NCBI RefSeq assembly: GCF_025699255.1 | Contig: NZ_JAILWA010000002.1 | Location: 99,985-131,984 of the forward strand | Length of the DNA: 32,000 bases | Source: Nitrosopumilus sp. | Lineage (GTDB): Archaea; Thermoproteota; Nitrososphaeria; Nitrososphaerales; Nitrosopumilaceae | Direction of reading: 5' to 3' | In this document: one piece after another, positions 1 through 32,000 of the stretch | How positions within the stretch are numbered: the first letter of the stretch is position 1 | Layout of the letters: every line of letters starts with the position of its first letter | Program-made: the position numbers and the translations under genes | The notes under the pieces: generated by a model | The model's database searches: none | What the model saw: only the letters and a program-made list of their open reading frames with translations | Told to the model about the DNA's origin: nothing

Positions 1-2
1 AC

Positions 3-1535
3 AAAGCTGCAATGAGCGAAGTTGACGTTCTTAAGATTCTTGCAAACCACAAACAAACCAAAGTCATTGTAATGTATCTTGAAGACATGGGTGATGGTCA
101 AGAATTTCTTAAAGTTTGTAAAAATATTACTAAAAAACTCAAAAAACCAGTACTTGTTCTAAAATCTGGACGTAGTCCAGAGGGTGCAAAGGCTGCAATG
201 TCTCATACAGGAGCATTGATGGGTTCAGATGAAATTTATGATGCATTACTCAAACAGTCTGGTGCAATCAGAGTTGATACAATGGAAGAACTATTTGATT
301 ATGCAACAGCATTTTCAAAACAACCACTTCCAACGGCTGGTGGCTTAGTTATTGTATCAAATGCTGGTGGACCTGCAATCATTTCAACTGATGCCTGCTC
401 TAAATCAAGTATTAGAATGGCCAAAATTGATAGTATTCGTCCAAAGATAGATGCAGTAATTCCTCCGTGGGGAAGCTCTAGAAATCCTGTTGACATTGTA
501 GGCGATGCTGATTTTAACAGATTCCATAATGTCTTAGATAGAGTACTAAAACATCCCAAAGTTGGTTCAGTTATTACAATGTGTACTCCTTCTGGGACTC
601 TAAATTATGATAAGCTAGCAGAAGTCATTGTTGCAATGTCAAAAAAATACAAAAAAACAATGCTAGCAAGTTTAATGGGATTAGATGAAGGAATTACAAA
701 TAGAGAAATTTTATCCAAAGGAGATGTTCCTTATTACACATATGCAGAAGGAGCAATCAGAACTTTAGCTGCAATGATAAAATTTGCAATTTGGGTAAAT
801 ACAAAAGAAGGAAAAATTACAAAATTCAAAGTAAACAAAGCTAAAGCAAAGAAAATTTTTGACAAGGTCAAAAAAGAGAAAAGACCAAATCTTCTAGAAG
901 AAGAAGGACAAGAAGTTCTCAAAGCATATGGATTACCTTTACCACAAAGTGCACTTGCTAAAAATGAAGCAGAGGCAATAAAAGTTGCAAAGAAAATTGG
1001 ATATCCAGTTGTAATGAAAATTGCATCACCGCAAATAATTCACAAGTCTGATGCTGGTGGTGTAAAAGTTAATTTGAAAAATGATAGTGAAATTAAAGAA
1101 GCATTTAAGACAATTATCAAAAATGCCAAAAAATACAACAAGAAAGCCGAAATCAAAGGTGTTTTGATTGTGGAAATGGTAAAAGGCGGTAAAGAACTCA
1201 TTATTGGCTCCAAACTTGAACCAGGCTTTGGACCAGTTATTATGTTAGGCATGGGTGGAATCTATGTCGAAGTTCTAAAAGATGTTACATTCAAACTTGC
1301 ACCGGTAACTGATAAAGAAGCCGATGACATGATTGCATCAATCAAGACTCAAAAATTACTTCAAGGTGTAAGAGGAGAAAAACCCTCTGATATCACAAAA
1401 CTTTCTGAATGTATTCAGAGATTATCTCAACTAGTTTCAGACTTTAAAGAGATTAAGGAATTAGACATGAATCCTGTTCTTGTAATGGAGAAAGGTAAGG
1501 GTTGCAAAATCCTTGATGTTCGAATAGGACTCTGA
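3..1535 (+). CDS. ADP-forming acyl-CoA synthetase (NDP-forming acetyl-CoA synthetase family; probable 4-hydroxybutyrate-CoA ligase), 5'-partial at window edge
   Basis: The frame is open to the window start, so the ATG at 12 is internal. It has the SHTGALMG phosphohistidine-loop motif of the succinyl-CoA-synthetase-like alpha domain and an ATP-grasp-like C-terminal half (GYPVVMKIASPQIIHKSDAGGVKVNL). It sits directly upstream of 4-hydroxybutyryl-CoA dehydratase, the arrangement known for Nitrosopumilus maritimus. Confidence 0.8.
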   Translation, partial: KAAMSEVDVLKILANHKQTKVIVMYLEDMGDGQEFLKVCKNITKKLKKPVLVLKSGRSPEGAKAAMSHTGALMGSDEIYDALLKQSGAIRVDTMEELFDYATAFSKQPLPTAGGLVIVSNAGGPAIISTDACSKSSIRMAKIDSIRPKIDAVIPPWGSSRNPVDIVGDADFNRFHNVLDRVLKHPKVGSVITMCTPSGTLNYDKLAEVIVAMSKKYKKTMLASLMGLDEGITNREILSKGDVPYYTYAEGAIRTLAAMIKFAIWVNTKEGKITKFKVNKAKAKKIFDKVKKEKRPNLLEEEGQEVLKAYGLPLPQSALAKNEAEAIKVAKKIGYPVVMKIASPQIIHKSDAGGVKVNLKNDSEIKEAFKTIIKNAKKYNKKAEIKGVLIVEMVKGGKELIIGSKLEPGFGPVIMLGMGGIYVEVLKDVTFKLAPVTDKEADDMIASIKTQKLLQGVRGEKPSDITKLSECIQRLSQLVSDFKEIKELDMNPVLVMEKGKGCKILDVRIGL

Positions 1536-1608
1536 TCGCAATTCATTCCTAAAATTCAGCTTGTACTAGTCTAGAATATTTATACAACTTCTAGATGAAT
1601 AATGTTAC

Positions 1609-3135
1609 ATGGCTAATGTCTTGAAGACAATTAGAACTGGAGATGACTATATTGAAAGTCTTAGAGGCCGTGATCTCAAAATTTATCTCTTTGGTGAATT
1701 AGTTAAAGAACCAGTCGATCATCCAATGATCCGACCATCAATTAATGCCGTTGCCGAAACTTATGATCTTGCAGTTCGTGAAGAAGCATTAGCTTCTGCA
1801 GACTCTTCAATCACTGGATTGAAAGTAAACCGATTTTTACACATTGCTGAAAGCGCAGAAGATCTAGTATTACAAAATAAAATGCAAAGAAAACTTGGAC
1901 AAAACACTGGAACCTGTTTCCAAAGATGTGTTGGAATGGATGCAATGAATTCATTACATTCTACAACATTTGAAATCGATGAAAAACATGGAACAGATTA
2001 TCATAAACGATTCTTAGAATTTGTAAAAATGGTACAAAAAGAAAATCTTGTAATTGGTGGTGCTATGACTGATCCTAAAGGAGACAGAAGTAAAGGACCT
2101 GCAGAACAAGAAGATCCTGATTTGTTTACAAGAATTGTAAAAACTGATGAGAATGGAGTTTATGTTTCAGGAGCAAAGGCACATCAAACTGGTTGTATCA
2201 ACTCTCACTGGATTATCTTGATGCCTACTATTAGGCTAACAGAATCAGACAAAGACTGGGCAATTGTAGGAGCAATTCCTGCTGATGCAAAAGGAGTCAC
2301 TTACATTTACGGAAGACAATCTTGTGATACAAGAAGTATGGAAGAAGGTGACATTGATGATGGTAACGCAAAGTTTGGAGGTCAAGAAGCTTTGATAATT
2401 TTAGATAATGTGTTTATTCCATGGGACAAAGTTTTCATGAATGGTGAATATGAATTTGCATCTATGCTTGTAGAAAGATTCACCTGTTATCATAGACGCA
2501 GTTATGTGTGTAAAACTGGTTTAGGTGATGTGTTAATTGGTGCAGCTGCAACAATTGCAGATTACAATGGTGTTCCTAAAGTATCTCACATTAAAGATAA
2601 AATTATTGAGATGACTCATCTTAATGAAACAATTTTTGCAGCGGGAATAGCATCTTCTCACCAAGGACAAAAGATGAAGTCTGGTGTTTTCTTAAATGAT
2701 GATATGCTCGCACAAGTTTGTAAACATAATGTAACACGATTCCCATATGAAATTAGTAGACTTGCACAAGATATTGCAGGTGGATTGGTAGTAACTTTAC
2801 CTTCTGAAAAAGACTTTAGACATCCAGAAGCAGGACCTTTACTCAAAAAGTATCTAGCTGGAAGAAAAGGTGTAGATGTTGAAAATAGAATGAGAATTCT
2901 AAGATTAATCGAAAACATGACTTTAGGAAGAAATGCAGTTGGATATCTCACAGAATCTATGCATGGTGCAGGATCTCCTCAAGCACAAAGAATCCAAATT
3001 CAAAGACAAATGCAAGTTGGTTACAAAAAGAATTTGGCTAAGAATCTTGCAGGCATCAAAAATGATATTGTAGAGCCAAAAGAGCCATCTGATTACTTTA
3101 AGCGAGTTTTCAAAACAAAAGATTCTGTTCTCTAA
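1609..3135 (+). CDS. abfD: 4-hydroxybutyryl-CoA dehydratase / vinylacetyl-CoA isomerase
   Basis: The 508-aa ORF has the length and overall sequence typical of AbfD-type dehydratases. A C-x3-C (TCFQRCVGMD) and the TCYHRRSYVC segment are consistent with the Fe-S ligand regions of this family. This is family recognition by eye, with no search. Confidence 0.85.
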   Translation: MANVLKTIRTGDDYIESLRGRDLKIYLFGELVKEPVDHPMIRPSINAVAETYDLAVREEALASADSSITGLKVNRFLHIAESAEDLVLQNKMQRKLGQNTGTCFQRCVGMDAMNSLHSTTFEIDEKHGTDYHKRFLEFVKMVQKENLVIGGAMTDPKGDRSKGPAEQEDPDLFTRIVKTDENGVYVSGAKAHQTGCINSHWIILMPTIRLTESDKDWAIVGAIPADAKGVTYIYGRQSCDTRSMEEGDIDDGNAKFGGQEALIILDNVFIPWDKVFMNGEYEFASMLVERFTCYHRRSYVCKTGLGDVLIGAAATIADYNGVPKVSHIKDKIIEMTHLNETIFAAGIASSHQGQKMKSGVFLNDDMLAQVCKHNVTRFPYEISRLAQDIAGGLVVTLPSEKDFRHPEAGPLLKKYLAGRKGVDVENRMRILRLIENMTLGRNAVGYLTESMHGAGSPQAQRIQIQRQMQVGYKKNLAKNLAGIKNDIVEPKEPSDYFKRVFKTKDSVL

Positions 3136-3255
3136 ATCTAAAAATCAGTTCATATTTTCTTAAATTAAGAAATACAGTAAATAATACTATTAAAAGTAGC
3201 TTGTTATTTTCATTACTAACAGGCGTTTAAGTATCAAACAATCTTGCATTGATTA

Positions 3256-4182
3256 ATGACTTTTTCAAAAACAAACTTTCGAAAACCACTTCTAATACTT
3301 CCAATATTACTAGCAATTGGTTTTATGTTTGCAACTCCGATGATAATGGATGCTGCAGCAGCCAAAGGTGGTAATGGTAATGGTAATGGTAATGGTAATG
3401 GTAATGATGGAACAGCAGTTCCTGCTGATGCACTTTTACCAGATGTAACACCTGGAGTTCCAAAACATCTAGCTATTCATAATCAACAACAAAATGAATA
3501 TTTAAGATTCACAAATGTTTGGGCTAATTTGGGACCTGGAACTTTAGAATTCCAGCCTCTATTCCCAGATCCTGATGCTGATGAAGGAACTACACAAGAT
3601 TCTTTTCAAAATCTCTATGATGATGAAGGAAACTTTGGATTACCAGAACATAATGTATGGAGTGACACTGTAAGTCAATTCATTTTCCATGAAACTCACA
3701 ATCATTGGCACATTGATAATGTTGGAGAATTTGCAATCAGAGCATATGATCCAACTAATCCTAATGTTCCAGGTGATATAGTTGATGAATCTACATCCAT
3801 CAAAGTTGGATTTTGTATTACAAATGTTTTCAAATATGATGGTAGTAATTCTCCAACATCTCAAAGAATCTATTGGGATTGTGAAGTAGGATTACAAGGA
3901 ATTCAGCCAGGATGGGTTGATCAATATCATCAATCAGTTGAAGGTAATGAAATTGATATTTCAAATATTCCAAATGACAGATATTTCCTAACACATACAT
4001 GGAATCCTGCAAATGCATTTGTTGATGCAGATTCTTCAAACGATGTTGCTTGGATGAAATTTGATCTTGTAGATGATGGTAATGGAAATCGAAAGATAAT
4101 TGAACTTGAAGGATTCGCTCCTGAATGTCAAGCCGATGGTTCCACACCCGGAATCTGTGGTGACATCAACAAGAACTCTTAG
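3256..4182 (+). CDS. secreted lysyl-oxidase-like copper amine oxidase domain protein
   Basis: N-terminal hydrophobic signal/anchor (LLILPILLAIGFMFATPMIMDAAAA). FHETHNHWHIDN aligns by eye with animal LOX WEWHSCHQHYH. IKVGFCITN aligns with HKASFCLED. GLQGIQPGWVDQYHQSVEGNEIDISNIP aligns with [26 protein letters not shown]. Confidence 0.75.
   Translation: MTFSKTNFRKPLLILPILLAIGFMFATPMIMDAAAAKGGNGNGNGNGNGNDGTAVPADALLPDVTPGVPKHLAIHNQQQNEYLRFTNVWANLGPGTLEFQPLFPDPDADEGTTQDSFQNLYDDEGNFGLPEHNVWSDTVSQFIFHETHNHWHIDNVGEFAIRAYDPTNPNVPGDIVDESTSIKVGFCITNVFKYDGSNSPTSQRIYWDCEVGLQGIQPGWVDQYHQSVEGNEIDISNIPNDRYFLTHTWNPANAFVDADSSNDVAWMKFDLVDDGNGNRKIIELEGFAPECQADGSTPGICGDINKNS
3370..3405 (+). repeat. perfect hexanucleotide tandem repeat (GGTAAT)x6 encoding (Gly-Asn)6
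   Basis: Read directly: six uninterrupted GGTAAT units, in frame, just after the signal anchor of the LOX-like ORF. Confidence 0.95.
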
Positions 4183-5017
4183 TTCTTTTTCTTTTATTTT
4201 TTATTTGATAAACCAGCATAGCTGGTGCAGCTACATACATTCCCAAATTCATCAAAATCACACTAATTCCGTACCCTATCACTTCTGATTCTGATTCAGC
4301 ATATGACATTACAGATAAAGTTGACAACATTGGCGTGATTCCAATCTTTACCATCTCTTTGAAGACTGGACTTTGTCTTTCCAAATCTGCAATATGTGGA
4401 GAGAATGAATAGTATAGTGAGTTAAATCCGCTCATAAATGAGGCCCCTGATTGGGTGTTCATCAACTGGTTGTCTCTGATTTCACGTAACAGCTGTACTT
4501 GTGGTGCCATCTCTGAGCCGTATGCTGCAGTAGCTATAAGACAACCTCCACCTTGAGGTTCATCCATTTCTTTTTCTTTGGGGATTTCTACTCGAACCTC
4601 TACTTCACTTGATTCTTCTTCAACAGATTTCTCTAGTTCTTTTTGTTGTTGTGCAATCTCTTGAGGAATCTCTTGAATGTTTACAGATTTGGTATCTATT
4701 TTTCCTTGCTCGGCTTCTTTTGCACTCTCTTGAATTTCTAAGTTATAGTATATTCTACTTTGTTCAATTAATTTTTGGTATCTGTCAGGACCTGAATACA
4801 ACCACAAGTCATCATTATACAAATTTCCACATAATCTTGATTCAATTGAATGATGATGATGTTCAAAAAAATCATTTCCCATAAAATAATACAACTGATA
4901 GTTTTCTTCACACCATTCTATTCCATTTAATGTCAAACCCGAAGTGTCACGAAATGGAGTTTGTGCATATGCAGAACCAACTAAAAGTATTATTGAAAAA
5001 ACCAACAAATATTTCAA
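4166..5017 (-). CDS. secreted protein with C-terminal CLIATAAYGS-type module and hydrophobic tail
   Basis: Signal peptide MKYLLVFSIILLVGSAYA followed by a His-rich patch (EHHHHS) and an acidic coiled region. Next comes GGGCLIATAAYGSEMAPQVQLLREIRDNQL and then hydrophobic segments. The 3' end overlaps the convergent LOX-like gene by 17 nt. Confidence 0.65.
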   Translation of the reverse strand: MKYLLVFSIILLVGSAYAQTPFRDTSGLTLNGIEWCEENYQLYYFMGNDFFEHHHHSIESRLCGNLYNDDLWLYSGPDRYQKLIEQSRIYYNLEIQESAKEAEQGKIDTKSVNIQEIPQEIAQQQKELEKSVEEESSEVEVRVEIPKEKEMDEPQGGGCLIATAAYGSEMAPQVQLLREIRDNQLMNTQSGASFMSGFNSLYYSFSPHIADLERQSPVFKEMVKIGITPMLSTLSVMSYAESESEVIGYGISVILMNLGMYVAAPAMLVYQIKNKRKRTKSSC

Positions 5018-5180
5018 TTATGAATTTTAATTTTTGCTACTTGATAAATGGTACTATTCTTGAAACTAATAATTCATCAGAATCCTTTTTTAGTAAATTT
5101 AACGTAATAATGCTACCAAGCAAGCAGGACGATCTATTGCTCTTGTCATACAGCATATGTGAACCTGTTTGCCTGAAAAT

Positions 5181-5951
5181 TTAGAATTCTTTATCTTTCT
5201 TCTTTGGATTTTCTTTGGATTTTGATTTTTCATTGTCTATGGAATCCTCAATCCCCTCAAATGTATCATCAATCTTTTTTGTTCTAGTCACATCTTCTGG
5301 CTTGTCAGTATCATCTAATTCTTCTACATTCTCAGATTCTACATGTTCAGAATATTCAGAATCCTTTTCAATCTTGTTAATATCTGATAATTTTTCTATT
5401 GTATCTGAATTATCCGTATCCAAAGGATCTGCGAAGGATAATTCTTTTTCATTTTTCTTCTTTACAAATTGCTTTACTACCATTATTCCAATAACAACTG
5501 CAATGATTACATAGTTAATTGGAGGTTTGAGCAATTGAGTTACATATCCTACTTGCGGAAGAGTATAAGCTACTTTTCCAATGTATTCTTCTTCTGTAAT
5601 TGGAAAGTCTGTACCGGGAATTGATGCTGGATTTGCATCTCCTTTTGTTCTAATTGTTTTAGGATCTTCAGATATTACTGACGCAACTCTATGTACAATA
5701 ACTCTGTCGTGGTCTGATGGTCGATTAAACACAATAATGTCTCCTACTTCTATATCCTCAAAAGGTTCGTGACCTTGAACTATCAGTACATCATAAACTT
5801 CTAGAACTGGAATCATACTTCCACTTGCTACAACATAAAATGGATTTTGGGTTCCAAATGCAACTTGTAGACCTATCCAAATGACTAAAACCCCTACACC
5901 GACAATAATGATGTCTTTAACTACTCCTTTAGGGATTGATCTTTTTGCCAA
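5181..5951 (-). CDS. signal peptidase I (S26 family, archaeal/Sec11-like) with long acidic C-terminal tail
   Basis: N-terminal TM, the ASGSMIPVL serine motif, the VIVHRV histidine motif and TKGDANP. A second TM is followed by about 90 aa of D/E/K-rich low complexity. Confidence 0.85.
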   Translation of the reverse strand: MAKRSIPKGVVKDIIIVGVGVLVIWIGLQVAFGTQNPFYVVASGSMIPVLEVYDVLIVQGHEPFEDIEVGDIIVFNRPSDHDRVIVHRVASVISEDPKTIRTKGDANPASIPGTDFPITEEEYIGKVAYTLPQVGYVTQLLKPPINYVIIAVVIGIMVVKQFVKKKNEKELSFADPLDTDNSDTIEKLSDINKIEKDSEYSEHVESENVEELDDTDKPEDVTRTKKIDDTFEGIEDSIDNEKSKSKENPKKKDKEF

Positions 5952-5994
5952 TTACATTCTCGCCTATAGTGTCATTGATTAAATTTACTAACTA

Positions 5995-6753
5995 TCAGAT
6001 CTTGGTTCCACATTCTTCACAAAATTTAGAGCCTTCTTTATTTACAAATCCACAACTTGAACATTTTCCTGGTTGAGCTGCTATTACAATATCTGGATTT
6101 CCTAAAAGAACAACTTCTCCAATCTTCTTAATACTATTCCATGGAATACTTCCTTCTGTGCCATCTTCTTTAGTTATTACTAAAACCATTGTCTGTGTAG
6201 AATCAATACCCACTTGTTTTGCAGTTCCAACTCTGTTTGCATTTTCATCATATACAATTTTTCCTTCAATTGATGTAACTGAAGTTGCTGGTCCTGGTTG
6301 TGTTGCAGTTTCTTGTGGAGCAGATGTAGACTGTGGTGTTGTTTCTGGTACTTGCTGTGTTGAAACTTCTGGTTGTGGTGCACTTTGAACTTGTGGTTCT
6401 AATGGTTTTGCACTTCCAACTTCTCCTGCTTCGTCTTCTTTTTTAAATTCCCTGTATTCTGCAATTGATGCATTACAAGAATTGCAAATGTATTGACCTC
6501 GTTCTGCAAGAATTAAGTTCTCTGCAACCTCTTCATTTGGGTTCTCATATTCAATTTTTGGAGGGCCTTCAAATTCCTTCTCACAAGTATTGCAAAAATG
6601 TTTAGTAATTTTATCGGCATCTAATCTTCCAATTGGTGCTAAAAATAGATCTGGTCCACCTAAGTTACCCTTCATCTGTTGTTCATCGGTAACTGAAGCC
6701 ATAACATAACCGCCAGATCCTCGTAATTTTTTCAGTCTAGATTCTGAACTCAT
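5995..6753 (-). CDS. zinc-ribbon / PRC-barrel domain protein
   Basis: CNTCEKEF...CNSCNAS zinc-ribbon pairs, a P/Q/T/S-rich linker, and a PRC-barrel-like segment (IEGKIVYDENANRVGTAKQVGID...IPWNSIKKIGEVVLLG). The C-terminal double zinc ribbon is CSSCGFVNKEGSKFCEECG. Confidence 0.7.
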   Translation of the reverse strand: MSSESRLKKLRGSGGYVMASVTDEQQMKGNLGGPDLFLAPIGRLDADKITKHFCNTCEKEFEGPPKIEYENPNEEVAENLILAERGQYICNSCNASIAEYREFKKEDEAGEVGSAKPLEPQVQSAPQPEVSTQQVPETTPQSTSAPQETATQPGPATSVTSIEGKIVYDENANRVGTAKQVGIDSTQTMVLVITKEDGTEGSIPWNSIKKIGEVVLLGNPDIVIAAQPGKCSSCGFVNKEGSKFCEECGTKI

Positions 6754-6868
6754 GAATAAGTTTTATCAAAACGTCATTTAAGTATATATCAAAATTAATT
6801 TTCCGACAAAAAATATGGTGTTAATTCTGGTGAACGTTTTTAGGTACGTCCAATAAAATAATGTTAGA

Positions 6869-7195
6869 ATGGCTGTAACACAAATTTCAGATGCAAAATC
6901 ATGGGAAGTAGATGTGATAAATTCTGACATTCCTGTTTTTGTAGACTTTTGGGCCGAATGGTGTGGTCCATGTAGAATGGTAGGTCCAGTTGTTGAAGAA
7001 CTGGCAGCTGACTATGAAGGCAAAGTAAAGTTTGTCAAGGTTAATGTTGATGAAGCCAATGAACTGGCATCAAAATACAACGTCTTTAGTATTCCAACTT
7101 TAATCCTCTTAAACAAAGGTGAAATAGTTAGCCAGCAAGTGGGAGCAGCATCTAAAGAATCATACCAAGGTATGATTGATAGAGCACTCGCATAA
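6869..7195 (+). CDS. trxA: thioredoxin
   Basis: 108 aa with the WCGPC active site (FWAEWCGPCRM) and the typical SIPTLILL cis-Pro region. Confidence 0.95.
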   Translation: MAVTQISDAKSWEVDVINSDIPVFVDFWAEWCGPCRMVGPVVEELAADYEGKVKFVKVNVDEANELASKYNVFSIPTLILLNKGEIVSQQVGAASKESYQGMIDRALA

Positions 7196-7261
7196 CTTTC
7201 TACACGTTTTTCCTCTTTTTTGATCCTAAAGTAATTAATATTCCAAAAACCGAGTGAGGTT

Positions 7262-7807
7262 ATGTCATTTGGTGAAGTAGATACACTGAACATGCTCTTT
7301 GACAAACTTCAGAGTTTGTTTGACGAGTCTCAGGGATACTATGAATCATTTCTAGATACAAACAACATGTACAAGAAAGGACAAATCAGTGACAAAGAAT
7401 TCTTTCAAAAATTAGGTGATTATACAGTTGCATATTCTGCTTTAGAATTTCTAGCAATCAAAGTAATCTTTGAATTAAAAAAATCAATTGGTACAGGCTC
7501 TGGAAACACACAATCTCCAGGATTGATGCCAGGGATGGGCCAACCTGGAATGATGGCAGGCGGAATGGGTCAACCTCCACGAGCAGGAACTGCACAAAAC
7601 CCAGTAGGTGGAGGTCCACCGGGAATTGTTTCTGCACAAGAAGCATTTGGTGACGTTGGAACATTACCATCACCTGATCCTTCATTAATGCCAAGACAAA
7701 CAATATCTCCACAATCTATTCCACAAGATGGAAATGGATGTTCTTCATGTGGTGCACCACTTCGAGCAAATGCAAAGTTTTGCACAAAGTGTGGCGCTAA
7801 AGCATAA
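7262..7807 (+). CDS. hypothetical protein with G/P/M-rich linker and C-terminal double zinc ribbon
   Basis: Helical N-terminus, then a low-complexity PGMGQPGMMAGGMGQPP region. The C-terminus is CSSCGAPLRANAKFCTKCG. Confidence 0.65.
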   Translation: MSFGEVDTLNMLFDKLQSLFDESQGYYESFLDTNNMYKKGQISDKEFFQKLGDYTVAYSALEFLAIKVIFELKKSIGTGSGNTQSPGLMPGMGQPGMMAGGMGQPPRAGTAQNPVGGGPPGIVSAQEAFGDVGTLPSPDPSLMPRQTISPQSIPQDGNGCSSCGAPLRANAKFCTKCGAKA

Positions 7808-7831
7808 ACCTAGTAATTAAAAATAATTTTC

Positions 7832-8209
7832 TTATTCTTGTGTTGTTCCACATTCAGGACAGAATTTTGCAGTAGCAGAAAGACTCGTACCACATTCTGA
7901 ACAAAACTTTCCATCTGAAACTTGTTCGTTGAATGCATTTCCAACTAGTGTTGAACTCTTGACTGCACCTGATGGAACATATTTTTCATCATCAATCAAA
8001 ACTGGTTCAAAGTCTTGCTCTACCAAATATGTCATCATTCGTGGAACTCCTTTTCCTTCATTCTTTGGATCTGGAACTGAATCTCCTAACCAGAATGCAA
8101 ATCTCATTAGAGTCAACTCTGGAGTAGAAAATGCAAGAGTATGCTTTGACATGTAATCTTGTGCAGCTTTTTTGCCGTCAAAACCTTCCATGATGATAAT
8201 ATTTTGCAT
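7832..8209 (-). CDS. hypothetical protein with C-terminal double zinc ribbon
   Basis: 125-aa ORF ending in FCSECGTSLSATAKFCPECG. It is the last core gene before the island. Confidence 0.65.
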   Translation of the reverse strand: MQNIIIMEGFDGKKAAQDYMSKHTLAFSTPELTLMRFAFWLGDSVPDPKNEGKGVPRMMTYLVEQDFEPVLIDDEKYVPSGAVKSSTLVGNAFNEQVSDGKFCSECGTSLSATAKFCPECGTTQE

Positions 8210-8222
8210 TTATGTATAATAG

Positions 8223-8232
8223 TTTCTGGAAA
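8223..8232 (+). repeat. left copy of 10-bp direct repeat TTTCTGGAAA (candidate att core / target duplication)
   Basis: Identical 10-mer at 19903-19912, immediately next to the tRNA 3' end. A 10-bp match could be chance. Confidence 0.35.
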
Positions 8233-8322
8233 CTATTTTTGACTCCTCTGTAGGCACAAAACGTGGTATAAAACGTGATATTTAGCGTGACCTTAACAAA
8301 ATGATTTCATTTGGGAATATTC

Positions 8323-8336
8323 ATGAAATATTTCAT
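8323..8336. promoter_or_regulatory. perfect 14-bp palindrome ATGAAATATTTCAT nested between GGGAAT (8313-8318) and ATTCCC (8335-8340)
   Basis: Read directly; the sequence equals its own reverse complement. It lies in the non-coding left end of the island. Confidence 0.6.
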
Positions 8337-8460
8337 TCCCATGTTTTTTCATTACATAAATATGCCAAAAATCTTATTTTAAGAGTTCATTTTATGATCA
8401 TTTTTTTCGTGAACACATACATTTGTAAAATAACCATTTTTTATTTTTCTATGCCCACAA

Positions 8461-8595
8461 AAATGGAAAATGTGAACCCACAAAATAATTCACACACTTA
8501 AAAAAATGAAAATGAAAACCATTTTGAAAAATAAAAATGAATGAGGAAAATGGTTTTATGTAAAATGACAGGATATATCATTTTTTATAGAAATG
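8461..8595 (+). repeat. iteron-like cluster of same-strand AAATG/AAAATGRAA motifs
   Basis: Eight AAATG copies on one strand start at 8461, 8468, 8504, 8510, 8535, 8548, 8563 and 8591. Three inverted CATTT copies lie nearby. Confidence 0.5.
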
Positions 8596-8636
8596 GAATG
8601 ATCAGAATAATGTCCGATGGTGTGGATCCCTTAAGT

Positions 8637-8815
8637 CATTCTGAACAAATTTCTTAGGCTTTTCATGCTGTCGGACATTGACATTACAAGAAATAACGAT
8701 ATTGTGAAAAATTGTACAAATCAACTCCAAATTGACGCTTAATGCATCATTTTGAGGCAACATTGTATCCGTAAGATTTTAAAACTAACATGAGAATCAT
8801 TTTTTGTTCAGAATG
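8637..8815. repeat. perfect 13-bp inverted repeat CATTCTGAACAAA (8637-8649) / TTTGTTCAGAATG (8803-8815)
   Basis: Read directly. It is part of a set of TCAGAATG/CATTCTGA sites upstream of the integrase. Confidence 0.7.
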
Positions 8816-8880
8816 GCATTGGGAATGAGTCTAAATCAATTCGTATCAAATCACGATACAATCAATTCCATTCTGAGGGA

Positions 8881-10242
8881 GTGGAATACTTGGTCAATAT
8901 ACTAAATGCAAAAATTCCATCCTCTCATTCAAGATTTGATGACAATGTTACACCAAAAATAGATATTCAGAATGAAATTTTGAAATTATTAAAAATAAAA
9001 CCTCACACACCTACTGAACTAGCAAATCATTTTCATCAAACAAGAGAACAATTTTCAAAAAGTCATATCTATCCTCTACGAGATTCTAAAAAAATTGAAA
9101 AGGTTAATGGCTCTCATTATTATCAATTAGCAAAGCAAAAAAATACAATTCTTACAATTCAAAAACAGTTACGCTCAGAATCAGATATTTTCAAGACAGA
9201 GTTATTCAAAAATTGGACTAGAAAAAACCATGCCAAATTTGAACATAACAATCAGACACGTTTTGCTAGAATTGTACTGGGGTTTGTGACTCCAAAATTC
9301 AAAATTCATCCTGATGACATTACCAAAGAAAACTGGAAAGAAATCATTCCAAGTATGGTTGATGCCTTAATAGAAGTTGCAAATTATGAAGTAGTAGATG
9401 GTGAACCAAACTGGTCAAACAGACAGGCAATAAGACACGCCCTAAAATATGGACTTGGAATAGACATTAGTAAAGACGAAGGAATTGAATTAAGAATAAG
9501 CGGACAGAAACCAAAAGAAAAATCATCAGATTTGCACATCACACCTGAACAAATCACACAAGCTAAAAAATTACTGTTGAAACATTATTCCATTGAAGAC
9601 TATCTAAAATTTGGAGTCAAGACATGGACTTTTGTCAGACCATCAACAGTTTATTTAATAGAATTGGCAAAAATGGAGTTCATTGATCAGTTAGTTGAAT
9701 ATGTGGAAGATACAGACGGTGTAAAATTAACCGATGAAAAAGTTGTAGCATATGCAAAATTTAGAGGTGATAAAATCTACTCTTATGTTAGAAGAATATG
9801 CCACATTGAAGTCCATGAAAACAAAACCCATGATGATTTTGATAAATACATTTTGGATTCTGAATTTGTTGAACCATTAGAACAATTTTACAATACCAGA
9901 GTATCTAGAGGAAAAAAATATCTATTTTGGGAAGATAATGATACTAAATTTGAATCTAAAACATATGATAGAATTTTGACTAGTTCAGTAGCTCGAGATA
10001 ACAAATTTTTCAAAAAAATTCTATCTATGATAGGTTTTAAGAAATCAGATTTTGGAATTTATTTTAGAGCCAATTATGGTTTTAGACATTTCGGAATCCA
10101 GATGTGGCTTATTGCAACTGACTACAATTACAATTTAGTTTCTGAAATGTCTCATGAAGGTACTGAAACCTTGAAAAAATGGTACGGAAAAAGAACACAG
10201 AAGGATTTCCAGAGAAAAATTAAAGGTGTGATTATGAATTGA
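8881..10242 (+). CDS. int: tyrosine recombinase / integrase with N-terminal winged-helix region
   Basis: Catalytic-domain pattern seen by eye: FVRPSTVYLIELAKMEF (Arg box), VHENKTHDDFDKYI (beta-hairpin Lys), NYGFRHFGIQMWL (x-x-x-R-H box) and MSHEGTETLKKWYGK (His...Tyr nucleophile). There is no in-frame ATG near the 5' end, so the GTG at 8881 is the likely start. Confidence 0.8.
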   Translation: MEYLVNILNAKIPSSHSRFDDNVTPKIDIQNEILKLLKIKPHTPTELANHFHQTREQFSKSHIYPLRDSKKIEKVNGSHYYQLAKQKNTILTIQKQLRSESDIFKTELFKNWTRKNHAKFEHNNQTRFARIVLGFVTPKFKIHPDDITKENWKEIIPSMVDALIEVANYEVVDGEPNWSNRQAIRHALKYGLGIDISKDEGIELRISGQKPKEKSSDLHITPEQITQAKKLLLKHYSIEDYLKFGVKTWTFVRPSTVYLIELAKMEFIDQLVEYVEDTDGVKLTDEKVVAYAKFRGDKIYSYVRRICHIEVHENKTHDDFDKYILDSEFVEPLEQFYNTRVSRGKKYLFWEDNDTKFESKTYDRILTSSVARDNKFFKKILSMIGFKKSDFGIYFRANYGFRHFGIQMWLIATDYNYNLVSEMSHEGTETLKKWYGKRTQKDFQRKIKGVIMN

Positions 10243-10326
10243 TGATAATCTTTTATTATTAATTGTCAAAATTTGGTTCAATTTTAGTTGGGAGCACGTT
10301 GAAGGGGGGGATATAGTTAGGGACGA

Positions 10327-10342
10327 AGATTTTGCACTAAAT
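10327..10342 (+). promoter_or_regulatory. 16-nt motif AGATTTTGCACTAAAT, copy 1
   Basis: 15/16 identical to 11407-11422. It ends 68 nt before the ATG at 10411. Confidence 0.55.
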
Positions 10343-10410
10343 CCTAAAATTCAGAATTATGAGAAATCATCTAAAGAATATCTTAAATTATTAACAGAAT
10401 ACTATGAAAT

Positions 10411-11400
10411 ATGTCTGAAGATAAAAAAATTAACATCAAAGACTACTTGCCTAAAAGAAATCCTGATTCCAAATTATGGAATAAAGTTCAACAACTATCT
10501 AAGAAAGAGGATGGAGTGATTGAAGCCATAGACATAATTTTCAAGCAACAGTATGAACTACCAGAAGACAGCATAGAATTAATAAAAAAACTTGCTAAAA
10601 AAGAACAATCAAAAAATGTGAGACTACACATCGCAAAAAATCTTGAAAAATATGATCACATTCCATTTGGTATGTATGCAGATCTGTTTGACATTCTTTC
10701 AAATGATCCTGATCATGAGGTACAAGAACCCCTTAAAAATACGTCATTATACAAACTTGGAGAAAGTTTTCTAGATGGGTTTAAAAAAATACAGCCAGAA
10801 TCACTTACAAATTCACTGAAATTACTCTCACAAAAACAGGAAGAGGTAACAAACGCACTTCAGCCTTTCTTAAAAATTCATGATACTAAAATGGTGAAAC
10901 AAATTACTCAGATGCAAAAAGTGTTAGAAACAATAAACTTAGACAAAATCAAAATCCCAAAGATTTCGTTTGATATTGATAATGCATTACTAAAAGAGTT
11001 AGAAAAATCTAAACCTGAAGGATTTAGTGTTGATACTATACTTACAAAAGCTGCTGAGGCTAAACCCGAAATCAAAGAAGCAGTAGAATCAAAAAACAAT
11101 ATAGAGATAGCTCATAAAACATTAGATGACGTATCTGATCAAATAGAATCATTACAAAAAACTACTGAAAGAAATTTCAAAGATGTAGGAGACAAACAAG
11201 AAGAGCACCATACAGAACAGATGGCTGAGCATCAAAAAACTCGTGATGAATTATTGATAGACAATGGTAAATTACAAGAAAAAGTTGACACACTACAAGA
11301 AAAAGTCCAGAACAGTTGGAAAGAACCACGAAATTGGTCTATAGGATTTGCCATTTCCATAATAGCAAGTCTAGTAATATGGGCAATACAGAGTTTTTAG
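10411..11400 (+). CDS. hypothetical HEAT-like / coiled-coil protein with C-terminal membrane anchor
   Basis: 329-aa ORF with HEAT-like segments (VRLHIAKNLEKY, LSNDPDHEVQE) and a long K/E/Q-rich helical region. The C-terminal hydrophobic helix is WSIGFAISIIASLVIWAIQSF. Confidence 0.65.
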   Translation: MSEDKKINIKDYLPKRNPDSKLWNKVQQLSKKEDGVIEAIDIIFKQQYELPEDSIELIKKLAKKEQSKNVRLHIAKNLEKYDHIPFGMYADLFDILSNDPDHEVQEPLKNTSLYKLGESFLDGFKKIQPESLTNSLKLLSQKQEEVTNALQPFLKIHDTKMVKQITQMQKVLETINLDKIKIPKISFDIDNALLKELEKSKPEGFSVDTILTKAAEAKPEIKEAVESKNNIEIAHKTLDDVSDQIESLQKTTERNFKDVGDKQEEHHTEQMAEHQKTRDELLIDNGKLQEKVDTLQEKVQNSWKEPRNWSIGFAISIIASLVIWAIQSF

Positions 11401-11406
11401 TCGCTC

Positions 11407-11422
11407 AGATTTTGCGCTAAAT
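11407..11422 (+). promoter_or_regulatory. 16-nt motif AGATTTTGCGCTAAAT, copy 2
   Basis: 15/16 identical to 10327-10342. It ends 69 nt before the ATG at 11492. Confidence 0.55.
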
Positions 11423-11491
11423 ATGTAAATAAAAAATGAGGATTTGGTATGTCTAGATAAAATTTTATTCTCAAGTTCTTGGAAAAAAACA

Positions 11492-12595
11492 ATGAGAGAG
11501 AAAATAGAAGTAGAGATTTTATGGACATTGAAATCCTCCCCTTCTCATGTTTTGAGTACTTTGGACATGGTTGAGAAAAATAATCGATTAGAAATTAATG
11601 ATGATTTAAAAGAAAAACTTCGATTCTTAGCTGAAGAAAAAATCATCGACACGCGAGTTATTCAAGGAAGAGGAATACATTATCTTATCACAAAAAAAGG
11701 GAATGATTTGATTTGGAATGGTTCAACTTGGCAACAAATTTTTAATTTAATTAATTTGATTCATCCAGAAAAATATACGGGTAAAGAAATAGTCAGAATA
11801 ATCAAAAAACCTGAAGAGGAAGTGTGGAAAGGAATTGAATATTTGAGAAATGTTCGCAAGTATATTGATGCTTTTGATGAAAACAATGAACGATATTGGA
11901 TCCTTTCAGAAAAAGGGGAAGAACACTCTATTGATAAAAATACTAAAAACTTGGATGAAAACATTAATCCTGAAAAAGAATATCAAAATGGAAAATCAAT
12001 ACATACACACATCTCTCAAAATCCAAAAAGTTATTGGAATGAACACAAACCGATGATCTTACTTTCCATATTCATTACCATTGGTGGAGGTCTTTTGGTA
12101 GGAGGATTTTTTTATTATTTGGCATTATATGACGAAGAATCAGATATTTCCAAACCAGAAATTCAGGTAACTGATTTGAATGCACTTGGAGGGATTGTTG
12201 AAGGAAACAAACTGTATTATTCATACGAACCTACAAGTTTAACTCCAAACGGAACCAAAGATGAAATATTTACCCTCAAAATATCAAATACTGGAAAAGC
12301 CAATGCTGATGATTTTTGGATAGATATGTATTCTGAGCCTCAGGGTTTGTGGTTTGATTTCCAAACTTCAGCAACAATCCAAGACGGTAACAGCATACCG
12401 TGTCAACAAAAAAAGTCGTATTGTACTATTGGATTAGTACCCAAAGAATCTAGCAATATGTTTGTGGAGTACAAAGTCCAGTTTAATCATAAATTATATC
12501 AAGAAATTGCAGATGAAAATCCAAGATTATTTTTCAATTATGGTTTTGATGAGGGACAGGAACAAACTATTGAAATAATTTTGAAATTTGATTAA
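11492..12595 (+). CDS. hypothetical membrane-tethered protein with two winged-helix-like N-terminal modules, one TM helix and a beta-rich C-terminal domain
   Basis: The ORF track starts at TTG 11444, but the first ATG (11492, MREKIEVEILW) is more plausible. wHTH-like segments are EILWTLKSSPSHVLST...IHYLITKKG and TGKEIVRIIKKPEEEVWKGIEYL...YWILSEKG. The TM helix is MILLSIFITIGGGLLVGGFFYYLALY. Confidence 0.65.
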   Translation: MREKIEVEILWTLKSSPSHVLSTLDMVEKNNRLEINDDLKEKLRFLAEEKIIDTRVIQGRGIHYLITKKGNDLIWNGSTWQQIFNLINLIHPEKYTGKEIVRIIKKPEEEVWKGIEYLRNVRKYIDAFDENNERYWILSEKGEEHSIDKNTKNLDENINPEKEYQNGKSIHTHISQNPKSYWNEHKPMILLSIFITIGGGLLVGGFFYYLALYDEESDISKPEIQVTDLNALGGIVEGNKLYYSYEPTSLTPNGTKDEIFTLKISNTGKANADDFWIDMYSEPQGLWFDFQTSATIQDGNSIPCQQKKSYCTIGLVPKESSNMFVEYKVQFNHKLYQEIADENPRLFFNYGFDEGQEQTIEIILKFD

Positions 12596-12662
12596 TACTT
12601 AGGTTTAGCATACTATTTGACATAACCTTCTCTTTAAGAAGAAGAACGGGTTTCATTTCATA

Positions 12663-13697
12663 TTGGATGAAATTGAAGAAAGCGAATGGTATTTGCTACA
12701 AAACTATCGTGAGCGAATTTTGCCATTAAGGGGAATTCTTCTAAATCTTGATTTTACATCCATTGAAAAATATGATGAGGGTACTTTGGAACTCTTTATT
12801 CGTGGTGGAAAAAAGAAAATTAAATTCAATGAAGAATCTGAAAAACAATTCAAATCGATCATACAAACCGACATTATTTCTAAACTGATGATGTTGGTAG
12901 AAGATGCAGTTATTTTTATGGAATCACGAAGACGAAATGTCAGTTTTTACAGTATTGTTACAAATTCGGACATAGATGTAGGACTTGTGATCAAAGAATT
13001 TTTTGAAAATCTTGAGAAATTATCCACAAATGAACTATGGGAAATAATGAGTTATGTTGACGTCAATTCCACAAATTGGGAAACTTCTGAAGATGCACGT
13101 CTAGTTGAAAAGTATCTTACAATCAACATCTCTGAAATGCGTCGATTGTTATCAGAACTAAAAGAATTTAGCACTACTAATCACCCTCTGTTTAAAAGAT
13201 TCAAGCATGCAGGATTTCCTGTATTTCCAGCTGTGAACTCTCCCAAATCACTTGATTTTATGAAAAATTTTGATCATTGCTCAGCTGTACTTATGAAAGA
13301 AAATATTTTGGATGATGTTGTGTATGTTCCATATTCTGATGATGTAATTAAATCATATCACATTATTGCATCAGGACTTCAAAAGATCATTCATGACATA
13401 GTAAATAACAGAATAATTACAATTGAACGACAAACCAGTGGAATGTTGCCAAACGTTTCGCATGATTCAGAAAAACTCAGTGTTGAAGAATGGAATAGAT
13501 ATGGTGAAATTAGAAAAAAATTTTATGAGCAAAACCCATTACGAAATGATCTTCCTAGAACTCTCAATTTGCCAAAACCTGATAAAGAAAATATGAAGTG
13601 GTATTGTGGATTAGATGATTTCTTAACTAGAAGTATTCAGTTTAAGGAATCTCAAAACAAAGAGATGTACAGGTTAAATGCCTCTACTGATTATTGA
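12663..13697 (+). CDS. hypothetical protein (344 aa, no recognisable domain)
   Basis: Long uninterrupted ORF with a coding-like composition. It needs a TTG start because there is no early in-frame ATG. Confidence 0.6.
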   Translation: MDEIEESEWYLLQNYRERILPLRGILLNLDFTSIEKYDEGTLELFIRGGKKKIKFNEESEKQFKSIIQTDIISKLMMLVEDAVIFMESRRRNVSFYSIVTNSDIDVGLVIKEFFENLEKLSTNELWEIMSYVDVNSTNWETSEDARLVEKYLTINISEMRRLLSELKEFSTTNHPLFKRFKHAGFPVFPAVNSPKSLDFMKNFDHCSAVLMKENILDDVVYVPYSDDVIKSYHIIASGLQKIIHDIVNNRIITIERQTSGMLPNVSHDSEKLSVEEWNRYGEIRKKFYEQNPLRNDLPRTLNLPKPDKENMKWYCGLDDFLTRSIQFKESQNKEMYRLNASTDY

Positions 13698-13706
13698 CGA
13701 GGTATT

Positions 13707-13928
13707 TCACACTAGATCCAATAGTTTTTTCAAAGTTTTTTCTTTTAACTTCAGTGGAATTTTATATTCTAACTTCTTTTTGAGATAAAAAAACATTCTT
13801 CTAGAAATTCCAAGTTCCAATGCTTTCTCCAAAGTTAATTCCTCAATTATTTCTCGCAATCTCTTTTGAAAATTCACATACTGAATGGTATTTTCTTTGA
13901 ATGCTCCCAATACCTCAGATTGCTCCAT
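13707..13928 (-). CDS. small helix-turn-helix-like protein
   Basis: 73 aa. LEKALELGISRRMFFYLKKKLE resembles an HTH DNA-binding segment. The frame stays open for a further 37 codons upstream without a start codon. Confidence 0.5.
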   Translation of the reverse strand: MEQSEVLGAFKENTIQYVNFQKRLREIIEELTLEKALELGISRRMFFYLKKKLEYKIPLKLKEKTLKKLLDLV

Positions 13929-14022
13929 CTCGTTTGATTCCTTACCAATATAATGAATTGAAGATTCATCAATTTCAAGCCATTTTCTACTTAAAAGCCA
14001 GATTTCACCGTCTGATTTGGTA

Positions 14023-14187
14023 TCATTGTGCCTGACATACTCTGAAAATACTTAATTCATAGGCTTCCAGTATTCCTTTGAATCCATAGAATCTTTGTTT
14101 GGATAGCTTCTCCCTGTTTTGTACTCTAGAAATTCTTGGTATTGTACTAGATCCATTTTGTGGTTTTGGCGGATTTGAAAAATTCAT
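14023..14187 (-). CDS. small ORF (54 aa), possibly the N-terminal part of a frameshifted gene continuing into 13707-13928
   Basis: Hand translation gives MNFSNPPKPQNGSSTIPRISRVQNREKLSKQRFYGFKGILEAYELSIFRVCQAQ. Its 3' end overlaps the open upstream extension of the HTH ORF in another frame. Confidence 0.3.
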   Translation of the reverse strand: MNFSNPPKPQNGSSTIPRISRVQNREKLSKQRFYGFKGILEAYELSIFRVCQAQ

Positions 14188-14303
14188 AATTTAATCGTCC
14201 TTTTAAGTCAGAATTACCATGTTATATTGAGACGCAAGATCATGACCGTCACGTCATAGAATCTTGTCAAGTGTGACGGCTTGTGTTTCTTTTTTAAAAA
14301 AAA

Positions 14304-14435
14304 TTATTGTGGTACAAATGTTTGGCATTCGCACACTAATCCATTAGGCAATGTCTTTGAACATTTACCTTCAGCAGGATGATCTTTTCTGAAATGTTCA
14401 CAACTTGTATTGTCGCATATGTCGTAATCTCCCAT
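14304..14435 (-). CDS. Cys-rich micro-protein (43 aa)
   Basis: Hand translation gives MGDYDICDNTSCEHFRKDHPAEGKCSKTLPNGLVCECQTFVPQ. It has five Cys plus His residues, and a T-run follows the stop codon. Confidence 0.4.
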   Translation of the reverse strand: MGDYDICDNTSCEHFRKDHPAEGKCSKTLPNGLVCECQTFVPQ

Positions 14436-14875
14436 ATTTTGTCAATTCTTATCTTTAGATTTTAATCTGGGGCATGATACAATAACCCGATCAAATAGAG
14501 ATCTGTTAGATGTAGCATTATGAACCCTGATTCTGTTAACTAATCTTTGAGATAACTAGGATCCAAGGAAATTGAGCATTTGGATACCTTTGAGTGAGAT
14601 AACAGTTTATTCATAAAATATTTGGAGAAAAGAAACACTACACTAAAAATCACAATTATTCAAAACAAGATTTCAGATATTGGTAAAATCAAACCTAAAA
14701 TAAAACAGATTGATCTTAATGCAGACAGAAATAGAATGTGGCTTGATAAAATTAGAAATATAAATAACAAAAAGCTTGATTGATTCATACCGATTACAGT
14801 CAATCATTTTAATTTGAATATAATGTAACAAAAAATGAAATAAATAACTTATACTAGTTTTATGACAAACATTTT

Positions 14876-15781
14876 ATGAATAAAATGAATTTAGTCATTC
14901 TGATTTTTTTGTCTGTTTTTAATATGATTGGAATCTTTCCTACAATTGATGCACAAATCCTAGAACCTGAATGTATTAATCCAGATGGAAAACGTGAATT
15001 AGATTTGAGATTTGATACAGGAGTTCAGGAATTTAATGAATTAACAAAAGAATCCGTACTGACTTTGGATTGGAGACTAAAAGATGGTTTTGGAATATCA
15101 AAACCATTTGATGTTGTTTCACGAGTACATCCTGGTAGTGGGGCATCCATATACAATGTTACTGCTGCTCATGAAGGTGCAGATTATTCAATAACTGTTA
15201 GAGATACAGAGCATCATATCAATCCATTACATGTTGTTCCTGAACATCTTTGGCCTTTTGAATCCTATAGCATCCCTGCATTTTTGGAAATTAATGATGA
15301 TGTGAAACTATGTGGATGGGATTTTGAAGGCCATAAATTTGGATTTTTTGCAGAAAATCCAAACTGGAAAGTCACATTAATTGCCTCTGAAAGCTCATTT
15401 GAAGAAATGTCAAAAATATTAGAAGGGGGAAGACCAAGATTTGAAAACAATACCATCGTGAAATTTGATACTCAAATTTCACATAGTGATGAATACATTT
15501 CAAAATATTTTCTGTATGGCATTATTCCATTCTTCCCAATGTTGTTAATCTTTGCACATTTCAAATATCTACGTCATGAAAGACCAATTTTACAAATTAC
15601 CTATTTTACAGGAGTTTCGGTGTTGATTTTGACCGGATTAATTGCAGTAGGTTCAACCATTGTTTCACTAACTCTATTAGAGATCATCACTCTTTCTAGT
15701 ATCCCTGTTTACATTGTATCATTTGTAATTACATTAAGAAAAGTAGTTAAAAAGAAAAATTTTGAAAAGGCACATTTTTGA
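14876..15781 (+). CDS. hypothetical secreted/membrane protein (signal peptide, ~190-aa extracytoplasmic domain, C-terminal TM helices)
   Basis: The signal-like N-terminus is MNLVILIFLSVFNMIGIFPTIDAQ. C-terminal hydrophobic helices include YGIIPFFPMLLIFAHF, ITYFTGVSVLILTGLIAVGSTIV and ITLSSIPVYIVSFVITL. Confidence 0.7.
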   Translation: MNKMNLVILIFLSVFNMIGIFPTIDAQILEPECINPDGKRELDLRFDTGVQEFNELTKESVLTLDWRLKDGFGISKPFDVVSRVHPGSGASIYNVTAAHEGADYSITVRDTEHHINPLHVVPEHLWPFESYSIPAFLEINDDVKLCGWDFEGHKFGFFAENPNWKVTLIASESSFEEMSKILEGGRPRFENNTIVKFDTQISHSDEYISKYFLYGIIPFFPMLLIFAHFKYLRHERPILQITYFTGVSVLILTGLIAVGSTIVSLTLLEIITLSSIPVYIVSFVITLRKVVKKKNFEKAHF

Positions 15782-15803
15782 ATGAGATGTAAAATTATGA
15801 AAT

Positions 15804-17195
15804 ATGACCCTAAATGATATCTTAATTGAATTAAAAGATATTTTTCATTCCATTGACATTCGAGTATTTGCACATAAATCTGATGGTGTGTGGAAAAATA
15901 TTTTTACAATTATTAGATTTAGACATGAAACGGTAGAAGAATTAAAAATAATTCATCAGGAATTGATTGAGAAATGTGGTAGTTTAATTGAAACAGACAA
16001 ATTCAGAGTAGGACTATTTAATTATCCTGTTGACAGATGGTCAAAAATTGCAGATGATTTATCCAAAAAATTTCTTTGTCTGAATGATTCATTTGGAATA
16101 AATTTTGATAATGCAATTACCTACAATCATAATTATTCAGATCCACATTTCAAGCCTGAAAATTATGTTTACAAAGATTGGAAATGCTTTTCATTTAACA
16201 ACGAATCAAATACACAAAAACCAAACTATTCAGATGAATTACGAAGTAATATGCTTGAAAATCATTTCAGGTATTCAGACAATTATTTGTCTGCAATATT
16301 TGAATATGGAAAATATGATTTTCAAAGTAATCCTTGGATCAAGACATTTGTGCCTATTTTCTTCAAAATTGAAAAAATTGAATTTGATCATGATAAAGTC
16401 GATATAGAATATTCTGCACATGAGCAAAAAAATATCCAAGTCGGATTAAATTTTTACAAATCTCGTGAATATAGAAGTGATGATGAATTTATCCAACAGA
16501 AAATTGAAAAAATACCGTTGACAGGGGGTTCAGAAGTAATTCAGGATACGATAACAATGAAACTTGATACAAAAAATGTTGGAGAATTTTTTGAGTTATT
16601 GGTAATAAAAAATAAAAAAACTTTGATTGAATCAAAAGAAGGATGCCTAGATGAGTATTGGAAAACAAGAACCGAATATACTAATCCCACATATTATGCA
16701 TTTGAACAATTTGTAGAGTTTGAAGAATTAGAACGAATGTTATTACAATTCAAATCTAAAAAGATCAACAGAGATTCTGAAGTCTTTGAACGTGGAGTAT
16801 CTTGGCTTTTGAGTTTACTTGGAATCCCAAACCTAATACTCGGGGAGTATGAACGATTGGGAAAGGGTCATGATCAAACATCTACTGATATTTTGGCAAG
16901 TTTTGACACAGATAAGATATTTTTGATAAATGTAACAATTGGCTTGCCTAAGCAATCTGATTTTGACAGAGAACGAGAATATCGGGAAAATATAGAAGGC
17001 AAAATCACTAACAAAAAAATAGAAATTCATTCAATCTACTTTACAGGAAAAGATGCTACCGAATCACTAGCATCTGCAACTGCAAATAATGTTATATTAG
17101 TAGGGAAAAACAATATTCAAAACATACTTGAGTATCTCAAAAAAGGTAATTTAGAAAAAGCTCGTCAAATTATTTTACAAGAGGATAGTTTTTGA
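15804..17195 (+). CDS. hypothetical 463-aa cytoplasmic protein with restriction-endonuclease-like (PD-(D/E)xK-like) C-terminal region (tentative)
   Basis: It starts 22 nt after the previous stop. The C-terminal segment FERGVSWLLSLLGIPN...TSTDILASFDTDKIFLINVTIG resembles the Mrr-type helix plus D...(D/E)xK strands, but the canonical Lys is not evident. Confidence 0.7.
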   Translation: MTLNDILIELKDIFHSIDIRVFAHKSDGVWKNIFTIIRFRHETVEELKIIHQELIEKCGSLIETDKFRVGLFNYPVDRWSKIADDLSKKFLCLNDSFGINFDNAITYNHNYSDPHFKPENYVYKDWKCFSFNNESNTQKPNYSDELRSNMLENHFRYSDNYLSAIFEYGKYDFQSNPWIKTFVPIFFKIEKIEFDHDKVDIEYSAHEQKNIQVGLNFYKSREYRSDDEFIQQKIEKIPLTGGSEVIQDTITMKLDTKNVGEFFELLVIKNKKTLIESKEGCLDEYWKTRTEYTNPTYYAFEQFVEFEELERMLLQFKSKKINRDSEVFERGVSWLLSLLGIPNLILGEYERLGKGHDQTSTDILASFDTDKIFLINVTIGLPKQSDFDREREYRENIEGKITNKKIEIHSIYFTGKDATESLASATANNVILVGKNNIQNILEYLKKGNLEKARQIILQEDSF

Positions 17196-17196
17196 A

Positions 17197-17865
17197 ATGA
17201 TCGACGGTAAAATAATTTCCCTTGCTTTGGCAATAACTAGTGGATTGGTCTATACTCGTGTCTTTGAGAATGAATTCTTTAAAGATATCATACTTGTTGC
17301 AATTCCTGCAATAATTGGATTGTTTGCAGTGAAACGTGTACCTAACGAATGGCAACAATATAGATTCAAGGTGGCTTTAAAAAAAGAAATTATAGACACA
17401 TTTGTAAAATCTGTTAAAAAAAGTTTTGTGGTTCATGATACTGCACATATACAATTAGTGCAACATTATTCTGTGTCAGAACAACCAATAGATCCAACCA
17501 CAGGAGGAGTTACACATAATGTAGTTTTTCCTACGGAACCAAATGAACAACCAATGATGGCATTAAAAGATGAATATAATGAATTTAAAAACGAACTCAA
17601 AGCAATAAAGTTAAACGGTGAAACATTAGTTTCAAAAATGCGATTATACTTTGATAGTGAATTGGTAGCCGAAGAATTTTCAAAACTGAATATTCAAGCT
17701 GGAAAATGTTCTCAATACATAAGACAAGGATTTGAATCTAAAAATAAAGAAAGTTTTTTAATGAATCTAAATGCTTTTTCTAACGAAGTAAAGTTATGGA
17801 GAGACTTATCTGATAAATTTGAAAATACTCTTGCCAAACATAAAATAAAAAAGATTTCAGTTTAA
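17197..17865 (+). CDS. hypothetical protein with two N-terminal TM helices and a helical cytoplasmic domain
   Basis: Its ATG lies 1 nt after the upstream stop, suggesting translational coupling. The TM helices are IISLALAITSGLVYTRVF and IILVAIPAIIGLFAV. Confidence 0.7.
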   Translation: MIDGKIISLALAITSGLVYTRVFENEFFKDIILVAIPAIIGLFAVKRVPNEWQQYRFKVALKKEIIDTFVKSVKKSFVVHDTAHIQLVQHYSVSEQPIDPTTGGVTHNVVFPTEPNEQPMMALKDEYNEFKNELKAIKLNGETLVSKMRLYFDSELVAEEFSKLNIQAGKCSQYIRQGFESKNKESFLMNLNAFSNEVKLWRDLSDKFENTLAKHKIKKISV

Positions 17866-18100
17866 TTTGTTAAAATGATTGAATGTTTTTTAACCATTAC
17901 AACAAATGTCATATTTTCATACTATTGGTTAAACTTTAGGATTATTTCATGTGCTTGTCCCTGCAAAAAATTTATTGTATGTATCAACTCAAGCCCGTTG
18001 TAATTTTTGTGCAAATGGATTTTACAAATTTAATGAAATGTAGAAAAATCGTGGTATTGGATATGATAATGAAAAGAAAATGGAAAATTGTGCGATTCTG

Positions 18101-18155
18101 TTCCAATCCAATCTGATTTGGTGTGGAATTGATTGGAAAAGAGGATTTGGATTGG
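18101..18155. promoter_or_regulatory. cluster of CCAATC / GATTGG repeats with alternative pairings
   Basis: TTCCAATC (18101-18108) is the perfect complement of GATTGGAA (18131-18138). CCAATCCAATC (18103-18113) nearly pairs with GATTTGGATTGG (18144-18155). The cluster lies 80-130 nt upstream of the protease start. Confidence 0.5.
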
Positions 18156-18233
18156 TATGAAGTTCAGAATGATGAAAAGTATGAACCCGAAAGCGATTTG
18201 TAAAGATATGTGTTTATAAAATATTCAAAACAA

Positions 18234-19109
18234 ATGATAATTGTCATGGTTAGTATAATTAAACAAATAAAAAAATCAGTTGGATTTATTTATGTCAAAA
18301 ATGGAAATGTGTTTCATCCAGCTGGAACTGGTTTTTTTGTTAGTGTAGCTACAGGTTATGATTCTTCCAAAAGTTATTTTTATTTTGTAACTGCAAAACA
18401 TGTAATTCAAAAAAAAGATGGAACATTTTATGATATTGCAGTTAGATTGAATACTTTTGATAATTCTTCCAATCTTCTTCCTTTGCCCATGAACCAATTA
18501 CATATCTTTACTCATGATGATGAAGATGTAGACATAGCTCTTTTTCCAATGATTCCAAATGAAAAAATATATGATATTTTAACAATAGGTTCCGACATAC
18601 TTAGTACAGAAAAAATTATCGAGGATGAAAAAATTGAAGAAGGTGGAGATGTATTATTTTCAGGATTATTTTCTAGCCATATTGGAAAACAACGAAATCA
18701 ACCAATAGTACGTTTTGGAAAAATATCTTTAATTTCTGATGAAAAAATCACTTGGAAGGTTGATGATGATCCGCCTAAACTAGTTGATTTGTATTTGATG
18801 GAATGTCAATCTTATGGAGGAAATAGTGGGTCTCCTGTTTTTTTTAAATTAGATAGATTTAGAGAATCTAGTGAAAACAAAATAAAGATGCATGAAAAAT
18901 ATTATCTTGCAGGAGTTATGACTGGAAGCTTTAATCAATCTAGAAAAATAGAGAATATTGAAACAATAAATGAACAATTTTCATGGCAAAATATTGGAAT
19001 TGCAGCAGTAACACCTGCTTACAAATTACATGATATTTTATTTTCAGATGAATTAAATAAAATTCGAAAGGATAATGATGATTTAGAAAATGCTAAGAAA
19101 AAAGTTTAG
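18234..19109 (+). CDS. trypsin-like (chymotrypsin-fold, S1-type) serine protease, no signal peptide
   Basis: Catalytic triad motifs are YFVTAKHVI (His), DVDIALF (Asp) and GGNSGSPVFF (Ser). The ORF track begins at GTG 18210, but ATG 18234 or 18246 is more likely. Confidence 0.8.
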   Translation: MIIVMVSIIKQIKKSVGFIYVKNGNVFHPAGTGFFVSVATGYDSSKSYFYFVTAKHVIQKKDGTFYDIAVRLNTFDNSSNLLPLPMNQLHIFTHDDEDVDIALFPMIPNEKIYDILTIGSDILSTEKIIEDEKIEEGGDVLFSGLFSSHIGKQRNQPIVRFGKISLISDEKITWKVDDDPPKLVDLYLMECQSYGGNSGSPVFFKLDRFRESSENKIKMHEKYYLAGVMTGSFNQSRKIENIETINEQFSWQNIGIAAVTPAYKLHDILFSDELNKIRKDNDDLENAKKKV

Positions 19110-19173
19110 ACAGAAAAATAGTTTTTCCCAGTACAAAATTCACATAAACTTTGAACTAGAATCTTAACAATGG

Positions 19174-19656
19174 TCATGGTAAAAGATCTTGTAGGTTTTC
19201 TATAGTTACAAAAGAAATTATTCCATAAGACATCAATACAAGAAACATCATCAAAATGGTGGGTTTTGCTTTTTTGATATCTTCTTTTTCTTCATCAGTC
19301 TTTCCAGTTTTAAAATAAAAATAAATGAACCAGCCTACAGAAAACAACATAATTCCACCTCCAAAAAGAGATTGTCCTAGTGGGTCTTTCATTAATAATT
19401 TTAAACCTACAATCGATGTAAGTGCAACTGGAATTAACACCTCCATAGATAAAATCAAAAATTTATTGACACCTTTTACATTCCGTATTGCCATTAGAAA
19501 TAATGCAATTCCAGTTAATCCTGCAGCTGGAACAAAATCCTTTATTTCAGAATCTAATTTTCTCCATTCTTCAATGAAAATATTTGAAGCATAAACATAA
19601 CCCATAATCCCTAAAATCATTAGAGATAAAATCAGGATTTTCTTTGGAGTTAACAC
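19174..19656 (-). CDS. hypothetical polytopic membrane protein
   Basis: 160 aa with about five hydrophobic helices. It has a GTG start as drawn and is the last ORF before the tRNA. Confidence 0.6.
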   Translation of the reverse strand: MLTPKKILILSLMILGIMGYVYASNIFIEEWRKLDSEIKDFVPAAGLTGIALFLMAIRNVKGVNKFLILSMEVLIPVALTSIVGLKLLMKDPLGQSLFGGGIMLFSVGWFIYFYFKTGKTDEEKEDIKKAKPTILMMFLVLMSYGIISFVTIENLQDLLP

Positions 19657-19902
19657 AATTGTATTGATGTAATGTTTGATCTTAAATCTTTACGACCGCC
19701 GTCATATTTTCATTCGTAAAAGGGGGACTTTGCCTTTTTACTCTTTGTCGATAATCTCTTTTGTATCTCTAAAAAATTCTAACATTATGTTTATGAACAA
19801 ATAATTACAAAATTATTATGACCACACTATATTTTTTAGATTTTTGTGTTAGATCTATCGATTCTCATATATGCTTTAAAATTAATAATCACGTTTCACA
19901 GA

Positions 19903-19912
19903 TTTCTGGAAA
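19903..19912 (+). repeat. right copy of 10-bp direct repeat TTTCTGGAAA
   Basis: Identical to 8223-8232. It lies 3 nt from the tRNA-Ala discriminator base. Confidence 0.35.
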
Positions 19913-19915
19913 AGG

Positions 19916-19987
19916 TGGACCGGGAGGGAATCGCACCCTCGACATCCTCGTTGCGAACGAGGCATTATACTCCTAAACCACCGGCCC
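19916..19987 (-). tRNA. tRNA-Ala(CGC): tRNA-Ala (anticodon CGC)
   Basis: The reverse complement is GGGCCGGTGGTTTAGGAGTATAATGCCTCGTTCGCAACGAGGATGTCGAGGGTGCGATTCCCTCCCGGTCCA. It has a 7-bp acceptor stem with the G3:U70 alanine identity pair, an A73 discriminator, and an anticodon stem CCTCG/CGAGG with loop TTCGCAA. The T stem is GAGGG/CCCTC, and CCA is not fully encoded. Confidence 0.9.
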
Positions 19988-20010
19988 TCAGAATACCTCT
20001 TTGAGTAGTT

Positions 20011-20020
20011 CTTTTATTCA
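20011..20020 (-). promoter_or_regulatory. TATA-like box (AATAAAAG on minus strand) about 25-32 nt upstream of the tRNA 5' end
   Basis: Position and A/T composition fit an archaeal TATA box. This is inference only. Confidence 0.35.
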
Positions 20021-20062
20021 TTTTCTCAACGCATAATAGCCTCAAATGGATGAAATTTTCAG

Positions 20063-21466
20063 ATGACTTATGATACCATAATTACTGATTCACATGTCAT
20101 TCTTCCTCAAGGGATGGTTGAGAAAAATATCCTAATTGATGAGGGAAAAATTGTTGGATTTACAACTGATACACCTGTATGTGATCATAAAATCAATGGA
20201 GCAGGACTAGTTTCTGTACCTGGACCTATAGACACTCATGTTCACTATGGAGTTTATTCTCCAATTAACGAAGCTGCAAAAACTGAATCTCATGCAGCAG
20301 CAATAGGTGGAATTACTACAATGATGAGAATGCTTAGACTAGGTGATCCTTTTTCAAATTCTTTGCAAGCTCAGCTTGATTCTGCTTCAGAAAATCATTA
20401 TGTAGATTATGCTTTACATGCTTCAATTTTTACACCAGAACAAATTGATGAAATGAATTTGTGTGTTGAAAACGGAATTACGTCATTTAAAATTTACATG
20501 AATCTTGGTGGTGAAGTTGGACATGTATACATGGACATGCCACCAAATTCTCCGAAACTTGTTGCAGCTGAAGTAAATGTTACTGATGAAATAGTTGAAC
20601 AAACAGTAAAGACTGCAGCTGAACTTGGATGTCCTGTACTAGTTCATGCAGAAGACTATGAATCATGTGGTTGTGGAATCAAAACTGCAAGGGAAAAACA
20701 TCAGGATGGATTGTCAGCTTGGTCTTCAAGCCGTTCTCCTGAATTTGAAGCTAAGGCAATCAAAACTGTATCAAAATTTGGTAGAGATTACGATTGTGTG
20801 ATTTACTTTGTTCATATTGGTTCAGAACGTGCACTAAAGCAAATTGAAGAAGAAAAGAAACTTGGAACAAAAATTTTTGTAGAGACATGTCCTCACTATT
20901 TGACATTATCTTACGAGAAACAATCAGGCTATTTGGCAAAAGTCATGCCTCCAATTAGAACTGAAAATGACAGAAAAGCAGTTTGGAATGCATTATCTAA
21001 TAACCAAATTGACACAATAGGTACAGATCATGTTGCAAATCAACTAAAACTAAAGCTTGGTGGAGATGATGTTTGGAGTGCTCTTGCTGGATTTCCTGGA
21101 ATAGGAACTGTACTTCCTATTTTACTTAATGATGGAGTTAACCAAAAGAAGATTTCTCTAGAACAGTTTGTTCGATTTACGAGTCAAAATGCAGCTCAAA
21201 TTTTTGGAATGTATCCCCAGAAAGGAACACTGGAGAAAAATTCTGATGCAGATGTTACTATGCTTGATTTGAAGAAAGAGAAAACTGTTACTTCGGATCT
21301 GTTTGGTGGATTCTCTGACTATATTGTATATGAAGGAAGAACTCTAACTGGATGGCCTGTCAAAACAATTGTTAGAGGCGAGTTAGTTGCAGAAGACTTT
21401 GAAGTAATAGGCAAACTTGGTCATGGAAAACTAGTTGAAAGACAAATTAACTTGTTTTCCAAATAA
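20063..21466 (+). CDS. cyclic amidohydrolase (dihydropyrimidinase / hydantoinase / dihydroorotase family)
   Basis: Metal-binding PGPIDTHVHYG, SFKIYM (carboxylated-Lys region), VHAED and the IGTDH Asp motif. The 467-aa length fits this family. Confidence 0.8.
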   Translation: MTYDTIITDSHVILPQGMVEKNILIDEGKIVGFTTDTPVCDHKINGAGLVSVPGPIDTHVHYGVYSPINEAAKTESHAAAIGGITTMMRMLRLGDPFSNSLQAQLDSASENHYVDYALHASIFTPEQIDEMNLCVENGITSFKIYMNLGGEVGHVYMDMPPNSPKLVAAEVNVTDEIVEQTVKTAAELGCPVLVHAEDYESCGCGIKTAREKHQDGLSAWSSSRSPEFEAKAIKTVSKFGRDYDCVIYFVHIGSERALKQIEEEKKLGTKIFVETCPHYLTLSYEKQSGYLAKVMPPIRTENDRKAVWNALSNNQIDTIGTDHVANQLKLKLGGDDVWSALAGFPGIGTVLPILLNDGVNQKKISLEQFVRFTSQNAAQIFGMYPQKGTLEKNSDADVTMLDLKKEKTVTSDLFGGFSDYIVYEGRTLTGWPVKTIVRGELVAEDFEVIGKLGHGKLVERQINLFSK

Positions 21467-21511
21467 CTTATTTGTAAATTTGATTTTTTACGATTGCTTT
21501 TTAAGAGAAAA

Positions 21512-22519
21512 ATGCAAATATTCTTCATGACTTTCCAATTTGTATTTCTTTTTTTTATGATTCTAGGTGTTGCTGTTAGTCCAATTTTACTAGAAAATTC
21601 TTTTGCTCAAGAAATATCTATACACCAACAATGGAAAAAATTTGCAGATGTTGACATGTTAACTTGTAAATCAGGACAATTGTTTTTACAAAAAAATAAT
21701 GGAAATCCTGCATGTGTAAAACCATCAACATATTTGAAATTAGTTGACAGAGGATATGGAATTCACAATCAATCAATAATGGATAAACATCCCGAAATGA
21801 TGACTCATTTAATGAATGGAATGGCATCAAATGAAAAAATAATGTATCATTGGCACGAGATGATGCAAAACAATCCTGCAATCATGAAAAATACTATGGA
21901 TGATTGGGTGTCTCAAATTAAAGAAAATCCTGAATTACTCAAAAATATGTTGGCTCCTATGACTAGTGAACCAGAATTGAGAGATAAGATGATTCAGATC
22001 ATGAAGAATCATCCTCAAATGGAAATCCACCTAAAATCAAATTCTGTTTGGATGGACTCTGTTCATCAGCCTGTAACTGATAGTATGGGACACGGTGATT
22101 CTGGAATGAGTTGCATGGGTGATGATAAATCTGGCATGGGACATGGTGATTCTGAGATGGGTTGTCCTATGTGTGAAAAAATGATGGAAAAAAAAAGATT
22201 AGATAATTGTTCTTGGTGTCCAAAGTATTCGCATTCAATGAATTCACATTCAACTAGTTTGCATACAATATCACATTCTGATAAAATGATGGATATGATT
22301 CATCATGTTTGGATAAATTCTGATATGACTAAAGACATGCATACTATGATGCTTGAGGATCCATCTCATATGGCAATGATGTCAAAACAAATGATTGAAC
22401 CCATGCTTAACACAATAATGGATGATGTAGATTTAAGAAATCAAATGATAGAATTAATGTTAGAACACAAAGATTTCATGAATTCTATCAGACATGACAA
22501 TCCTGACATATCACATTAG
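21512..22519 (+). CDS. secreted Met/His-rich protein (putative copper-binding)
   Basis: The ORF track starts at TTG 21494; ATG 21512 gives MQIFFMTFQFVFLFFMILGVAVSPILL as a signal/anchor. It contains dense M/H motifs and an internal repeat, MGHGDSGMSCMGDDKSGMGHGDSEMGCPMCEKMM. Confidence 0.7.
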   Translation: MQIFFMTFQFVFLFFMILGVAVSPILLENSFAQEISIHQQWKKFADVDMLTCKSGQLFLQKNNGNPACVKPSTYLKLVDRGYGIHNQSIMDKHPEMMTHLMNGMASNEKIMYHWHEMMQNNPAIMKNTMDDWVSQIKENPELLKNMLAPMTSEPELRDKMIQIMKNHPQMEIHLKSNSVWMDSVHQPVTDSMGHGDSGMSCMGDDKSGMGHGDSEMGCPMCEKMMEKKRLDNCSWCPKYSHSMNSHSTSLHTISHSDKMMDMIHHVWINSDMTKDMHTMMLEDPSHMAMMSKQMIEPMLNTIMDDVDLRNQMIELMLEHKDFMNSIRHDNPDISH

Positions 22520-22554
22520 AACTAAAATCAAAAACAAATTTACCAAATATCTGC

Positions 22555-23385
22555 TTAGACAAATTTTATTGAACCATAACCTACTACTGACTCTGTATCC
22601 CCTGATACGTCTCCGCTTGTTGCATAGCTTAACAGTTTACCTTTTGTTGCACCCATTTCTTTACATGCAATCATAGCTGATGCTATTGCTCCATAACCGC
22701 ATGCAGTAACTCTTTTTTCATACAACACTTCATAGAATTTTTCTATATTCATATCTAAAATTGGCTCTATCAATGCTTTGTCTTGTTTATGTGCAAAAGA
22801 ATTTTCTTCATAATGTGTAAAATCAGATGAGGCGATGATTATTGCATTCTTCTTTTTTGCAATTTCATATATTGCATTTCCAACATCAATTGCAGTTTTC
22901 ATCTCTTGTGAACGCAAAATTATTGGAAGAATTTGAAATTCATTTGAAAGTATTTCTTGTAACATTGGAATCTGTACTTCTAAACTATGATCTTGGGAGT
23001 GAGAATATTCATCTATTTCAATAAATTCAGATATTTCTGCTACTTGTTTTGCTGATTCTGAGTCTATCTGAACTTTGCCTAATGGAGTCTGCCATTGGGC
23101 ATCAATCATCGTAGCGGCATTTTTTCCTATTCCAAAATGATTTGGTCCGATAATTATTGCAAGTTCTGGGCTCTGAGATGCGATTGCCTTGTAAGAATGA
23201 CATGCCGTGGGACCTGAATACCTGTATCCTGCATGTGGGCAAATAACTCCAAAAATCCGCTCCTCTGATTCTGCCGAATCTGTACCTGGGCCAAACTGGT
23301 GTTTAAAACAAGATTTGATCATTTTTTCTAGATCTTCTTTATTATCTGGATAAAATTGACCTGCAACAACTGGTTCTCTAATCAT
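22555..23385 (-). CDS. AmmeMemoRadiSam system protein B (MEMO1 family)
   Basis: VAGQFYP, CPHAGYRYSG and IGPNH motifs. It is adjacent to the AMMECR1 and radical SAM partners. Confidence 0.85.
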   Translation of the reverse strand: MIREPVVAGQFYPDNKEDLEKMIKSCFKHQFGPGTDSAESEERIFGVICPHAGYRYSGPTACHSYKAIASQSPELAIIIGPNHFGIGKNAATMIDAQWQTPLGKVQIDSESAKQVAEISEFIEIDEYSHSQDHSLEVQIPMLQEILSNEFQILPIILRSQEMKTAIDVGNAIYEIAKKKNAIIIASSDFTHYEENSFAHKQDKALIEPILDMNIEKFYEVLYEKRVTACGYGAIASAMIACKEMGATKGKLLSYATSGDVSGDTESVVGYGSIKFV

Positions 23386-23406
23386 TTATTTTTCTGTACC
23401 TCTATT

Positions 23407-24027
23407 TTATAAAAAATCATTAGATGATTCTCTAATAATTTTCCCATTTGGAGTTTCTTCTTTGAAAATTATTCCCTCGAATTTTGATATTCTTGTTGTC
23501 ATATCCTTCCATGCATTTTTTTCTAATCCTGCTTTTTGACATGTATATTCAAGAAATTCTTCTACATTCCAATCATATTCAATTGGAACTTGTGGCAATA
23601 GCAAACCAGACGCATACGAATTTTCTACAATTAAACCATCTCTGCCAACTTTGATCTCTTTGAGATACTCTGAAGACTGATTTACTTTAATCTCCATTGG
23701 AGTAGTAAGTACAGTCACTTCAAAAACAATCTTGTCTAATTCATCTATGGTTACTGGATTAAAGCGCGTATCTTGTGTTGCAGCTGATACTGCTGCATCA
23801 ATTAATCCATTAGATAATTTCTTTACAGGAAGAGGATATCCTATACATCCTCTCAATGAATCTTGTTTGTTTAATGTAACAAAAACCCCTGAACTAAAAC
23901 CAAACTTTGAATTAAATTCACTATCATTGATTTTTGAATTATTTCTTAAAAATTCAGAAACAGCTTTTCTTGCCATCTTTACTAATTCTTCTCCATCAGA
24001 ATCAGAAATTTTCATTGATTCTCTCAT
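23407..24027 (-). CDS. AmmeMemoRadiSam system protein A (AMMECR1 domain)
   Basis: LRGCIGYP and GLLLPQV motifs; 206 aa. Confidence 0.85.
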   Translation of the reverse strand: MRESMKISDSDGEELVKMARKAVSEFLRNNSKINDSEFNSKFGFSSGVFVTLNKQDSLRGCIGYPLPVKKLSNGLIDAAVSAATQDTRFNPVTIDELDKIVFEVTVLTTPMEIKVNQSSEYLKEIKVGRDGLIVENSYASGLLLPQVPIEYDWNVEEFLEYTCQKAGLEKNAWKDMTTRISKFEGIIFKEETPNGKIIRESSNDFL

Positions 24028-24061
24028 ACTTGTTAAATATGTAAAAACACAATAAAAAACA

Positions 24062-25132
24062 TTGACAACTTTACTTGGGAAAGAAGCTGAGCTTTATGAA
24101 ACATTACCTGATGATAAGGTAAAATGTACAGCTTGTGCACGCTATTGTGAGATTGGTAAAGGCCAAATTGGTTTATGTGGAATTCGAGGAAATGAAAATG
24201 GCAAATTACAACTTTATGCATACGGAAAGGTGATTTCTGGTCATGTTGATCCGATTGAGAAAAAACCTTTGATTCACTATAATCCTGGCAGTAAGGTCTA
24301 TTCAATTGCCACAACAGGATGCAATTGGCTATGTAGGTATTGCCAGAATTCTGATATCAGTCAGAGAAAAACTGTGGAAGGTATTGATATGACTCCTGAG
24401 CAAGTTGCAAATACTGCAGTAAAGTATGGCGCACATGGTATTGCATATACCTACAATGAACCATCAATCTTCATAGAATTTGCGCGTGATTGTGGAATTG
24501 CTGCACGAAAAAAAGGGCTGTTCAATGTTTTTGTCTCAAATGGTTATGATACTCCCGAATCAGTTTCGATGATGAATGAATTTCTTGATGGAATCACTGT
24601 TGATTTCAAGGGAAGTGCCGAAAAAGAATTTACTAGAAAATTTATTGGTGTTCCTGATCCTCAACCAATCTTTGATACTCTCTTAGAAATTAGAGATAAA
24701 ACAAAAATCCATGTAGAAATAACTGATTTAATCATACCCAAAGTTGGAGATGATATAGAGCATGCAAAAAAACTTTCCAAATTTATTTATGATGAGTTTG
24801 GACCTGAAATGCCAATTCATTTTTTGAGATTTCATCCTGATTATAAAATGATGGAGTATCCAAGTACTCCTGTTGAAACTTTGGAAAAACATTATCAAGT
24901 TGCTAAAGATGTTGGTCTAAAGTATGTGTATTTGGGAAATGTCCCTGGCCATAAATGGGAGCACACCTACTGTTCTGAATGCAACAAAATTGTTGTAAAT
25001 CGATATGGGTTTAGTATTAGAGAATGGCATCTTGACAAGAACAATTGTTGTGAATTTTGTGGCAATCGTATTCCTATAGAAGGAAAATTACAAGAAGGTT
25101 ACAAAGAAGATCGTTTTCAGTTTGTTTCTTAG
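24062..25132 (+). CDS. AmmeMemoRadiSam system radical SAM enzyme
   Basis: CNWLCRYCQN is the CxxxCxxC radical SAM cluster motif, with N-terminal CTACARYC and C-terminal CSEC...CCEFC Cys pairs. It needs a TTG start, 34 nt from the divergent AMMECR1 start. Confidence 0.8.
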   Translation: MTTLLGKEAELYETLPDDKVKCTACARYCEIGKGQIGLCGIRGNENGKLQLYAYGKVISGHVDPIEKKPLIHYNPGSKVYSIATTGCNWLCRYCQNSDISQRKTVEGIDMTPEQVANTAVKYGAHGIAYTYNEPSIFIEFARDCGIAARKKGLFNVFVSNGYDTPESVSMMNEFLDGITVDFKGSAEKEFTRKFIGVPDPQPIFDTLLEIRDKTKIHVEITDLIIPKVGDDIEHAKKLSKFIYDEFGPEMPIHFLRFHPDYKMMEYPSTPVETLEKHYQVAKDVGLKYVYLGNVPGHKWEHTYCSECNKIVVNRYGFSIREWHLDKNNCCEFCGNRIPIEGKLQEGYKEDRFQFVS

Positions 25133-25193
25133 CAAATACTATTAGATTTGAAATATTTTTAAACTAAATTAAGATCCAAAAAATTTTTGAAGG

Positions 25194-26441
25194 TTATTTT
25201 TTAGGCAATTCAATAGTAAATGTTGTAGGATTGTTTTTGACAGATAATTTACCACCATGCTGTTCAACTATATTTTTACTAATGCCTAATCCCAAACCTG
25301 TTCCCTTAGCTTTTGATGAAAATAGTGGTTCAAAAATCTTAGACATTATATTATCTGGTATGCCTGGCCCTGTATCACTTATGTGAATTAGTACAGAATC
25401 CAGATTGTTCTCCAAATCGATTGAAATTTTACCTTTATTTTCCATTGCATCAAAGCTATTTACAATAATATTGACAAAAATAGCTTGAAGTTTCCTAGCA
25501 TCACAATTAATTTCTACATCCTCTTTGAATAACTCAATTTCTACATCCTCAGGTACATTTACACTTGAGACAGAGTCGTTTAGAATTTTTAAGAGTGAGT
25601 GTCTTGCCAAATTCAATTCTTTTGTTTTTGCAAATTCCAATACGTCTTCAATAATATGATTCATATCCAAAATGGAACAATTTGTTCTACTTAGTCTTTC
25701 TTGAATGATTTTATCATCTTTGAATTTCATTTGTAAAAAGTCCAAATTTCCTTTAATTACCGTTATTGGATTACGTAAATCATGTGCAAGTCTAGATGCC
25801 ATTTGACCAATAGCATAGATCTTTTCAAGTTTTTGAACATATTTTGATTCACTTCTCAATATTTGCAAAATTGCGTAAATAGTCATGAGATATATTGCAG
25901 CATTGATTATGGGAAAAACTATTTCTAAAATTGCTTTTTGTCGGTTTGTCTCAGCTAATTCAAGATTAATGGTATTGGTTAATTTTTCAGCAGCATCAAG
26001 TAGTTCAACCTCAATTCGTTCATGTTCAATATAATAAAATTCATCTAAAGGTTCACCTACAATGGTTTTCTCTTTTAATGTATTTGCAAGATTATGAAAT
26101 TCATTGAAACTAGTTTCAACTAATTTCAAATCACTTGAGAATTTATTTGGAAGAGGTTTTAATTCATTTCCAAGAAATATACCTCCATTTTTCAAAAGTG
26201 AAATATTTTCTCTATATTCATTGAAAATATTATCAATTCCCTTTGACTCTAATAATCCTGAAGAAAATTCATCCATTTCATGTAAAGCAAAAGCAGTATA
26301 GAATCTATTCTTCCCAGCAACATTGAGGTATGCTCCATAATTTTCTTTTTCAGAGTCAATACTGTATAATATTGAAAAGCTTACGATTACTGAAATTATT
26401 TGGATTAGTACTAATCCTACAATCAAAGTTTTTGGTTTCAA
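25194..26441 (-). CDS. sensor histidine kinase (two TM helices flanking an extracytoplasmic domain)
   Basis: H-box MASRLAHDLRNPITVI, N-box IFVNIIVNSFDAM, G1 ISDTGPGIP and G2 GTGLGLGISK. Confidence 0.85.
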   Translation of the reverse strand: MKPKTLIVGLVLIQIISVIVSFSILYSIDSEKENYGAYLNVAGKNRFYTAFALHEMDEFSSGLLESKGIDNIFNEYRENISLLKNGGIFLGNELKPLPNKFSSDLKLVETSFNEFHNLANTLKEKTIVGEPLDEFYYIEHERIEVELLDAAEKLTNTINLELAETNRQKAILEIVFPIINAAIYLMTIYAILQILRSESKYVQKLEKIYAIGQMASRLAHDLRNPITVIKGNLDFLQMKFKDDKIIQERLSRTNCSILDMNHIIEDVLEFAKTKELNLARHSLLKILNDSVSSVNVPEDVEIELFKEDVEINCDARKLQAIFVNIIVNSFDAMENKGKISIDLENNLDSVLIHISDTGPGIPDNIMSKIFEPLFSSKAKGTGLGLGISKNIVEQHGGKLSVKNNPTTFTIELPKK

Positions 26442-26616
26442 TAATTGGAAAAAACTAATTTCAAATTAAAGTGTTCATAACTTATGCAAATTTACTGTTT
26501 TTTTGATAATTTAGACATGAATGTAAGTATCAAATTAGATGTGAAATGGGTATGTAGTTTGCGAGTATTTTGAAATTTTGACATTCAGTTTGTATGTTAA
26601 AACAAAAAAGAAAAAG

Positions 26617-27090
26617 TCATTGAACTTTAACTGATTTTTTCTTCTGAGGAGATGTTGGCTTGCTCTTTGGAAGTGTCACATCTAAAACTCCATCAGTTAA
26701 TTTTGCTTTAACTTTTCCAGGAATGACCTTTTCAGACAACGGTACGGTCTGATAATATGACATGCTGTGTCTTTCTTTTCTGAGGTAGTTCTTCTTCTTT
26801 TCTTCTTCTTTATGTTCTCCTGTTACTTCAATTGAATTGTCTGTAACATTGAGATTGATCTCATTTTTCTTTAATCCAGGCATGTTCATCTTCATTCGAA
26901 ACTGTTTTCCTTCATCAATCACATCACATCCAGCATCCTGCAATTTTGGAAAAGATGAAAAATCTATTCTTGGAAAAGAAGAAAATGATTTTTCTAATTC
27001 GTTTCTAAAATTGTCAAAAACCCTGTCAAATTCTGAAATACTAGATTTCGCTGGTGATGAAGCTAGTTTTTTTACAGGTTTTTTTGCCAT
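26617..27090 (-). CDS. hsp20: small heat shock protein (Hsp20 / alpha-crystallin family)
   Basis: Alpha-crystallin domain features are PGLKKNEINLNVTDNSIEVTGEHK and DGVLDVTLPK. The likely start is the internal ATG (MAKKPVKK) rather than the ORF-track start at 27138. Confidence 0.85.
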   Translation of the reverse strand: MAKKPVKKLASSPAKSSISEFDRVFDNFRNELEKSFSSFPRIDFSSFPKLQDAGCDVIDEGKQFRMKMNMPGLKKNEINLNVTDNSIEVTGEHKEEEKKKNYLRKERHSMSYYQTVPLSEKVIPGKVKAKLTDGVLDVTLPKSKPTSPQKKKSVKVQ

Positions 27091-27160
27091 GTACAAGTAG
27101 ACATCAAAATATATTTCAAGTCTTTCGTTAATTTTCAAAAATGATTCTCAGGTACTAAAA

Positions 27161-27739
27161 TCATTTTACTATGACTGATGCCTTGGCCCAAGGATGTATC
27201 ATACAAAAATAATCATATTTGCCAACTTTCTCAAATTTATGTGAGAATGTTTCATCTGATAATATCAATCCGCTATCAAATAGATTATCTGGTCCATTGA
27301 CTATGTTTCCGCTTGAAACAGTATGTGCAGAAGAATCATCATTTCTCCAAATTATTTCTCCACCTTTGAAAATTATTACTGTTGAAGGATCATAACACTT
27401 GTCTACATCCTCACATCCTGGAACTGAAGTACCTGCTGGAATGCTGACTAATCTTGATGGAAGTTTGGATGTTGTGTATTCTTTTACTTCTTCTCCTATC
27501 TCTTTTACTTCTTTAGCTGCTTGTTTTGTTTTATCTGTGACTTTTTCTATTGCTTCTGTGCCTGACTTTGAGAGTTCCTGAATTTTTTCACTAGTCTCTT
27601 TGCTTACTTCTTTTATTGGCTCTGTTGTTCTTTCTAAGGTGACCGGAATATCTGCAGGAACACCAGTTCCACCAGTTGCTAAAAATCCTAAAGCCATGGC
27701 AACTACAACAAGAGAAACTATGATTCCTGCTCTATCCAT
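27161..27739 (-). CDS. membrane-anchored cupredoxin (amicyanin/plastocyanin-like blue copper protein)
   Basis: ATG at 27739 (MDRAGIIVSLVVVAMALGFLATGG anchor), a K/E-rich linker and a C-terminal cupredoxin domain. The ligand regions are SAHTVSSG and YDYFCMIHPWAKASVIVK. Confidence 0.8.
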   Translation of the reverse strand: MDRAGIIVSLVVVAMALGFLATGGTGVPADIPVTLERTTEPIKEVSKETSEKIQELSKSGTEAIEKVTDKTKQAAKEVKEIGEEVKEYTTSKLPSRLVSIPAGTSVPGCEDVDKCYDPSTVIIFKGGEIIWRNDDSSAHTVSSGNIVNGPDNLFDSGLILSDETFSHKFEKVGKYDYFCMIHPWAKASVIVK

Positions 27740-27846
27740 AGAAGTCAATGCAATTATTTTGTAATATTGATAAAAAAACAAAGCATCTGATTGTCAAAAA
27801 TGATAATGTCGGACTAGTTTAACTACAAAGATTGCTATACAAAATT

Positions 27847-27966
27847 ATGGCTGATAGTTTCTGTCATTGCGGTTCATGTGGCCATGAAAAAATATCTGAA
27901 TGTTATACTAAACAGTGTACATGTTGTCTAAATGATCACCAAGGTCCTTTTGACACGAATAGATGA
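27847..27966 (+). CDS. Cys-rich micro-protein (39 aa)
   Basis: Hand translation gives MADSFCHCGSCGHEKISECYTKQCTCCLNDHQGPFDTNR, with 8 Cys and 4 His. It lies in an otherwise ORF-free 730-bp gap. Confidence 0.4.
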   Translation: MADSFCHCGSCGHEKISECYTKQCTCCLNDHQGPFDTNR

Positions 27967-28005
27967 TTAAACCATCATCTGGTTTTATGAGAAATATTTT
28001 TGAAT

Positions 28006-28104
28006 TTATTTATGAAAATTCCCTTCCTTGTGGGATGTACATGATTTAACAAGTACTCCATCATGATCCTGAATTTTACATCCACAAGAGAAGATTATAT
28101 GCAT
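28006..28104 (-). CDS. Cys/His-containing micro-protein (32 aa)
   Basis: Hand translation gives MHIIFSCGCKIQDHDGVLVKSCTSHKEGNFHK. It is convergent with the 39-aa ORF. Confidence 0.25.
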   Translation of the reverse strand: MHIIFSCGCKIQDHDGVLVKSCTSHKEGNFHK

Positions 28105-28508
28105 CTAATGTATAATATCAAAAATACCATAATAGATGCAAGTCAATAATTTACGCTGACAATATAGAATTCTATAGTTATTTGTGATTTACAAAAATCT
28201 AGTTTGTTACATAAAATCATTGCAACTTTGTTTTATGAAATTATATGTTACAATATTCATGGCTACAAACTTCCTTGAGCATGACAATTTCTCATTTACA
28301 AAGATTCTATTGTCAAAAGAAGTAGCAGATATAATAAAACAGGTTGTTCAAGAGTCTAACACAATTATTCCTCAAAATTGCAATGATAGGGAGAATTCCA
28401 AAGGAGAGTATTATGCCTAATTCTAGAAAATTTCAATGCAGTCCAAATTGTTGGTGTAAAAAACCAAGATCTAATGAATACACTTACTCATAATTTTAGG
28501 TACTGAAT

Positions 28509-29183
28509 CTAAATAATATCAAATTTGCCGTTATCTTTGGCCTTGTAAATTATATCTGGTCTTCTGAGAAATATTCCTGATTCTAAGACTCCTGTAGTTT
28601 GTTTAATTTTCTGTGTAAGTGCCTTGGGATTTTTTATTGTTCCAAAATCACAATCTAAAATTATGTTTCCGTTCTCTGTAAAGAATGGGTAACCTCTGTC
28701 AAGTGATCGAATCTCTGCAGTACCTCCAAGTTTTTTGATTGAATTAATTACAGAATTTCTTGCAAGCGGATGAATCTCCACAGGAACTGTTCTGTTAAAA
28801 TTTTTTACAAACTTTGTTTTATCTGCCATCACTACAATTTTTTTTGCAAGACTAAACAAGATATTTTCTCGCAGTAAAGCTCCTCCGCCACCTTTGATGA
28901 CATATTTTTGTGAATCAATTTGATCAGCTCCATCAAATACAATGTCAATGTGCTCTACTTGATCAGCTTCAACTAGTGGAATGCCTCCTTTTTCTGCAAT
29001 TAATTTGATTTGCAATGATGTTGGAACTCCTTTAATGTTGTAATTTTTTAGCTTGATTAGTTTTGAAAGTGATTTTACCAGTGCAGTAGCTGCTCTGCCG
29101 CTACCTAACCCAACAACAAAATCATCTTTTACAAATTTTAAAGCGTCACTTGATAATGCCTTGATGGCATCATCATAAGACAA
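28509..29183 (-). CDS. rpiA: ribose-5-phosphate isomerase A
   Basis: GLGSGRAA, DGADQID and KGGGGALLREN motifs; 224 aa. Confidence 0.9.
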   Translation of the reverse strand: MSYDDAIKALSSDALKFVKDDFVVGLGSGRAATALVKSLSKLIKLKNYNIKGVPTSLQIKLIAEKGGIPLVEADQVEHIDIVFDGADQIDSQKYVIKGGGGALLRENILFSLAKKIVVMADKTKFVKNFNRTVPVEIHPLARNSVINSIKKLGGTAEIRSLDRGYPFFTENGNIILDCDFGTIKNPKALTQKIKQTTGVLESGIFLRRPDIIYKAKDNGKFDII

Positions 29184-30140
29184 TTACTCTACCTCAGCTT
29201 GATCCAGTTTTGACAAAACTCTCATGATGTCACCTTTGATCTTATCTAAATCATCTGCATCATCATCAAAGTCATCATCTGCTGTAACTGGTTTTTCTTT
29301 TATTGGTTCTGGAAGTGCTTTATGTTCTGTAATCTTTTGTACTTCCTTGTTCAAGTCTGGTTTAGTCTCAATCTTTACTTCTGGTTTTGGAGATACTGAC
29401 TGAATAATTTCAATTTTATCCTCAACTTTTGGTTTTGGCTGAACAATTTCTTGGATGATCTCCTCTTTTGGTTTTACAGTTTCTGCAGGAATTATCCTTG
29501 GATGTGGCATTGGTTTTACAACCTGTTTTGTTTCTTCTTCAAATAATGGGAATTTTGGTTCTTTTCTTGAAACGTTTGTAAGAGTTGTTAATTCAAATGA
29601 CTGTCTTGATCTTGTAGGAGGAATCTCAATTGGTTCTGATTTTGTTTGTTTTGGTTTATCAAAATTAAATACATTAGAAATTTTCTCTTTTGTTTCTTCT
29701 TTGACTTTTGGAATCTTAACTTCTGGTGCTTCGACTTTAGCAGTTGTCATCTTTGAGGACAACTCGTATAGTCTGTCATCGAGTTTTGATAGTTTTTGAT
29801 CCATCAGAGTTATCAATCCGTCACCAACTGGACCCAAGTCTGGATGGTGGCTTGCTTGCTCAAGCTTTTCTAGCTTAGCTAGGACAATTCCTAACTGATG
29901 TTGATACTTTAGTAACAGCTTGTCTTTTTGGATTTTAGAAAATTCAGTATCTGCTTGATATAATCTTGAAATAGTTTTAGTTAGAATATCTTTTTCAATT
30001 TTCAGTGAATTGATTTGACTTTTGATATGTGAACTTGCACCAAGACTTAGTAATTGGTTTTTGTCTCTTGGCATCTTACGTACAGCAGCTGCTGTTGCAA
30101 CACCGGCTAATGAGCTAAGAATTAAAACAATTTCTTGCAT
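29184..30140 (-). CDS. hypothetical coiled-coil protein with N-terminal hydrophobic helix, K/E/P-rich repeats and acidic tail
   Basis: 318 aa with MQEIVLILSSLAGVATAAAV, PKPEVK/PKPKVE/VKPKEE-like repeats and a DDDFDDDADDLD tail. It abuts L37e and rpiA with zero intergenic nucleotides on both sides. Confidence 0.65.
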   Translation of the reverse strand: MQEIVLILSSLAGVATAAAVRKMPRDKNQLLSLGASSHIKSQINSLKIEKDILTKTISRLYQADTEFSKIQKDKLLLKYQHQLGIVLAKLEKLEQASHHPDLGPVGDGLITLMDQKLSKLDDRLYELSSKMTTAKVEAPEVKIPKVKEETKEKISNVFNFDKPKQTKSEPIEIPPTRSRQSFELTTLTNVSRKEPKFPLFEEETKQVVKPMPHPRIIPAETVKPKEEIIQEIVQPKPKVEDKIEIIQSVSPKPEVKIETKPDLNKEVQKITEHKALPEPIKEKPVTADDDFDDDADDLDKIKGDIMRVLSKLDQAEVE

Positions 30141-30308
30141 CTATGTATACCATTTAATCCAGGAATACTTTCTGCGTTTAGCCTCTGGGAATCCACAACT
30201 TGCACATTGGTGATGACGTTTGTGAAGTGAGTTTTTACCACATCTTCTACATCTGATGTGAACTTTCTTCTTTGTAAAACCACCCATAGAAGTTGTGCCT
30301 TTCGTCAT
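30141..30308 (-). CDS. rpl37e: 50S ribosomal protein L37e
   Basis: This ORF is below the ORF-track size cutoff. Hand translation gives [55 protein letters not shown], with the C-x2-C...C-x2-C zinc ribbon typical of L37e. It is next to the Sm gene, as in many archaea. Confidence 0.9.
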
Positions 30309-30318
30309 TGCAAATCAC

Positions 30319-30555
30319 CTAATTTTGTGCTGGTGGAGGAGATATCATAACTACATTGTCTCCTCTGACTACAATGCTGCCGAGGCTCTTAGAATCGCCT
30401 TCAGTGGGAATTTCCTCTGAAGAATCGAGTAGCAGGTTCATGTGTTGGTCAAAACCTAAGAGATTACCTCTAATGGTCTTGTTTCCTTTGAGTTTTATCA
30501 ATACTACTTGATTGATACTCTCATCCAATACTTTTACTGCCATATCAACGGACAT
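30319..30555 (-). CDS. archaeal Sm-like (LSm) protein
   Basis: Sm1 is [25 protein letters not shown] and Sm2 is [12 protein letters not shown]. Confidence 0.9.
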
Positions 30556-30612
30556 CTATTTCACTTATTGACTTGCATATCAAGGGATTATATTAAATTT
30601 CCATTGGTGAAA

Positions 30613-31335
30613 CTATGAGCTATGCCCAGTAAGGCAAGTTTGACACTTTTTTCCAAGATTTTCGACGATTTCAGCTAAAATTACTCTTCCGTCTTTCTTT
30701 GTAGCTTTTGTTGGATCCCCCCAAATTCCATTTTTGGTAGCTTTAGGAAATGATTGATTTGCAAGTTTTCCAATTTTTGTAATTTCTTGTTTTGTCATGC
30801 CATCAGTGATCAATCCTTTTTTAGCCAAATTCATTTTGACATTTTTTGATATGGCCAACATCAACGATGTTTCTACAAATCCTGCATGATCAAAGTCTCT
30901 TTGCATAAAATGCCAGTAAGACAATGGAAATACCTTAAGTTTGTTATTTGATAATTTTTTGAGTTTGATATCTAGATTCTTTATAGGCTTTAGGTTTCCA
31001 TGATGACCATTAATTATGAAAACTGTTTTAATTTTATTTGAAAGTAAAGACTGACATAAATCAGTTAAAACTGCACGTAAGGTTGACTCTCTAATACTTA
31101 GATTGAAAAAAGGAGCATGCTCAAAAGATACTCCGTAGTTTAGTGTTGGAAACAATAGATATCTGAATTTTTCTGAGATCTGTTTTGCTACTTCAGTTAC
31201 AATATCTGAATCCGTTGATATTGGCAAATGTGGTCCGTGTTGCTCAATTGAGCCTACAGGAATTACTGCAACTTGTTTCTTATTTGAAATTGATTTTCTG
31301 AGTATTGGATCAAACTGAGTTTTGATATCTGTCAT
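30613..31335 (-). CDS. creatininase-family amidohydrolase (ArfB-like deformylase family)
   Basis: The PVGSIEQHGPHLPISTDS motif is characteristic of the creatininase fold; 240 aa. Confidence 0.75.
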   Translation of the reverse strand: MTDIKTQFDPILRKSISNKKQVAVIPVGSIEQHGPHLPISTDSDIVTEVAKQISEKFRYLLFPTLNYGVSFEHAPFFNLSIRESTLRAVLTDLCQSLLSNKIKTVFIINGHHGNLKPIKNLDIKLKKLSNNKLKVFPLSYWHFMQRDFDHAGFVETSLMLAISKNVKMNLAKKGLITDGMTKQEITKIGKLANQSFPKATKNGIWGDPTKATKKDGRVILAEIVENLGKKCQTCLTGHSS

Positions 31336-31340
31336 TTAAT

Positions 31341-31961
31341 TCACTTTGATTTTATGTGAACTTTTCTCCAACGAACATCAAGCTTGTTTTCAAGATGCAT
31401 CTTCATTGCTTTGAGTAATGTATCTGCTTCTAACTTTTGTCCTTTAGATTTCATTTTTTCTAGTGTATCATTTGGATCAACCTTGAAAGAATCTTGGAAA
31501 ATTATTGGTCCTTGATCCAAGTTTTCTGTTACATAATGAGATGTAACCCCGACAATCTTTGTACCTCTTTCAAATGCTTGTGCATATGCAGAAGCTCCTG
31601 GAAATGCTGGGAGTAATGATGGATGAATATTGATAATCCTATTAGGATACCTCCAAACAAAGTTTGGACTAAGTATCCTCATGTATCTTGCAAGTGAAAT
31701 CAAATCAATGTTATACTGTTTGCATACTTGAATTATTTTCTCTTCTGCTTTGTCCTGAACTTTATCTTCTATTGCAACAAATGGAATTTTTGCTTTTTTT
31801 GCAAGAGGTTCTAGTGTTTTTTCGGTACCGATGATCACTGAAATCTTTCCTTTCAATGACTTTGCGTTTGCAAGAATCGTTTGCAGACAAAGTGGCTCTT
31901 TTGTTACAAAGATTGCAATGTTTTTCTGTGAATTTGTTTCATGGTGTGTACTGACATCCAT
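31341..31961 (-). CDS. formyltransferase-family protein (PurU/PurN-like, no ACT domain)
   Basis: LARYMRILS, INIHPSLLPAFPG and HYVTENLDQGPII motifs; 206 aa. Confidence 0.8.
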   Translation of the reverse strand: MDVSTHHETNSQKNIAIFVTKEPLCLQTILANAKSLKGKISVIIGTEKTLEPLAKKAKIPFVAIEDKVQDKAEEKIIQVCKQYNIDLISLARYMRILSPNFVWRYPNRIINIHPSLLPAFPGASAYAQAFERGTKIVGVTSHYVTENLDQGPIIFQDSFKVDPNDTLEKMKSKGQKLEADTLLKAMKMHLENKLDVRWRKVHIKSK

Positions 31962-32000
31962 CTTTTCTTTTTTAGCTAGACTTTGAATGTCTGAATCAAA

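What the first reader, a model, noticed from the sequence alone, without database searches (positions are those of the whole stretch)
8210..19915. ~11.7 kb integrase-bearing island inserted between a core zinc-ribbon gene and the 3' end of tRNA-Ala(CGC)
Seen: a tyrosine recombinase lies at the left and the tRNA 3' end faces the island at the right. Every ORF in between is unrecognisable, while both flanks are recognisable core metabolism. Several island ORFs need GTG/TTG starts, and by eye the island is more AT-rich than the flanks. Established: archaeal integrative elements, including those catalogued in Thaumarchaeota, typically integrate at tRNA genes using tyrosine recombinases. No capsid, terminase or replication genes are recognisable, so it looks like a cryptic integrated element rather than a provirus.
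Basis: partly seen in the sequence, partly recalled or inferred. Interest (0 to 1): 0.65.

Follow-up and report, generated by a model that had tools for sequence, protein, structure and literature searches.

The report
Integrase-bearing island beside tRNA-Ala in Nitrosopumilus
An 11.7-kb mobile element has inserted, through a very divergent integrase, into a 10-base site between a tRNA gene and its neighbour in a marine ammonia-oxidising archaeon; it is a real but fairly ordinary island, notable because its integration module is borrowed from a small virus-like element while its cargo looks like defence and membrane genes.

Summary
An 11,680-bp insertion (8233-19912) is flanked by a perfect 10-bp direct repeat, TTTCTGGAAA, at 8223-8232 and 19903-19912. 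It lies between a conserved zinc-ribbon gene and tRNA-Ala(CGC). In 41 of 80 related Nitrosopumilus genomes the two flanks are 23-39 bp apart and carry one copy of the repeat, so the empty site exists. GC is 30.3% in the island and 34.1% in the flanks.

The 450-aa "integrase" has no Pfam hit. Its predicted fold matches XerA, Cre and lambda Int. It keeps an R..K..YxxRH..H..Y signature. Profile searches link it to PF00589 proteins and to the integrase of the published Nitrososphaera DJR provirus NitEve-E7. The published att of NitGar-E1/E2 (TCCAGAAA) is the same core.

The site is next to the tRNA, not inside it. Relatives use the same core at non-tRNA sites. A related 13.3-kb contig is circular and carries the matching attP.

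The window's cargo has no virus genes. It is a mosaic of membrane proteins and cassettes that elsewhere sit in defence-type islands.

Verdict: a cryptic integrated element, a new member of a known kind.

The parts
7832..8209 (-). Flanking core gene: 125-aa zinc-ribbon protein. Its start codon and TATA-like box lie just left of attL.
   Evidence: Pfam Zn_Ribbon_1, E 4e-8. Conserved in 73 of 80 related loci.
8223..8232 (.). attL core: left copy of the 10-bp direct repeat TTTCTGGAAA.
   Evidence: Single copy in empty sites. The same core is found at the junctions of related elements.
8233..8889 (+). Conserved non-coding leader of about 650 bp (the P arm of attP plus the integrase 5' region). It holds three CGTG(A/G) repeats at 8261, 8273 and 8285 with a 12-nt period, degenerate iteron-like repeats at about 8310-8390, and a TATA-like TTTTTTATAGAAAT at 8581-8594.
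   Evidence: Alignments of 7-11 elements. No Rfam family matches.
8611..8677 (+). Conserved hairpin in the leader (TGTCCGAT...GTCGGACA). It has many G-U pairs, which fits an RNA on the + strand.
   Evidence: 14 pairs, 97.6% of cells paired, 5 pairs with changes on both sides; 0-1 of 500 shuffles reach the observed values.
8890..10242 (+). Integrase: a 450-aa divergent tyrosine recombinase with an N-terminal winged-helix domain and a TTG start. The longest ORF begins at GTG 8881.
   Evidence: Family alignment A1 has invariant R253, K315, Y399, R402, H403, H425 and Y435. AF2 pLDDT is 86. The top 21 Foldseek hits are XerA, Cre and lambda Int. Transitive links reach PF00589 and the NitEve-E7 integrase.
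10411..11400 (+). Cargo: 329-aa protein, possibly coiled-coil, with a C-terminal membrane anchor.
   Evidence: Only weak Pfam and PHROG hits. TM-like segment at residues 311-329.
11444..13697 (+). Cargo: a two-gene cassette. The first gene encodes 383 aa (a winged helix by eye, plus one TM-like segment). The second encodes a 344-aa ORFan.
   Evidence: A 2.3-kb stretch (11453-13739) is 83% identical in DNA to L104. There it sits beside TIR_2, SLFN_AlbA_2, a metallo-beta-lactamase-fold protein and an SRA/AAA_5 protein.
13707..13928 (-). Cargo: 73-aa small protein, HTH-like by eye. It could be a regulator or an excision factor.
   Evidence: It is the only cargo gene shared with another element of the family (L085/L086, 67% identity). 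No family hit.
14876..15781 (+). Cargo: 301-aa membrane protein with an N-terminal hydrophobic segment and three C-terminal TM-like segments.
   Evidence: No family hit.
15804..17195 (+). Cargo: 463-aa three-domain protein. The C-terminal domain has a restriction-endonuclease-like fold.
   Evidence: 38 homologue clusters, none with a Pfam domain. AF2 pLDDT is 89. Foldseek matches 2p14 (R.BspD6I small subunit) and Cdn1. Homologues sit alone in other variable islands.
17197..17865 (+). Cargo: 222-aa protein with an N-terminal TM-like segment.
   Evidence: Weak similarity to an ORF outside the L084 element.
18210..19109 (+). Cargo: 299-aa trypsin-like serine protease.
   Evidence: Pfam Trypsin_2, E 8e-6, 27.1 bits against a cut-off of 27.6. 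PADLOC PDC-S45, E 5e-21, and LmuA, E 8e-11. phrog_7688, E 6e-16.
19174..19656 (-). Cargo: 160-aa protein with four TM-like segments.
19889..19902 (+). Right-arm motif TCACGTTTCACAGA next to the core. It is an inverted copy of the left-arm ACGTGA repeats.
   Evidence: Conserved as TCACGTTTTACTGT at the attP of circular L090.
19903..19912 (.). attR core: right copy of TTTCTGGAAA.
19914..19987 (-). Flanking tRNA-Ala(CGC). It is intact and is not part of the repeat.
   Evidence: ARAGORN. Rfam tRNA, 56.9 bits.

Best explanation
The segment 8233-19912 is a cryptic integrated mobile element of a Nitrosopumilus chromosome.

How it most likely got there: its own integrase (8890-10242) is a highly divergent tyrosine recombinase with an extra N-terminal winged-helix domain. 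It recombined a 10-bp core (TTTCTGGAAA) on a circular form of the element with the identical sequence in the chromosome. That chromosomal sequence lies in the 24-bp spacer between the 3' end of tRNA-Ala(CGC) and the start of a zinc-ribbon gene. The exchange left one core copy at each junction. It kept the tRNA and its T-rich trailer on one side and the TATA region of the zinc-ribbon gene on the other.

The integration module: it consists of the core, a conserved 650-bp leader with repeated CGTGA motifs, an inverted copy of that motif on the other arm, and the integrase. The same module is used by 13-kb virus-like episomes and proviruses of ammonia-oxidising archaea. In the window it carries an unrelated mosaic cargo of membrane proteins and cassettes that elsewhere sit in defence-type islands.

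Shown: the insertion, the repeat, the empty site, the fold, motifs and homology of the integrase, a circular relative with the matching attP, and the mosaic cargo.

Inferred: that the integrase is catalytically active, that the CGTGA repeats are its arm sites, that this copy can still excise, and that the cargo acts in defence.
For: Insertion and att sites:
- The empty site ...ATAATAGTTTCTGGAAAAGTGGACC... occurs in 41 of 80 related genomes.
- The core occurs only at the two junctions in the window.
- No island protein is found in any of the 80 loci.
- The composition shifts across the island.

Integrase:
- 67 homologue clusters, all unnamed.
- Invariant R253, K315, Y399, R402, H403, H425 and Y435, with R-to-H and H-to-Y spacings of 23 and 10 residues.
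- An AF2 model with pLDDT 86. Its 21 best PDB matches are XerA, Cre, Tre and lambda Int, with E down to 4.5e-5, probability 0.98-1.00 and 338-397 aligned columns.
- The family profile reaches P0169 at E 1.7e-13, and P0169 passes the PF00589 gathering score. 13 of 62 distant hits carry PF00589.
- The profile also reaches P0138 at E 2.9e-37; BLASTP to the window integrase gives 23% identity over 468 aa, E 3e-19. P0138 lies inside the published DJR provirus NitEve-E7 (PMC6563490 Table S2).
- The published att of NitGar-E1/E2 is TCCAGAAA, the reverse complement of the core here.

Related elements:
- Elements with 60-89% identical integrases carry the same core and leader. Some sit at the same site with different cargo (L081, L082/L083, L087, L088/L089). 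Others sit at other sites (L084, L085/L086).
- L090 has a 123-bp terminal overlap, so it reads as a 13,314-bp circle. Its attP is TCACGTTTTACTGT|TTTCTGGAAA|TAGTTTTTG...AGGCACAAAGCGTGG. This matches the junction obtained by joining the window's right and left ends.
Against: - No excised or circular form of this particular element was seen, and its own attP is only reconstructed.
- The integrase is not detected by Pfam, by a profile search of PDB sequences or by hhalign against Cre. The assignment rests on fold, motifs and transitive hits.
- TM-scores to solved recombinases are modest (0.30-0.49).
- A 10-bp core is short and should occur many times per genome, so what makes this site preferred is not explained.
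- The iteron-like repeats of the leader are degenerate in the window and in L081. That could mean partial decay.
- No replication function was identified. The defence role of the cargo rests on one PADLOC candidate hit, a nuclease-like fold and neighbourhood only.
Confidence: 0.85

Rival explanations
1. It is a degraded DJR-type provirus. On this view a 13-kb virus-like element of the L090/L084 type integrated here and later lost its ATPase, capsid and other morphogenesis genes by replacement with accessory cassettes. What remains is an immobile or only integrase-mobile remnant.
For: - The integrase, core and leader are homologous to those of L084, L088, L090, L092 and L093. Those elements share a syntenic module: a 171-aa protein, Dam, 285-aa and 150-aa proteins, a 213-aa ATPase and a 324-aa protein.
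- Their ATPase matches the ATPase-position gene of NitEve-E7.
- L088 occupies the same chromosomal site and carries virus-type genes.
- The leader iterons are degenerate in the window.
Against: - No fragment of any virus-module gene is detectable in the window by tblastn or blastp at E 1e-3 to 1e-4, nor by PHROGs.
- The integrase is intact with all signature residues, and the repeats are perfect.
- At least three other elements (L081, L082, L085) also combine this integrase module with unrelated non-viral cargo. That looks like a recurrent, functional arrangement rather than independent decay.
Confidence: 0.1
2. The island was inserted by a transposase- or casposase-like mechanism, and the 10-bp repeat is a target-site duplication.
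For: - The repeat is short (10 bp), and thaumarchaeal casposons are common in Nitrosopumilus (PMC6563490).
- The insertion lies outside the tRNA body.
Against: - There are no terminal inverted repeats beyond a 6-8-nt motif. There is no Cas1, PolB or DDE transposase in the island.
- The same core sequence is carried by the circular relative at its attP and is found at junctions in three different chromosomal contexts. A target-site duplication would vary with the target.
Confidence: 0.02
3. The region is ancestral and was deleted in relatives, so it is not an insertion.
For: Only species-level representatives were compared. The exact source genome was not found in the look-up.
Against: - 41 of 80 genomes across the genus have the two flanks 23-39 bp apart with a single clean copy of the core.
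- None of the 80 keeps any island gene.
- The island is flanked by a duplicated core and has a deviating composition.
Confidence: 0.01

Closest known systems
DJR-MCP proviruses NitGar-E1/E2 (Ca. Nitrososphaera gargensis) and NitEve-E7 (Ca. Ns. evergladensis), Krupovic et al. 2019 (PMC6563490)
   Same: - The integrase is homologous. The NitEve-E7 integrase AIF85415 is hit by the family profile at E 2.9e-37 and by BLASTP at 23% identity over 468 aa, E 3e-19.
- The att of NitGar-E1/E2, TCCAGAAA, is the reverse complement of the first 8 bases of the core here.
- Integration is intergenic.
- The paper already calls these integrases 'divergent'.
   Different: - The window element has no A32-like ATPase and no detectable capsid gene.
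- Its host is a marine Nitrosopumilus rather than a soil Nitrososphaera.
- Its cargo consists of membrane and defence-type cassettes.
Cryptic integrated elements (CIE) of Thaumarchaeota (same paper)
   Same: - The size (11.7 kb) is within the published range (median 17 kb).
- The att is short (the published range goes down to 8 bp).
- The integrase is the only conserved gene, most genes are ORFans, and the element sits in an intergenic site next to a tRNA.
   Different: - None of the 74 catalogued elements uses tRNA-Ala or this site, and no catalogued Nitrosopumilus element has this core.
- Most catalogued integrases are arCOG01245 or arCOG01242 XerC/D-like and readily recognised. This one is not.
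Classical tRNA-targeting integrative elements (lambda/P4/SSV-type tyrosine integrases)
   Same: - Site-specific recombination between identical short cores.
- The integrase gene lies next to attL.
- The element sits at the 3' side of a tRNA.
   Different: - The core does not overlap the tRNA, and no tRNA segment is duplicated.
- The integrase gene is not split on integration, unlike the SSV type.
- The integrase carries an N-terminal winged helix rather than a lambda-type arm-binding domain.
Bacterial defence islands and phage satellites (PICI, P4-like) that carry defence cargo
   Same: - An integrase-bearing island at a hotspot with mosaic cargo that includes candidate defence genes (PDC-S45-like protease; cassettes that neighbour TIR, Schlafen, SRA and AIPR genes elsewhere).
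- The integration module is shared with a virus-like element.
   Different: - There is no evidence of helper dependence, packaging signals or interference.
- The host is archaeal.
- None of the cargo genes is a validated defence gene.

Membership tests
Tyrosine recombinase superfamily | Conserved catalytic signature: Arg I, Lys, His/Tyr-x-x-Arg II, His/Trp III and the Tyr nucleophile, in the canonical order and spacing. | tested here: met
   R253, K315, Y399, R402, H403, H425 and Y435 are invariant in 34 sequences. Distant relatives keep R, K, RH, W and Y.
Tyrosine recombinase superfamily | Direct match to the curated family model (Pfam PF00589 Phage_integrase). | tested here: not met
   No hit for the window protein at E <= 0.1 or for any of 34 family members at E <= 10. 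A profile search against PDB sequences also found none. hhalign against Cre was not significant.
Tyrosine recombinase superfamily | Homology by transitive profile search to proteins that do pass PF00589. | tested here: met
   The A1 profile hits P0169 at E 1.7e-13, and P0169 scores 34.4 bits on PF00589 against a cut-off of 27.1. 13 of 62 distant hits match PF00589.
Tyrosine recombinase superfamily | Two-domain fold: a core-binding domain plus a catalytic domain. | tested here: met
   AF2 pLDDT is 86. The top 21 Foldseek PDB hits are all XerA, Cre, Tre or lambda Int, with probability 0.98-1.00 and 338-397 aligned columns. TM-scores are only 0.30-0.49.
Tyrosine recombinase superfamily | Catalysis of strand exchange through a 3'-phosphotyrosine intermediate. 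| not testable with these tools
   Needs biochemistry.
Site-specifically integrated element (attL/attR) | Identical direct repeats at both junctions, matching a single copy at the empty site. | tested here: met
   TTTCTGGAAA at 8223-8232 and 19903-19912. A single copy is present in empty sites of 41 of 80 genomes.
Site-specifically integrated element (attL/attR) | A circular form carrying attP. | tested here: inconclusive
   Seen for a relative: L090 has a 123-bp terminal overlap and an attP that matches the window's joined ends. Not seen for this element, because no reads were available.
tRNA-gene-targeting integrative element | The att core overlaps the tRNA gene, so that part of the tRNA is duplicated at the distal junction. 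| tested here: not met
   The core ends 1-3 nt before the tRNA 3' end, and there is no tRNA fragment at attL. Relatives integrate at sites with no adjacent tRNA.
Thaumarchaeal DJR-MCP provirus | A32-like (FtsK-HerA) packaging ATPase. | tested here: not met
   No island ORF matches the 213-aa ATPase of L084, L090 and L092 or the L103 gene. No PHROG or Pfam ATPase hit.
Thaumarchaeal DJR-MCP provirus | Double jelly-roll major capsid protein. | tested here: inconclusive
   No sequence similarity to the 324-326-aa protein in the capsid position of relatives. Only one cargo protein (463 aa) was modelled, and it is not a jelly-roll capsid. The other ORFans were not modelled.
Thaumarchaeal DJR-MCP provirus | Integrase and att core of the lineage. 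| tested here: met
   Homology to the NitEve-E7 integrase. The core equals the published TCCAGAAA att of NitGar-E1/E2.
Casposon / DNA transposon | Terminal inverted repeats, a Cas1 or transposase gene, and a target-dependent duplication. | tested here: not met
   No long terminal inverted repeats. No Cas1, PolB or DDE hit. The repeat is element-borne.
Anti-phage defence island | Presence of validated defence systems. | tested here: inconclusive
   Only a candidate was found: PADLOC PDC-S45, E 5e-21, and an LmuA-like protease domain. The other nine proteins have no PADLOC hit. Support from neighbourhood comes from L082, L101 and L104.

The most novel reading that the evidence does not exclude
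The island, together with its sisters L081, L082 and L085, could be a satellite-like hitchhiker of the 13-kb DJR-type virus-like elements of Nitrosopumilaceae. On this reading it keeps only the virus's integrase, attP core and 650-bp leader, which may hold the origin or packaging and arm sites, so that it can be excised, replicated or packaged by a co-resident helper. Meanwhile it carries anti-viral cargo. That would be an archaeal counterpart of bacterial PICI or P4-type defence-carrying satellites.
Probability: 0.1. Interest if true: 0.8.

Novelty: new member of a known kind. Interest (0 to 1): 0.42.

Why it matters
The island fits a class that is already catalogued (cryptic integrated elements of ammonia-oxidising archaea). 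Three things make it useful.

- It gives a fully delimited example, with an empty site, attL, attR and a matching attP in a circular relative. The integrase family involved is invisible to Pfam and annotated only as 'hypothetical protein', so such islands are missed by integrase-based screens.
- It shows that one integration module (the core TTTCTGGA, a 650-bp leader and the integrase) is shared between virus-like 13-kb elements and non-viral cargo islands. It also ties marine Nitrosopumilus elements to the published soil Nitrososphaera DJR proviruses.
- It marks the zinc-ribbon/tRNA-Ala spacer as a variable hotspot whose cargo could be mined for archaeal defence genes.

A small, precisely defined integrase-att pair from a cultivable genus could also serve as a genetic tool.

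Tried and rejected
- Pfam, NCBIfam, PHROGs and PADLOC on all ten island proteins. Almost nothing was found: only the protease, plus weak hits that were not used.
- A profile search of PDB sequences with the integrase family gave only a weak MarR-like winged helix at the N-terminus.
- hhalign of the family against Cre was not significant, although the best local alignment puts R253 on Cre R173.
- A scan of IMG/VR viral contigs for integrase relatives found none.
- tblastn of the integrase and of the putative capsid of L090 against GenBank phages found none.
- An exact look-up of the window's integrase, to find the source genome, found nothing on record with either start.
- A search for a longer att or a partial tRNA copy at the left end found none.
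- Rfam on the island found only the tRNA.
- The sigma-70 promoter and terminator scan is not applicable to archaea and was ignored.
- I considered that the 463-aa, 222-aa and protease genes form one operon-type system. This was rejected for the 463-aa gene, because its homologues occur without the other two.
- The small ORF 8301-8501 in the leader was rejected as a gene. It is conserved only with the nearest relative, and the leader alignment has indels that are not multiples of three.

Full report
**1. The observation**

ARAGORN finds one tRNA in the window, tRNA-Ala(CGC), at 19914-19987 on the minus strand. Its 3' end points into the proposed island; Rfam agrees. Sliding-window GC drops from about 0.35 to about 0.30 between roughly 8 and 20 kb.

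With the final boundaries the island has GC 0.303 and the flanks 0.341 (Mann-Whitney p = 4e-4 on 1-kb windows). Its tetranucleotide distance to the flank profile is 0.20-0.245, against 0.12-0.14 outside. GC3 of the genes does not differ, which fits an element long resident in this lineage.

The flanks are ordinary conserved genes: thioredoxin, zinc-ribbon proteins, an amidohydrolase, Memo, AMMECR1 and radical SAM. The ten island proteins give almost no family hits.

**2. Empty site and exact boundaries**

I used the amidohydrolase next to the tRNA to fetch 80 loci from Nitrosopumilus and related genomes. The flanking genes are present in 64-80 of these loci. No island protein is present in any of them.

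In 41 loci the zinc-ribbon gene start and the tRNA 3' end are only 23-39 bp apart. The spacer there reads ...TATAATAGTTTCTGGAAAAGTGGACC.... In the window the left junction is ...TATAATAG-TTTCTGGAAA-CTATTTTTGAC and the right junction is ...CACGTTTCACAGA-TTTCTGGAAA-AGGTGGACC.

The 10-mer TTTCTGGAAA occurs exactly twice in the window, at 8223-8232 and 19903-19912; 0.37 copies are expected by chance. The insertion is therefore 11,680 bp.

The duplicated core lies 1-3 nt outside the tRNA, and no tRNA fragment is duplicated. Integration keeps the T-rich trailer of the tRNA on one side and the TATA-like region of the zinc-ribbon gene on the other. That last point is read from the sequence; the functional consequence is inferred.

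**3. The integrase**

The ORF at 8881/8890-10242 has no Pfam, NCBIfam, PHROG or PADLOC hit. It has 67 homologue clusters of about 450 aa, all unnamed.

The evidence that it is a tyrosine recombinase is as follows.
- An alignment of 34 members has invariant R253, K315, Y399, R402, H403, H425 and Y435. This is the order expected for a tyrosine recombinase, and the 23- and 10-residue spacings are close to those I recall for lambda Int, XerD and Cre (own knowledge).
- None of the 34 members hits PF00589, even at E <= 10. Several show an N-terminal ArsR/MarR-type winged helix.
- An AlphaFold model built on the alignment has pLDDT 86.4. Its 21 best PDB matches are all tyrosine recombinases: archaeal XerA at E 4.5e-5, then Cre, Tre and lambda Int. 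Probabilities are 0.98-1.00 over 338-397 columns. TM-scores are modest, which I attribute to differing domain orientation (my interpretation).
- A profile search of 1.84 billion representatives finds only 111 clusters, so the family is small.
- Of 62 distant full-length hits, 13 carry PF00589. P0169, hit at E 1.7e-13, passes the Pfam gathering score.

I conclude that the protein belongs to the tyrosine recombinase superfamily, in a divergent clade with an N-terminal winged helix. The direct Pfam test fails, and I report that as such.

**4. Link to published elements**

Hit P0138 (profile E 2.9e-37; BLASTP 23% identity over 468 aa, E 3e-19) is AIF85415 of Ca. Nitrososphaera evergladensis SR1. 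It maps to CP007174 positions 2,811,763-2,813,286. That lies inside NitEve-E7 (2,809,293-2,824,438), one of the three DJR-capsid proviruses described by Krupovic et al. 2019 (PMC6563490, Table S2).

[quoted passage not shown] It lists the att of NitGar-E1/E2 as TCCAGAAA, intergenic and in tandem. That is the reverse complement of TTTCTGGA.

The paper also reports that thaumarchaeal att sites are short, down to 8 bp. None of its 74 elements uses tRNA-Ala, and none of its Nitrosopumilus elements has this core.

**5. The family of elements**

I examined the contexts of integrase homologues.
- Same chromosomal site as the window, with integrases 73-89% identical: L081 (a Nitrosarchaeum MAG), L082/L083, L087 and L088/L089. 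Where cargo is visible it differs from the window's. L082 carries HEPN_AbiV, HNH, KwaA and DUF5615 genes.
- Different sites, with no tRNA adjacent: L085/L086 lies upstream of an aspartate-semialdehyde dehydrogenase gene, and L084 lies next to a cadherin-repeat gene.

At every visible left junction the element begins with TTTCTGGA(A/T), followed by a conserved non-coding leader of about 650 bp. The leader contains:
- three CGTGA-type repeats with a 12-nt period (8261, 8273 and 8285 in the window);
- four iteron-like TAGGTAnnnnCAT repeats whose centre is specific to each element; these are degenerate in the window and in L081;
- a TATA-like box (8581-8594);
- a hairpin (8611-8677) with 14 pairs, 97.6% of cells paired and 5 pairs changed on both sides, with 0-1 of 500 shuffles reaching the observed values; its many G-U pairs indicate an RNA on the integrase strand;
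- a second hairpin just before a conserved TTG start codon.

The right end of the window element carries an inverted copy of the CGTGA motif directly next to the core, TCACGTTTCACAGA at 19889-19902.

**6. A circular relative**

Contig L090 (13,437 bp; integrase 70% identical) has a 123-bp terminal direct overlap. It therefore reads as a 13,314-bp circle. Its core is flanked by ...GTCACGTTTTACTGT on one side and TAGTTTTTG...AGGCACAAAGCGTGG on the other. This is the attP expected from joining the window's right and left ends.

L090, L084, L092, L093 and L088 share a syntenic set of genes after the integrase: a 171-178-aa protein, a Dam methylase, 285-aa and 150-aa proteins, a 213-aa P-loop ATPase, a small ORF, a 324-326-aa protein and others. 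The ATPase and the small ORF match the corresponding genes of NitEve-E7, at E 1e-14 and 3e-8. I infer that these are marine DJR-type virus-like elements. The capsid assignment rests on gene position only. They are absent from IMG/VR and from GenBank phages.

**7. The window's cargo**

No window ORF matches any gene of that virus module. The cargo has these features.
- Five of the ten proteins have TM-like segments.
- The 299-aa trypsin-like protease matches the PADLOC candidate PDC-S45 (E 5e-21) and the LmuA protease region.
- The 463-aa protein models well (pLDDT 89). It has an Ig-like middle domain and a C-terminal domain resembling the small subunit of R.BspD6I and the nuclease Cdn1. Its homologues occur singly in other variable islands: beside a DDE transposase and an AIPR gene in L101, and in an island with a standard PF00589 integrase in L102.
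- The 383-aa plus 344-aa pair is a 2.3-kb cassette, 83% identical in DNA to L104. There it lies beside TIR_2, Schlafen/AlbA_2, metallo-beta-lactamase-fold and SRA/AAA_5 genes.
- The 73-aa HTH-like ORF is the only cargo gene shared with another family member, L085.

The cargo is thus a mosaic of accessory cassettes of the kind found in defence-type islands. A defence function is an inference.

**8. Mechanism**

The best-supported reading is classical site-specific recombination. A circular element carrying attP (core TTTCTGGAAA between an arm with one inverted CGTGA motif and an arm with three direct ones) recombined with the identical chromosomal 10-mer. The reaction was catalysed by the element's own tyrosine recombinase. 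The winged helix may read the arm repeats.

A transposon-type target duplication is excluded, because the core is element-borne and the same at different sites. Ancestral presence with loss in relatives is excluded by the empty sites. A degraded DJR provirus cannot be excluded. It is disfavoured because the integrase and repeats are intact and because the same module recurs with other non-viral cargo.

**9. Hotspot**

The same spacer is occupied by other DNA in at least ten further species representatives. Three loci carry 0.2-0.3 kb, four carry 0.9-2.9 kb, and three carry more than 9.8 kb of non-syntenic sequence. One of these, L018, duplicates the tRNA 3' end and so uses a different att.

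**10. Verdict**

This is a real, precisely bounded cryptic integrated element and a new member of a known kind.

Interest is moderate. The added value is the unannotated integrase family, the module shared between virus-like and cargo-only elements, and a variable hotspot with candidate archaeal defence genes.

Noticed in passing
L090:1-13437 (metagenome contig Ga0114931_10007366): A 123-bp terminal overlap indicates a circular 13,314-bp element. It carries the integrase, attP, a Dam methylase, an A32-like ATPase and a 326-aa protein in the capsid position. It is probably a marine Nitrosopumilus DJR-type virus or plasmid. L084 is an integrated copy of the same type in a 2.25-Mb genome. Nothing similar is present in IMG/VR or GenBank phages.
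   Followed up: partly
L016, L018, L042, L051, L032, L073, L077, L015, L045, L078 (the spacer homologous to window 8210-19913): The zinc-ribbon/tRNA-Ala spacer holds other insertions in other species, from 0.2 kb to more than 9.8 kb. L018 has a duplicated tRNA 3' end (GTGGACCGGG), so a different element with a tRNA-overlapping att also uses this spot. L018 and L051 share a similar right end.
   Followed up: partly
window 8611-8677 and 8864-8892: There is a conserved hairpin with compensatory changes and many G-U pairs in the integrase leader. A second hairpin sits just before a TTG start codon that is conserved in nine elements. Together these suggest a structured 5' UTR that controls integrase expression.
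   Followed up: partly
window 8300-8400; the same region in L082, L084, L085, L088, L090, L091 and L092: Most elements carry four iteron-like repeats, TAGGTAnnnnCAT, whose central bases are the same within an element but differ between elements. In the window and its closest relative L081 these repeats are degenerate.
   Followed up: no
window 25000-27500: A second low-GC stretch (0.28-0.30) covers a HisKA/HATPase histidine kinase (25194-26441, minus strand) and two small minus-strand ORFs. It might be another variable region.
   Followed up: no
window 21494-22519: A 341-aa protein rich in His and Met (by eye) has no Pfam hit. Only 28 of 80 related loci keep a detectable homologue next to the amidohydrolase, so this flank gene is itself variable.
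   Followed up: no
L082:6067-12069 and L104:2821-11888: Sister islands carry recognisable defence-type genes. L082 has HEPN_AbiV, HNH and KwaA. L104 has TIR_2, Schlafen/AlbA_2 and an SRA/AAA_5 McrB-like giant. These Nitrosopumilaceae islands may be a source of archaeal defence systems.
   Followed up: no

Follow-up and report, generated by a model that had tools for sequence, protein, structure and literature searches.

Do three closely spaced genes for unrecognised proteins in a marine archaeon work together as one system, or does one of them act alone beside chance neighbours? This question is raised by positions 14876 to 17865 of a 32,000-nucleotide stretch of Nitrosopumilus DNA, analysed here at its full length (the window). 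Few cells of the ocean are as abundant as marine ammonia-oxidising archaea, and most defence catalogues have been built from bacteria; to our knowledge, the antiviral repertoire of these archaea is almost unknown. A first interpretation made from the DNA alone (the sequence-only reading) had seen in the three genes a nuclease-like sensor combined with membrane partners, carried as cargo on a tRNA-adjacent integrase island.

The three-gene locus

The described layout, three plus-strand ORFs with gaps of 22 nt (A-B) and 1 nt (B-C), was recovered to the exact coordinate:

14876-15781, plus strand: gene A, 301 aa, exported or membrane protein (ORF call, topology)
15804-17195, plus strand: gene B, 463 aa (ORF call)
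17197-17865, plus strand: gene C, 222 aa, membrane-anchored (ORF call, topology)

The dN/dS ratios, between 0.13 and 0.28 over the three genes (A, 0.19 to 0.28; B against its closest relatives, 0.13 to 0.24, with an intact ORF; C, 0.25), indicate purifying selection and thus genuine genes. Profile scans of Pfam, NCBIfam, PADLOC and PHROG were empty for A, B and C, in agreement with the initial impression that none belonged to a recognised family, and sequence searches of the PDB with A and C returned nothing significant. The signal peptide and C-terminal transmembrane helices ascribed to A were borne out by topology prediction, which places a hydrophobic segment at residues 2 to 26 and two to three helices at the C terminus (208 to 291). 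For C, one of the two proposed N-terminal helices is strong (26 to 50), but the other amounts to a weaker hydrophobic stretch before it. The features assigned to the flanks held up only in part. The hairpin 3' of C (-8.4 kcal/mol, z -0.97) is no better than chance and no terminator was called, a T6 run lying at 17886-17891, and the 440 bp of AT-rich DNA 5' of A, taken as non-coding, contain what is left of a protein-primed PolB (pPolB) gene, its 3' end, now a pseudogene.

The island and its carrier element

The locus belongs to a larger insertion, with the following features:

8223-8232, plus strand: left 10-bp direct repeat TTTCTGGAAA, left island junction
8233-19912, no strand: ~11.7-kb strain-specific island at tRNA-Ala (comparison with orthologous loci, GC)
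8881-10242, plus strand: 453-aa ORF, possible highly divergent tyrosine recombinase with an N-terminal wHTH (motifs by eye only)
14556-14819, plus strand: pseudogenised pPolB 3' end (tblastn)
17884-17925, plus strand: degenerate copy of the "element-end" motif (in-window repeat; alignment with L014 and L009)
17984-18091, plus strand: second, shorter pPolB relic (tblastn, weak)
18210-19109, plus strand: gene D, trypsin-like serine peptidase, separate candidate defence gene (Pfam, PADLOC, PHROG)
19174-19656, minus strand: gene E, 160-aa multi-pass membrane protein (ORF; 3-4 hydrophobic segments)
19689-19726, plus strand: 38-nt motif TTTACGACCGCCGTCATATTTTCATTCGTAAAAGGGGG, putative right end of a pPolB-type element (conserved in L014 and L009)
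19903-19912, plus strand: right 10-bp direct repeat TTTCTGGAAA, abutting the tRNA
19914-19987, minus strand: tRNA-Ala(CGC), integration target (ARAGORN; Rfam tRNA 56.9 bits)

The distance from the Zn-ribbon gene (7832-8209) to the amidohydrolase gene is 11,854 bp here versus 173 to 430 bp in ~45 orthologous loci, and none of the island genes, B included, was found in 80 orthologous loci. The repeat TTTCTGGAAA occurs exactly twice in the window, and its left copy is the exact point at which the alignment to two empty sites (L023 and L057) breaks off. GC content is about 0.30 in the island versus about 0.34 to 0.36 in the flanks, and other inserts of 0.9 to 4 kb occupy the identical spot in relatives. 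The repeats, the tRNA-Ala gene and the empty sites uphold the notion of a tRNA-adjacent cargo island, but its integrase comes down to motifs read by eye at the C terminus of the 453-aa ORF (YGFRHFG...MSHEGTETLKKWYG, HxxR...H...Y-like). This ORF found no support in Pfam, NCBIfam or the PDB and resembles none of the thaumarchaeal integrases encoded in L001 and L003. An att site formed by a copied tRNA 3' half was searched for and not found; the repeat that flanks the island is immediately adjacent to the tRNA gene, outside it.

The pPolB relic at 14556-14819 matches the pPolB of L009 and L010 at 51% and 48% identity (tblastn, E 2e-20 and 1e-17), the former over 88 codons, and has two in-frame stops. 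The second relic is a weak match to residues 410 to 445 of the L010 pPolB (tblastn, 44% identity, E 6e-4) with one in-frame stop. The two relics lie directly 5' of A and of D. L014 carries the 38-nt motif as well, directly 3' of its C homologue, and so does the end of contig L009, for a chance expectation of zero; viral contigs do not have it. The degenerate copy repeats 19677-19713 at 73% identity and, by hand count, agrees with that of L014 in 34 of 45 positions. Contig L009 was also considered as a complete linear element, but no terminal inverted repeats were found. The PADLOC scan suggested for the island left A, B and C without a match (0 components in PADLOC-DB v2.0.0) but pointed to gene D, which resembles PDC-S45 (E 5e-21) and LmuA (E 8e-11), along with Pfam Trypsin_2 (E 8e-6) and phrog_7688 (E 6e-16). 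Altogether, the locus appears to be a tRNA-Ala integration hotspot of Nitrosopumilus where decayed pPolB elements stack and bring in defence cargo, a situation that bears on the spread of immunity genes by casposon-like elements.

Domains and fold of gene B

Three domains were delimited in the B protein:

16659-17195, plus strand: C-terminal PD-(D/E)xK-fold (Mrr/REase-like) domain, with E329, E350, D362 and N376-V377-T378; proposed effector
16332-16658, plus strand: middle beta-sandwich, about residues 177 to 285 (strand-rich in the model; Foldseek)
15804-16331, plus strand: N-terminal alpha/beta domain, residues 1 to 176; proposed sensor

The AlphaFold model of full B reached a pLDDT of 89, and that of the N-terminal domain a pLDDT of 92.4 and a pTM of 0.89. 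No neighbour of the latter was found among PDB folds (best E 0.18, TM ≤0.25), and its signature S-I-D-x-R...W...I-R-F-x-x-E is kept in 169 family members, including variants with a TIR domain. Foldseek matches of the beta-sandwich are Ig/FnIII-like domains of GH3 enzymes and carbohydrate-binding modules.

The C-terminal domain, modelled as helix 324-338, strands 343-345, 363-367 and 371-378, helix 384-400 and strand 407-414 (an alpha-beta-beta-beta-alpha-beta core), is predicted to adopt the PD-(D/E)xK core fold, with modest fold matches at a TM of about 0.48 on the target. These are the small subunit of R.BspD6I (PDB 2p14; E 5.7e-4, prob 1.0, TMt 0.48) and a PD-(D/E)XK nuclease of the haloarchaeal virus HGTV-1 (prob 1.0, TMt 0.48). 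The Foldseek matches thus support what had been perceived in the terminal segment (FERGVSWLLSLLG...TDILASF...IFLINVTIG), an REase-like C terminus without the canonical Lys, the third motif reading NVT. The Glu of helix 1 and the Asp of strand 2 of the canonical signature are present, but the (D/E)-x-K of strand 3 is not. Across the family, E329 is found in 149 of 158 members, D362 in 157 of 158, and E350 is also almost universally conserved. The third motif is mostly N/A/G/S-C/V-T over the same 158 members (variants include NVT, ACT and GCT); K is found in only 16 members and D in 13, and a minority carries S/D-C-K at the (D/E)xK position. The nuclease activity of B is uncertain, for the canonical Lys is missing and most members begin the third motif with a non-acidic residue; the near-universal E329, E350 and D362 argue for a functional site. 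Relocation of the catalytic Lys to K383 was considered and is not supported (Fisher p 0.29), with no sign of a relocated Lys.

At the sequence level, B itself has no match in Pfam. Among 64 diverse members, the sub-threshold matches of distant ones came to one for Mrr_cat (0.004) and one for NucS_C (0.003), and none reached the Pfam gathering score for these and similar families. PDB sequence searches with the B family profile, with a profile of the C-terminal domain only and with member P0068 gave nothing significant and linked no solved nuclease to B.

Distribution and neighbourhoods of the B family

The B family comprises 38 close clusters and at least 551 representatives at E ≤1e-3, mostly full-length and of 450 to 500 aa. 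It is absent from Pfam, NCBIfam, PADLOC and PHROGs, and has been found so far mainly in archaea, in several archaeal lineages. A scan of 185,579 species-representative genomes gave only 2 hits; neither IMG/VR nor the annotated genomes of phages and viruses held a relative, and distant members had no match among plasmids. Three members (P0065, P0066 and P0072) align to B over residues 1 to ~290 (E 1e-47 to 1e-59) but continue into a TIR domain (Pfam TIR_2, up to 1e-18). These TIR variants match PADLOC through the TIR domain only, and distant members of the REase type have no relevant match there.

The 11 informative B contexts all hold defence genes (RM, Abi, toxin, SIR2, peptidase candidate) or mobile-element genes, which for so small a sample is a count and not an enrichment. 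Neighbouring families include AIPR, AbiJ, DpnII/MboI, HsdM, MT-A70, Schlafen-AlbA and SIR2-TPR, as well as a Type I RM system with PemK and an Eco57I/MmeI-type RM system with a UvrD-nuclease; distant members adjoin chromosomal RM systems. Mobile-element neighbours are integrases (L001 and L003), transposases (L004 and L005) and pPolB (L009 and the window). Together with the TIR-swapped relatives, these neighbourhoods make defence the best reading of the middle protein, as had been suspected.

One gene or three

Co-occurrence was tallied over 13 independent B contexts. A system of three components for defence or abortive infection, with B either anchored by the two membrane proteins or signalling to them, would account for the 22-nt and 1-nt spacing on one strand, for the purifying selection on all three genes and for the recurrence of gene pairs. 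Indeed, A accompanies B in the window and L009, a remnant of A does so in L008, and C accompanies B in the window and in L014, where the B homologue is 5'-truncated at the start of the contig. With each adjacency recurring twice, a functional link may exist within a sub-clade. A trio that never co-occurs elsewhere would nevertheless speak against a joint system, and the full A-B-C trio was found in the window only, although the A-B and B-C pairs recur. These pairs are confined to close relatives, with a B identity of at least 69%, as expected from the shared descent of one element, whereas in 9 of the 13 contexts, with B at most 67% identical, neither A nor C is near. The three genes also differ in their fates: A has decayed to a remnant in L008 while B is intact, and A stands without B at the end of a pPolB element (L010-12), one of the two pPolB-bearing elements that hold its only 2 relatives among 5.8 billion proteins. 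C (n=7 relatives) lies beside a NERD protein in L013 with no B nearby, and the B family is ~100-fold larger than that of A or C (551 versus 2 and 7). A single sensor/nuclease system with membrane partners, as first proposed, hence appears highly unlikely.

The tight B-C spacing has another candidate origin. A soluble gene of ~200 aa, X, lies directly beside B in L014, L008 and L001 (B identities of 46 to 82%), and the C homologue of L014 comes after B plus X. Part of the family may hence have a two-gene arrangement. The B-C junction of the window fits a deletion of X between TTAGAAKGA repeats; this 1-nt junction looks like the scar of a recent deletion of an intervening gene, and A, B and C are probably co-transcribed in this strain by accident of a recent rearrangement. 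C as a divergent form of X was rejected (hhalign prob 0.2%). The adjacency of X and the scar-like junction could also mean that B and X form a two-gene module (toxin/antitoxin or sensor/regulator) whose window copy, having lost X, is deregulated or decaying, or else that the C-terminal domain is dead and acts by binding only, as the missing Lys and the variable third motif might suggest. X is missing, however, in 10 of the 13 contexts and divergently oriented in L001, the window B is intact under purifying selection, and the conservation of E329, E350 and D362 speaks against a dead domain, so that we find this explanation unlikely. An equally doubtful reading makes B a maintenance function of mobile elements (a recombination/resolution nuclease or a replication/partition accessory) and not an immune protein. 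It agrees with the constant location of B in islands or mobile elements (with integrases, transposases or pPolB), and PD-(D/E)xK domains are common among resolvases and recombination nucleases. Yet B is bound to no single element type, its distant members sit beside chromosomal RM systems, and viral contigs and virus genomes hold no relative; moreover, sister proteins carry TIR in place of the nuclease-like domain, and prokaryotic TIR is an effector of conflict systems, not a DNA-maintenance domain.

Proposed model

On balance, we lean towards B being a defence protein that combines sensor and effector, stands alone and belongs to an undescribed family, with A and C as separate cargo. We propose a model in which the N-terminal module, through its conserved D18/R20/W30/R38 surface, would sense a cue of virus or mobile-element invasion and turn on the C-terminal effector, which would attack DNA; in the sister proteins, a TIR effector would instead deplete NAD+. 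Direct restriction or abortive infection could result. B would thus be a single-gene system encoding a cytoplasmic protein and moving between islands by itself, and A and C independent membrane-protein cargo, adjoining B because a decayed pPolB-type element, one of two such relics that would stand in tandem within the 11.7-kb island, has all three at its cargo end.

More tentatively, and with slightly more doubt than conviction, B may represent an undescribed family of immune sensors, each a single protein, that is widespread and probably has its centre in the archaea. In this family, a constant N-terminal module, made of the domain without structural relatives and the beta-sandwich, would detect infection and drive interchangeable effectors: a non-canonical PD-(D/E)xK domain with Thr for Lys, TIR and possibly HEPN. 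With at least 551 clusters, an N-terminal domain without a solved neighbour and the exchange of REase-like and TIR domains, B is a concrete candidate for a new archaeal immune sensor. If the model is true, archaeal immunity would gain a sensor fold and a defence family, both of them new, with pPolB-type elements as carriers in ammonia-oxidising archaea.

Comparison with known systems

The closest framework for the carrier comes from thaumarchaeal family-1 casposons and other integrated elements that bear a pPolB (Krupovic et al. 2019, PMC6563490). As in these, L009 and L010-12 have three small genes 5' of pPolB and then element-specific cargo including nucleases, and the pPolB relics of the window immediately precede A and D. 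Unlike in casposons, no island ORF matches Cas1/casposase, no terminal inverted repeats were found (L009 tested), and the island repeat is 10 bp beside a tRNA, with no match to the 13-bp TSD of the N. koreensis casposon (PMC6563490). Of the hallmarks of a family-1 casposon, the window has only pPolB, as pseudogene relics. To those of His1/His2, the pPolB is only ~25% identical.

The catalytic domains of Mrr and type II-IV REases (PDB 2p14; Mrr_cat PF04471) share with B the alpha-beta-beta-beta-alpha-beta core, the Glu on a helix (E329) and the Asp at the start of strand 2 (D362); moreover, some B-family members carry S/D-x-K, and one distant member is the sub-threshold Mrr_cat match mentioned above (E 0.004). 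B differs from them by N-V-T at the (D/E)-x-K position and by the lack of a sequence-level PDB match; its domain closes a 463-aa protein of three domains, and no methyltransferase is partnered with it.

A constant sensor with a swappable Mrr-like nuclease, TIR or SIR2 effector is known from the APAZ-effector partners of short Argonautes (SPARTA-type), from Lamassu LmuA and from Avs/NLR-like proteins. B stands apart from these in having no Argonaute, SMC/LmuB, STAND ATPase or other known sensor, in a constant region that matches no profile and no solved fold, and in appearing to act alone. It resembles them in architecture, a constant region (residues 1 to ~290) being joined to alternative REase-like or TIR C termini, and a PADLOC model named Aga_REase-TIR turned up in the scan of family members; like them, the B-family genes are patchily distributed and reside in defence islands and mobile elements.

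Occurrence of B with and without A and C

The sequence-only reading had taken three closely spaced genes, A, B, and C, for one three-component defence system on a tRNA-adjacent integrase island. The open reading frames (ORFs) themselves were confirmed, with gaps of 22 nt between A and B and of 1 nt between B and C:

14876-15781, +, gene A, 301 aa
15804-17195, +, gene B, 463 aa
17197-17865, +, gene C, 222 aa

As had been claimed, none of them belongs to a recognized family (no model match in Pfam, NCBIfam, PADLOC, or PHROGs), and all three are under purifying selection, with dN/dS values of 0.13 to 0.28 against their nearest relatives, and are therefore real genes. The A protein carries a hydrophobic N-terminal segment (residues 2 to 26) and has two or three transmembrane helices near its C terminus, and B is devoid of hydrophobic segments; of the two transmembrane helices ascribed to C, one is strong (residues 26 to 50) and the other amounts to a weaker hydrophobic stretch before it. 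The hairpin noted 3' of C could not be told from shuffled controls (z -0.97) and no terminator was called, leaving a T6 run only, and the 440 bp 5' of A, supposedly noncoding, hold a pseudogene of protein-primed PolB (pPolB).

The three families differ markedly in size. Close relatives of B form 38 clusters (29 to 100% identity, all about 461 to 470 aa), and an exhaustive profile search raised the count to 551 representatives (E<=1e-3; 276 of them at E<=1e-10), most with the full length of 450 to 500 aa; the whole collection holds two relatives of A and seven of C. B-family genes were compared in 13 independent genomic contexts, including the window.

Presence of A and C beside B-family genes
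Window: B 100%; A present; C present
Locus L008: B 82% identity; A as a two-fragment remnant; C absent
Locus L009: B 70% identity; A present (69%); C absent
Locus L014: B 69% identity; contig starts inside B, A side outside the contig; C present (82%) after the extra gene X
Nine other contexts: B 67% or less; A absent; C absent

All three genes stand together in the window only; in L014, profile comparison showed the B gene to be 5'-truncated at the contig start. Only close relatives of B have A or C beside them, a pattern predicted by shared descent of one DNA segment and not by a functional three-gene system. A also stands last in a pPolB element that lacks B (L010-L012), and C adjoins the gene of a NERD-domain protein at a locus free of B (L013). 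In L014, the 217-aa gene X between B and C has a copy of the 9-nt sequence TTAGAAKGA on either side, and recombination between those copies would give a junction like the 1-nt B-C spacing of the window, which looks recent. A three-gene system, for which the tight spacing had spoken, is highly improbable; very likely B is the autonomous unit and the trio forms no system.

Gene X encodes a soluble protein of about 183 to 217 aa that directly adjoins B-family genes in three contexts (B identities of 46 to 82%) and is absent from the window:

L014 1332-1985, X
L008 3584-4135, X
L001 7250-7894, -, X

It has no Pfam or PADLOC match and contains the conserved stretch ...P(D/L)WW..YNK.KH.LP; the idea that C is a divergent form of it was rejected, X being unrelated to C. 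No conserved partner of B was found among the contexts examined, X being the sole recurring neighbor, and X may be an occasional partner or regulator of B.

The tRNA-Ala island and its pPolB relics

The trio lies in a strain-specific insert of ~11.7 kb (8233-19912), compared here with 80 metagenomic loci carrying an orthologue of the amidohydrolase gene (20063-21466; 82 to 95% identity). The Zn-ribbon gene (7832-8209) lies 173 to 430 bp upstream of the amidohydrolase gene in about 45 loci with enough upstream DNA and 11,854 bp from it in the window, and island genes are present in none of the 80 loci. When the window is aligned with empty sites, both junctions fall on a 10-bp direct repeat, TTTCTGGAAA, which occurs only twice in the window (8223-8232 and 19903-19912), the right copy abutting tRNA-Ala(CGC) at 19914-19987. 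In Nitrosopumilus populations, the Zn-ribbon/tRNA-Ala interval is a hotspot of integration, empty in most relatives and holding unrelated inserts of ~0.9, 1.0, 1.5, 2.2, 3.0, and 4.0 kb in other strains (e.g., L031, L019, L036, L058, L042, and L040 among loci L019-L098). The tRNA adjacency of the proposed integrase island was borne out, but its integrase was not demonstrable.

Other features of the island
8881-10242, +, possible integrase ORF, 453 aa, with a wHTH-like N-terminal segment and tyrosine-recombinase-box-like C-terminal motifs (YGFRHFG...MSHEGTETLKKWYG)
10411-13697, +, three consecutive large ORFs of 329, 383, and 344 aa
14304-14435, -, 43-aa Cys/His-rich ORF (CDNTSCEHF...CSKTLPNGLVCEC)
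14556-14819, pPolB relic
17884-17925, degenerate copy of the 38-nt motif
17984-18091, second pPolB relic
18210-19109, +, trypsin-like serine peptidase
19174-19656, opposite strand to the peptidase, 160-aa multi-pass membrane ORF
19689-19726, 38-nt motif TTTACGACnnCCGTCATATTTTCATTCGTAAAAGGGGG

The 453-aa ORF, recognized by no profile or PDB sequence, could represent a very divergent integrase family. The three large ORFs gave no significant library match, the first having weak coiled-coil-type matches (ApoLp-III, phage tail), and the 43-aa product, encoded just left of the first relic, looks like a zinc-ribbon miniprotein.

The relic just 5' of A (E 2e-20) comprises the pseudogenized last 88 codons of a pPolB, interrupted by two in-frame stops; the weaker one (E 6e-4) lies just upstream of the peptidase gene. 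The 38-nt motif also occurs directly after the C homologue in L014 (2728-2765) and at the end of L009 (7788-7825); in all three loci the cargo region has this motif at its right end, two contigs ending exactly there, and its degenerate copy follows C. The motif, of which IMG/VR viral contigs contain no copy, may represent a recombination site or the terminus of an element. The position of a relic just upstream of each cargo block suggests, as the simplest reading, that the island consists of two tandem decayed pPolB-type elements, each with polymerase relic, cargo, and end motif, the first cargo being A-B-C and the second the peptidase and membrane-protein genes. The peptidase gene (PADLOC PDC-S45, E 5e-21; LmuA, E 8e-11; phrog_7688) adds another, independent defence candidate to the same island.

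In the intact relatives (L009 and L010-L012), three small genes precede pPolB, and the cargo varies and is rich in nucleases. The L010-L012 array (about 1-9000; marine metagenomes) encodes SRA-ScoMcrA, HNH, ParB_N, two unknown proteins, PDDEXK_1, and, last, the A homologue; it looks like a defence-loaded, casposon-like element, with no Cas1 detected in the part fetched. This layout around pPolB recalls the family-1 casposons described for Thaumarchaeota (PMC6563490), but no Cas1, terminal inverted repeats, or match to the published target site was found. The pPolB shares only ~25% identity with its counterparts in known archaeal viruses.

Architecture of B

The AlphaFold model of B on the family alignment is of high confidence (pLDDT 89.1, pTM 0.72) and has three parts. 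The N-terminal alpha/beta domain (residues 1 to 176; pLDDT 92.4, pTM 0.89 when modeled alone) lacks a credible structural neighbor in the PDB (Foldseek: best E 0.18, probability <=0.14, TM <=0.25), and its signature, S-I-D-x-R...W...I-R-F-x-x-E, is kept across 169 family members (D18 in 137, R20 in 144, W30 in 155, R38 in 121). The middle domain (about residues 177 to 285) is a predicted beta-sandwich resembling Ig/FnIII-like and carbohydrate-binding modules. The C-terminal domain is modeled in the alpha-beta-beta-beta-alpha-beta order of PD-(D/E)xK nucleases, and structure comparison matched it to the R.BspD6I small subunit (E 5.7e-4, TM 0.48 on the target) and to a haloarchaeal-virus PD-(D/E)XK nuclease (probability 1.0, TM 0.48).

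At the places expected for the helix Glu and the strand-2 Asp stand E329 (conserved in 149/158 members) and D362 (157/158). As its third motif, B of the window has N-V-T, and the family has mostly N/A/G/S-C/V-T, with S/D/N-C-K in 16 members and D-C-D in 13; a relocated catalytic lysine was sought with a negative result. Two distant members have subthreshold Pfam matches to Mrr_cat and NucS_C. The nuclease-like C terminus previously proposed for B is reasonably supported as a predicted PD-(D/E)xK fold, through models and structure matches; comparison by sequence gave no link to any solved nuclease.

B as a candidate defence protein

Three relatives (P0065, P0066, and P0072) align with B from residue 1 to about 290 (E 1e-47 to 1e-59) and have TIR (Pfam TIR_2 up to 1e-18; also PADLOC TIR models, e.g., PDC-S66 and ThsB) in place of the nuclease-like domain. 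P0068 (581 aa) has the N-terminal ~290 residues in common with B and a different C terminus, whose end, LRDEGNKSAH, reads by eye like the Rx4-6H HEPN motif. The joining of constant sensor modules to exchangeable nuclease or TIR effectors is a design typical of prokaryotic immune proteins. All informative B contexts hold defence or mobile-element hallmarks.

Neighbors of B-family genes
L005: AIPR, transposase fragments
L006/7: AbiJ, DpnII/MboI, MT-A70, ParB, HsdM
L008: Schlafen-AlbA
L001, L003: integrases
L004: transposases, Fic
L018: complete Type I RM system, PemK
L017 (TIR variant): two Eco57I/MmeI-type RM genes, UvrD-nuclease
L016: SIR2-TPR, Hypoth_Ymh, DUF4145, terminase
Window: trypsin-like peptidase matching PADLOC candidate PDC-S45 (E 5e-21)

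In L016, from a Bathyarchaeota MAG, the 840-aa SIR2_2 + TPR protein (611-3130, -), near Hypoth_Ymh, DUF4145, and the terminase gene, is encoded about 6 to 9 kb from a 352-aa protein with the C-terminal domain of B only.

The distribution of B is sporadic, with only two matches in 185,579 species-representative genomes (one Methanophagales MAG and one Bathyarchaeota MAG); the members with a named source are from Nitrosopumilus and one Thermoproteota MAG. No relatives were found in viral contigs or annotated virus genomes, nor in plasmids for the two distant members tested. Because of effector exchange, neighborhoods, and sporadic distribution, defence is the best reading for B, and we consider it moderately probable. 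That B is instead a mobile-element maintenance nuclease, as the adjoining integrases and transposases might indicate, appears unlikely beside the TIR variants and the restriction-modification neighbors. Equally unlikely, taken together, are a two-gene B-X module, which the three adjoining X genes recall and the ten contexts free of X do not, and a catalytically dead binding protein, to be weighed with the N-V-T motif on one side and the conserved Glu and Asp on the other.

We lean slightly toward a mechanism in which B would act alone, its conserved N-terminal module sensing an infection cue and its PD-(D/E)xK-fold domain serving as the effector that damages DNA, with TIR taking that role in sister proteins; restriction or abortive infection could result. 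B is outside every catalogued family and, rather than forming the three-component system proposed, offers a specific candidate for an archaeal defence family not yet described. In its presumed working, B can be likened to the known modular sensor-effector immune proteins, from which it differs by its new sensor module.
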